Notes: generated from the sequence alone by a model not told the origin. Numbered from the stretch's first letter, positions 1 through 64,000 are shown. The stretch is DNA of 64,000 nucleotides from Eledone cirrhosa (GCA_964016885.1 OZ024752.1:18104001-18168000), one strand, 5' to 3'. A program made the numbers and translations.

Positions 1-689
1 ACAGAGAAGGTTTGCATGGGTTTATAGCTACATTACTGAATTTTTTGTGCAGAAATATTGGTTTGCATTTGAAGTGTATAAATATATTTCTATTTCTTAC
101 ACTTTCATACTTAATGCTTTGAAATGTAAACAAAATAATATTGATATACTTGAAATGCAAATGAAATATGGTATGGTATGGTATGGTGCCGGTACTCCGG
201 AGGGAGTTGTAGGGACACTGTATTGACATACAGCATTTTTAGGCATTTTGAAGACCTGCTGAGCCCATCCTTGAACACAGCCGATTTCTTCCAGAGAGGA
301 AGTAAAAAAGAAATATTGGAGAAAGAATCAACCTCAGTACTTGACTGGTATTTTTTTACACCCCGGCACACTGGTGTGCTGCCAAATAGCAAGACTATTT
401 CAGAATGTGAATAACAACAGTTAATATTCATAATAAAGTTCATAACTGTCAGAGTAGGAAACTAAGAATGAAAATATTGCCAAAACAAAACACCAAATAT
501 GCTTCTCATGGATAACCTCACTCCATTACTTTTTTTTTTTACTAAAGAAGGAAGAACAAAATGTTTCTGTATTTTAAATTATCTATATTTCTACTTTATG
601 CTATGCTAATATGTATAAATACCTATTGAATAAATATTAAAATTTACGTATAAAGAGCAAAATATTTTTACTTGTTCTCAAGTAAAGAA

Positions 690-820
690 TAGAGCAGGCA
701 TTTCCACAGAGTATGGTGAGGGAGACGCATTGGAAGAGCCGTTCCAGCTCGCAAGGCTCACACCTGCGAGTAGCTAACTCCATGTTGATGGTGGTTCTAG
801 AGCCAAGGGCACCAGAAGTC
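690..820 (-). mobile_element. Short 3' fragment of a CRE-clade non-LTR element, related to the copy at 6.4-9.5 kb
   Basis: Its + frame reads MVRETHWKSRSSSQGSHLRVANS, which matches the antisense frame of the 9.3-kb region (MARETCWKSHSNSRGSHLRLASS). Confidence 0.7.
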
Positions 821-821
821 T

Positions 822-1156
822 TATCATCATCATTTCATTTTACGTCCGCTTTTTCCCTGCTTGCAAGGGTGGGACGGGAACTGATGCTGGCTTGATTTCT
901 ACAGCTGGATGCCCTTCTTAACACCAACCTCATTTACAGTGAGTGCTGGGTGCTTTTTTGCCGTGGCACCTCCACGACCACTTTGCAGTGGAATGATATG
1001 GACCCCAGTCCCTATCATCTCATTTCTACAGCTGAGTAAACTGGAGCAATGTGAAATAAAGTGTCTTGCTCAAGGAAACAACACATCACCCGGTCTGAGA
1101 ATTGAACTCACAACCTTTCGATTGCAAGGCCAATGGTCTAACCACTAAGCTATGTG
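822..1156 (-). mobile_element. tRNA-derived SINE with RTE-like 3' end and (GAT)n tail
   Basis: The minus strand starts with a tRNA-like head (tagcttagtggttagacc...gagttcaattctc) and ends ...ggacgtaaaa(tga)n. A 5'-truncated near-copy lies at 28402-28620. Confidence 0.75.
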
Positions 1157-2807
1157 CTTATAATAGTGAGAGATGGGGAGAGCAAGAAAGATGGGGCAGT
1201 GACTATACCAGCATTGCTGAAGTATTTTGTAGAGTAAAGAATTTGGGAACTACTGTTTTAGTTCATTTTAAATGTACCTTGCCTTATTTTAGTACTGGTG
1301 TATATAGTGTGTACCCAGTCATATCCCTATTTCTGTATTATCTCTTGTTCAGTATGTCCTTAGCCAGAGATTTGTGTTTCAGGTTAGTGAATACAAATCA
1401 TTCTTCTTAGCTGTATATGAAGATCTGCAACTTCTTAAATGTCTTGTTAAGGCCCCAAGATTCTGCCCCATAAATGACTGCATTCACATTTGAATAATAC
1501 ATTTATTTTTTATAAATATGGTCATAAGTCTTGTTAAATAGATGTTCTTGAACTGCAGAAAGGATGATATGGCTTGACCAATTCCTATCCTTATGTCTAC
1601 CATGGTGCTACCTTTTTTCTTTTTCTCTCTCACGTGCTTCCAAAGTATGAAAAGGTTTCTACCATATGCACTGCTATGCTGGCCAGTTTTACTGGTTTTG
1701 CGCTTCCAATGTTTATCTTCAAGAATTTTCTCTTTTTAAATTTCTAGTCCAACTTCCTTCATAGTTGTCACCATCTTCTGCATCTATTGCTGACAGACTA
1801 TGCTATGTTACTGGTAAATTCAGTTGTGTAAGAAATACCATTTTTTTTTCTGCTCACATTCCTGCTAGATCAAGTGGATACTTAATTGGAGCTACTCATC
1901 TCTTAGATGGGCCAAGACCCTGCATACATACACTCCTGCACTCTACTGCGTGCATTATATTGTGGCACCAGCACTGGGGAGATTATGTTTTCAACACAGC
2001 TGAAGATGAAGAGCCCTCCTGACCCTTTGACAAGTGTTTTAGAGCTGGATGCCCTTCTCTCCTATCACCAACCACTTTACAGAGTGTAGTGAGTGTGCAT
2101 TATGTAGATCACTAATACTAGAGCAGTTGACACAACTAAATCCTTTCAACCCCTTTTAATTACATGATTTCTGCAGCTGGATGTCCTTCATCTTATCGGA
2201 AAGTTGTTTCATAACAAATAAAGGAAATAATAGAGTTTTATTGTAAATGTCATTTTCCTATTATATACTTTATATAAACTTAATTTATTTAATAATAAAA
2301 TATTGAAGAAAAGCTTCATTTTAATCTAATCTGAAATTTAAAAAAAATAGTAAAAATACAGTTTAATATTGTATTTATGTTATGTAGCTATAATGTTAGA
2401 GATATAACTAGGGTATGACTCCCATGGGAGCACCACTTGGACTAGGAGCAGGTTCTATTAAAGTCAAGCCTTCTCGGAGAGTGAAAAAAGAAACTCCTTT
2501 AGATATATGATGTGTCTCTGATTATCATGGGTGAGAACACTATGGCAGCTAGATCATTAAACCATATAAATTATTAGGCCCAGAGGTAAAACTGCAGGGG
2601 TGCAATTTCACTGTTTTCCATAGGTGCTATTTTCCCTAGTTATGCCTCTATATGTTATGCTTTTGGTTTTTCATATTAAATATAAAATCTACCAGAATTC
2701 TGGAAATGTATTAGATTTTAATATTTCAAAGCTTGACAAATACTCTATATCGACATCATTAAGCATTATAGGTTGATTTTCTGAAATGTATTCAATACAA
2801 CAGTGTT

Positions 2808-3193
2808 TTAATCCTTTCATGACTGCATTTCTAATGAAATAAACTTAATTAATGAAGACTTTTGAGAGATTTACTTAAATTATGGAAGGTTTTAATTTAA
2901 AATGGGTGGTTTTATTTGATAGAACCAGAGCTGGTTTCGGCCAGGTTGGTAACTAAAGGTTTAACCCTTTCATGATTGCATTTCTAATGAAATATGCACT
3001 ATTTTAATTAATGAATTTTGAGAGATGTACTAAAATTATTAATTATTCCATTACTAAGATAGCAACTTAATATATGGTTCTTATATAAAATTATGTTGGA
3101 AGATTTTGATTTAATTTGGAAACCTTTTAAATGGGGGGTTTTATTTCATAGAACCAGAACTGGTTTTGACCAGGTTGGTAACCAAAGGGTTAA
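2808..3193. mobile_element. Two tandem TTAA-flanked MITEs (second family)
   Basis: Termini ttaa-ccctttcatga...ggtaaccaaaggg-ttaa; the two related units share a central TTAA near 2961. Confidence 0.6.
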
Positions 3194-3467
3194 GGCAATT
3201 TCCCTGCTAAAGCAGGCATTAGCCTTGAGCACCTCATAACAAGTCTCTCCATGTTGCCCTGTCATCTGCATCTTTCTTCACCAATCCTCTGGTACAGTAA
3301 CGTAGCTAGAGTGTGTGCAGCCCTTCAGTTTGCTGCCCTTGGGCCCCAACAAAAAATACATATTGCTTAGTGACTCACTCATAAAGTTATATATTAACTA
3401 GTCTGTGTACGATTATAATATTATGCTACAGCAGACCCCAAAGTCCTGTTTTTAAATAAAGGTTTCT

Positions 3468-3648
3468 TTAACCCTTTAGCATATACATTACTCTATATTC
3501 ACTTATATTTTCCCGTTAAAGGCTCTACCTCACATAATATCAAATCTATGAGATTTTGATATTATTTATTTTGAGAACAATACCTTAACATCAGTATGAG
3601 CAGAAAGAGGTGAAAGAATTCTGGCTGGTTTAAATGCTAAAGGGTTAA
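3468..3648. mobile_element. TTAA-flanked MITE (piggyBac-like termini), main family
   Basis: TIR TTAA-CCCTTTAGCAT ... ATGCTAAAGGG-TTAA; the body recurs at eight or more other sites in the window. Confidence 0.8.
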
Positions 3649-3871
3649 ATCCTGTGTAATGGTATATATGATATTGAAATAATCTTTCATCAAATCAGGT
3701 AATTTTTTTTTTTAAATTCTAGAATCTAAAGGAATACATTATTAAGTCAATGGTGTCAATCAAATCATGAAGTAGGACAGAATAGTAATGTATTGAATTA
3801 TGGAGGATAATAGAACTAACATTAATAAGCTATAATTCACCATATACTTTTATCTCTCTCGCTCTCAAGAT

Positions 3872-4190
3872 ATCATCATCATCGTTGTTTAGGGTCCATT
3901 TTCCATGTTAGCATGGGTAGGATGTGCTGTCCCATTGTGAGAGGTCCAGGTGTTGGGGACCATGTTTTGCTCAGACAGAACTGATTTTTACTTGGTTTCT
4001 ACAGCTGGATGCCAACCACATTTACAATGTGTACTGGGTGTTTTTTGTCATGACTACTTTACAATGTGGGCTGGGCATTTTTTGTTGTGTTGCCAACATG
4101 ACCACTTTACAGTGTGGGCTTGGTGCTTTTGTCATGACATACAACCACTTTACAGTGTGGACTGGGTGCTTTTTCTCATGGCTCCAGGAT
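3872..4190 (-). mobile_element. Degenerate SINE/RTE-tail copy with internal short tandem duplications
   Basis: Has a (atc)n tail, ccatgttagcatggg, tttctacagctggatgcc and repeated accactttacagtgtgg units. Confidence 0.55.
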
Positions 4191-4707
4191 GACCACATGG
4201 GTGGTGTGGGAGATTACAGCAAGGGAGTAGTGATATATGTATAGAGAGAGAGTCTGCAGTGCTGAGGCAGGGGCGACACAAATCATGGGAGTTCTCATAT
4301 TCCATGCCCTCCTTTACATAAAGTGGTTCCTAAAATATTCTTCCCAGGGCTGGTTAAGACCTTTATAGGTTCTAAGCACAGAAAAGATAATGTTAATCCC
4401 ATATACACTTCTGATAAATGCTCTACACTTTACTTGAGGCCCTAAGCACATGTTGATTTGCTTAGTGGTTAATGCAGGGCTGAATTTTAGTACTGAGAAG
4501 AATTAAGTTGGACTACTACTCTCACCTAGCAATGAAGGCTTTGCCTACTAACTGCAAACATTCTAAGTATTCACCATAATCTTGCCAGCATACATGTGAA
4601 AGATTCTTGAAAATTTTGGCATGCAAGGAAGAAAAGAACTAGAGGAATAGATGGTATTGTAAGATTTTCACACTTGTTTCAGGAAACTATAATGAAAGAG
4701 TTTGCCA

Positions 4708-4908
4708 TTAACCCTTTAGTATTTAAACTGGCGGTATCCGGCCAAAATTCTCTCACTTTGTTCTGTTCAAACCGGCTACTCATACTGATGTTAAGGTATT
4801 GTTCTCAAAATAAATAATATCAAAATCTCATAGATTCAATATGTGAGGTAAAGCCTTTACCATGAAAACAATAGTAAATATATATTAATGTAAATGCTAA
4901 AGGGTTAA
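4708..4908. mobile_element. TTAA MITE, main family, opposite orientation to the 3468 copy
   Basis: Same TIRs with TTAA at both ends; the body is the reverse complement of 3468-3648. Confidence 0.8.
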
Positions 4909-4909
4909 T

Positions 4910-5296
4910 GCACCTAGCCTTGTGGTTACAGTGTTAGAATTATGAGTGTAATGTCATGGGTTTCGTTCTTGGACTAAGTGGGAAAATATTTTATTTCACA
5001 TTACTCCAGTGAACTCAGGTGAGTACCAGTAATAGCTGGCAGTTAATCTTGTGATGGACTGATGTCCTGACTTGTACCAAGGTAGATGACCAGTTGGGGA
5101 ACCTAGGTGCTGTGAGCATCTCTAATGTTTGTGTGTTTTAAAGATTGCATTTTCATAAGTGGTTGCAGTTAGGAAGCACATCCAGCCATACAAACCAAGC
5201 AGGAATCAATTCTGTATGAACAAGACATGGTCATCTGACCTGGCTTGTCTTACAATACTAGCATTTAAAAAATGGATGATAAGCAGTGATGATGAT
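4910..5296 (+). mobile_element. Decayed tRNA-head SINE containing a 5S rRNA 3'-half-like segment, with RTE-type tail
   Basis: tRNA-like head (tagccttgtggttacagtg...); 5074-5117 aligns to the 5S 3' half; aggaagcacatccagcc motif and (gat)n end. Confidence 0.55.
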
Positions 5297-5806
5297 TGTT
5301 TTTTCTTTTCTTCTCTTCTCTTTAAATCCACAACAAAACAACTCCTGTATACTTCATAGATGCACTCTTAGTTATATATTGTGTTTGGACGTTTCACGAC
5401 ATTAACGTACCTGAAAGATTTACATTCATTGTAGAAAGATTTCCCCTTACAAACAGATGACAATGTTTGTTTGTGGAACTACAAGTTATTTGTATTAAAT
5501 ACTGCATCGGTTACTAATTTTTGTAGCAGAAACAAGCGACTGAGTTGAGCAAGTGGAAAGCTGACTATTGAAAGTCTTCTAGATGAGAGTTTGTTGAACA
5601 AAAGTCGAGGACGTAGTTAAATATATAAATAGTTAACACTAAGATGTTGGAATAACTCAGGAATTACAAACGTATTGAGGTGAGAGAGCCAATTTAAAGA
5701 AGGCATAACTGGCTTTTAGTTAAAAAGATAAATATGAATGAATCAGAATTACTGCTAAAGAAAGATTTTATAAAATGTATGAAATAAATGATAAAAAAAA
5801 TTTTAA

Positions 5807-5926
5807 AAGCTTACAGCACCTAGGTTTCCCAAGAGGTTACCCATCTAAGTACTAACTAGGCTCGACGTTGCTAAATTTAGATGATCAGACGAGAACCAGT
5901 ATTTTCAGCGTGATATGGTCGTAAAC
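5807..5926 (-). rRNA. 5S rRNA gene copy, probably a pseudogene
   Basis: Reverse complement reads GTTTACGACCATATCACGCTGAAAATACTGGTTCTCGTCTGATC...GTTAGTACTTAGATGGGTAACC...GGGAAACCTAGGTGCTGTAAGC followed by TTTT. Several changes are of the CpG-decay type. Confidence 0.9.
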
Positions 5927-6402
5927 AAAATGCTAATAATATTTAAACAGTTTTATTCTAGAAACTTATTCACAATAAATAGTATTTCTTTTACAATAAA
6001 GTTTTTCTCTTTATTTATCTGTGATGTTCAGTTTTACTTTTTTTCCCTAACATCTTAACATCTACCTCATTGCTGTCATCAATTAGAATTGATTTTCTTA
6101 TATTTTTTATTTTCCTCCTTAATGGCACATCTTACCATTACCACCATTACATCATACACCACTTACTAACATTGATGTTGTGATATTCATTCATTGGCGA
6201 AATTTAAATTAGCTTGTTGGTAACTTCGTCATATTTGTTGTTGCTGTTGTTTTACCATGACCCCCCCCCCCACACACACACACTTTTTTTGTACATTCAT
6301 CCATTCACTCATTCATTTACTAACATTCTACCTTCCTGTGTGTCCCTCTCCATGCAGCTCCTTCTTTTCTCTCTTGTTTTCTGACACCTCTATATATATA
6401 TA

Positions 6403-9400
6403 GGTGAGCTATGAGGCCGTCTTACAGCACTTTCCCTTCCACCCACACACGCCAGCCACCCACCCCTGATGCCGCTCGGTGCCCCAGTCCCCGACCGCAC
6501 GCCCCATCCCCCATCCCTCCAAGCCGACACCTGCAGCACTTGCAGCACCACTAACAAATGGAAAAGGGGCCGGAACTGTTTGGGGTGCGGCTGCTTCCAC
6601 TCGTTGAGCTTCCAATGCCCTCGTAACATGGAGGTGCAGGAGCTGCCTCTTCCCACATCTTCCCAGCCACGGTTGTCTGGGACAGCGAGCTTGCCTGGCG
6701 CCCAAGCCTTGCTGGTCAACATCGCTCCGCTCAGGCGGCTCCGGAAGATCCTACTCAGGATCCGGAGAGCGGCACAGGTGCCGGTAGCCGATGCCCTCGA
6801 TTGAGAGCGCCCTGGACTCCAATCAAGCCAGTGACTGGGAGCGGCTGTTGTATTTCACCCCACTCGCCCTCGGCCTCCCCAGCTCTGGTGCTGACCAGGG
6901 CGGCCAGTCAATAGCAGCCTTCGTGAAAGCCAATGTCTCGTCCTTTGGGCGAGCACCCATTCCAAGCGTGCCCAGAGACGCCACACACCCCACCCTCAGG
7001 TACCTCCGAGGCCAGCGCCAAGCGTTTGCGTGACCAGGTAAACGCCAAGCTTATTATGGGTGATGTCTCAGCCGCAGTCAGAGTTGTTGCCTCAGAGGAC
7101 ACTGTCCCACCGAGGAGGTCCTGGCTGCTCTGCGACTCAAAACCCTGATCCACCCACTGATCTCAGACCCATACCCTCACCCGACCCCCACTTGCTCCTT
7201 GTGGCTTCTGATGCAGACATCATGGACGCCATCAGGTCCTTCCCAGCTAGCAGCTGTGGAGGTGTTGATGGTCTCCGACCAGGCCACCTCAAAGAGTTGA
7301 TATCCCCCCTCTCCGCTGAGGCCGGGTGCCGCTTTCTGAGTGCAATTGTGGTGCTCACCAATAGGCTCATCCATGGACCCTTACACCCGAGGCCTCTTTT
7401 TTTCAGCCAGCCTCACCGCTCTCGGGAAGAAAAAGGGTGGCATACGCCTCATTGCTGTGGGCAATGTCTTCCGGAGGCTGGCTACCAAGTTGATCTGCAA
7501 GTCTGTAACAAACAAACTGGGTTAGTAGTTTAGTACGGTGCAACTGGGTGTCGGCGTGTCCGGTGACTGAGGGGGCCGCTCATGCAACCAGGCAGTTCTT
7601 CAGCAGCTGCCCATCGGAACCGGCATCCAGGGACTCCAGGCACCTCATTGTCAAGCTTGACATGAGGAATGCCTTCAACTCTTTACGCCGGGATCATCTG
7701 CTCGATGCCTGCCTCAGCCTAGCCCCCTCTGCCTATCCGCTGGCCTACCTGTCGTATGGAGCGCAGAGCATGCTCCTTGCTGCTGATACAGTCATACCCT
7801 CGGCTACTGGGGTCCAACAGGGCAACCCTTTGGGACCCCTCTTGTTCGCCCTTGGTATTGACCACATCGCCTGGAGTATCACGGTCCCTCTCAACGTTTG
7901 GTATCTAGATGATGTTACGTTGGGCGGCCCTGTACGGACGGTGTGCCATGACCTTCAATCGGTGGTTCCTGCCCTGGCAGGTATCGGCCTCCAGGTCAAC
8001 TCGACCAAGTCGGAGGTGGTGAATGTCAGCCTTGATGCTGCGAGCTTTGCAGCCTCCGTCTTGGACGTGCGGTCCATGCTCTGCCAGGTTCAGGTGACCC
8101 CCAAAGAGGATGTCCTCATCCTCGGGTCACCGATCCACCCGCCGGCCATCCGCTCCACCATAAGGTCCAGGCTTCAACAGCGCCAGACTCTCATGAGCCG
8201 ACTGGGTTGATTGACGGCCACCCAGCTCTCTTTCTGCTGAGGAACTGCTTCGCCATGTCGAAGCTCCTCCATACACTCGGCAGGGCTCCGTGCTACAGCC
8301 ACGCATCTCTCCTCGCTGACCTCGATACTTCTACCTGAGCAGCAGCCGAGGAGATTTGCAACATCAAGTTTGATGACATAGGGTGGCAACAGGCCACTTT
8401 ACCGGTCAGGTATGCCAGCCTTGGCCTCCGGTCCCCGATCTCACTAGCTTTGCCGGCGTATCTTTTGTCGGTAACCTCGTGCTGTGTCCTCGGCAGCAGG
8501 GTTCTTCAAAACACAACAGAACCCTCTGTGTTCAGCGAACGTGAGGCCGCCTGTGAGACGTGGGACTTAGCCCAGTAGGCTTCCCTCCTCCTTCTCCCCT
8601 GTTGACGTCAAGTCCCCCCAACGCACTTGGAATGCCATCCAGTGCAGCCTGGCCTCAGACAGGCTCATGCGCCAGCTCGACCAGCACCCCCTTGCTTGTT
8701 TTCGTGGAGCCTCCAAACCCCACAGTGGTGCCTGGTTCCATGCCCTGCTCTCCTCCACTGGCACGCAGCTAGACAATCATAGCCTGCACATCAGCATTTC
8801 CCTGAGGCTCGGCCTCCAGATCTGCCAGCCACACCAATGTCGCTGCGGTTCCACTGTGGACTCTTTCGGCCTCCACCCGCTTTACTGTCGCCACACAGTG
8901 CCGGCTGCATTCCATGACATGCTGCCCTCAACGAGGTCATTAAGCATGGCTTGGACGCTGTAGTCTTCCCTTCCCAGTTCGAGCTGGTGGGGCTGGATCG
9001 ATGGGACGGCAAAAGGCCAGATGGCATGACCATCTTCCCGTTCCGTGGTGGCAAACCCTTGTCTTGGATGTCACTTGCACCGACACTTTCTGCAGCCGCA
9101 ACCTGGTGCAGTCTGCAAGTAACCCAGGTTCTGCTGCACGTCGGGCTGAGGGGGCCAAACTCCTCAAATACTGGTCGCTCTCTGACAGGTTTGCGGTCGT
9201 ACCCCTGGCAGTGGAGACTTCTGGTATCCTTGACCCCAGGCCTACCTCCTTACTCACCACCATAGGCGCTGAGCTGGCCAGCCGCAGGTGTGAGCCCCGC
9301 GAGTTGGAGTGGCTTTTCCAGCACGTCTCCCTTGCCATCCTCCGGGGAAACGCCTTCTCCATTCTGTCCGCCGGGGCTGTGGGTGGGCCCCATCGCATAC

Positions 9401-9466
9401 CGTTGTAGCTGTTGTAGAAGAAACAGGAAGACAACAACTAGAATGCTATATATTATTGCTATATAT
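6403..9466 (+). mobile_element. CRE-clade non-LTR retrotransposon (RT plus restriction-like endonuclease), frameshifted and decayed
   Basis: GC-rich island. RT motifs GVDGLRPGHLK, IRLIAVGNVFRRL, EGAAHATR, KLDMRNAFNS, GVQQGNPLGPLLF, WYLDDVTL. C-terminal CRCG..D..GLH..C knuckle and GKRPDGMT...LDVTCTDT endonuclease motif. Many frameshifts and stops; the ends are approximate. Confidence 0.85.
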
Positions 9467-9991
9467 AACACATAAACCATTTTTCATTAGCCACTACCTA
9501 ACTATGGACGAGAAAATGTTGGTGTGATCTATTTATCGATTTATTGGTCCAAGTAGATGGCACTTCTGTAGGTTAAATAGGTGAACAGTGTAGTTATGTT
9601 GACTAATTGGTGGAGGTAATGAGGGAAAATGAAATATTTGAGAGATTAAAAAAGATGTAGTAAGCTTGTGACTAACTGATTACTAGTGATTTCTGATGGG
9701 AGTTAGTTTGTTAAAATAATTGTTTCTACTTTTGGCACAAGGCCAGCAATTATCCTAGTGCATTACTGGTACTTTATTTTATCGACCCCGTAAGAATGAA
9801 AGGCAAAGTTAACCTTAGTTTGTTAAAATAATTAAAATCAGCCAGCTGAATGTAAAGGAGAAGAAAAAAAAAATAAAGGTTTTTTAATGTGAGAAAATTA
9901 AAATTAACCGACACGTAGTAAGTAAAAAGTGACGGCAGGAAAAAAGTAAGAAGAGTTTTTATAGTTAGTTTTATACTGGAAAATCTATTTT

Positions 9992-10045
9992 GCTTAATCA
10001 TATCAAGTTCAAATCACCTGTTCTCGTCCGATCACCAAAGTTATG
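9992..10045 (+). pseudogene. Truncated 5S rRNA 5' half, inverted relative to the adjacent full copy
   Basis: gcttaatcatatcaagttcaaatcacctgttctcgtccgatcaccaaagtta aligns to about 5S nt 1-55. Confidence 0.7.
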
Positions 10046-10134
10046 TAATGTGTGTTTTACAGCAGAATTATTGCTACTTAAAAAAACAGACTTTATAAAA
10101 TGTCTGAATTAAATATTTTTTTTAATTTAAAAAA

Positions 10135-10253
10135 TGTTTGCAGTACTTAGGTTTCCCGAGCAGTCACCCATCTAAGTACTAACTAGGTTGGACGTTGCTT
10201 AATTTCGGTGATCGGACGAGAACCAGTGTTTTCCGCGTGATATGGCCGTAAAC
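10135..10253 (-). rRNA. 5S rRNA gene copy
   Basis: Reverse complement reads GTTTACGGCCATATCACGCGGAAAACACTGGTTCTCGTCCGATCACCGAAATTAAGCAACG...GTTAGTACTTAGATGGGTGAC...GCAAAC, followed by an oligo-T Pol III terminator. Flanks are homologous to those of the 5807 copy. Confidence 0.9.
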
Positions 10254-10411
10254 GAAATACAAATCATTCTTTAACAGTTTTATTCTAGAAACTAATTCAC
10301 AATAAATAGTATTTCCTTTATAATAATGTTTTTTTTTCTTTATTTATCTGTGATGTTCAATTTTACCTTTTTATTTCCCTTCTTAATTACACATCTTATC
10401 ATTACTACCGC

Positions 10412-10550
10412 TTGGAGCAGGAACTATTGGCGGAGGCTAGATGCTACCGGATAGATATAGTCGGGGTTTACTCAACAAAGTTCCGTGGCTCTGATACTGT
10501 AGATTTCGATGGAGATTGGAAACTCGACTATTCAAGTGTGACTCCAGAAA
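10412..10550 (+). mobile_element. Fragment of an RTE LINE endonuclease N-terminus
   Basis: EQELLAEARCYRIDIVGVYSTKFRGSDTVDFDGDWKLDYS resembles the start of an APE domain. Confidence 0.55.
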
Positions 10551-10644
10551 TGACACCTTTATGTGTTTGTGTATTTCGCGGAGGTATTAAACTACTTGAA
10601 AGATTTACATGGGTAAAGGTTGACACGAATACCGAATTTCTAAT

Positions 10645-10815
10645 TATTTGTTTCTACTTTTGGTACAAGGCCAGCAATTATCTCAGTGCATTACTGGTAC
10701 TTTATTTTATTGACCCCGTAAGGATGAAAGGCAAAGTTAACCTCGGCGGGATTTGAACTCAGAATGGCAAGGGCCGTAACTCTATGCGTCAAAGCATGGT
10801 GTCCGAACCTCTACA
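10645..10815 (-). mobile_element. tRNA-derived SINE (Nin-domain-like family)
   Basis: Contains ggtactttattttattgaccccgtaaggatgaaaggcaaagttaacctcggcgggatttgaactcag. Other copies lie at 9718-9815, 11700-11915, 39212-39402, 52770-53040 and 53285-53432. Confidence 0.75.
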
Positions 10816-11060
10816 TTAATCAGATGTTTGTGTGGTTAGAACCATACCCACAGTTTGGAACATGGTGTAACAAATGTTCTGACATAAAATTATGATAGAA
10901 GGATTTTAGATAAATATAAAGTCTAACCCATGCTAGCGTGGAAAATGGACGTTAAACGAAGATGACGATGATGATGATGATAAACACTTTAAAACAAACA
11001 GTTTTGTATTATAGAAACATGGATGGTTTCAAGCTCTTTGGTACCTATATCTATAACCTT

Positions 11061-11689
11061 TATAACGGCGGCGAAGATTCGAAACCGAATCTAAGCTTTC
11101 CCGCCTCTGGGACAAGCTGTGGTTAGTTGTTTACACCCGGCAGACCAACCCTTTGGGAGATTCTTACCAAAGGTCAGAGGATATATCTATCCTTCTAACT
11201 TCAACCCTTATAAATACAAGGATTGTTTACGCCCCGGCAGAAAAAGTTATACCACAGACAAGAAGGGACATTTCACCTACGCTATTAAATCTCCCTTCAC
11301 AAAAAACGTCTGTCCACTATTTTCTCACACACCTTACACGCCGGGCTGAGTGATTACTTCTACTGTTAAAACAAGAAAATATACTAAGACGCACACACGC
11401 ATACATAGTAAGTTGACACTGCTTGCATTTTTATACGTACCATTTCTGTCACATTGTATCTTTCAGATACAATACAAATTATCTTATAATCGTGTTCTGT
11501 GAAGAGCCACCAAATTATTGTACGAATATTTCATGTTATAGATTTTATTATTCAATATTCAAATTGAATATTGTTATAATAAAATAAACTTTGTAACAAC
11601 ACAATCCTGGTATTTTTCTTTGCATTGAAACCATCATAGCAACAATTCCATCTATTCACTTATCCGTTACAACCTGAATATCCGTTACA
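11061..11689 (+). mobile_element. Solo LTR (629 bp)
   Basis: Termini TATAACGG...CCGTTACA (inverted, with TG decayed to TA), 4-bp TSD CCTT at 11057-11060 and 11690-11693, internal TATAAATA and AATAAA. Confidence 0.7.
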
Positions 11690-12089
11690 CCTTCTTCAGT
11701 AATGGTTTCTGATTTAGGCACAAGGCCAACAATTTTGGGGAGAGGGGAAAGTCGATTAAATCGACAAAAGTGCATTACTGGTACTTTATTTTATTGACAC
11801 TAAGAATGAAAGGCAAAGCTAACCTCAGCGGGAAACTCAGAACTTAAAGGGAGGTAACTATGCCACAAAGTATGTTGTCCGACGCTCTACCGATACTACC
11901 AATCCACCGTCCTCAATAATGCTAATAAAGAAAACAGAAAAAAATGTTCAAAATTAGACAGGTAACAATTTTCGGTCTTTCTCACCAATTATATAAGAAA
12001 TCAAGCCTTCAACTCTATTGATACCAAACCACCCGAAACAGCCCCTGGTTTTATAATACAAAGCTGTTAATATTTAAATTTCAACCTTC

Positions 12090-12545
12090 CATTACACTTT
12101 TTTCAGTGTGTTACCTTTAGTGAGAAAGGTCAAGCAGTTTTCTTGTTTGGTGGCTGTGTGGTGACCGAGACTGAAAGGGCTGAAGCCAGACACGTTTCTC
12201 TTTAACCAAGCTGTCATCAGCTTTTTCGAATTCGATTTGGCAAGGTATATAAGTGTGGAAAGAGAAGTGCTGCCCTCCAGTATATTTGCTAAAAGTTTGG
12301 TGAATGTAGCGAGGATTGCCTGAAAAAGGTCTACTCTGAGCAAGCACCTGTTGGCTAGGGAGTGCAGAGAGGAGCACTTTCCTATGGTACTCTTGGCATT
12401 GTTTGGGGTCTGTGGAGTTCCCAAATGACCTCACCCACCCCACCCCCTATTCGAGAATTCTTTATATATTTTTTTTGTTTGTTTTCAGTTCTAATGGTCA
12501 ATAAAGAAATTATTATTATCATTATTATTATTGTTGTTGTTATTA
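12090..12545 (+). mobile_element. Probable 3' end of a LINE with an (ATT)n tail
   Basis: A GC-richer segment ends in aataaagaa(att)n; no diagnostic protein motif was recognised. Confidence 0.4.
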
Positions 12546-12577
12546 ACAGTTTTATATTAGTTCTGACATTCCCACTT

Positions 12578-15500
12578 AGATCTTGGGTGATTGTCTTGGT
12601 CAATCCCTTATAACTTGGGTGATTGTCTTGGTCAATCCCCTATAACTTGGGTGATTGTCTTGGTCAATCCCCTATAACTTGGGTGGTGGTCTTTGTCAGT
12701 CCCCTATAACTTGGGTGATTGTCTTGGTCAATCCCTTATAACTTGGGTGATTGTCTTGGTCAGTCCCTTATAACTTGGGTGGTGGTATTGGTCAGTCCCT
12801 TATAACTTGAGTGATTGTCTTGGTCAATCCCCTATAACTTGGGTGATTGTCTTGGTCAATCCCCTATAACTTGGGTGGTGGTCTTTTTCAGTCCCCTATA
12901 ACTTGGGTGATTGTCTTGGTCAATCCCTTATAACTTGGGTGATTGTCTTGGTCAGTCCCTTATAACTTGGGTGGTGGTCTTGGTCAGTCCCTTATAACTT
13001 GGGTGGTGGTCTTGGTCAGTCCCTTATAACTTGGGTGGTGGTCTTGGTCAGTCCCCTATAACTTGGGTGGTAGTCTTGGTCAGTCCCTTATAACTTGGGT
13101 GATGATCTTGGTCAGTCCCTTATTACTTGGGTGATGGTCTTTGTCAGTCCCTTATAACTTGGGTGATGGTCTTGGTCAGTCCCTTATTACTTGGGTGATG
13201 GTCTTTGTCAGTCCCTTATAACTTGGGTGGTGGTCTTGGTCAGTCCCCTATAACTTGGGTGGTGGTCTTGGTTAGTCCCCTATAACTTGGGTGGTAGTCT
13301 TGGTCAGTCCCTTATAACTTGGGTGGTGGTCTTGGTCAGTCCCTTATTACTTGAGTGATTGTCTTGGTCAGTCCTTTATAACTTGGGTGATTGTCTTGGT
13401 CAATCCCTTATAACTTGGGTGATGATCTTGGTCAATCCCTTATAACTTGGGTGATGGTCTTGGTCGGTCCCTTGTAACTTGGGTGGTGGTCTTGGTCAGT
13501 CCCTTATAACTTGGGTGGTGGTCTTGGTCAGTCCCCTATAACTTGGGTGGTAGTCTTGGTCAGTCCCTTATAACTTGGGTGATGATCTTGGTCAGTCCCT
13601 TATTACTTGGGTGATGGTCTTTGTCAGTCCCTTATAACTTGGGTGATGGTCTTGGTCAGTCCCTTATTACTTGGGTGATGGTCTTTGTCAGTCCCTTATA
13701 ACTTGGGTGGTGGTCTTGGTCAGTCCCCTATAACTTGGGTGGTGGTCTTGGTTAGTCCCCTATAACTTGGGTGGTAGTCTTGGTCAGTCCCTTATAACTT
13801 GGGTGGTGGTCTTGGTCAGTCCCTTATTACTTGGGTGATGGTCTTTGTCAGTCCCTTATAACTTGGGTGGTGGTCTTGGTCAGTCCCCTATAACTTGGGT
13901 GGTGGTCTTGGTTAGTCCCCTATAACTTGGGTGGTAGTCTTGGTCAGTCCCTTATAACTTGGGTGGTGGTCTTGGTCAGTCCCTTATAACTTGGGTGGTG
14001 GTCTTGGTCAGTCCCTTATGACTTGGGTGGTAGTCTGGGTCAGTCCCTTATAACTTGGGTGTTGGTCTTGGTCAGTCCCTTATAACTTGGGTGGTGGTCT
14101 TGGTCAGTCCCTTATGACTTGGGTGGTGGTCTTGGTCAGTCCCTTATAACTTGGTCAGTCCCTTATAACTTGAGTGGTGGTCTTGGTCAGTCCCTTATAA
14201 CTTGGGTAGTGGTCTTGGTCAGTCCCTTATAACTTGGGTGGTAGTCTTGGTCAGTCCCTTATAACTTGGGTGGTAGTCTGGGTCAGTCCCTTATAACTTG
14301 GGTGTTGGTCTTGGTCAGTCCCTTATAACTTGGGTGGTAGTCTTGGTCAGTCCCTTATAACTTGGGTGGTGGTCTTGGTCAGTCCCTTATAACTTGGGTG
14401 GTAGTCTTGGTTGTCCCTTATAACTTGGGTGTTGGTCTTGGTCAGTCCCTTATAACTTGGGTGGTAGTCTTGGTCAGTCCCTTATAACTTGGGTGGTAGT
14501 CTTGGTCAGTCCCTTATAACTTGGGTGGTGGTCTTGGTCAGTCCCTTATAACTTGGGTGGTAGTCTTGGTTGTCCCTTATAACTTGGGTGTTGGTCTTGG
14601 TCAGTCCCTTATAACTTGGGTGGTAGTCTTGGTCAGTCCCTTATAACTTGGGTGGTAGTCTTGGTCAGTCCCTTATAACTTGGGTGGTAGTCTTGGTCAG
14701 TCCCTTATAACTTGGGTGGTAGTCTTGGTCAGTCCCTTATAACTTGGGTGGTGGTCTTGGTCAGTCCCTTATAACTTGGGTGGTGGTCTTGGTCAGTCCC
14801 TTATAACTTGGGTGGTAGTCTTGGTCAGTCCCTTATAACTTGGGTGGTAGTCTTGGTCAGTCCCTTATAACTTGGATGGTGGTCTTGGTCAGTCCCTTAT
14901 AACTTGGGTGGTTGTCTTGATCAGTCCCTTATAACTTGGGTAGTGGTCTTGGTCAGTCCCTTATAACTTGGGTAGTGGTCTTGGTCAGTCCCTTATAACT
15001 TGAGTGGTGGTCTTGGTCAGTCCCTTATAACTTGGGTAGTGGTCTTGGTCAGTCCCTTATTAGTTGGGTAGTGGTCTTGGTCAGTCCCTTATAACTTGGG
15101 TGGTGGTCTTGGTCAGTCCCTTATAACTTGGGTGGTGGTCTTGGTCAGTCCCTTATAACTTGGGTGGTTGTCTTGATCAGTCCCTTATAACTTGGGTGGT
15201 TGTCTTGGTCAGTCCCTTATAACTTGGGTAGTGGTCTTGGTCAGTCCCTTATAACTTGGGTAGTGGTCTTGGTCAGTCCCTTATTACTTGAGTGGTGGTC
15301 TTGGTCAGTCCCTTATAACTTGGGTAGTGGTCTTGGTCAGTCCCTTATTAGTTGGGTAGTGGTCTTGGTCAGTCCCTTATAACTTGGGTGGTGGTCTTGG
15401 TTAGTCCCTTATAACTTGGGTGGTGGTCTTGGTCAGTCCCTTATAACTTGGGTGGTGGTCTTGGTCAGTCCCTTATAACTTGGGTGTTGGTCTTGGTCAG

Positions 15501-16687
15501 TCCCTTATAACTTGGGTGGTGGTCTTGGTCAGTCCCTTATAACTTGAGTGGTGGTCTTGTCAGTCCCTTATAACTTGGGTGGTGGTCTTGGTCAGTCCCT
15601 TATAACTTGAGTGGTGGTCTTAGTCAGTCCCTTATAACTTGAGTGGTGGTCTTGGTCAGTCCCTTATAACTTGGGTGGTGGTCTTGGTCAGTCCCTTATA
15701 ACTTGGGTGGTGGTCTTGGTCAGTCCCTTATAACTTGAGTGGTGGTCTTGGTCAGTCCCTTATAACTTGGGTGGTCTTGGTCAGTCCCTTATAACTTGGA
15801 TGATTGTCTTGGTCAGTCCCTTATAACTTGGGTGGTGGTCTTGGTCAGTCCCTTACAACTTGGGTGGTGGTCTTGGTCAGTCCCTTATAACTTGGGTGGT
15901 GGTCTTGGTCAGTCCCTTATAACTTGGGTGGTGGTCTTGGTCAGTCCCTTATAACTTGGGTGGTGGTCTTGGTCAGTCCCTTATAACTTGGGTGGTGGTC
16001 TTGGTCAGTCCCTTATAACTTGAGTGGTGGTCTTGGTCAGTCCCTTATAACTTGGGTGGTCTTGGTCAGTCCCTTATAACTTGGATGATTGTCTTGGTCA
16101 GTCCCTTATAACTTGGGTGGTGGTCTTGGTCAGTCCCTTATAACTTGGGTGGTAGTCTTGGTTGTCCCTTATAACTTGGGTGTTGGTCTTGGTCAGTCCC
16201 TTATAACTTGGGTGGTGGTCTTGGTCAGTCCCTTATAACTTGGGTGGTGGTCTTGGTCAGTCCCTTATAACTTGGATGATTGTCTTGGTCAGTCCCTTAT
16301 AACTTGGGTGGTGGTCTTGGTCAGTCCCTTATAACTTGGGTGGTGGTCTTGGTCAGTCCCTTATAACTTGGGTGGTGGTCTTGGTCAGTCCCTTATAACT
16401 TGGGTGGTGGTCTTGGTCAGTCCCTTATAACTTGGATGATTGTCTTGGTCAGTCCCTTATAACTTGGGTGGTGGTTTTGGTCAGTCCCTTATAACTTGGG
16501 TGGTGGTCTTGGTCAGTCCCTTATAACTTGGGTGGTGGTCTTGGTCAGTCCCTTATAACTTGGATGATTGTCTTGGTCAGTCCCTTATAACTTGGGTGGT
16601 GGTCTTGGTCAGTCCCTTATAACTTGGGTGGTGGTCTTGGTCAGTCCCTTATAACTTGGGTGGTCTTGGTCAGTCCCTCAGATCTTG
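12578..16687. repeat. Minisatellite, 32-bp unit TAACTTGGGTGGTGGTCTTGGTCAGTCCCTTA, about 128 copies
   Basis: Period 32 (for example taac at 12611 and 12643), no spacers, bounded by AGATCTTG at both ends. Confidence 0.97.
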
Positions 16688-17045
16688 TTACTCTATGTTA
16701 TCCACAGAAACTCCACCCATGCCACTCACAGACTCTACACAATAGATTAAAGAAGGAAAAAACGATTAACAAAAGTGCAGACCTCATTCACTTGCCCAGT
16801 TGGGTGGAACTCATCAAATCAAACCAAGGAAACAATGGTCTTTCCATTGGTCTTTCCATTGTTGAGAGTATCTACCAGTTACAACACCTGGCAGAAAGAT
16901 AAATGTGAAATAAAGTATCTTGCTCAAGAACATAATGTGTCACCTGGTCCAGGAATCTAACTCTCAACCTCATGATTTCAAATTCAATTCTCTAATCATT
17001 AAGCCATATACCTGCACCCATAATAGATGTAAATCATTTCAAATG

Positions 17046-17452
<407 letters not shown>

Positions 17453-17630
17453 TTATTCTATCATCTTCATAATTCTTGTTGCTTAAGAAGTGTATGAATT
17501 TCATTAAGTCTAGTCACATATATAATATGATGAATGTTGAGCATAAATCTATTAAAATTATTTATTATACTTTCAACTGGAACCATGTTGTGAATTTAAA
17601 ACAAAAAATAAGACCTACATTATAATACAA

Positions 17631-18219
17631 CTAGCAGAATGGCCCGGCGTTGCTCGGGAATTGCTCTAGGGTTCTTATATATTTGATATATATGTACCCT
17701 TATTGAGCCTCATGAAATAAATATGTTTGTTTATATTTTGTTATTGTGTATGCATAAATATCTGTACACGAATATATAATTATATATATATATTATAATA
17801 ACAGATTAAAGTTTAAGCAAAGAATCGCTGCTTTCACTCTTAACGGGTTCTTCTGAAACTAAAAAAATCAATCTGTGAACGCAGAAGTAAATATTTTGAA
17901 AAACGTTACACACTATATATATATACACACACACACTATATATACATATATACACACACACACATATAGCGTCATAATGTCGTAATGCAGACAGCCAGAC
18001 ATACAGACAGATATTATAAGGGCGCGACGTTATATCTATGTATCTATCTAAAAAGAAAGACTAAGAATTATAGAGAGAGATCGCTAAATCGTCTAATGCG
18101 GTCCTTAGGGCATTGAAAATTTGAAATTGTTTTTGCTCAAAACACTCATACGACTATAAGTATTACATGTGTAAAGTTTGAAAACAATCGGTTGGGTGGT
18201 TCTTGAGTTTTAGGGAGTC

Positions 18220-18252
<33 letters not shown>

Positions 18253-18274
18253 TTCTCTGTTTTAGATATATAGA
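17631..18274 (-). mobile_element. Non-autonomous Helitron
   Basis: The minus strand begins A|TCTATATATCTAAAAC with a (TGTC)n array and ends with the hairpin CCCGAGCAACGCCGGG followed by CTAG|T; inserted in an AT target with no TSD. Confidence 0.8.
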
Positions 18275-18304
18275 TGATTCTTTAAATTCTATCTTCTGAT
18301 GGAT

Positions 18305-18307
<3 letters not shown>

Positions 18308-18378
<71 letters not shown>
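18308..18378. repeat. (CT)n microsatellite
   Basis: Directly visible. Confidence 0.95.
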
Positions 18379-18383
<5 letters not shown>

Positions 18384-18763
18384 ATAGAATCAATATATAA
18401 ATTTCTGTGATTCTATCACAACACGTAAAGAGAGAGCAGTCATTTGACTACCTCATACTACTCCTCTCTCTTCATATCTGCTGTCTGCGTGTATATGTGT
18501 ATAAAAGGGAGGAAAGGGCAGTGTGTCTGTGTTTGCACGTTTATATTTATATACTCATACATATAAATGTATGCATATGCCCATACATACACACACACAC
18601 ATATATACACATACACGTTAGTGTATGGAAAAAAATTCTAGTATTAATTAATTACTGAATGTAAAATATTTGAATATTTCAACTTACTTTAAAAAGATGT
18701 ATCTGATTAAAACGTGTAAAACATATCAATTTAAAGATTGTTATATTACAGATGAAAGCCTGC

Positions 18764-18864
18764 TATAAAACTACTGTGCAAACAACATCTGCTTTTTATA
18801 TATAAGTCTAACATATTTCCTTTTTAATCTCAAAGTGGAAATTTCAGTGGAATGAACAGTAAGT
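18764..18864 (+). promoter_or_regulatory. Candidate TATA box and short first non-coding exon of the repeat-protein gene
   Basis: TATAAAA at 18764-18770 in unique sequence and a consensus donor GTAAGT at 18859. The ATG exon at 24328 has an acceptor, so an upstream exon is needed. Confidence 0.35.
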
Positions 18865-18942
18865 GACTATTTTATATTTTGGTTTTATATTATTTTGTAT
18901 TAATTTCTTAGTGTATCTAATTTAGAATAGGTAGACTGTATC

Positions 18943-19236
18943 CAGTGCTGAATTTATCATAGTGCTTTGGTGTGCTTGAGCACAGGGTCCCGTTGGCCAG
19001 GAAAGGGCCCCATTGACCAGGAAAGGGCCCCGTTGACAGGAAAGAGCCCTGTTGGCCAGGAAAGGGCCCCATTGGCCAGCACAGAGTCCCATTGGCCAGG
19101 AAAGGGCCCCGTTGGCCAGGAAAGGGCCCCATTGGCTAGGAAAGGGACCCATCTTCCTGCCAAACAAATTTTTTACGAGTGTGGGGCCTCGTAACTTAAC
19201 TGGTACAGGGCCTCATTTGTCCTAAATCCGACATTG
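18943..19236. mobile_element. hAT-type MITE with an internal 20-bp tandem repeat
   Basis: TIRs CAGTGCTGAATTTA / TAAATCCGACATTG, 8-bp TSD actgtatc / tctgtatc, and about 8 copies of gggccccgttggccaggaaa inside. Confidence 0.75.
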
Positions 19237-19499
19237 TCTGTATCCTTGTAGGTCAGAAGAGTTGGATAAAAGGGTTGGTGCTAGAAAGAGCAGTCAGCTA
19301 AAATGATATTAAGACACTTATTGCTGTCAAATATATTCATAAGCTGATCTCTTGGACTTTTACGAAGTGCTGAGGGGATAAAGTTAATATAAAGAGTGGT
19401 GTGTTCATGAGTGGAGATGTTATAAAATAACTTATAAAATAGAGTGAAGACCCTTAAAAAACAGAAAAATAAGTTGCCATTGGCTTCTATGAAGAAACG

Positions 19500-22400
19500 A
19501 ACCTCATACCTCCCAGATACAGGCTAGGTGTTTAAAACCTTTATTAATCCTTTACAATTTAAATTATTCTATATATTCAGAGTTGGTACCATGAATGTAG
19601 GCACATTGAAAGGTCGCTCAAATGAGGTTGTAGAGATGCTTGAACGTAAAGAAGTTGATGTTTGTTGTATTCAAGAGACTAGGTGGAGAGGATGGTCTGC
19701 CAAATTCATTGTAGGTAAAAAACGATGCTATAAACTTTTCTGGGTGGGAAATGACAACGGACAGGGTGGAGTAGGAATTATGTTAGCTGAAAAATGGGTA
19801 GATAAGGTAATTGACGTAAATAGAGTGAATGACAGAATAATTAAATTAAGACTAGTTCTAAATAGAACTACTGTGACAATAATATCTGCTTATGCACCCC
19901 AATCTGGTCTACCTGATGTTATAAAGGACAGGTTCTATGAGTCGCTAATGCACACTACCTCCCAAATATCCGACAGTGACTACTTAATTATTGCTGGCAA
20001 TCTAAACGGTCACGTTGGACAATATAGTGATGGCTATGATGGAATCCATGGAGGCTATGGGGTTGGAAATAGAAATGAGGAGCACTTCAGAATCCTGGAA
20101 TTCTGTGACGCAAATAGCCTAACTATCTGTAACACAAACTTCAAAAAACGTGAAAACCACTTGATCACCTATAGATCAGGGGAACACGCCAACCAGATAG
20201 ATTATATCCTTACTAGAAGATGGGACAAAATGTCTGTTGTAAACAATAAATCCCTCCCCCGTGAAGAATGCATCTCCCAACATAGCCTAGTAGTTAGTGA
20301 CCTCATAGTCAGGAATAGACGTACTCGACGACAGAGGAGGCCTACCTTGAGGAGAAGAATATGGAAGTTGAAGGACCCCATAGCCAGTGACAAATTTAAA
20401 AGCTTATTACTTGATGCCTTTGATGATAAGGAAGAGCAATTAGAGAAGTGCAATATAGAGGAACAGTGGCAATTCTTGAAAGTAAACCTGCTGAAAGCAA
20501 CGGATGAAATCTGTGGCTGGAGCAGACCTATTGGCAGGAGGAGAGTAACTTGGTGGTGGAACAGTAAGGTGGAAGAGACAATCAAGGTCAAAAAGAAGGC
20601 TTGGAAAGAATGGCAGGATGGGGGAAGTAGAGAGCACTATCAAGTGGCCAGGAGAGAAGCTAGGAGACAAGTGTACCTTGCAAAAAGGGAAGCAGAGGAT
20701 AGAAAGTTCAAGCATGTTCTGCAACGTGAGGACCAAAATCGTGAGGTGTTCAGGATTGCTAGACAATGTGTCAAGGAAAACCGTGATATTGTCGGGGAGA
20801 AGTGTGTCCGTAATGATAATGGTGTACTTGCGCTCACTGATACTGATAAGAAGATAGCCTGGAAGTGTCACTACGAGAGACTATTAAATGAGGAGAATAA
20901 ATGTGAAAAAGATAGTCTGCCCCAAATTGATCCAATAGAAGGACCAGCGGTGCAAGTTAAAGGTAGTATAATAAGTAAGGCAATCAAAGATATGAAGACA
21001 GACAAGGCAGCTGGGCCTTCAGAGATAGTTGCTGAGATGTTGAAGGCATGGTGGGACACATTATGGTCACCCGTATAGTTAACCAAGTAATACAGAATGG
21101 GGTCATACCGAAAGACTGGCGAAGCAGCATCATCATTAACTGCTACAAGGGTAAAGGGGATGCTCTAGATAGGGGAAACTATAGAGGCATTAAGTTAGTT
21201 GACCAGGTCATGAAGGTCACAGAAAGAGTTATAGCGCAACTAATCAGAGATTGAATTGATCTAGATGAAATGCAGTTTGGGTTTGTCAGGTAAAAGTACC
21301 ACAGACGCTCTTTTCCTTGTACGACAACTACAAGAGAAGTACCTAGCTAAAAGTAAACCCCTCTACTTAGCATTTGTAGACCTGGAGAAAGCTTTTGAGA
21401 GTCCCCCGCTCCATTAGCTGGTGGGCTCTTAGAAAACTAGATGTAGATGAATGGCTTGTGAGAGCTATACAAGCTATGTATAAAGAAACAGTCAGTAAGG
21501 TTAGAATTAACAATGAATATTGTGAAGAATTTAGTGTAAAAGTTGGCGTTCATCAAGGCTCTGTCCTTAGCCCCCTCTTGTTTATTATTGCCCTTCAGAC
21601 TATAACAGAGGAGTTCAAGACTGGCTGCCCATGGGAACTCCTATACGCAGATGATCTAACGCTCATAGCTGAATCAATGGCTGAACTAGAAAAGAAATTC
21701 CAAACATGGAAGCATGGCCTAGAATCAAAAGCCTTAAAGTTAACTTGTCTAAGACTAAAGTCCTAGTTTGTAGAAAGGAAAATAAGGCACAGGTACCCGC
21801 AGGGAAATGGCCATGCTCAATGTGTAGGAAAGGAGTAGGCAGGAATTCAATTTTATGTCCCAAATGCAAAGTATGGGTACATAAAAGATGTAGTGGGATC
21901 ACAGGTAAACTATCTAAGAACGTAGACTTTATATGTGGCCGATGCTCAGGTGCAATAGGTAGCAAGTGTCCACAGGATACTAGATCCTTCTATTGCCCAG
22001 ATGGTTCTATAGAAATAGTAGACACTTTCCGTTACCTGGGTGACGATATCAGCAGTGGTGGGGGGTGTTCTGAAAGTACAGTAGCCAGAGTCAGAACAGG
22101 ATGGGAAAAGTTCAGAGAGCTTATAGCACTGTTGGCCACAAAATGTTTCTCTCTAAAAATGAAAGGCAGATTGTATGATGCTTGTATACGAACAGCAATG
22201 CTACATGGCAGTGAGACATGGGCATTGCGTGCAGAGGACCTGCGCAGACTGGAAAGGAATGAAGCATGCATGCTCCATTGGATGTGTAATAGTAATATAC
22301 GTGAACCGGAAAGCATAAATGAACTAAGTAAGAAATTAGGAATAAGAGGGATCAGATGCTGTTTACTCGAGAGAATACTACGTTGGTATGGCCACGTGAT

Positions 22401-23003
22401 GCGCATGAAAGACGACAGCTGTATAAAAAAGTGGAGGGCGATCAAAATTGATGGTAGTTATGGAGTAGGTAGACCCAGAAAAACCTGGGACGATCTGATA
22501 AATTCCGACCTTACACACTTGCACATCTCTAAGACAATGTCACTGGACCGAGATCTTTGGTGCTACGCAGTAATACAGAAGACACGCCTTGCCTATGTAC
22601 AAAGCGAAACCTACAGTCAGTAGGCACCTCTTAACCAAATATACACCCCAATCCACTACCCCTACCCTATCCTCCCACTCCCACCAACACCACCCCCTCT
22701 CTATAAAGTTGGTACCACAACATCCAGTCCAAATAAATGAGATAAATGAGATCGAGATCGAGTTCGTGTAGGTGTCACGAGAAAAAAACACACACTCCAC
22801 GCTGTAATGTGGTCGTGTAGGTAGCACAGTAAAAAGTTCCCAGTTCCACACTGTAAATGTGGTTGATGTTAGGAAGGGCATCCAGCCGTAGAAAACCTGC
22901 CAGATAGTCCTATATGAGCGAGACACGGTCACCCGACCAACCTTGCCTCAAGTGGGACAACTCCCGTCTAACCCATGCTAGCATGGAAAGTGGACGTTAA
23001 ACG

Positions 23004-23037
<34 letters not shown>
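19500..23037 (+). mobile_element. RTE-clade LINE (APE endonuclease, RT and PHD-like Cys cluster), near full-length, frameshifted
   Basis: Motifs VGTMNVGTL, CIQETRW, SAYAPQ, QIDYIL, GVHQGSVLSPLLF, LLYADDL, CSMC..C..C..WVHKRC..CGRC, LHGSETW, LRWYGHV, GRPRKTW; 3' UTR and (GAT)n tail. Confidence 0.93.
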
Positions 23038-23038
<1 letters not shown>

Positions 23039-23560
23039 ACTTTTATATTTTCACAGTAAAGGCTTTACTTCACATAATTATCTCACATAATATCAAATCT
23101 ATGAGATTTTGATATTATTTATTTTGAGAACAATACCTTAACATCAGTATGAGCAGCTGGTTACAGCTGGTTTGAACAGAAAGAAGTGAAAGAATTCTGG
23201 CTGGATATGGTCGGTTTAAATGCTAAAGGGTTAAGCTTAATGGTTCGGTTGTTGTATTGTTATTACAAAGATAAAATCTGTATGAAAGGAAATTTACTAA
23301 CATTCTTGTATTTTGTAAGAACATTATTGATGTCAACGGTTTTGATAAGAAACCATCTGGAATTACTGTGGTTCTGTGACAGAAAACTGTTTATTTTAAA
23401 GTGTTTATCATCATTCTTCTCCTCATCATCATCATCATTATCATCATCGTTTTCATGTCTGTTTTTCCACATTGGCATGGGTTCGATGGGTCCTTTTCAA
23501 CACAGCATCTCTCCACACCTTCTCATCCTTTGACATCTCCTCAGTGAGTTTCAACAATTT

Positions 23561-23660
23561 GATGATGATGATGATGATGATGATGGCAATTATGATGATG
23601 ATGGTGGTGGTGGTGATGATGGTGATGGTGGTGATGATGATGGTGGTGGTGGTGGTGATT
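23561..23660. repeat. (GAT)n/(GGT)n microsatellite
   Basis: Directly visible. Confidence 0.9.
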
Positions 23661-24025
23661 ACTTTAGTTTTCTTTTTTCATATGTGGCCTCAATTTTGAA
23701 AATCCTCAAAGAAATCTTATTAATTATTATGATAGCGTGTGGCATCTTGTACAGGTGTTGTCTGCCATAGCCTCAGGTAGATCAATGCCTTGAGAGTAAA
23801 ATTTGGTGGACAAAATCTATGTTGTATTAACACTAGGGCAATGATATGAAATGTGTGAACAGGACATAGATCCTTGACCCAGTCTAGTCTCAAACCATAA
23901 CAACCATCCAACCGTTGCCAGCAGGGGTCAAAATGATGATAGTGATGTGTGTGTGTTTGTTTATGTCTCGTAACAAAGACAGCACTAAAATATATACCAG
24001 ACTTTTAAAAAATGGTTTGATAAGA

Positions 24026-24286
24026 TCACAGCATATCTACTTTATATAAAAAATTATACCACAGTATATCTACTTTATATGAAAATTATACCACAGTATA
24101 TCTACTTCATAAAAAATTATACCACAGTATATCTACTTTATATAAAAATAATACCACAGTATATCTATTTCATATAAAAATTATACTGCAGTATATCTAC
24201 TTTATATAAAAATTATACTACAGTATATCTACTTTATATAAAAATCATACCACAGTATATCTACTTCATATAAAAATACAGTATAT
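24026..24286. repeat. Short tandem array, ~31-32-bp unit (ccacagtatatctactttatataaaaattata), about 8 copies
   Basis: Directly visible, just upstream of the acceptor at 24327. Confidence 0.9.
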
Positions 24287-24331
24287 GTAAGTTTTCAATG
24301 CAGTTAATAATTTTTTTTTTTTTTCAGAATC

Positions 24332-24389
24332 ATGAAACAAGTTATTCTGTTTCTAGGATTTTTTTCCCAAATAAATCTAGCAACATTCT
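24332..24389 (+). CDS. First coding exon (signal peptide MKQVILFLGFFSQINLATF) of the octapeptide-repeat protein
   Basis: Poly-T CAG acceptor ending at 24327, ATG at 24332, a basic residue followed by a hydrophobic core, and a phase-1 donor T|GTAAGT at 24390 that matches the phase-1 acceptor at 43657. Confidence 0.7.
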
Positions 24390-24401
24390 GTAAGTATCAT
24401 T

Positions 24402-26000
24402 AAAATTTCCGCTTTACCTTGCTTGCAAAGGGTGGGATGGGTCCTTTTCAGCACAGCATCACTCCATTCGTAATCTCCTCTGTGAGCTTCAGTGATCTGA
24501 GGTCAGCTCTCACCACCTCCGCCCATGGTTTTCATGGTCTTCCTCAACTGCATCTTCCTTCCACTGGGATTTCTTGGCACTTCTTTATTCAGAGGTCATC
24601 CTCCATGTGAATCACATGTCCATACCAACACAGTCTTCTCTCCCGCACATTACAGTTTATCCCTCTTATACAGTTTTTCTCTCAACTCATCTATGCTTGG
24701 TCGTTCACGCACATTGACATTGCACATCCAACAGAGCATGCTCGCTTCATTTCTCTCCAGCCGTCGCATATCTTCCACAGTTGCTGCCCATGTCTCACTA
24801 CCATGTAGCATCGCACATCTGACACAGGCATCATATAACCGTCCTTTCATTCGTTGGGAGAAACCCTTCTTTGTCAACAGAAGCAGCTCCCTAAACTTCT
24901 TTCAACCTGTCCTTATTCTAGATATATGGCCTAGGAGCATCCTCCTACCTTGCTAATCTGATCACCTAGGTACTGGAAGCTATCAACCACTTCTATAGAT
25001 CCTACATGCATTTGAAAAATGTGTCTATTACTGCAACTTCTATTGTCAAATTTCCCTGTACATCTACTGCATATATAGTTTTCCCTTCCTGTTAATTTGC
25101 CTACTATCCCACTACACCTCTTGTGTACCCAAGATCTTCATTGGGTACATTCTATAGAATTTATGCCAGTTCCTTTTCTACATATCAAACATGGCCATTT
25201 TCCTGATGGAATCAGAGTTTTGTCCTCTTTTCTACTTATCAACACTTTAGTCTTAGCTAGGTTCACTCTCAGTCCTCTTGATTCCAACTGCTGTTTCCAT
25301 AGCCAGAATTTATTCTCTAGCTCCTCTACTGATTCTGCTATAAGAACCAGATTGTCAGCATAAAGAAGTTCCCCATGAGCAGCCAGTCTTAAACTCCTCT
25401 GTTATGGCTTGTAGGACTATAATGAACAAGAGCCGGCTGAGGGCCAAACCCTGATGTACTCTTACTTGTATCTGGAATTCCTCACTAAACTCCATTCCTA
25501 CTCTCACTTTACTGACAACACCTCTGTACATAGCTTGCACTGTCCTCACAAGCCATTCCTCTACACCTAGTTTCCTTAGGGACCACCAGATGACAGATCG
25601 GGGTACCCTATCAAACGTCTTCTCTAGGTCAACGAAAGCTAAGTATAGTGGCTTATTCTTCTCTAAGAACCTCTCTTGTAGTTGTCTCACTAAGAAGAGG
25701 GCATCTGTTGTACTTTTCCCAGGCACAAAACCAAACTGCATCTCATCTAATTTGATCCTTTCTCTAATTAGTTGCGTTAATATTTTCTCTGCCACTTTCA
25801 TAACCTGATCCATCAGTTTTATGCCCCTATAATAATTGCTCCTCTCCATAGCATCTCCTTTATCTTTGTAGCAATTTAGGAGAATACTGCTACACCAGTC
25901 TTTGGGTATGAAACCACCATATATAGCTTGATTGATGATGCGTGCAACCAGTTTAGTGCCTACTTCTCCTAATCCTTCAGCATCTCAGCAACTATATCTT
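24402..26000 (-). mobile_element. RTE LINE, second subfamily, 5'-truncated and decayed
   Basis: Motifs YRGIKLMDQVMKV, QFGFVPGKST, AFVDLEKTFDRVPR, LHGSETW; closely related to the 35676-38136 copy. Confidence 0.88.
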
Positions 26001-28075
26001 TGTTTAACGTCTATCTTCCATGCTAGCATGGGTTAGACGGGAGTTGTCCCACTTGAGGCAAGGTTGGTCGGGTGACCGTATCTCGCTCATATAGGACTAT
26101 CTGGCAGGTTTTCTACGGCTGGATGCCCTTCCTAACACCAACCACATTTACAGTGTGTAACTGGGAACTTTTTACCGTGTTACCTACATGGCCACATTAC
26201 AGCGTGGACTGTGTGTTTTTTTTTGTCGTGACACCTACACGATCCCGATCTCATTATCTCATTTATTTGGACTGGATGTTGTGGTACCAACTTTACAGAG
26301 AGAGGGTGGTTTTGGTGGGAGTTCGAGGATAGGGGTAGTGGATTGGGGTGTATATTTGGTTAAGAGGTGCCTACTGACTGTAGGTTTCGCTTTGTACATA
26401 GGCAAGGCAGGTCTTCTGTATTACTGCATAGCACCAAAGATCTCGGTCCAGTGACATTGTCTTAGAGAGGTGCAAGTGTATAAGGTCAGAATTTATCAGG
26501 TCGTCCCAGGTTTTTCTGGGTCTACCTACTCTGTAACTACCATCAATTTTGATCGCCCTGCACTTTTTTATACGGCTGTCGTCTTTCATGCACATCACGT
26601 GGCCATACCAACATAGTCTTCTCTCAAGTAAACAGCATCTGATCCCTCTTATTCCTAATTTCTCACTTAGTTCATTTATGCTTTGCCGTTCACATATATT
26701 ACTATTACACATCCAACGGAGCATGCATGCTTCATTCCTTTCCAGTCTGCGCAGGTCCTCTGCACACAAGGCCCATGTCTCACTGCCATGTAGCATTGCT
26801 GTTTGTATACAGGCATCATACAATCTGCCTTTCATTTTTAGAGAGAAACCTTTTGTGGCCAACAGCGGTATAAGCTCTCTGAACTTTTTCCATCCCGTTC
26901 TGACTCTGGCTACTGTACTTTCAGAACACCCCCCCACCACTGCTGATATTGTCACCCAGGTAATGGAAAGTGTCCACTATTTCTATAGAACCATCTGGGC
27001 AATAGAAGGATCTAGTATCCTGTGGACACTTGCTACTTATTGCACCTGATCATCGGCCACATATAAAGTCTACGTTCTTAGATAGTTTACCTGTGATCCC
27101 ACTACATCTTTTATGTACCCATACTTTGCATTTGTGACATAAAATGGAATTCCTGCCTACTCCTTTCCTACACACTGAGCATGGCCATTTACCTGAGGGC
27201 ATCCGTGCCCTATTTTCCTTTCTACAAACTAGAACTTTAGTCTTAGACAAGTTAACTTTAAGGCCTTTTGATTCTAGGCCATGCTTCCATGTTTGGAATT
27301 TCTTCTCTAGTTCAGTCATTGATTCAGCTATGAGCATTAGATCATCTGCGTATAGTTCCCATGGGCAGCTGGTCATGAACTCCTCTGTTATAGCCTCAAG
27401 GGCAATAATAAATAGGAGGAGCTAAGGACAGAGCCTTGATGAACACCATCTTTTACACTAAATTCTTCACAATATTCATTGTTAATTCTAACCTTACTGA
27501 CTGTTTCTTTATACATAGCTTGTATAGCTCTCACAAGCCATTCATCTACACCTAGTTTTCTAAGAGCCCACCAGATAATGGAGCGGGGGACTCTGTCAAA
27601 GGCTTTCTCCAGGTCTACAAAAGCTAAGAAGAGGGGTTTACTTTTAGCTAGGTACTTCTCCTGTAGTTGTTGTACAAGGAAAAGAGTTCTGTGGTACTTT
27701 TACCTGACACAAACCCAAACTGCATTTCATCTAGATCAATTCAATCTCTGATTAGTTGCGCTATAACTCTTTCTGTGATCTTCATGACCTGGTCAACTAA
27801 CTTAATGCCTCTATAGTTTCCCCTATCTAGAGCATCCCCTTTACCCTTTACCCATTCTGTATTACTTGGTTAACTATACGGGTGACCATAGTGTGTCCCA
27901 CCATTCCAGATACCTTCAACATCTCAGCAACTATCTCCGAAGGCCCAGCTGCCTTGCCTGTCTTTATATCTTTGATTGCCTTACTTATTATACTACCTTT
28001 AACTTGCACCGCCTGTCTTTCTATCGGATCAATTTGGGGCAGACTATCTTTTTCCCATTTATTCTCCTCATTTCT
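26001..28075 (-). mobile_element. RTE LINE, 5'-truncated copy of the 19.5-23.0 kb subfamily, inverted relative to it
   Basis: Near-identical translations (...AYVQSETYSQ) and a matching 3' UTR on the opposite strand. Confidence 0.92.
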
Positions 28076-28401
28076 CTTTAGAAAACAGACCAAACTTGTT
28101 AACTCGACACATCCTGTAATGATTTACCAGAAAATATCTAAAAACATGTTTGTTCATTTAAATGTTTCTGAGTATTTTGACAAGTGGACACATCATTGTA
28201 AATATTTGCAATGTAATGAAGTCACAGTGCTGTTGTTTTATACTGTACTACTGTACAAGAATGTTTTATTGATGCGGTTTCATCTGGTATGGGACGTTAA
28301 GAGTTAAACCAACAAATAACAAATAAAACTTATTTATATATATATATAAAACTTACTTATATATATATATTATATATATATATATATTATATATATATAT
28401 A

Positions 28402-28620
28402 ATCATCATCATCATCATTTTACATCCGCTTTTCCCTGCTTGCAAGGGTGGGACAGGAACTGATTCTGGCTTGATTTCTACAGCTGGATGTCCTTCCTAA
28501 CACCAACCCCATTTACAGTGAGTGCTGGGTGCTTTTTTGCCGTGGCACCTCCACGACCACTTTGCAGTGGAATGATAGGGAACCCAGTCCCTATCATCTC
28601 ATCTCTACAGCTGAGTAAAA
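28402..28620 (-). mobile_element. 5'-truncated SINE, same family as 822-1156
   Basis: Direct alignment to about 822-1040. Confidence 0.8.
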
Positions 28621-28890
28621 AAGCCGCACAGTGTCTAGCAACCATCGTTGCTCATTTGTTCAACCCTGACAAAGGAACGTTGTACTAGTTTCAAGCTTAT
28701 TAGCTATCGTCAGCAACGTATACCTTCCTGCCAGATGATTGAACGTCTGAAAGTATATACTTTCCTTATGCATATTAACAGCTGAGCAGCCTAATTTGCA
28801 TATCAAGTGAGTTAATTGGCCGGGGTTCCGAAAATTAACTCACTCTATATGCAAATTAGGCTGCTCAGCCGTTAATGTGCATAAGGAAAG
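28621..28890. mobile_element. Left part of a palindromic (fold-back) Penelope-like element
   Basis: The left arm 28621-28817 is the reverse complement of 28833-28890 plus 34347-34485; 15-nt loop at 28818-28832. Confidence 0.85.
28666..28734 (-). ncRNA. Minimal type I hammerhead ribozyme
   Basis: Minus strand reads ACGUUG-CUGACGA-U-AGC(UAAUAA)GCU-U-GAAAC-UA-GUA/CAACGU: conserved core, stem II, palindromic CUAG mini stem III and a perfect 6-bp stem I. Confidence 0.8.
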
Positions 28891-29345
28891 TTTAGCAGTA
28901 TTAGTTGTAGATGTTATCGAGATGCAAGTGACATAATAACAGCAGAAATTAGAGATGAAATATACGTTTATTTTTTGATGTAGCACAAACAATGGTGTTG
29001 TACAGAGGCTGGTATCTGGCGTGTGATCCGTCGGCTTTCCAGTGGCTGTCTGTCTTTTCTTTCTAGCGTTCTCAACCGGCGTTGTTCTATCAAGGAGCGT
29101 GAGGCGTCTTACTACAGTACCTCGAGCGAGATTTTCAAATTATCGAAAATCGATGTCATTAATCACATGTGGAGTAAGATGGTGAACAATGCAACAAGGG
29201 GGAGCTATCCGCTCTAGCAAAAATTGAATCCAGAATAAGGATTTGAAAAATGCTAAAAAAAAAAACGACATGCATGCATAAAAAAAACAAGGCAAAGGAA
29301 TAGCAGAAACACAGAGGCAAAAAAAAAAGGTGCAGCTAACATAGT

Positions 29346-32300
29346 CTAAATATAGACGGTGCTGCACAGTTTTTTGGGCCAGTGGACCCTACGACCTGAA
29401 CGGGTCGTGGTCTTGTAACGTGGCGATGGTGGTGGTGTAGGGACAGGCGATGATGGTGGATCAGGAACAGTCGTTCGCTCAACAGGCAAATACGAAGGGG
29501 TTCGTGGATCAGGAACCACAGCGTCCGTATCAAGGTGCGCCTGCTTAAGCCTGTCTAATGTAACTGTCACCCTGGACCCCTTAATATCTAACGTGAAATG
29601 CTTAGCCGAGCGCGCTAAGACACGGTAAGGTCCAGTGTAAGGCTGTGTGAGCGGGGGCTTCACCGTATCATTCCTTACAAAGACATGCGTCCACGAGGCA
29701 ATATCCCTCGGGACAGCAGTCTTGACAGTTTGTTTCCTAGTGTCCATTGGCGACAAATCCTGGAAATAGGAGCGCAAACGGGACACGTAGGAAGCGTGAT
29801 CTTGGGCATCAAGATCGATAGGGGCAACGTCAGAGGGGCACCGTACAGTACTTCGGCCGGTGAAAATCCAAAGTCGACCTTCACCGTTGACCGAATCCCT
29901 AGTAGCACAATAGGGAGGTACTCGCTCCAATGCGCCGAGTCCATTGAGGCCATTAAGGAGGCCTTCAGTTGGCGGTGAAAACGCTCCACCATACCATCCG
30001 AAGCGGGATGGTATGCCGTAGTTCGAATGCGTTTAGCACCAATTATTTTTGACAGCTCGAGGAAAAGGCTCGACTCGAACTGTCATCCACGGTCGGTAGT
30101 TATTGTGGATGGAACTCCATAACGAGAGATCCATCCAGACACAAGAGCATGTGCTGTTGTCTCCGCGGTGATGTTTTTCAAGGGGATGGCCTCAGGCCAT
30201 CTCGAAAAACGGTCAATGACGGTAAGTAGATAAGAAAAACCATCGCTGACAGGCCAAGGTCCCACTATGTCAATATGAATATGCGAAAAACGCGCATCTG
30301 GGTTAGCAAAGGTACCCAGGGGAGCCTTGACGTGTCGATGGACCTTTGATCTCTGGCAAGCGACGCAGGAACGGCACCAAGCAGCAATTTCACGCCTCAT
30401 ATTTGGCCAGAAAAATCTAGCTGATATGAGCTTTGCTGTGGCAGAAGATCCTGGATGCGAGATACAATGTAATCCCAGAAACACGGTCCGACGATGATTC
30501 TCTGGAACGAAGGGTCTAGGCACGTCCAAAGAGACGTCGCAGAGAATTTGGCCAACTGCAGTCGACAGAGGCAAGTATTTCATCTCGCAATTTGCAAACT
30601 CGGGCGATGTGACATCCAGTGACTCAAGGGGAGGCTGATCCGCAGCCAAACGAGTCAGATCTATGTCAGAGGGTGACGAGATCGCTGTCACGGGTAAGCG
30701 GGACAAAGCATCGGCCGCTGTATTTAGTGAACCCGGAATGTGCTGGATATCACTCATATATTGCGAGATAAAATCAAGGTGTCTCGTCTCTCTGGGCGAG
30801 TATTTATCAGCCTTCGCTCTCAAAGCAAAAGTCAATGGTTTATGGTCAGTGAGGATAGTAAATTGTCTACCCTCTAGCACATGTGAAAAATGTTTCACGG
30901 CCAAATAGATGGCTAAAAGCTCTCTTCCAAAGGTGCTGTAGCGCGTCTCAGCAGGATTTAGCTTTTTGGAAAAAAACTCCAGCGGTTGCTGGTAACCATT
31001 GATGTTTTGCTGTAGTACTGCGCCCACAGCGATATCCGATGCATCAACACAAAGCGTTAGCTTTGCACCGGGTACCGGGTGAGTCAGTAACGAAGCATTA
31101 GCCAAAACAGTTTTGGCGTGCTGAAAATCAGCAAGTTGAGTGTCTGTCAAAGAAATATCTTTGTTCTTCCTCCGACAATTTTTCAAAATTTCTGTCAGGG
31201 AGAAAAGCAACTTGGCACAAAACGCCTATAAAAGTTAACCAGACCTAAGAACTGGCGTAACTGACGTAGTGAGGTCGGTGGAGGCAAATCCTCTATGACC
31301 TTAACTCGCTCAGGCGGGGGTCGAATTCCGTCAGCATCGATGACGTGACCCAAGAAAGTCAGTGACTCAGCACCAAAAACACATTTGGGTGCATTAAGCT
31401 GCACGTTATACGCCTTCAATCGGCGGAAAAGAAGATTCAAATGGTGCGTATGCTGCTCTGGAGAAGAACTAGCAATGAGCAGATCGTCAATATAGGTATA
31501 GACGAAATCGAGGCCGCGAGTAACCTCATCCATAAACCGCTGAAAAGTACTAGCGGCATTCCTTAATCCGAACGGCATAGTCAAAAACTCGAAAGACCCA
31601 AATGGCGTAACTATAGCCGTTTTTGGAATGTCATTTTTATGGACAGGAATTTGATGGTACGCACGAATTAAATCCAGTTTGGAGAATATCTTGCATCCCT
31701 GCAACGAAGACGCAAAGTCTTGCAGATGAGGGATAGGATAACGGTCCAGTACCGTTATCGAATTCAGGCGTCGATAATCTCCAGTAGGTCTCCAATCGCC
31801 ATTCGCTTTCGGTACCATGTGCAATGGGGACGCCCATGGGCTCATGGACGGACGAATAATCCCCATTTGCAGCATATGATCAAACTCTGATCGTGCTGCT
31901 TTGAGTTTGTCCGGAGGCAAGCGACGAGGGCGAGAGAAAACGGGAGCACCAGTTGTAGATATGAAGTGCTCCGTGGTATGAGTAGGTTCATCAAATCGAA
32001 AATTCCCCTGTGTCAGTTGCGGGAACGAGTTCAACAACGCATGGAAAGGATCACCGGTGTTAGCAAGAAAAAATATCAGGCTAACCGTTGGAACTCCTGC
32101 TGCCTTGCCAACAACAGCTAATCCCGTGATGCCATCAATTAGGCGTTTACCACGAAGGTCAACCGTCAATGAAAAATGGTGGAGAAAATCCGCGCCTAGA
32201 ATCGGATACGGCAAGGCAGCGACAGTAAATATCCATTTAAACTCGCGCCGCAGATTACGAAACTGCAAAGGTAACGAGATTTGTCCGAAAGTTCGAATCG

Positions 32301-32514
32301 GCGAACAATTTACTGCCTGCAACTCAATAGGCGTCTCAGGGGGAGTCTCCTTCATACAACACACAGGCCATACGGAACAAGCTGCACCTGTGTCAACCAG
32401 AAAAGCTCTACCTGACAGCAGGTCCTCAATGAAAAAGTGGCGGTTAGATGTTGTTTCGCAGAGCGCACTATCCGCCGTTAGTGACTCTGGTCGTCTTTTC
32501 CCTCGTAAGCACAA
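29346..32514 (-). pseudogene. Gypsy pol (protease, RT, RNase H, integrase), broken by frameshifts and a stop
   Basis: FLVDTGA; [30 protein letters not shown]; VDASD, RELLAIY, TDHKPL; HHCC zinc finger, HIDIVGP, TDRG, VERFHRQLK and GPY motif. Confidence 0.92.
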
Positions 32515-33261
32515 GGAGGCCTACAACGGGCGGCTTTTTTACCATATCTTTCACGGTAATAACAATATGTTGTTCCTGGTGTGTTGGAAGGGCTACGGTG
32601 GCGAGAAGTTGAATAACGTCGTGAGCGGCTCCTCTGCCGTCCAAAGGACCTGAATTCCGTGCACAACTCCGCCATTTGACGAGTCATGGCTTCCATAGTG
32701 GTGATTAATTTGTCATTAGACGCTGACGAGCGTGATTGAGGAAGAGAAGAGGAAGCAACGTACTTTGGCTTCGAAGTGTCTCTCTTCGTCACCTCTACAA
32801 TTTTGTCAGCAGAGACAGCAATGTGATCCAGGGTATTCACCTCTAGCATATGGGCTAGGATCGCCTGTACCTCTTGAGGTAGGCGAGAGAAGAACAATTG
32901 CTTCAGGAAAGGGCTATCCCGATCTTGGGAATCGCTCAAATCCCGCAAATGCCGGAGAAAAGCGGTAGGGGTCCTGTCACCTAATCGTTCGTCCTCGATC
33001 AGTGACCGAAAACGACTCTCTACCGACTTACAATTCCTCCTCAAAATCTCGCCCTTCAAAAACTCATACGTCAAGTCAGAGGGGGGGGGGGGGGTCTGTA
33101 ATTAGGTCTTGGACCGAATCTGCTAGATTAGGGGGAAGGCCGCTAATCAGTACAGCGAGGCGCTGGTCAGATTCGGTCTTACAGACCGTAAAATACGCCT
33201 GTAACTGGGCAAACCACATCTTAGGTTTTCCAGTAAAGGCGGGCAAATGTGTTACATTCAT
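32478..33261 (-). pseudogene. Gypsy gag, frameshifted in a poly-C run near 33080
   Basis: LPAF..KPKMWFAQL, LGDRTPT.FLRHLR, FFSRLP, C-terminal [17 protein letters not shown]. It overlaps the pol frame at a GGGAAAA slippery-like site. Confidence 0.85.
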
Positions 33262-34346
33262 GTCAACTTTTAGAATTAAAACAAATATATATACCTATAT
33301 ATCGAAAGAGCAATTAATGCACCCTTGTACAGTGAAAAGAGAACAGCCAATAGAGAAAAAGTTAAAGGGCAAAAAGAAACAGACATTCAAAACATAAGGA
33401 AATATGCAAAATACATAAAATACAGATATATATCTTTAAAAAAAAATTTTTCCTTCAACGTCTGTCCCCTCGCGTTGCCTCAACGAACCAGCCAAATCAA
33501 ATAAGGTAAAAAAAAAAGAGGAAGAAAAAAAATTTTTTTTTTTAAAAAAAATATATCCACGTTGGATATCAACAAAGGTAGCCAGTGGCTAAAAATCCCT
33601 TAGAAAAAGGTAAGGCATGTATATCCCCATGCGGGGCAGTTATGTTCACAAAAAAAAGTTTAGTCTCTTCTCTCTTGATCAGTCATGGAACACACACGCA
33701 ATTCAAAAAATGTGTCCGTTACAAAACTGGGAAGGAACGCAACGCCACCTTGGAAAAATACACTTTTTTCTTTTTTTCTTCTGTAAGTGAATAAAAAAAA
33801 GTTGCTCTAAATTATCGACACGAATGAATCGTTTTGATATTTCCGATGTGTGGTGGTTTGCGTCGGTAAGGCTATGAAGCTGCCACTCACTATTCCCTGT
33901 TTTGGTCAGTGGTTAAACAATGTTGTCGCTGCTGCTGCTGTCGTTGTTGTTGTCGAGTGTAGCAAAAAGTTTCTTGAAATACTACTAACTTTTCGATAAT
34001 TTTAAATGGAATATTTTTTATTTTCACAAGTTGCGAAAAAAAGGCCGACAATGTGGCAATAAAAGTTCAATTGATGAAAAAGAAGGGCTGCGTTAAATTC
34101 TTACGTCGGTCACCACTTTAGCAGTATTAGTTGTAGATGTTATCGAGATACGAGTGACATAATAACAGCAGAAATTCGAGATGAAATATACGTTTATTTT
34201 TTGTTGTAGCACAAACAATGGTGTTGTACAGAGGCTGGTATCTGGCGTGTGATCAGTCGGCTTTCCAGTGGCTGTCTGTCTTTTCTTCCTGGCGTTCTCA
34301 ACCGGCGTTATTCTATCAAGGAGCGTGAGGCGTGTTACTACAAAAG

Positions 34347-34485
34347 TATATACTTTCAGACGTTCAATCATCTGGCCGGAAGGTATACGTTGCTGACGAT
34401 AGCTAATAAGCTTGAAACTAGTACAGCGTTCCTTTGTCAGGGTTGAACAAATGAGCAACGATGGTTGCTAGACACTGTACGGCTT
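34347..34485. mobile_element. Right remainder of the palindromic Penelope-like element
   Basis: Reverse complement of 28621-28759. Confidence 0.85.
34372..34440 (+). ncRNA. Minimal type I hammerhead ribozyme
   Basis: ACGUUG (34387-92), CUGACGA (34393-99), U AGC UAAUAA GCU U, GAAA (34414-17), C UA, GUA (34421-23), then CAGCGU. Stem I extends through aagg/cctt and ctggc/gtcag. Confidence 0.8.
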
Positions 34486-34636
34486 AATTCGGGATGTTTG
34501 TTTACAAACACACCGAGCATTATAATAAATGTTCGGTGAATCCATACGTACATATATATATGTGTGCATGTATGTATATATATATATACATACTACTGTA
34601 CGTCTGTATACATATATGTATGTACGTATACATGCT

Positions 34637-34637
<1 letters not shown>

Positions 34638-34702
<65 letters not shown>
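34638..34702. repeat. (TA)n(GA)n microsatellite
   Basis: Directly visible. Confidence 0.95.
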
Positions 34703-34705
<3 letters not shown>

Positions 34706-35675
34706 GCATAATTTAGCATACATGCAGTGCTTGAAACTGGAGGTAGCAACATTTATGTGTTGAAGACAGTAACCATAATGTAAATATATTTAAAAGAATC
34801 GAAGTCAGTGTTGCAGCATATGTTCAAACTTTATTTGTATATTACAATTTTTTCTATATCAATCAGCTCAGAGTACAATTAAGGTGTTGTGGCCAGACTC
34901 TTTTTCAACATCTTGTCAGACATGCGAGCTTATATGTATGTGCACATATAAACTGACATATGTGACGCGATGTTGAAATGGGCCCTGTCTACATGGCTTG
35001 AATACAAGATTTACATTTCTTGTATTCAACCATGTAGAGCGATAAAACTATTTGTTAGTTATTTAACTATGGCAAAGCCAGCCATGAATTGCTTGTATAC
35101 ATAAAACTGACTGGCCTATCTGCTGATATGCAGATCTGACTGACCGAGTAGTCTGTTAATATGCAAATCAGGTTGATCTGTCAATGTATATTCCAGAAAA
35201 AATATATTTTCACTAGCTCTGACAGTTGACAGGTAAACAGTATGCGGTACTGATGAAGGGTAATGTAGTAAGAGTTGATGTTAATCTATTGGGGTTGTGA
35301 GTCACAACAAGGGAGACAACCGCTACAGTAATAACCCAGAAACATTAGTGTTTGCCGTTCTTTTATAATAATAATGAAATTATTGTGTACAGTTCTCAGG
35401 TGCACTACAACTCATCAAAGGTGCATGTATAGTACATAGAATAATGTACAAACGAATCGAATATTATTATTAATATTTGAAAAACTCAGATTTACATTTC
35501 TTATATATATATATATATATCATTTTACGTCTGCTTTTCCTTGCTTGCATGGGTAGGAAGGGTCCTCTTCACAGCATCTATCCATTCATCACAGTCTTTT
35601 GTCATCTCCTCCGTGAATTTCAGCGATCTGAGGTCATATATATATATATATATATATAAATATATACCTAATAAC

Positions 35676-38137
35676 CTACAAATCTGGCGAGCACATAAGC
35701 CAGATTGACTTCTTACTAGTTAGGCAGCGGGACAGGCAGAAAGTGTCTAATACCAAGGCATACCCTGGAGAAGAATGTACCCCACAGCATAGGTTAGTCG
35801 TTAGTGATATCTCAGTAAGCAAGAGGTGGAATGAGACATACAGGAAGGTGTGGAGAAGAAAGGTCTGGAAGCTAAAAGACCTTTCACTAAAATACAAATT
35901 TAGGAAAGCCCTTTAAGATGTGTATGATGAAAAAGAAGACGATTTAGAAACGTATGACATAGATAATAACTGGAATTTCTTACGTGACAACTTGCTGCAG
36001 GCTACTGATGAAACTTGTGGCTGGAGCAGAGCTCCAACCAGACAGAGAGTGACCTGGTGGTGGAACAGCACAGTAGATAAGGCCATTAGAAACAAAAGAC
36101 TAGCATGGAAGGCTTGGAAAAAGGGTGGGAGTAGGAAGAATATACAGCCACTAAGAGAGAAGCTAGTCAGGTGTACTTAGCATGCAGGGAGGCTGAGAGT
36201 AGGAGGTTTGCCAATGTTCTGCGACGGGAAGATCAGAGGCATGCGGTGTTCTGCATTGCAAGCCAGTGTGTCAGTGCAAATCAGGATGTTGTTGGAGATA
36301 AATGTGTCTGGAATGATGCTGGTGTACTTGGTGTCACAAATGATCAGAAAAAGGGGGCCTGGAAATGTCATTATGAGAGACTGATGAATGTGGGGAACGA
36401 ATGGAAGAGAGAGAAATTACCCTCAGTAGATCCGACAGAGGGACCAGCTATTGAGATTGACGAATATAGGGTCCAAGAGGCGATTAAGGAAATGAAAAAT
36501 GGTAAGGCTGCTGGACCATCGGGAATAGTTGCAGAGATGCTGAAGGCATAAGGGGACGTAGGCACTAAGCTGGTTGCACGCATCATCAATCAGGCTATAT
36601 ATGGTGGTGTCATACCCAAAGACTGGTGCAGCAGTATTCTCATAAATTGCTACAAAGGTAAAGGGGATGCTCTGGAGAGGAGCAATTATAGCGGTATAAA
36701 ACTGATGGATCAGGTTATGAAAGTGGCAGAAAGGATATTAGCACAACTAATTAGAGAAAGGGTCAAACTAGATGAGATGCAGTTTGGTTTTGTGCCTGGC
36801 AAGAGTACAACAGATGCCCTCTTCTTGGTGAGACATTGCAAGAGAGGTTATTAGAGAAAAATAAGCCACTATACTTAGCTTTCGTTGACCTAGAGAAGGC
36901 TTTGATAGGGTACCCCGATCTGTCATCTGGTGGTCCCTAAGGAAACTAGGTGTTGAGGAATGGCTTGTGAGGACAGTGCAAACTTTTTACAGAGTTACTG
37001 TCAGTAAAGTCAGGGTAGAAATGGAGTTTAGTGAGGAATTCCAGATACAAGTAGGAGTACATCAAGGTTCGGTTCTCAGCCCGCTCTTGTTCATTATAGT
37101 CCTCCAAGCCATAACAGAGGAGTTTAAGACTGGCTGTCCATGGGAACTTCTCTATGCTGACGATCTGGTTCTTATAGCAGAATCAGTAGAGGAGCTAGAG
37201 AATAAATTCTGGCTATGGAAACAGCAGTTGGAAGCAAGAGGACTGAGAGTGAACCTAGCTAAGACAAAAGTGTTGATGAGTAGAAAAAAGGACAAAACTC
37301 TGATTCCGTCAGGGAAATGGCTATGTTCGATATGCAGAAAATGAACTGGCATAAATTCTATAAAATGCACACAATGCAGATCCTGGGTACACAAGAGATG
37401 TAGCGGGATAGCAGGCAAACTAACAGGTAGGGAGAAATATGTATGCAGTAGATGTACAGGGAAATTAAACAGTAGAAGTCGCATTGATAGACACATTTTT
37501 CAAATGCAGGCGGGTGCTATAGAAGTGGTGGATAGCTTCCGGTACCTAGGAGATCAGATTAGCATGGGATGGGGGTGTTCCGAGGCCATAGTATCTAGAA
37601 TAAGGACGGGTTGGAAGAAGTTTAGGGAGCTGCTTCCTCTGCTGATGAAGAAGAGTTTCTCCCTGCGTACGAAAGGCCAGTTATATGCTGCCTGTGTGAG
37701 GAGCGCGATGTTGCATGGTAGTGAGACATGGGCAGCAACTGCAGACGATATGCAACGACTGGAGAGAAATGAGGCAAGCATGCTCCGTTGGATGTGCAGT
37801 GTCAATGTGCGTGAACGACCCAGCATGAATGTGTTGAGAGAGAAACTCTGTCTGAGAGGGATAGAATGTAGTGTACGGGAGAGGAGACTGAGGTGGTATG
37901 GACCTGTGATGCGCATGGAGAATGACCGATCGGTAAAGAAGTGCCAGGAAATGCCAGTTGAAGGAAGACGTGGTAGAGGTAGACCACGAAAAACATGGGC
38001 GGAGGTGGTGAGAACAGACCTCAGATCGCTGAAGCTCACGGTGGAGATGACGAAGGACCGTGACAAGTGGAGAGATGCTGTGCTGAATAAGCAGGGAAGA
38101 GTGGACGTAAAATGATGATGATGATGATGATGATGAT
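35676..38137 (+). mobile_element. RTE LINE, second subfamily, 5'-truncated and decayed
   Basis: Motifs VTWWWN, GKAAGPSGIVAEMLK, GVHQGSVLSPLLF, LLYADDL, LHGSETW, GRPRKTW and a (GAT)n tail. Confidence 0.92.
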
Positions 38138-38410
38138 ATACATCCCAAAAGTCAGCTCAAAAGTGACACAGAGGAGACTGAGGTTAGCTGGACATGCTCA
38201 CCGACATCCAGAGTTGACATTGCACTCAGTGCTCCTGTGGGAGCCCCTACATGGAAACACTGGAAGAGGAAGACCAAGGTTAACGTATGTTGATGCCCTA
38301 GTGACAGACACTGGTCTGTTGGAGACACAGGACATGGCAGCGATAATGAGGGACAGAGACCGCTGGAGAGAACTCGTCCATGGATCACGGGAATTTTACC
38401 CGCACTAGAA
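38138..38410 (+). mobile_element. 3' fragment of a different RTE-type LINE
   Basis: RRLRLAGHAHRH...LLWEPLHG..GRGRPRLTYVD...MRDRDRWR. Confidence 0.8.
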
Positions 38411-38604
38411 AATATATTTATATATATATATTTCCATATGTGGTTAATGGCTGAGAGAAAAAAGTACTCAATACTGAAGTAGAGTTTTAATATTCATTTT
38501 ATTAGGGTTAAATAAATAGTTCTTGCTTGATGACCCTGTGATAAACAGGTGAAACTCCAGAGTAACAAGACTCACTATTTAGCCTTAATGAAATGACTAT
38601 ATCA

Positions 38605-38900
38605 CGATGATGATCATCCTCATTGTCGTTTTTACATCTGCTTTTCCACGCTTGCATGGGTTGGACTGTGTGTGATCATGACCTTCTTCTGGAGGTCATG
38701 ATGATGACACAAGAAACCAAGAAAGACATGGGCAGAGCTGATAAAAGCTGGTCTCAAAGGAGAGAAAATTGTGGAAGAATGCTGTACCTGAGAGAACTTG
38801 TCTACTCCATGGAAGTATGGAAAAAACAGACAAGAAAACATTGATGACTGGCTGAATGTATCTTTGCTCAGACAACACAAATTTCTACTTGGTTTCACAA
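38605..38900 (-). mobile_element. Decayed RTE-like 3' fragment
   Basis: Has an RTE tail signature (ttttacatctgcttttccacgcttgcatgggttgg) and GC-richer remnant sequence. Confidence 0.45.
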
Positions 38901-39211
38901 CAGTATATTAAATGGCAGTGCTACTCTTCTGCTCACCATCAACTCTACTATCTTCTGTATTTGAGCGAAGTCATTTTGAGTAAAGCTAGAGCTGACAAGT
39001 TTATAGGCTGACCAAGATACTCTCATGGAATGACCAAATGAGGTTTATTTTTCAACATAGTCCCTGGAAATAAACAATACAGTTATTAATAAGAAGATTT
39101 GAAATTATTGCATGCAAGATTTCACAGCTCTAGCATCACTACTTGACAGTCGGCATATGAACTATTCAGCCACCACACGTACCACAGCCTGACTTATACA
39201 CGATATTGTTA

Positions 39212-39402
39212 TAATTGTTTCTACTTTTGGCACAAGGTCAGCAATTACCCAGTGTATTACTGGTACTTTATTTTATCGACCCCGTAAGGATGAAAGGCAA
39301 AGTTAACCTCGGCGGGATTTGAACTCAAAATGGCAAGGGCCGTAACTCTATGCTGCAAAGCATGGCGTCCGACCCTCTACCGATACTGCCAATCCACCGC
39401 CC
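39212..39402 (-). mobile_element. Most complete copy of the tRNA-head Nin-like SINE
   Basis: Minus strand reads ggcggtggattggcagtatcggtagag...gagttcaaatcccgccgagg...ggggtcgataaaataaagtaccag...agaaacaattat. Confidence 0.8.
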
Positions 39403-39884
39403 TATATTGTTATATATAATGATATTACACATATATGAAAAAAATTTCCCATTTCTTTCAATCTATCTATATTATAAAACAGAGTCTGTTTCACCTTCTA
39501 CCTGTCCGTAGAAGGATAGGAGGAGTGAAACGTTGTTGTTGTATATGTATATATCATGTAGAAACTGACATCACTTAAGCATCACTCAAAATGCACAAAA
39601 TTTTAACTTCGCTCAAACAACTGGACATGGTTGTAAAGTGGTTGGTATTAGGAAGTACATCTATCCTGTCCTAACTCGGTGACTAAACCAGCAACCTCAC
39701 CAAGCTTGTTTGGTGAGGAAGGTGATTTGGGACACCCTGTGAGATGAAAAACAAAACCTGTCAAAGGGCAGAAGAACTCAAAAGAGTCAACGTCCATCCA
39801 ATAGTGTGTAAATGTGTATATTTTGTGTGGGGGTGGGTGTGTATGGGATTGATTGCACATGTGTCTGTCTCTGTGTGTGTATAT

Positions 39885-42800
39885 GTGAAGGCTCGAATAC
39901 CATTTTGAGCCTGAGCAAAGTTAGATCATGCAGGCTTTCCCAAGCCACCAGCCTGGAGATGGAGTCCCAATGAAAAATACCAGGAAGGAAAACCTGTCAG
40001 AAACATGGAAAAACCAACAAGAGGGCGCTTAGAGGTCCTATCAACAATGCCTCCACCTATGGACTAGATAGAAGCTGTCTGTAGCTTTAAAATGGCCTGT
40101 ACAGTCTTGGCAACGCGCACTTGTATCCAGCCATCGAAAAAAGGGACTATTCATTGATTTGCACCAAGGTAAAAGCCCCTGTCTTAGCTGATTTTCCTGA
40201 AACTCGCACTTCATCCTCTGAGACCAATGACAGATCAGTCTTCAGCCTGGACTCATCTAAGCAGACTGTTCTTGATAGAGCAGAAGTTAGATTAAAACCT
40301 CTCCTAAAGTGTAAACACCCCGCTCGCTTTAGTACATTCAACGTCAATACCCTTGGTCCTCTAGGAAGACTTGATGAGCTAGTAATGAGCACTAGATCCA
40401 ACGCTATTGACGTCATCAGTCTTCAAGTGCATAGACATTTCCATCCAGATGTAGACCTAAAGTTTACAAAATCTGACAATTTCCAGCTTGTCACTGCCTC
40501 TGCATACAAAAACTCTAATGCCACCATTGGTGGAGTTGGTATGCTTCTCTCATCAAGGGCACATGAGAACATCATCAACATTGAAAACATAGATGATAGA
40601 ATAATGGTTGGCGAGTTCAATTCAAATCCCAAACTCACATATCTTGCTATAGCCCAACAAATAGCAGTGATGAAGAAACTGCTACCAGTTTCTATCAGGC
40701 TCTGAGATCAGTCATTGAAAACATCCCTGCCCCTAATTTCCTAACTATTGCTGGTGACTTCAATGTCAAGCTAGGCCCTGATGATGTAAAATTCACCTTC
40801 AACACCGAAACAAACCGAAATGGTGAAATACTTCTCCACCTCCTTGACGAATTTCAAATAGCTTCATGAAAGACCAATCCAAGCTCTGGTCAGTTACCTA
40901 CCCTAACGGTAGTAGAGTTCAATTAGATTATATCCTATCTCGGAAAAAATGGCAAAACAGTGTACACAACTCTGAAACCTATTCCTCCTTCTCGTGGGAT
41001 CTGATCACAGGATTGTCTCTTCCAAAGTTACTCTTAGCCTTCGCACTCCTAAGAAAGTCCCTGTTGGTCTTATGAAACAAATTAACTGGAGGTTGGTGTC
41101 ATCAAATAAGGAGCTCTCCAGCCGGTATGCAATTAGTTTCTATAATAGGTTCTCTGAACTATCCTGCACTGATGATTGCATTGAGACTAAATACTCCTAA
41201 TTGTTGCAAATGAAGAAGTTCCTCTTTCCAGCTTACCCAAAAAGACCAAAAGGAAGCTCACGATATTAAGCTCACTTATCTTAGTATCCTCAGCGCACAA
41301 AAAATTGCAAAGTCTTTTTTCTCAGTACAGCTCAAATCCAACTAGTTTACTGAAAAGCGAAATGACCCAATGCAAAAAAGACCTTGGTGAGGTGTACACA
41401 ACTGCTTTTGCAGAGTATGTAGAGGGAAAAATAAACAAACTTAAGACCTTTCATATAAACAAACAACACGCAGCTGCATGGGCTTTAATCAACAGAATAA
41501 CTGGCAGAAAAGAAAAGCCTTCACCCATCATCAAAGGAGGCTCTCAAGAAGCTACAAAAAAGAGCTGGACTGACCACTTCAAGGGTCTACTGGGTGAACC
41601 ATCTCCTGTAGGTGATTTACCAAAGTCTATGGTATCACCTGAACTCGACATCACTTAACTTTTCACCTTGAATGAGATCAACCAGGCGATCAAAACACTT
41701 GAAAAGAAAAAATCACCTGGTCTTGACAATATACCCAGTATAATTTGGAAAGACCCAAACCTTTGTTCAGTCCTATTATCAATCTGCAACGACACCTTAA
41801 ACAAGAAAACTCCTCCAAGTTGGCTAAAAACAGGTATATTTCCTGTCCCCAAAAAACGGTGACCTCTCATCCCTCTAAAACTACCAAGGAATATCACTTA
41901 TGCCCATTGCTGCCAAGATCTACAACAAGCTAATCCTCAACCGTATAGTTCCGTATGTTGATCCAATCCTCAGAGACATTCTGTTTGAAATTCTACCCTT
42001 GTATGGCATCCCAGTAATACCTATGGAAGCAATTAATACTCTGTATCTCAACACAAGTGTCACTATCATCACCCCTGATGGCTCAACAGAGTTCTTTGAC
42101 ATCTCAGCAGGAGTGCTGCAGGGTGACACTCTTGCCCCATACTTCCATATCATTGCACTAGACTACGCCCTGAGACTCTCAATTTACAAAATCAATAACA
42201 AAAGTATAAGCATGAGCTCTAGGCATCCCTCTAAACATCTTACTGACCTTGACTTAACGGATGACATTGCACTTCTTGCAGATTGACTAGAAAATTGTTT
42301 ACATCTCTCCAGGAAGCAGCCGCCCTCGTTGGCCTTCATCTCAATTAGGGTAAAACAGAGTACATCTCAACAACATCAAAGCAATCAATGGCAGTGATAT
42401 CAAGCAAGTCAAGGATTTCAAGTATCTTGGGTCCTGGATCATGGACTCTGAGAAGGATTTAGCTACCAGAAAGGTCTAAGTATGGTCAGCTTGCAACAAG
42501 ATGGATCGAGTTTGGTGCTCAAATATTTCCAACCACACCAAAATCAGACTCTTCCAAGTAACAATTCAACCAATCTTGCTATATGGAAGTGAAACATGGA
42601 CGCTTTCATCCAAACATCAAAAGCACCTTGATGGCACCTACACTCACCTGCTTCAACGCATTCACAACATAAGCTGGCGACATCTGACTTTGAAAGAAAT
42701 ATATGCCAGCCTCCCACGCATATCTGTCGTTGTACGTAAAAGAAGAGTAACATTTGCTGGCCACTGCCATCGTGCCACCTACGAGGCTGTGTCCTTATTA

Positions 42801-42976
42801 GTGATTAGGAAACCACAAACAGTCATTAATAGCAGGGGGAACAAGCTCTCCTATCCCGATGTCATCTCCAGAGATTCTGGTATTGAAATCCAGGATTTAG
42901 CAGCGGCAATGAATGACAGACCCACGTGGAGATCAATTGTTGAGTCGATATAATTTGAGGCCACCAGATGATGATG
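39885..42976 (+). mobile_element. RTE-type LINE, third family, with 5' UTR; internally deleted and decayed
   Basis: Motifs FSTFNVNTL, IGGVGMLL, QLDYIL, GSDHRIV, KSPGLDNIP, GVLQGDTLAP, DDIALL, LLYGSETW, FAGHCHR; short (gat)n end. Confidence 0.88.
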
Positions 42977-43656
42977 AAAAGGTAGTTAAAATGGTACTTC
43001 TATTGTTAACTATTCCTGTGTTTCTATTACATATGGAGTTTATCTTCTCTGTAAGACTACTGAAGATTCCACTACACCTTTTGGACACCCATAGTTTGTC
43101 TTTGGTACAGAGTATAGGGTTCCTATGAAAATATATATGATATATATCAATATGTGCATGAGTAGGTAAATATATGTAAGCATATGCACATGCATACACA
43201 TACACATGTATACACATGCACATGTATACAAGTACATACATGCATATGCACACACAAACACACATATAACATTTCTCAAAAATGTTATCTTCTTCGGCGA
43301 TGAATTTGTTTTGCAAGGTTTTTGATATGAAATCATGTGTTGAAACAAATATTGTTATATTTGGGGAGGGTCATGTTGTTATAATATTGACAGAAATATA
43401 TAGTAAAACACACTCACTGTTTGGTTTAGGTTGGTTTCACTTCAGTATATTTTATATTTCTATAATTAATTCAACTAGCAATCAATGTTTATCCTTGATT
43501 GATTAACAGTTAAATATATAGATATAAATATAGTTTCTCAGAGTTCTTTCATCACCGACCTGTGACATTATCAGTGATGTTATGCTTCCTCATGTATTGC
43601 TGTAATGTTTTCTTATTGTTCTTCATATTACTGATATAAATACAATTACTTTCCAG

Positions 43657-46600
43657 ACAAATGGCCATTCCATATTTCTCCAAGTCTGCCAGTTGTTTTA
43701 CCAAATAGAGTTAAAGAAATAAACCAATACCCTAGCCAGGCTTCTGAGGACTTCATATCTAATTCATTACCAACAACCAAAATTCAGCTGCCAGAAAATA
43801 TATCACAAATTGTTTCTATCAATCTATTTAAACAAATGAAACCTACAAACCAACCAATTGCAAGATATTCAAGAACAAGTGATGCCTATACACCAAATAT
43901 ACCAGGAGGGAAATACAGATTAGTGATGAGAAGTGGAATTGTTCCAGAGGTTGAAGATGAAGTCTTTTTACCAATATCTCCAACATCCTCACAGAATAAT
44001 GTAGGAACTATATTTCCAAGTTTGAAAACTGGAAATTGGATCAAGATGGATCCCAAAATTGAACAAGCTGAAAGAAATGTATTGAGAAAACGTTACAGAA
44101 AGTTAGATAAGAAGCAGATATTACTTGATAGAATGCCTATGGTAGTGCAAAGAATGAAACGAGATACTGAACAAACATTGACACGTGCAATGAAAGGGGT
44201 AGTACAAAGAATGTTAAAGGAAAATGGGATGCAATTAAAACCAAGGATAGCAGAGGAAATTATTAGAAAATCTACACAAGAAATAAAACCAAGGAATCCA
44301 AACAGAGAAACACTTGAGAAAGGCTCAATTCAAAGACTGTTACAAAAGCTAACAAAAAGAGCATTTTACAAAAGAATGCAGGGAATTGATAGAAAATTTA
44401 GGCAAGAAAAAAGGCAGAAAAGACATGCAAGAATGATGTTGAAAGAGACACGACAAGGAATATTACCAAGAACAAGACAATGGACATTACAACGGACAGT
44501 TCCAGGAAGAATCCCAAGTAAGGCACAAAATGTATTACTAAGAGATAGACTTGTATCAAGAATAGGGAGCACATTATTAACAGGATTAGAAGAAAAGATG
44601 TTGCATAAATCAATGCCAACGTTTGTGCCAGGGACTGTAAAAATCATGTCACCAGGCCAAGGAGAAAATATTCTGTCAAGAATAATTTATAGAAATTCAC
44701 CTGGAATAATGTATAGAAAGTATCCTGCAAATAGACAAAATATGTTACAAAGAATTAACTACCAAACAGTACCAGAAACTATCCTTATTAGTCTAAAAGA
44801 AACACCTTTGTCAACAATGTTGTACAAAGGGTTAACTAGAATTTACCATCCAAGGATATTAGTTGATAAGAAAGAGAATATAGTACTAAAACCAATTCCT
44901 AGAATATCACCAGAAATTGTTCCACCTATATTAGCTGCAGCAACTATAGGAAGCAGACTAAACCAAGACATCTTTTTATATCCTGCTAAAACATTGACTG
45001 GAAAACAAGTATTATTAATAGTACGAAACATGAACAAAGGAAATATTTTGCAGCCAATATCTGAAACTGCACAAGATACATTACCAGGAATGAACCTACT
45101 GATATTAAGTGGTGGTGGTGTTGGAAAAGACAGGCATATAGAAAACATTAATGGAATATCGCTGGAAAATTTAACGAAAAGGCTGCAACTAATACTAACA
45201 AGAACAGAGGAGCCAGAATTTATACAAAGAAGACTGAAGGATTTAATTACTGGGCGTAGTCATCTCTTTACAAGAGATTCCATGCAAACTATAGTTCCAT
45301 TAGCACATCAAATGACAATGAGGGACAAAGACATGGTACCAGGTATGGCTCCAAGACTAACTCAAGGATGGGAATCAGGTACTGGGAAGATTATAATTCC
45401 TAAAACAAAGTACTCAAATATACCAGCAAGGATACAAATGGTGCAACATCAAAGACCAGAAAGTGTACAAAGGGAAAATCCACATCCATACACTATTCAA
45501 TATGTGATGCCAGGAATCGTTCAAAATTTGATTCCAGCAATACCTAAAAGAATATTACCAGACAATATGCAATATATACTGCAGGGAAGAAATAAACAAT
45601 ACATGTTGAAAACTGATCGTGGTACAGAAAATAGGTACATTAATTTAGAACAAGATGGTACGGGAAAAAGTGAAGACAAAATAGCAGGTAAAATCAAAGA
45701 TGAAAATAAAGAAGAAATATTTAAAGGAAATTCTACATATTCATTGCAAAATATGTTGAAAGATTTGAAAAATAAGCTGGAAAGTCACATAGAAAATGGT
45801 AATATAGTGTCTAGAATTTTGACCGAAACATCTCCCAAAACAATTCAGACACCAATTAAATTGAAGGAAATTCTGTTTGCAAAAAAGAAAATTAGACTTC
45901 AAGGTACTGAAGATAGAATATCACTTGGAAGTGTACCACAGATGTTACCTGAAACTAGGCTATGGGTGTTACCTGGAACAGGGCAATTTATATTATCTGG
46001 AATTAGGCAAGGCATGTTACCTGGAATTAGGCAAGGCATGTTACCTGGAATTAAACAAGGCATGTTACCTGGAATTAGACAAGGGATGTTACCTGGGACA
46101 GAGCAAGGGATGTTACCTAGGACAGGACAACTGATGTTACCTGGGACAAAGCTGTTGATGTTACCTGGGACAGGAAAAAGGATATTACCTGTGACAGAGC
46201 TGTTGATATTACCTGGGACAGGACAATTGATGTTACCTGGGACAGAGCAAGGGATATTACCTGGGACAGGACAATTGATATTACCTGGGACAGGGCAATT
46301 GATGTTACCTGGGACAGAGCAAGGGACGTTACCTGGGACAGGACAATTGATATTACCTGGGACAGGGCAATTGATGTTACCTGGGACAGGGCAAGGGATG
46401 TTACCTGGGACAGGGCAATTGATGTTACCTGGGACAGAGCAAGGGACGTTACCTGGGACAGGACAATTGATGTTACCTGGGACAGGGCAATTGATGTTAC
46501 CTGGGACAGAGCAAGGGACGTTACCTGGGACAGGACAATTGATGTTACCTGGGACAGGGCAATTGATGTTACCTGGGACAGGGCAATTGATGTTACCTGG

Positions 46601-49600
46601 GACAGGGCAATTGATGTTACCTGGGACAGGGCAAGGGATGTTACCTGGGACAGGACAATTGATGTTACCTGGGACAGGACAATTGATGTTACCTGGGACA
46701 GGACAATTGACGTTACCTGGGACAGGGCAATTGATGTTACCTGGGACAGGGCAAGGGATGTTACCTGGGACAGGACAATTGACGTTACCTGGGACAGGGC
46801 AATTGATGTTACCTGGGACAGGGCAAGGGATGTTACCTGGGACAGGACAATTGACGTTACCTGGGACAGGGCAATTGATGTTACCTGGGACAGAGCAATT
46901 GACGTTACCTGGGACAGGGCAATTGATGTTACCTGGGACAGAGCAAGGGACGTTACCTGGGACAGGGCAATTGATGTTACCTGGGACAGAGCAAGGGACG
47001 TTACCTGGGACAGGGCAATTGATGTTACTTGGGACAGAGAAATTGATGTTACCTGGGACAGGGCAATTGACGTTACCTGGGACAGGGCAAGGGACGTTAC
47101 CTGGGACAGGGCAATTGATGTTACCTGGGACAGAGAAATTGATGTTACCTGGGACAGGGCAATTGATGTTACCTGGGACAGGGCAATTGATGTTACCTGG
47201 GACAGAGCAAGGGATGTTACCTGGGACAGGACAATTGATGTTACCTGGGACAGGGCAAGGGATGTTACCTGGGACAGAGAAATTGATGTTACCTGGGACA
47301 GGACAATTGATGTTACCTGGGACAGAGAAATTGATGTTACCTGGGACAGGGCAATTGATGTTACCTGGGACAGGACAATTGATGTTACCTGGGACAGAGA
47401 AATTGATGTTACCTGGGACAGAGCAAGGGACGTTACCTGGGACAGGGCAATTGATGTTACCTGGGACAGAGCAAGGGATGTTACTTGGGACAGGGCAATT
47501 GATGTTACCTGGGACAGGGCAATTGATGTTATCTGGGACAGAGAAATTGATGTTACCTGGGACAGGGCAATTGATGTTACCTGGGACAGGACAATTGATG
47601 TTACTTGGGACAGGGCAATTGATGTTACCTGGGACAGGACAATTGATGTTACCTGGGACAGGACAATTGATGTTACCTGGGACAGGGCAATTGATGTTAC
47701 CTGGGACAGAGCAAGGGACGTTACCTGGGACAGGGCAATTGATGTTACCTGGGACAGGGCAAGGGACGTTACCTGGGACAGGGCAATTGATGTTACCTGG
47801 GACAGGACAATTGATGTTACCTGGGACAGGACAATTGATATTACCTGGGACAGGGCAATTGATGTTACCTGGAACAGAGCAAGGGATGTTACCTGGGACA
47901 GGGCAATTGATGTTACCTGGGACAGGGCAATTGATGTTACCTGGGACAGGACAATTGATGTTACCTGGGACAGGGCAATTGATGTTACCTGGGACAGGAC
48001 AATTGATGTTACCTGGGACAGAGCAAGGGATGTTACCTGGGACAGAGAAATTGACGTTACCTGGGACAGGACAATTGATATTACCTGGGACAGGGCAATT
48101 GATGTTACCTGGGACAGAGCAAGGGATGTTACCTGGGACAGGGCAATTGATGTTACCTGGGACAGGGCAATTGATGTTACTTGGGACAGGACAATTGATG
48201 TTACCTGGGACAGAGCAAGGGACGTTACCTGGGACAGGACAATTGATGTTACCTGGGACAGGGCAATTGATGTTACCTGGGACAGGACAATTGATGTTAC
48301 CAGGGACAGAGCAAGGGACGTTACCTGGGACAGGGCAATTGATGTTACCTGGGACAGGGCAATTGATGTTACCTGGGACAGGACAATTGATGTTACCTGG
48401 GACAGAACAAGGGACGTTACCTGGGACAGGACAATTGATGTTACCTGGGACAGAGCAAGGGATGTTACCTGGGACAGGGCAATTGATGTTACCTGGGACA
48501 GGGCAAGGGACGTTACCTGGGACAGGGCAATTGATGTTACCTGGGACAGGGCAATTGATGTTACCTGGGACAGGACAATTGATGTTGTTACCTGGGACAG
48601 GGCAATTGATGTTACCTGGGACAGAGCAAGGGACGTTACCTGGGACAGGGCAATTGATGTTACCTGGGACAGGACAATTGATGTTACCTGGGACAGGACA
48701 ATTGATGTTACCTGGGACAGGGCAATTGATGTTACCTGGGACAGGGCAATTGATGTTGTTACCTGGGACAGGGCAATTGATGTTACCTGGGACAGAGCAA
48801 GGGACGTTACCTGGGACAGGGCAATTGATGTTACCTGGGACAGGACAATTGATGTTACCTGGGACAGGACAATTGATGTTACCTGGGACAGGGCAATTGA
48901 TGTTACCTGGGACAGGGCAATTGATGTTACCTGGGACAGGGCAATTGATGTTACCTGGGACAGGACAATTGATGTTACCTGGGACAGGACAATTGATGTT
49001 GTTACCTGGGACAGAGCAAGGGATGTTACCTGGGACAGGGCAAGGGACGTTCCCTGGGACAGAGCAAGGGATGTTACCTGGGACAGAGCAAGGGATGTTA
49101 CCTGGGACAGGACAATTGATGTTACCTGGGACAGAGCAAGGGATGTTACCTGGGACAGGGCAATTGATGTTACCTGGGACAGGGCAATTGATGTTACCTG
49201 GGACAGGACAATTGATATTACCTGGGACAGGGCAATTGATGTTACCTGGGACAGGAAAAAGGATGTTACCTGGGACAGAGCAAGGGACGTTACCTGGGAC
49301 AGGGCAATTGATGTTACCTGGGACAGGACAATTGACGTTACCTGGGACAGGACAATTGATGTTACCTGGGACAGGACAATTGATGTTACCTGGGACAGGG
49401 CAATTGATGTTACCTGGGACAGGACAATTGATGTTACCTGGGACAGGGCAATTGATGTTATCTAAAACTGGGCCAGGTATGTTATATGAGACTGAGCAAA
49501 GAGACTTATCTGGAACTAAACAAATTATGTTACCCGGAAATTGGGAAACAATGCTTTCAGAAACTGGGCAAAAAATATTACCTGGATATGGACCAGGAAT

Positions 49601-50823
49601 TTCCCTTGAAAATGGAAAAGAGATGTTATTTGGAACTGGGCAAAGGACATTTCCACAAATAATGCAAGGTATGTTACATGGAAATCAGAAAAAGGTGCTA
49701 CATGGACCTCACCAATGGATGTTACCTAAAAATATCCAACAGAAGTTTTTAAGAAATGAGCAAGGTATATTAGCAGGGCCTCTACAAAGGTTCTTACCTG
49801 GAAATGATCAAGGTATATTAGCAGGGCCTCTACAAAGGTTCTTACATAAAAGGGGACAAAAGATATCATCAAAAAATATCCAATTGATATCACCAGGATC
49901 TGGACAACTGGAACTTATATTACATAGAACTGGACAAGCAGTCTTACCAGGAAATGTACTTGGAACTGAACCAAGGAATGTACTTGGAACTGAATCAAGG
50001 AATGTACTTGGAACTGAACTAACGAATGTACTTGCAATTGAACGATGTGTGTTATCTGGAACAGGGCAAGAAATGTTACCATGTACTCTTCAAGGAGTGT
50101 TACCAGGAAATATACAATTTATGTTAACTGGAAATAAACTAATGCTGTTACCTAGATCACTGGTACGTAGAACTGGACAAGGGATGTTTGCTGGACTTGG
50201 GATATCAATATTACCTGGAACTGGGGCAGAGGAGTTAGCAGGGATTAGTCAAGAGAACTCACCTGAAATTATGAAATTGGGGTTACCAGGAAATGGGAAA
50301 AGAATATTACAAAGATATGGGGATGGACTGTTATCTGGAACTGGACAAGGGATGTTATTTGAAAATGACCAACATATGTTAGCAGGAAACGAGCAAGAGA
50401 TGTTGATTAGGAACGAACAGAGGACAATTCCAAACACAGAACCATATATAACACCAAGAATGATACAACAAATGAAAGAATTACCAGTAATAATTCTAAG
50501 GTTACCACAAAGAATAAATCCTATTATAAAGCTAAGAACATTGCCAGAGACAAAAGACAAACCACTCCCATGGACAGAACATAAGACACCAAGAATATTA
50601 CAGGAATTCTTTCAAGAAACATCACCCAGACCAATGTATGGAATGTTTACACAAACAAAAAATGGAATATCACCTGAAGCAAAATTACAAAATACAATGA
50701 AATCAATGTCAATTAACTCCCAAATGAGATTAAGGAATTTTCTAGAAGCTGGAAATAATAAACCAATTTTGACAGCATCTGCAGTGCAGCAACATATAGC
50801 AGCTGACTCTAAACCAAGAATAG
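43657..50823 (+). CDS. Giant 7,167-bp internal exon of an uncharacterised secreted repetitive protein
   Basis: Acceptor tttccag|ac at 43656/43657; the frame is open from there through the 2340-aa ORF; donor AG|GTAAGC at 50823/50824; phase 1 at both ends. Confidence 0.88.
45945..49460 (+). repeat. Coding tandem repeat, 24-bp unit TTACCTGGGACAGGGCAATTGATG (LPGTGQLM), about 146 copies
   Basis: Visible in both DNA and translation; the only indels seen are three 3-nt insertions (LLPG). Confidence 0.97.
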
Positions 50824-50838
50824 GTAAGCTGGCTTTTT

Positions 50839-51250
50839 ATACAAACGGGAGATGTTAAAAAGTTCCTGGATTTAGGCAAAATACAGGAGGATCAATTAAC
50901 CCTTTAGTATTTAAACCGGCCATATCCAGCCAGAATTCTCTCACCTCTTTCTCTTCAAACCAGTCATATCTGGCCAGAATTCTCTCACCTCTTTCTGTTC
51001 AAACTGGCCAGGTATTGTTCTTAAAATAAATGATATCAAAATCTCATAGATTCGATATTATGTAAGATAAAGCCTTTTCCGCAAAAATACAATAGTATAT
51101 ATAGAGTAATGTGAATGCTAAAGGGTTAATTATGATTTTATTCAACATATTCTCCTCTTTGATTCACACACTTATTACAGCGGTCCTACCTCTCCTGTAA
51201 AGGTAACAATTCTACCATTAAAGCCGGGAACTTTTCAGCACCCCCTTGTA
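50839..51250. mobile_element. Mariner-type MITE interrupted by a TTAA MITE (50896-51129)
   Basis: Ends ta-c...gttaaaaagttcc and ggaacttttcagcacccccttg-ta; the nested element has TTAA-CCCTTTAG / CTAAAGGG-TTAA ends. Confidence 0.65.
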
Positions 51251-51659
51251 CATACATACACACAAATGAGCGACTACACTATCGATAAAATGTTTTATCG
51301 GCAAAGTACAATGCATAGAACAGACAATTGTCTGTTTGATGTGACTGCAATAATTATGAACATCCAATTTATGTTGGCTTCAAATTACCCGGAATGCTTA
51401 AAGAAAATAAAAAATATTTTTTTTTTACTTTAGTTGAGCAAAGGAGCTAATTATTGTTTAAAACTGGAGATTATGTCCCCTGTTCTTATCTAGATCAATA
51501 GCTTAACTGAAGTTTTTGAATGTCCTATTGTATGGTCTCTTTTTATGTTATAGCCCTTCTTAAATTATGCTCCAAACATCATCATAATATTGGGAAAGTT
51601 ATATTACTTACCAAATCCCTTCAAATAGTTGATTATTTTTTTCAAAACTATTTGAAAAT

Positions 51660-51992
51660 CATAGGCAGTGTCTTTTATTAGAAATATGGTAACGAGAGGA
51701 TTAAAGACATAAGCAGTGTCTTTTATTAGAAATATGGTAATAAAAGAGTTAATGACATAGGCAGTGTCTTTCATTAGAAATATGATAATAAATGGGTTAA
51801 AGACATAGGCAATGTCTTTTATTAGAAATATGGTAACAAAAGGGTTAAAGACATAGGCAGTGTTTCATTAGAAATATGGTAATAAAAGAGTTAAAGACAT
51901 AGGCAGTGTCTTTCATTAGAAATATGATAATAAAAGAGTTAAAGACATAGGCAGTGTCTTTCATTAGAAATATGGTAATGAGTGGGTTAAAG
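51660..51992. repeat. Tandem array, ~48-bp unit, about 7 copies, resembling a MITE terminus
   Basis: acataggcagtgtcttttattagaaatatggtaacaaaagggttaaag repeated. Confidence 0.85.
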
Positions 51993-53065
51993 TAAAATAA
52001 ATGCAGCTAAGTACTGAAAACTGTTTAACAGACAGCTCACCAAAAGTTTACATCAACTCCACAAACCTTGTTTAAATGATGTCAATAATTACATGAAGTT
52101 TTGTTATCACAATCTACAGATTGTATATAATTAGAATTTGTTTCCTTTATTCCATTAGCCACTAACTCAACAGAGCAGAATATTGCTGAAGGGGTGAAGG
52201 CTTCAGTTTCAATCACCAGTATCACATCACCATATTTTTGGACAATATATATTATTCTACTTGCCTTATTCCACCTGGTTGGAATGTAGATATATATCTT
52301 ACTTTAAGATAAAGCATTAGAAAAAGTGTGAGTATCTAGCCATAAAATACTTGCTTAACCCATTTGATTCCAAAATGCCTGAAACCGGCTCTGGTTCTAC
52401 AGTACAAAACTGTTTAGTTTAGCCCCTTGGCATTTACATTACTCTATATATACTATTGTATTTTTATGGTAAAGACTTTATCTTGCATAATTATCTCAAA
52501 TAATATCGAATCTATGAGATATTGATGTTATTCATTTTGAGAACAATACCTTAATGTCAGTATGAGTGGCCAGTTACGGCTGGTTTGAACAGAAAGAGGT
52601 GAGAGAATACAGGCCAGATATGGCTGGTTTAAATGCTAAAGTTAACCCATTTAATTCCAAAATGCCAGAAAGTGGCTCTGGTTCCGTTTAGTTTAAAGCA
52701 TATTTATCTAAAGAATGTTCCGTCATAACTATATGTAAGAACCTTTAAGTTATCTTCCAAACATCAGCCTAGTACTGGTTTTTGATTTAGGCACAAGGTC
52801 AACAATTTGGCGGGGATTAACTGCTGGTACTCACTCTCAGCTGAGTGCCCTCGAGAAATGTGGATTAACGTATTTTGTTCAAGAACACAATGCAGCACCC
52901 TGTTCAAGAATTGAACCGATGACATGATCATGTCTAGCATCCTAACCATTAGGCCATGGAACTTCACTTGATTGATACTTTATTTTATTGACTCTGGAAG
53001 GATGAAAGGTAAAGTTGACCTCAGTGGAATTTGAACTCAGGAACAAATATTAATTTGTCCAACAC

Positions 53066-53271
53066 TTAACTCTTTAGCATTTAAACTGGCCATATCCGAC
53101 TAGAGTCTCTCACCTCTTTCTGTTTAAACCAGCTGTAAATGGCTGCTCATACTGATGTTAAAGAATTATTCTCAACATCTCAGATTTAATATGAGATAAT
53201 TATGTAAGATAAAGCCTTTACTACAAAAATACAATAGTATATATAGAGTAACGTAAATACTAAAGGGTTAA
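53066..53271. mobile_element. TTAA MITE, main family (other copies at ~23040-23234, 52420-52645, 54190-54405, 56639-56826, 57995-58172)
   Basis: Same TIRs and body as 3468-3648. Confidence 0.8.
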
Positions 53272-53549
53272 AGAACTCTGCCAATAATGGTTTCTAATTT
53301 ATGCACAAGGCCAACAATATGGGAGAGGAGAAAGTTGATTAAATCAATCCTAGTGCATTACTAGTCCTTTATTTTATCAATCCCAAAAAGATGAAAGGCA
53401 AAGCTAACCGTGGCAAGACTTGAACCCAGAACTCTGTCAAAAATAAAATGATAGAAATAAGCTTACATTGCTGGGCTCAAATTCTCCAATGAGTAAAGTT
53501 TCTGATAGATTGGCTTACTGTCCAGATGAAAAATTGTGTCTCAATCCTT

Positions 53550-54090
53550 CTTCCTCCTACTTCTTCACCCGCTTATTCCTGAGAGGTTTGTGGGGGCAGT
53601 CCTCAAACACTCCTTCCAGCGGGTCCTGTCAGAAGCAACCATGTCCAATTACAATGACTTGATCCCCAAGCTTATGTATGTTATCCAACCATCTTGTTTG
53701 GGTCTCCTGCAGGTTAGTTTTGCCTGTAAAATCTGTCCAGTGATTTTTTCCTGAGACATTCAAACCAAATGCCCATATTATCGTAGCTGCCATCTCTCAA
53801 TTAGAAGTAGCGGCTCTCTGATCTCCTAGCTACGCACTTTATCAAGTAACGTTATTCCAAAAACCTTTTGGAGGAACCCCATTTCGGCCACTTACATTCT
53901 TTCGGTCATTACCCAAGATTCATGACCATAGGTAAGGGTTGGCACGAATACCAAATTGAAGATAGCGAGTTTGGCTTTTACACCTACTTCCCTCTTTCTG
54001 ATTACTGAATGCTGAAGCCGATGCATTACTGCACCAGCTCCCGCAATTCTTGCACTTAATTCAGCCTCTTGCCTTCCATCACTCGTGAAT
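53550..54090 (-). mobile_element. RTE LINE 3' fragment
   Basis: DGRQEAELSARIAGAGAVM...KAKLAIFNLVFVPTLTYGHESWVMTERM. Confidence 0.8.
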
Positions 54091-54740
54091 CCCTTCATTA
54101 TTAAAATAAAATGGATAAGTGCCAGTTCACTATAAAATGTTCTCGTTATCATCATCCTTAACTGCAGTGACAATGGTGATATCATTCATTTAACCCTTTA
54201 GCATTTATTTACTTTTGTATTTTCACGGTAAAAGCTTTACCTCACTTATTATCTCACATAATATCGAATCTATGAGATTTTGATATTATTTATTTTAAGA
54301 ACAATACCTTAACATCAGTATGAGTGGCTGGTTGTAGCCGGTTTGAACAGAAAGAGGTGAGAGAATTCTGGCCTGATACTGCTGGTTTAAATGTTGAAGG
54401 GTTAATATCCATTTTCCCTGCTAACAAGACATGTATAAGAGAAAGTCCATTGATTTTTTTTTTCAACATCCAGTTTTTTTAAATATGGATTAGATGATGG
54501 CCAAGCAAAAATATTTGCAAAGAGATTGTTGGGGTAAGTGTTTTAAAATGGAAGTTCTATTAAAATTAGAAGAAGAATCACAAGTCTAAAACTAGACAGA
54601 TTCAATGCATAACTTTTTAATAAGTAAATTGGCAACAGAGCCTCACAACTTGGGTTTCTTTAAATATATACAGCTTTTCTATATTAACTTATATATCTGC
54701 CAAAATTACTGGATAAAGTTGCTATTCTATTTTTCTCCAG

Positions 54741-56131
54741 ATAACTTGGTATTGCCAGTGAAGGGTATCTATATGCGAAAAATCCTACCATCTTCAAACC
54801 ATGAAAATACTTCCAGGAATCCAAGGAATTTAAAACAAATAACTCCTCATAAAAAACTGAAGATCTTTAAAAGATCTTTGTTTCAAAACCATACCACTCC
54901 AGATGCACATCTCAAAACACCAAGTGGTTTAAAAAACAACACAATAAATTCCACCAATTCCAAAACGCCAAAATTAACAATAATCAACAAACCAAATTAC
55001 AAACTAAAAGCTATTTTAAAATCATTTTCTGGTCAAAAATCTAATATACAGATGTCTGATAATGGTTTTAAAATGAATTCAAAAACAAACACATCCCACC
55101 AACAAAGAATAGCTAATTTGAAAACGTCATCTCCTAAAATGATCAATAAAATTCCAAATACCGATACTGATATAAAGCTAACTGAAAATGGTAGCTACAT
55201 ATCAGATATGTCAAATAATATCTATAAAAACCCTTCCACTAGATACAAATCTTACACACTAAGAAAAAGAAACAAAAGATTTCCTAGATTATCAGCCAAT
55301 CCATATGAATCGGATCCACTGGAATTATCTCAATATCATCCTTTGAAAATTCCTTCCGCTTATTATGGATACAATATTCCAAGAATAGAACCAGGCAATC
55401 TTTTAAAAAAACCTACATTAGTTTCATACAATACCAATACTCTAAAAAATATACCAAAACAATTTGCACCTGCTTCATTGGTTCAGTATGATTCCAACAA
55501 AAAATCAAACAAGTTTTTCATGTTGCCATTCCACCATAGAAGAATAGTACCAAGTTCTATTTTTGAAGTCCCATCTAATGCCTACATATTTTATATCATA
55601 AATACTTTAATAAACAAGCCCTCAGGTATGTCAGTATCAAAATATATACTTGATTCACCAGAAGTAATGCAAAAAATAAGTTTGAGAAACAAAAAAACTG
55701 AATTGAAAATGATGACAAATAGACAGGTAAAACCTCTGTCAGGTAAATACCAAATAGAAAATCCAAATAACTCACCTTATAGATATAGAGCTTTCCTACT
55801 GAACATGGAGTCCAATGAAAACTATAAAACACCCAAATATAATCCCTTTATTCCAGGACTGGTGCCAACAATTCTTCCTAAAATGCCCATTTATGGGTAT
55901 AAACTTTATACGGGAAAAAATGTGGCAAATGATATTTTTAGAAATGTGTTACCTGCAGCATACACAAAAGAACAAAAGCCACTTGTGCTATTTAAAATTC
56001 AACCATCTGTACCTAACATAATTCATGAAATGGAAGTAGGAAACTTTCAAGAGCCTACTGCTAAATATGACCCCTATATAATGAAACAAAAACTCAACTA
56101 TCAGGAGCCACCAACTGGCAGTGCCAGCTAG
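54741..56131 (+). CDS. Terminal exon of the repeat protein (basic, K/N/P/Y/S-rich, low complexity)
   Basis: Acceptor ttttctccag|at is phase 1 and joins 50823 in frame (PRI-D-NLVLPVKG). The frame is open to TAG at 56131. Confidence 0.82.
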
Positions 56132-56519
56132 TGGAAAGCCATTATATATGACAAGGAAACTGGCATCAAACCAATTTGGAACTTACATGCAAGGGAACAT
56201 GTTACATAAACATTATAGAAAACAAAATACTACAGTACTGTCATTACATGATCCTAAAAATAAATTAAATATTTTGAATTTTATTAACTTAAATCATGCA
56301 AATAGAATGAAACCAAATATTACAAATGCTTATATGTCAAATATTATACCAAGATCAAATAATCTTAAGAGAAGAAAACCAAAAACAGTTAGCAAAGCAG
56401 CTGTAATGATGATTAAAAGAAAGTATTCAGATGGTATAGATTTGAATTTAACTTCTACAACAAAACCTTGTGTAAAAGCTATATATTCATTACAAAATAA
56501 ACAAAGTAATTCTTGTTGA
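56118..56519 (+). CDS. Probable frameshifted continuation of the terminal exon
   Basis: An overlapping +1-frame ORF of 132 aa with the same composition; AATAAA at about 56577 follows its stop. Confidence 0.55.
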   Translation, partial: AVPASGKPLYMTRKLASNQFGTYMQGNMLHKHYRKQNTTVLSLHDPKNKLNILNFINLNHANRMKPNITNAYMSNIIPRSNNLKRRKPKTVSKAAVMMIKRKYSDGIDLNLTSTTKPCVKAIYSLQNKQSNSC

Positions 56520-57109
56520 ATAATTATGATTCATGTGAATATAACCACAATAGATATAAATATATATTTCTTAGAAAATAAACACCGACACCCCCATATA
56601 TATATATATGTATAATTTATTTATTTATAGTCATTATATTAACCCATTAGCATTTACATTATTCTATATTCACTATTGTATTTTCATGGTAAAGGATCTA
56701 TCTCAATATTGAATGTATGAGATTTTGATATTTATTTTGAGAACAATACATTAACGTCAGTATGAGTGGCTGGTTTGAACAGATGGAGGTGAGAGAATTC
56801 TGGCTGGTTTAAATGGTAAAGGCTAAATAGTGAGTCTTGTTACTTTGGAGTTTCACATGTTTATCACAGGGTCATTAATATACATACATTAACATGATAC
56901 AAATTTATTTCTTAGAAAATATAACTCACACATACATTAAGATATGGTAGAAATAAAATTATACAAAGAATACATTCATACTTACAAACACATATATATG
57001 TGTGTCAGTAACAACATTCATGCAGGCTAATGGCCAATATATTTATTGCTGTCCTATATTGAAACGTTTGTAGAGTTAAATCATGTAAGTCTAAACCGGT
57101 TATTCATTA

Positions 57110-57145
<36 letters not shown>

Positions 57146-57369
57146 ATGTGTGCATGTCCCTTCAGAAATACATATGAATTTATATTTAATATAAATAATC
57201 ATCAAACTATTCTAAAGAAAGAAGACAAATTCAACCTGCAAAGAGAATTCAACATTTTAACTGAAAAAATTCTATAAAACTAAACAAAAAGAAAGCACAA
57301 AGCATCAATATATATATATAATGTATGTATGTAGATCCTAAGTTAAATCAGGGGTAACAATAGTACATA

Positions 57370-57501
57370 AGGTACTCAATACATTAGTAGTGTAAACATC
57401 AATATTTAATATAGAAATGGCTTCTATATGACTAGACGCGTTTCATTCAAAAGAAATCATCAGGAAAGGATGTTTACATTCTACTAATGTATTGAGTACC
57501 T
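57370..57501 (-). mobile_element. Penelope-like remnant: hammerhead core flanked by ~30-bp inverted repeats
   Basis: Minus strand CUGAUGA-U-UUC(UUUU)GAA-U-GAAAC-GC-GUC at 57435-57463; inverted repeats at 57370-57400 and 57469-57501. Confidence 0.65.
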
Positions 57502-58191
57502 CTCTATCTGTGGTTATCTCTCATTGAACTCAGGACTCACACACACACAGTATTTTTTTTTCAAATATAATCTCTTTACTCACATACTCTTTTACTAGTT
57601 TCAGTCATAATGACTCCAGTACTTATTTTATCAATTTCTATTTTGGCAAACTGGTAAATTATGGGACACAGACAACACACATATATATATTATGTATGCA
57701 AGGCTTCTGCACAGATTGCATCTACCAAATGCCACTCACAAGGCATTCCAGCCTGAGGCTTTAGAAGACATTTGACCAGACAGCCGTGACTGTATTTTTT
57801 CTTTGTTGCAAAAATTATTCTATTTACAAATATAATAACAATAATGTATTACACATTATGGTGATTGTTTAACAGTGTATTATTATGCAAGAATTAATAG
57901 TCCCCAATAAAGAAAGAAATGTCAAAGCAATATAATAGCTTCTTATTTCAACACAAAGTCTGTTTCTTTATTTTGTGAAGGAGAAGGGTTATAATTAACC
58001 CTTTAGCATTTACATTACTCTATATGTATTATTGTATTTTCATGGTAAAGGCTTTATCTCACATAATATCGAATCTATGAGATTTTGATAGTATTTTGAG
58101 AACAATACCTTAATGTTGGTATGAGTGACCGGTTACGGCCGGTTTGAACAGAAAGAGGTGAGAGAATTCTGGCAGGAATTCTCTCACCTCA

Positions 58192-61032
58192 GACCAAATA
58201 TCTGAGAATGTTGGTTTCTACAGATAAGACTGGTACCACATCAAATGTCTGAGAATGTTGGTGTTTACAGACAAGACTGGTACCACATCAAATATCTGAA
58301 AATGTTGGTTTCTACAGACAAGACTGGTACCACACCAAATGTCTGAGAATGTTGGTGTTTACAGACAAGACTGGTACCACATCAAATATCTGAGAATGTT
58401 GGTTTCTACAGACAAGACTGGTACCACATCAAATGTCTGAGAATGTTGGTTTCTACAGACAAGACTGGTACCACATCAAATGTCTGAGAATGTTGGTTTC
58501 TACAGATAAGACTGGTACCACATCAAATGTCTGAGAATGTTGGTGTTTACAGACAAGACTGGTACCACATCAAATATCTGAGAATGTTGGTTTCTACAGA
58601 CAAGACTGGTACCACATCAAATATCTGAGAATGTTGGTTTCTACAGACAAGACTGGTACCACATCAAATGTCTGAGAATGTTGGTTTCTACAGATAAGAC
58701 TGGTACCACATCAAATGTCTGAGAATGTTGGTGTTTACAGACAAGACTGGTACCACATCAAATATCTGAGAATGTTGGTTTCTACAGACAAGACTGGTAC
58801 CGCATCAAATATCTGAGAATGTTGGTTTCTACAGACAAGACTGGTACCACATCAAATGTCTGAGAATGTTGGTGTTTACAGACAAGACTGGTACCACATC
58901 AAATATCTGAGAAGGTTGGTTTCTACAGACAAGACTGGTACCACATCAAATATCTGAGAATGTTGGTGTTTACAGACAAGACTGGTACCACATCAAATGT
59001 CTGAGAATGTTGGTTTCTACAGATAAGACTGGTACCACATCAAATGTCTGAGAATGTTGGTTTCTACAGACAAGACTGGTACCAGATCAAATGTCTGAGA
59101 ATGTTGGTTTCTACAAACAAGACTGGTACCACATCAAATGTCTGAGAATGTTGGTTTCTACAGATAAGACTGGTACCACATCAAATATCTGAGAATGTTG
59201 GTGTTTACAGACAAGACTGGTACCACATCAAATGTCTGAGAATGTTGGTTTCTACAGTCAAGACTGGTACCACATCAAATGTCTGAGAATGTTGGTTTCT
59301 ACAGACAAGACTGGTACCACATCAAATGTCTGAGAATGTTGGTTTCTACAGACAAGACTGGTACCACATCAAATGTCTGAGAATGTTGGTTTCTACAGAT
59401 AAGACTGGTACCACATCAAATGTCTGAGAATGTTGGTGTTTACAGACAAGACTGGTACCACATCAAATATCTGAGAATGTTGGTTTCTACAGACAAGACT
59501 GGTACCGCATCAAATATCTGAGAATGTTGGTTTCTACAGACAAGACTGGTACCACATCAAATGTCTGAGAATGTTGGTGTTTACAGACAAGACTGGTACC
59601 ACATCAAATATCTGAGAAGGTTGGTTTCTACAGACAAGACTGGTACCACATCAAATATCTGAGAATGTTGGTGTTTACAGACAAGACTGGTACCACATCA
59701 AATGTCTGAGAATGTTGGTTTCTACAGATAAGACTGGTACCACATCAAATGTCTGAGAATGTTGGTTTCTACAGACAAGACTGGTACCAGATCAAATGTC
59801 TGAGAATGTTGGTTTCTACAAACAAGACTGGTACCACATCAAATGTCTGAGAATGTTGGTTTCTACAGATAAGACTGGTACCACATCAAATGTCTGAGAA
59901 TGTTGGTTTCTACAGACAAGACTGGTACCAGATCAAATGTCTGAGAATGTTGGTTTCTACAAACAAGACTGGTACCACATCAAATGTCTGAGAATGTTGG
60001 TTTCTACAAACAAGACTGGTACCACATCAAATGTCTGAGAATGTTGGTTTCTACAGATAAGACTGGTACCACATCAAATATCTGAGAATGTTGGTGTTTA
60101 CAGACAAGACTGGTACCACATCAAATGTCTGAGAATGTTGGTTTCTACAGACAAGACTGGTACATCAAATATCTGAGAATGTTGGTGTTTACAGACAAGA
60201 CTGGTACCACATCAAATATCTGAGAATGTTGGTTTCTACAGACAAGACTGGTACCACATCAAATGTCTGAGAATGTTGGTGTTTACAGACAAGACTGGTA
60301 CCACATCAAATATCTGAGAATGTTGGTTTCTACAGACAAGACTGGTACCCGATCAAATGTCTGAGAATGTTGGTTTCTACAGACAAGACTGGTACCACAT
60401 CAAATATCTGAGAATGTTGGTGTTTACAGACAAGACTGGTACCACATCAAATGTCTGAGAATGTTGGTTTCTACAGACAAGACTGGTACCACATCAAATA
60501 TCTGAGAATGTTGGTGTTTACAGACAAGACTGGTACCACATCAAATGTCTGAGAATGTTGGTTTCTACAGACAAGACTGGTACCACATCAAATATCTGAG
60601 AATGTTGGTGTTTACAGACAAGACTGGTACCACATCAAATGTCTGAGAATGTTGGTTTCTACAGATAAGACTGGTACCACATCAAATATCTAGAATGTTG
60701 GTTTCTACAGACAAGACTGGTACCACATCAAATATCTGAGAATGTTGGTGTTTACAGACAAGACTGGTACCACATCAAATATCTGAGAATGTTGGTTTCT
60801 ACAGACAAGACTGGTACCACATCAAATGTCTGAGAATGTTGGTGTTTACAGACAAGACTGGTACCACATCAAATATCTGAGAATGTTGGTTTCTACAGAC
60901 AAGACTGGTACCACATCAAATATCTGAGAATGTTGGTGTTTACAGACAAGACTGGTACCACATCAAATATCTGAGAATGTTGGTTTCTACAGACAAGACT
61001 GGTACCATATCAACTGCCTGAGAATGTTGGTT
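58192..61032. repeat. Minisatellite, 47-bp unit TCTGAGAATGTTGGTTTCTACAGACAAGACTGGTACCACATCAAATG, about 60 copies
   Basis: Period 47 (58201, 58248, ...), no spacers. Confidence 0.97.
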
Positions 61033-61149
61033 AAACATACAACTGAAGAACGAGGATCTGCAGTAATTTGAAAGGAATAAATTGTGAATAGTTTTCTTGG
61101 CTGTTAAATGAATTTTGCAAGCATAACCAAGTAGAGGATATCAAAAACA

Positions 61150-61345
61150 TTCACAGATGTATGCTTGGATGTCTGTAGCAGACATGCACTAGATGTATAT
61201 ATGGGTGTCTATAACAGATATACACCAGATGTATCTATGAATGTCTATACAGACATACACGAGATGTATCTACGAATGTCTTTTCAGACATACGCCAGAT
61301 GTATCTATGAGTGTCTATACAGACATACACCAGATGTATCTATGG
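61150..61345. repeat. Degenerate ~35-bp tandem repeat (agacatacaccagatgtatctatgaatgtctatac), about 5 copies
   Basis: Directly visible. Confidence 0.8.
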
Positions 61346-64000
61346 TAGCACAAATAATTGAGACAAGACAAATCTGAAAATATCTGATCTCAAATGAGAC
61401 TTGATCAACTCACAAAAAGAGATATTGTATTGTAAATGCAATCAATCAAATGGAATTCCAATGAATAAAACCAGTACAAAGCACATCAATACTAAGTGAA
61501 GAGTGGAGAGGTTTCCTTTCAGCCTGCTGTGGATGGGACTGGCTGACAAACAAACTGAGTTAACAGAATAGACCCTTTGGTCTTGTCAAAAACCTGACAA
61601 CCTCACTAGTGCTGGTGTCATGATAAAATGCACACAGTACACTCTGTAAAATAATAGCCATTAGAAAGGGCATCAAGCTGTAAAAACCTTGCCAGAATAT
61701 GGAGTGTATGAACAAGATGTGGCTCTTTGACCTTGTTTTATCTCAGACAGTGACAGCCCATCTAATTTACATTTAAGTTCAAAGTAATGTTTTTTTTATA
61801 ATTTAAAAAAAAGTAACAGCAACAAAAACATGATCAGAATTGTTTATTAAAAAATTTCACCACAATTCTTGGAAATGTGGACAGTTTTCATTTAATTAAT
61901 GAAAGCACAACAAATAAATAGAAAAGAGCAAAATGCATTTTATTGCTTCCTTATAGAAGAAATACATATTAAAAAAAAATGTTAGCAAGACCATTTATAA
62001 CAGAATGAATGGACAGAGACAGTCAAAACTGTATGAAAGACTACACTGCATAGTGTGCTATTCTAACCAGTGAATAATCAAGAACAGCAACAAGAGCAGT
62101 TGTCAGTTATAAAACCAGTGGAAAAACAGGAACAACCATCTGACACTACAGTGAGGAATAAGAGGAGGAGACAGTAGGTACCTATTTCACATACCTCTGG
62201 TTCTTTTAAGTAGAAATACCTATTTGAATAGCTGGTTTCAATCCTGGCATGGCTAAGATGTTGATTATCTTAATAACGACACTATTCTCTTTGTCAGGAG
62301 TATCTCAACTGGTTTACAGCAAAGGAAATAACACAGTTCAAATGGCGGTGGTGCTGTCACTTCACTACAAGAGAAAATAGAAGAAAATTCAAATAAGTAT
62401 CATCTATGAAAATTAACATAGACCATGTCAATACAATCAAAAGACAAACACCTTCACTGCACACCACACATTCTAGCATAAACAATAGTTCCTGTTCAAA
62501 TCAAAGATATCTTTTTGATTGACTGTTATGAATGATTGTTTCAAATTTACAAAAATGAAAAAAAATTATTTTATAGCCATTAAAGACTATAAAAACTCAA
62601 CTATAGATAAGACATAACTCCCATATATTTGCTCTCAGAATAAAAGAAATTGTGTGAATAATCTAATGAAGTGAATGTGAGAATATTTAAAATTTATATG
62701 ACTTACATTTGCAACATCTTTTGTTTAAAATATGGTACTAAACCAAAGTCGTCATAATAAAAAATTTATAAACATGAAGTTGCAAATCTTATTAATGGAG
62801 ATGAAAAATATGTGGTAAATATAACTTTGATGGAAATATTTTACTGATTTTCATAAACTATAGTAATGGGGATAAAAAAAAATGGGTTTGGTAAATACAG
62901 AAAAATCTACACCAACAGAAAATGTTTAATTGTGATTAAAAAGGGATGAAAAATAATTTTGAAAATAAAGAAGATTCTCTATCTAATTTGCTGATCTGCT
63001 TTCATTTAACTCTTCTAATGACTTTAATTAAATTCAAAAACTTCGTAAGTTATACTTCAAACATAATATGATTATGAAACAGTATTTCTCATTCAAATCT
63101 ACAAGAAACCCTTCATCTAATATATTAAAAAATGAAAAAAAAAAAGAAAAAAAAAAGAAAAAGAATTTTTGATATAAAAGAAAAGCTTTTTTTTTATTGT
63201 TTATTGTTTAGGGCCACTGAAAAAAATAAGTGATAAAAGTTTATATTTTACCCAAATATTCTAATTTAAAATTAGTCAATAATGATTCTTCAGTTTATCA
63301 GGATGAAGATATTTTCAGTTGGGGAAAAAAGAAAAAGAAAATGAATTTATTCTCAAATTAGTATTTAAATACAAATACCACCCCCAACTTTTTTTCATGA
63401 ACAGCCAGCTGTACTAACAAAAATTTCAACAGTAAGAATATACTTATTAAATTTTCTTAAAAAAATAAAAAAAAAAATTCTCCAAATGGTCTTGCCATAT
63501 AAGGCAACAATTGAAATGAGTTTCTTTGTTTAATAAAAACTCTTAGAAAAAAATGTTTAAATTAATCTGTAATTGGTGAGCAAAATTTCCAGTTGAGGAT
63601 ACAGATTGAATCGCGCTAAATGTGAAGGTACAGGGAAGGTGTCTGTATGTGCTGTCACCCCCACCCCCCAAACAGTCAGTCAGTCAATGTCTTAAACGCT
63701 TGGCCAGAGAAAGCTGCACTAACCTCTGTATGCTCATCAAATCCATACATGCAGTACTCACTCCCACGATCAGCAAACATTGAGTAGAAAGCTGGTAACA
63801 AGAGAATACCTTTAATACAAACCATCTAAAAGACATGATGGCCAGTGATGAACAACGACTAGTAATTCAGCTTTCATATCGGGAAATATTTTAACTACCT
63901 GCATTTAAATAGTTTTACTAACACCTGAGAACAATAAAAGGTGTGCAGAATATCATAAATGATAAATTCAACACATGCAAAATAACCTAATATTTTTTTA

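Follow-up and report, generated by a model that had tools for sequence, protein, structure and literature searches.

The predicted gene and its octapeptide array

The window analysed here, a stretch of 64,000 nucleotides from Eledone cirrhosa, carries on its plus strand a gene for which we predict three coding exons with phase-1 introns between them, namely a signal-peptide micro-exon, an exon of 7,167 nt and a last exon. As assembled, these would encode a protein of 2,871 amino acids (aa) and approximately 310 kDa, with 2 Cys, 0.9% His and 1.7% Ala. The gene is real at the level of sequence, and its transcript structure is predicted. The large second exon (43657-50823; YAG acceptor, donor of AG followed by GTAAGC at 50824, phase 1-1, splicing predicted) falls within a frame that a reading-frame scan finds free of stops over 43635-50858. 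A preliminary description of this locus had placed the array and a basic K/N/P/Y-rich tail with RKRNKR in a single 7.2-kb exon; the exon stands, but the tail belongs to a separate one (54741-56131), which begins 3.9 kb farther downstream, the array being followed first by 455 aa of degenerate repeats.

The centre of exon 2 is a coding 24-bp minisatellite (45945..49457), whose 146 units specify 1,171 aa of L-P-G-T-G/E-Q-L/G-M/T with a net charge of -17, laid out as a homogeneous core with a degenerate left edge. The 24-bp unit gives 121 matches at 3 mismatches or fewer, against none in 100 shuffles. The number of units agrees with the earlier estimate of about 146, as does the length of about 1,170 aa nearly free of aromatics (0.3%) and Cys (none); exact LPGTGQLM, however, makes up only 77 of the 146 units (80 with three that carry an extra Leu), and the pattern L-P-G-T-[G/E]-[Q/K]-[L/G]-[M/T] fits 123 of them rather than all. 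In composition, the array holds 24.5% Gly, 12% Pro and 9.6% Met, with Leu and Met together at 32% and Ser and Thr at 14%, and it contains no GG and no Ala. Thr occupies unit position 4, adjoining Pro-Gly, in 142/146 units and position 8 in some, and Leu7 is replaced by Gly in 38/146.

On either side, the octapeptide register continues in degenerate form, as had been proposed. The N-flank (43657..45944; 762 aa, net +60, pI 10.3, no Cys) has a faint 8-residue periodicity from approximately aa 250 (z 6.7 for aa 251-520 and 4.7 for aa 521-782), and the C-flank (49458..50823; 455 aa of degenerate octapeptides, 2 Cys, net +15) a strong one, with z 18.5 in the first 330 aa past the array; exon 3 has none (z -0.1). 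The flanks contain 10 N-X-S/T sequons. As for the multibasic sites noted before, RKRYRK is not an R-X-K/R-R site, but three canonical candidates for furin match the pattern, with putative cleavage between RMKR and DTEQ (44151..44162), between RQKR and HARM (44412..44423) and, in exon 3, between RNKR and FPRL (55268). Three R-X-K-R sites are more than block shuffles tend to give (P 0.035), this narrower pattern having been picked after the sites were seen, and the wider R-X-K/R-R pattern is not enriched (P 0.19).

The first coding exon is predicted at 24328..24389, 19 kb upstream of the start of exon 2 at 43657, with a T-rich acceptor, an ATG at 24332 and a GTAAGT donor at 24390 (phase 1), and it would join 43657 in frame. 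It encodes the signal-peptide-like MKQVILFLGFFSQINLATF, whose 8-residue hydropathy of 3.04 is the highest of any ATG-led frame that precedes one of the 160 donors scanned; among 10 micro-exon candidates on both strands, it is the only one to exceed 1.51. The call rests on a simple hydropathy rule together with splice rules, and the hydrophobic core is short, at 8 residues. What is more, a scan at a donor cut-off of 3 found no first exon, and the micro-exon surfaced once the cut-off was lowered to 1, its donor scoring 1.5 on a rough matrix. Within 43657..56519 there is no signal peptide, the best 9-residue hydropathy in the first 120 aa being 1.74, so that support for the proposed secretion comes from an exon outside the interval first described. 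TATA-like sites upstream of 24328 are present and indistinguishable from the AT-rich background. The predicted intron 1 (24390..43656, 19.3 kb) is full of LINE remnants and holds a Ty3/Gypsy-type pol remnant, as judged from a self-similarity map and from Pfam matches to RVT_1, RNaseH, rve and PHD on its open reading frames. Intron 2 (50824..54740, 3.9 kb, phase 1), predicted from splice signals, holds dispersed and tandem repeats.

In its assembled frame, exon 3 (54741..56131) encodes 463 aa, rich in K/N/P/S/Y, net +44 and non-periodic, and closes with TAG at 56129-56131; a single-sequence AlphaFold2 model of it shows no fold (pLDDT 34.9), which is uninformative without an alignment. The length of approximately 3,000 aa with an end at 56519, as first claimed, can thus be reached only through a +1 frameshift. 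Namely, a coding-like tail in the shifted frame (56085..56519; 144 open codons, basic, K/N-rich, net +20) adds 2 Cys, for a total of 4, the frames switching near about 56085-56115. Its codon score is 0.31 against -0.17 to -0.76 in 18 control frames, and none of 20,000 shuffles is open. The frameshift may be an assembly error or a truncating allele. Past the stop of the shifted frame lies an AATAAA (56577..56582), which may serve for polyadenylation; further AATAAA sites lie inside the tail frame at 56259 and 56496.

Reading frames, alleles and growth of the array

Judging from the reading frames, selection on the protein is evident in the flanks and not in the array itself, since open frames of their length are improbable and their degenerate units avoid stops. 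In particular, the N-flank, C-flank and exon 3 are open for 760, 454 and 462 codons, with log10 P of -27, -15 and -15 in AT-rich DNA. The 18 right degenerate units have accumulated 184 substitutions and no stop where 9.3 would be expected (0/20,000 simulations stop-free), and the left ones likewise none against 3.8 expected (P 0.017). This stop avoidance supports the earlier view of an old periodic protein with a recent expansion, and the core has probably grown recently through unequal exchange, starting from a 24-bp unit that the flanks already contained.

The open frame of the array, on the other hand, is weak evidence, since the consensus unit is open in 4 of its 6 frames and at least 4 are open in 13,740 of 20,000 shuffled 24-mers. 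Distinct core variants comprise 3 synonymous and 10 non-synonymous changes against 5.7 and 18.3 sites, a neutral-like spectrum in which no purifying selection at the amino-acid level is detected. The argument for selection previously drawn from three 3-nt indels and from a TGA in another frame therefore fails. The indels are indeed all of 3 nt, but they are an identical TGT insertion at an identical unit position, and two of them are carried by a duplicated block of 171 nt (1 mismatch), so that they probably go back to a single event.

A second allele in the N-flank, seen in read contigs over 43290-45930 (3 runs of one sample in one study, one contig per run), differs by 4 substitutions and no indel and keeps the frame; of these changes 2 are synonymous (486 sites) and 2 non-synonymous (1,785 sites), all from the same sample and too few to test. 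The contigs cross the intron-exon boundary, so the runs behave as DNA. An antisense frame of 1,261 codons, reading NINCPVPG, is a by-product: 3 stops close it in the degenerate units on the right, and each minus frame of the N-flank has at least 17.

Homology and comparison with known structural proteins

No credible homologue was found in the libraries searched, which may contain few cephalopod proteins, and to that extent the protein is unrecognised, as described, and may be lineage-specific. The 760 aa of the N-flank have no match among 1.84 billion representatives, and exon 3 has none among 2,540 longer and 1,972 near-length candidates. The ESM Atlas gave nothing usable (unnamed clusters at 0.77 and 0.75), none of 260 pattern matches in metagenome contigs was confirmed, the PDB sequences gave a single match at E 0.37, and Pfam gave nothing credible on five segments. 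A text search of the literature did not find LPGTGQ, PGTGQL, GTGQLM or LPGTEQ, nor LPGTG among the matches listed; nothing was found in the supplements of PMC10336842 (8,877 characters) and PMC10138644 (3.96 million characters). Two candidates were rejected. One of 8,000 scored candidates for the array end and C-flank (P0001; E 2.3e-4, 29% over 35%) is a compositional look-alike with a different repeat. Cornifin/SPRR (PF02389) reaches E 6e-17 over the whole protein, but no stretch passes alone and the array lacks Cys, for which reason we take the score for an artefact, summed over low-complexity sequence.

Molluscs have a general class of secreted, lineage-specific proteins whose low-complexity domains are repetitive, and which lack detectable homologues. 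The present protein, with no credible homologue in the libraries searched, resembles them in its predicted N-terminal signal peptide, its tandem low-complexity repeats and its large repeat exon, and differs in its new motif, unusual size, cationic ends and near-neutral core. The reflectin motif, [M/F]D-X5-MD, has no match in it; suckerins consist of GGY modules and Ala/His-rich beta blocks, and GGY is absent here, with His and Ala as low as given above; there is no collagen run of 5 or more Gly-X-Y triplets. In other words, the exclusion of all three families holds. In gel-forming mucins, a PTS repeat rich in Ser and Thr (approximately 40%) is flanked by VWD and cystine-knot domains; neither of these domains, nor SEA, has a Pfam match here.

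Among cephalopod egg proteins, octovafibrin of the Octopus bimaculoides egg thread, with 29 EGF domains, two C-type lectins and many disulphides (PMC10336842), is likewise a tandem-repeat secreted structural protein, whereas ours has 2 Cys and no EGF or C-type lectin Pfam family in four segments. The Sepia officinalis egg-case proteins SepECP1/2 are cationic (+70, +42), with 50-55 Cys in a protein of three Cys-rich domains and no repeated sequence (PMC4500399). As secreted, cationic gland proteins they are comparable to the present one, whose exons 2 and 3 together carry a net +102 (pI 9.96), but its 2 Cys and 146 repeats set it apart.

A candidate gland secretion and its rivals

The pattern of the whole protein is that of cationic, Cys-poor ends (+60, +44, and +20 in the shifted tail) around a near-neutral Pro-Gly core rich in aliphatic residues and Met. 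The reading we favour, with about an even chance of being right, is that of a lineage-specific secreted block copolymer, cationic-hydrophobic-cationic, of a gland secretion, which would form a cement, gel or coat. The protein would enter the secretory pathway, be trimmed at its R-X-K-R sites, possibly by furin, and be stored concentrated in granules. Upon release it would condense: its basic ends would pair with acidic or sulphated polysaccharide in complex coacervation, and the repeat core would associate with itself hydrophobically through contacts of turns and short strands. A non-covalent cement, gel or coat would result, and neither a disulphide-linked fibre nor a rubber, and the length of the repeat would count more than its exact sequence. 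A coacervate or adhesive role, as first suggested, is plausible; the redox tuning through Met proposed with it is conjectural.

The leading candidate tissue is the oviducal gland with its egg cement, the wall of the spermatophore and secretions of skin or suckers being alternatives. In octopods, a mucoprotein of the peripheral gland polymerises with a sulphonated mucopolysaccharide of the central gland to give the egg cement (PMC8976471); the peripheral granules stain strongly with eosin, those of the central gland are acidic, and the coat remains stable between pH 5.5 and 9 (PMC13336147). These papers provide context and name no such protein. The boldest proposal, unlikely when taken as a whole, is that we are dealing with the protein of octopod egg cement, or of a similar two-component cephalopod glue: a furin-trimmed cationic-hydrophobic-cationic block protein of one gland, which would form complex coacervates with acidic polysaccharide from a second gland and so set in seawater, then stiffen via beta-contacts of the Met-rich octapeptide, with no part played by Dopa, His-metal or disulphide chemistry. 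Should the gene be expressed, it would put an actual sequence, with a new repeat motif, behind a secreted cephalopod material and offer, for a cement known from histology since 1975, a candidate open to direct test.

Could the core be hydrated instead? In a mucin-like glycoprotein, Thr4, and Thr8 in some units, would be O-glycosylated, giving a bottle-brush for mucus or slime anchored by the basic ends. The near-invariant Thr4 beside Pro-Gly, the sequons of the flanks and the term mucoprotein for octopod egg slime (PMC8976471) all fit, but the Ser and Thr content of the array lies well under that of a mucin PTS repeat, Leu and Met make up a third of it, and neither mucin domains nor more than 2 Cys are present, so that we hold this unlikely. 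Quite unlikely, in our view, is that the array is a minisatellite bloom, close to neutral, within a disordered protein that tolerates it, or that the gene is decaying, the repeat having no special material function. The neutral variant spectrum, the open consensus frames and the frameshift in the last exon speak for it, as do 2 minisatellites of similar size, both non-coding, elsewhere in the window, which indicate that this genome makes such arrays freely. Against it stand the old octapeptide register, stop-free in both flanks, the intact second allele in the N-flank and the absence of frame-breaking indels from the 3.5-kb array. Non-coding arrays, over 7.3 kb, have 7 distinct indels, of which 5 are of lengths not divisible by 3, a weak comparison with approximately 2.4 expected. 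If the array were merely such a bloom in an orphan protein, it would be an ordinary case of fast repeat turnover.

Decidedly unlikely, too, is an entropic elastomer in the manner of elastin or abductin, with coacervation of the Pro-Gly core above a lower critical solution temperature (LCST) and cross-links through Lys or Met. Periodic Pro-Gly, aliphatic residues and an uncharged core are shared with elastin and VPGXG polypeptides, and a Met-rich repeat in a secreted molluscan protein with abductin of the scallop hinge, for which Lys-Met sulfilimine cross-links have been proposed (PMC9999432); the ends of our protein are Lys-rich. However, 2P+G in the array is 0.484 and falls short of the 0.60 that marks the threshold for elastomers, lower values leaving room for ordered aggregates (PMC7061623). 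The unit is an 8-mer with Thr, Gln and Met, VPG occurs 3 times in the protein and in no array unit, Lys-Ala cross-link blocks are lacking, and no sequence similarity to elastin was found. Abductin, with 58% Gly, 1% Pro, GG blocks, a GGFGGMGGGX repeat and a mature length of 116 aa (PMC9999432), is equally different. The elastomer first proposed is thereby weakened.

Ordered aggregation leads to the last alternative, in which the array is a long beta-solenoid, with a G-Q-L-M strand per unit, Pro-Gly-Thr turns and ladders of Thr, Gln and Met, forming a rigid rod or curli-like fibre. Given 13 aligned segments of array and flank, AlphaFold2 models a strand every 8 residues (pLDDT 66.8, pTM 0.58; four of five models at pLDDT 63-67). 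The best structural matches of the model are beta-rolls and beta-helices, namely RTX (Z 11.0, rmsd 2.1 over 94), TibA (Z 10.7) and an Antarctic antifreeze protein (Z 9.9), and CsgA follows at Z 9.3 with an rmsd of 8.5; array composition below the elastomer threshold agrees. That said, AlphaFold2 is known to turn perfect repeats, random ones included, into beta-solenoids that are confidently predicted but unrealistic (PMC11795689), identity to these proteins is 7-13%, the calcium-binding Asp of RTX is absent from the array, Foldseek finds no match at E up to 0.001, nearly all units contain Pro and the likely core residue Leu7 is often Gly. We hold the solenoid to be the least probable of these readings. 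A motif whose composition sits between elastomeric and amyloid-prone would be a natural test case for the Pro/Gly rules and for the solenoid bias of AlphaFold2.

Exons and end of the frame

The locus is a real orphan gene, predicted to have three coding exons on the forward strand. Exon 2, which carries the repeat array, is bounded by splice signals at 43657-50823 (7,167 nt, phase 1 at both ends) inside a stop-free frame running from 43635 to 50858. The preliminary description rightly placed a tail rich in K, N, P and Y downstream of the array, but put it in the same exon; the tail is an exon of its own, starting at 54741 in phase 1. No signal peptide-like stretch lies within 43657-56519, the range that had been assigned to the protein. 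Scanning 160 upstream donors gave a single clear candidate for such a peptide, a predicted micro-exon at 24328-24389 (+). Behind a T-rich acceptor it has an ATG after four bases, reads MKQVILFLGFFSQINLATF and ends at a phase-1 GTAAGT donor; it was absent at a stricter donor cut-off and emerged at a looser one. A further scan, over both strands, put its hydrophobic core at 3.04, while the other nine of ten micro-exon candidates did not rise above 1.51. The micro-exon joins 43657 in frame across a predicted, transposon-filled intron of 19.3 kb, the product including exon 3 being 2,871 aa long. Judging from these predicted features, the encoded protein is probably secreted.

Where does the frame end? 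The length of about 3,000 aa and the end at 56519 proposed earlier need read-through into the +1 frame. Namely, the assembled frame closes at the exon 3 stop (56129-56131), while the +1 frame, open over 56085-56519, does look coding: scored by the codon usage of the remaining gene it reaches 0.31, whereas 18 control frames lie between -0.17 and -0.76. Stops interrupt it in every one of 20,000 shuffles, and in composition it matches exon 3. The frame break near the end of exon 3 is either an assembly error or a truncating allele.

Selection and history of the repeat

The array (45945-49457) comprises 146 units of 24 bp and encodes 1,171 aa. The degenerate pattern LPGT[G/E][Q/K][L/G][M/T] described before fits 123 of these units, while the exact octapeptide LPGTGQLM occurs in 77. 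The array is also open in three other frames of 1,114-1,261 codons, at 45899-49684 (-), 46117-49461 (-) and 46121-49465 (+), which encode NINCPVPG, ITSIALSQ and DRAIDVTW repeats; these are by-products of the 24-bp unit and a possible trap for gene callers.

The stop-free frame of the array and its 3-nt indels had been taken as signs of selection on the protein. This argument fails, because the consensus unit is open in four of its six frames (likewise in 13,740 of 20,000 shuffled units) and the distinct core variants, 3 synonymous versus 10 non-synonymous, are at the neutral ratio. What is more, all three 3-nt insertions consist of TGT and sit at one and the same position of the unit; a 171-nt duplication with one mismatch contains two of them. 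That said, with the non-coding minisatellites at 12575-16678 (32 bp x 129) and 58195-61032 (47 bp x 60.5) serving as indel-size controls, five of seven distinct events in 7.3 kb of non-coding arrays break the frame versus none of one in the coding array, a contrast that weakly favours the selection claim.

The real evidence of selection lies in the flanks, not in the array. Namely, the parts of exon 2 to its left (N-flank, 43657-45944) and right (C-flank, 49458-50823), together with exon 3, hold 760, 454 and 462 open codons (log10 P of -27, -15 and -15). To the right of the array, 18 degenerate units carry 184 substitutions and no stop, against 9.3 expected (0 of 20,000 simulations); at the left edge, stop avoidance has a P of 0.017. 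An 8-residue periodicity is significant between about residue 250 and the array and over the first 330 aa past it, and exon 3 is without it. One could read the locus as a neutral repeat bloom or a decaying gene, given the neutral core variants, the frameshift in the last exon and the presence of two non-coding arrays close by, but the old repeats are stop-free. Stop avoidance and periodicity in the flanks therefore uphold the history suggested in the preliminary description: the periodic protein is old, and a homogenising expansion of its repeat came recently.

In contigs of three sequencing runs from one sample, which may be the window's own source, the N-flank is found on one contig per run at flat depth, and no second copy is seen at 80% likeness. 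A second N-flank allele, present in two of the three runs, differs by four substitutions and no indel (two synonymous, two non-synonymous), too few to test.

Relatives, rival readings and a possible mechanism

The protein had been called unrecognised, and we likewise found no credible relative within reach of the sequence sets, Pfam and literature searched. The N-flank has no match in 1.84 billion representative sequences, and exon 3 none among 2,540 and 1,972 candidates. The array end with the C-flank gave one weak match among 8,000 scored (P0001), a compositional look-alike and not a homologue: an unnamed 574-aa metagenomic protein with repeats of its own, which are of the PG[LT]GQL type, about 20 residues long and convergent. 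The protein receives a Pfam Cornifin score, for which no single stretch passes alone. The literature and article supplements searched held no mention or description of the motif. Presumably, the protein is in kind with the lineage-specific secreted repeat proteins of molluscs. The earlier statement that the motif is not that of reflectin, suckerin or collagen is borne out: for each of these, as well as for elastin and gel-forming mucins, the protein fails a defining feature tested. The same goes for octovafibrin (PMC10336842), SepECP (PMC4500399) and abductin (PMC9999432).

A less likely reading is that the array forms a beta-solenoid. AlphaFold2, run on 13 aligned segments, predicts a strand every 8 residues (pLDDT 66.8), and the model resembles RTX beta-rolls and beta-helices with Z up to 11.0; on the other hand, Foldseek finds nothing for it with E up to 0.001, Leu7 is Gly in 38 of the 146 units, and AlphaFold2 yields such folds even for random perfect repeats (PMC11795689). 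The preliminary description is confirmed in part, with corrections, as to what it observed, and is only partly supported in its interpretation; in particular, an entropic elastomer is disfavoured by an array 2P+G of 0.484, which falls short of 0.60, the threshold under which ordered aggregates can form (PMC7061623). Moreover, the array (Gly 24.5%, Leu 22%, Thr 14%, Pro 12%, Gln 11%, Met 9.6%) is unlike abductin, whose composition is 58% Gly and 1% Pro (PMC9999432). A mucin-like protein would explain the Thr recurring in each unit, but Ser and Thr make up only 14% of the array and mucin domains are absent.

We give about an even chance to the overall reading of a secreted, trimmed triblock that condenses with acidic polysaccharide. 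The protein has a basic N-flank (net +60), a near-neutral core (net -17) and a basic C-terminal part (+15 in the C-flank, +44 in exon 3 and +20 in the +1 frame beyond its stop), with 2 Cys in all and three R-X-K-R sites (P 0.035 for R-X-K-R, 0.19 for R-X-K/R-R). Sites for trypsin are all but missing from the core. Once secreted, it would be trimmed by a convertase and would condense upon release, its cationic ends binding acidic polysaccharide while the core self-associates hydrophobically. In octopods, egg cement is a product of the peripheral oviducal gland, and the central gland contributes the sulphonated mucopolysaccharide with which it is polymerised (PMC8976471); the peripheral granules are strongly eosinophilic and the central ones acidic, and the egg coat is stable only at pH 5.5-9 (PMC13336147). 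By analogy, this system would match the triblock reading, which is a fit and not a link between the gene and the oviducal gland; that the protein is specifically an octopod egg-cement protein seems unlikely to us.

Genomic surroundings

The window is AT-rich animal DNA dense in microsatellites and LINE remnants, with a Ty3/Gypsy-type pol remnant. Its repeats resemble those of octopod genomes, and whatever is said here on cephalopods is subject to that presumed origin. The pol remnant (30083-33101, -; RVT_1, RNase H and integrase domains) lies inside predicted intron 1, flanked by partly direct, partly inverted repeats at 28621-29116 and 34117-34485. Several disrupted LINEs, matching endonuclease, reverse transcriptase and PHD fingers, occupy 19528-22623 (+), 24463-28073 (-), 35632-38115 (+) and 40091-42953 (+), one of them ending about 10-70 bases from the micro-exon donor. 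A tandem repeat of 32 bp, AT-rich and containing TATA-like units (24027-24277), ends 50 bases upstream of the micro-exon acceptor, and a very high-copy genomic repeat (43290-43600, contig depth up to about 5e5) covers the 300 bases upstream of the exon 2 acceptor, stopping about 50 bases before the splice site. Finally, two full-length 5S rRNA-like copies (5808-5926 and 10135-10253, both -; 91.2 and 76.7 bits), sitting in a duplicated stretch (5757-6048 / 10081-10380) on either side of a broken, GC-rich (51-59%) retroelement with RVT_1 (6400-9410, +), are probably pseudogenes or 5S-derived repeats.
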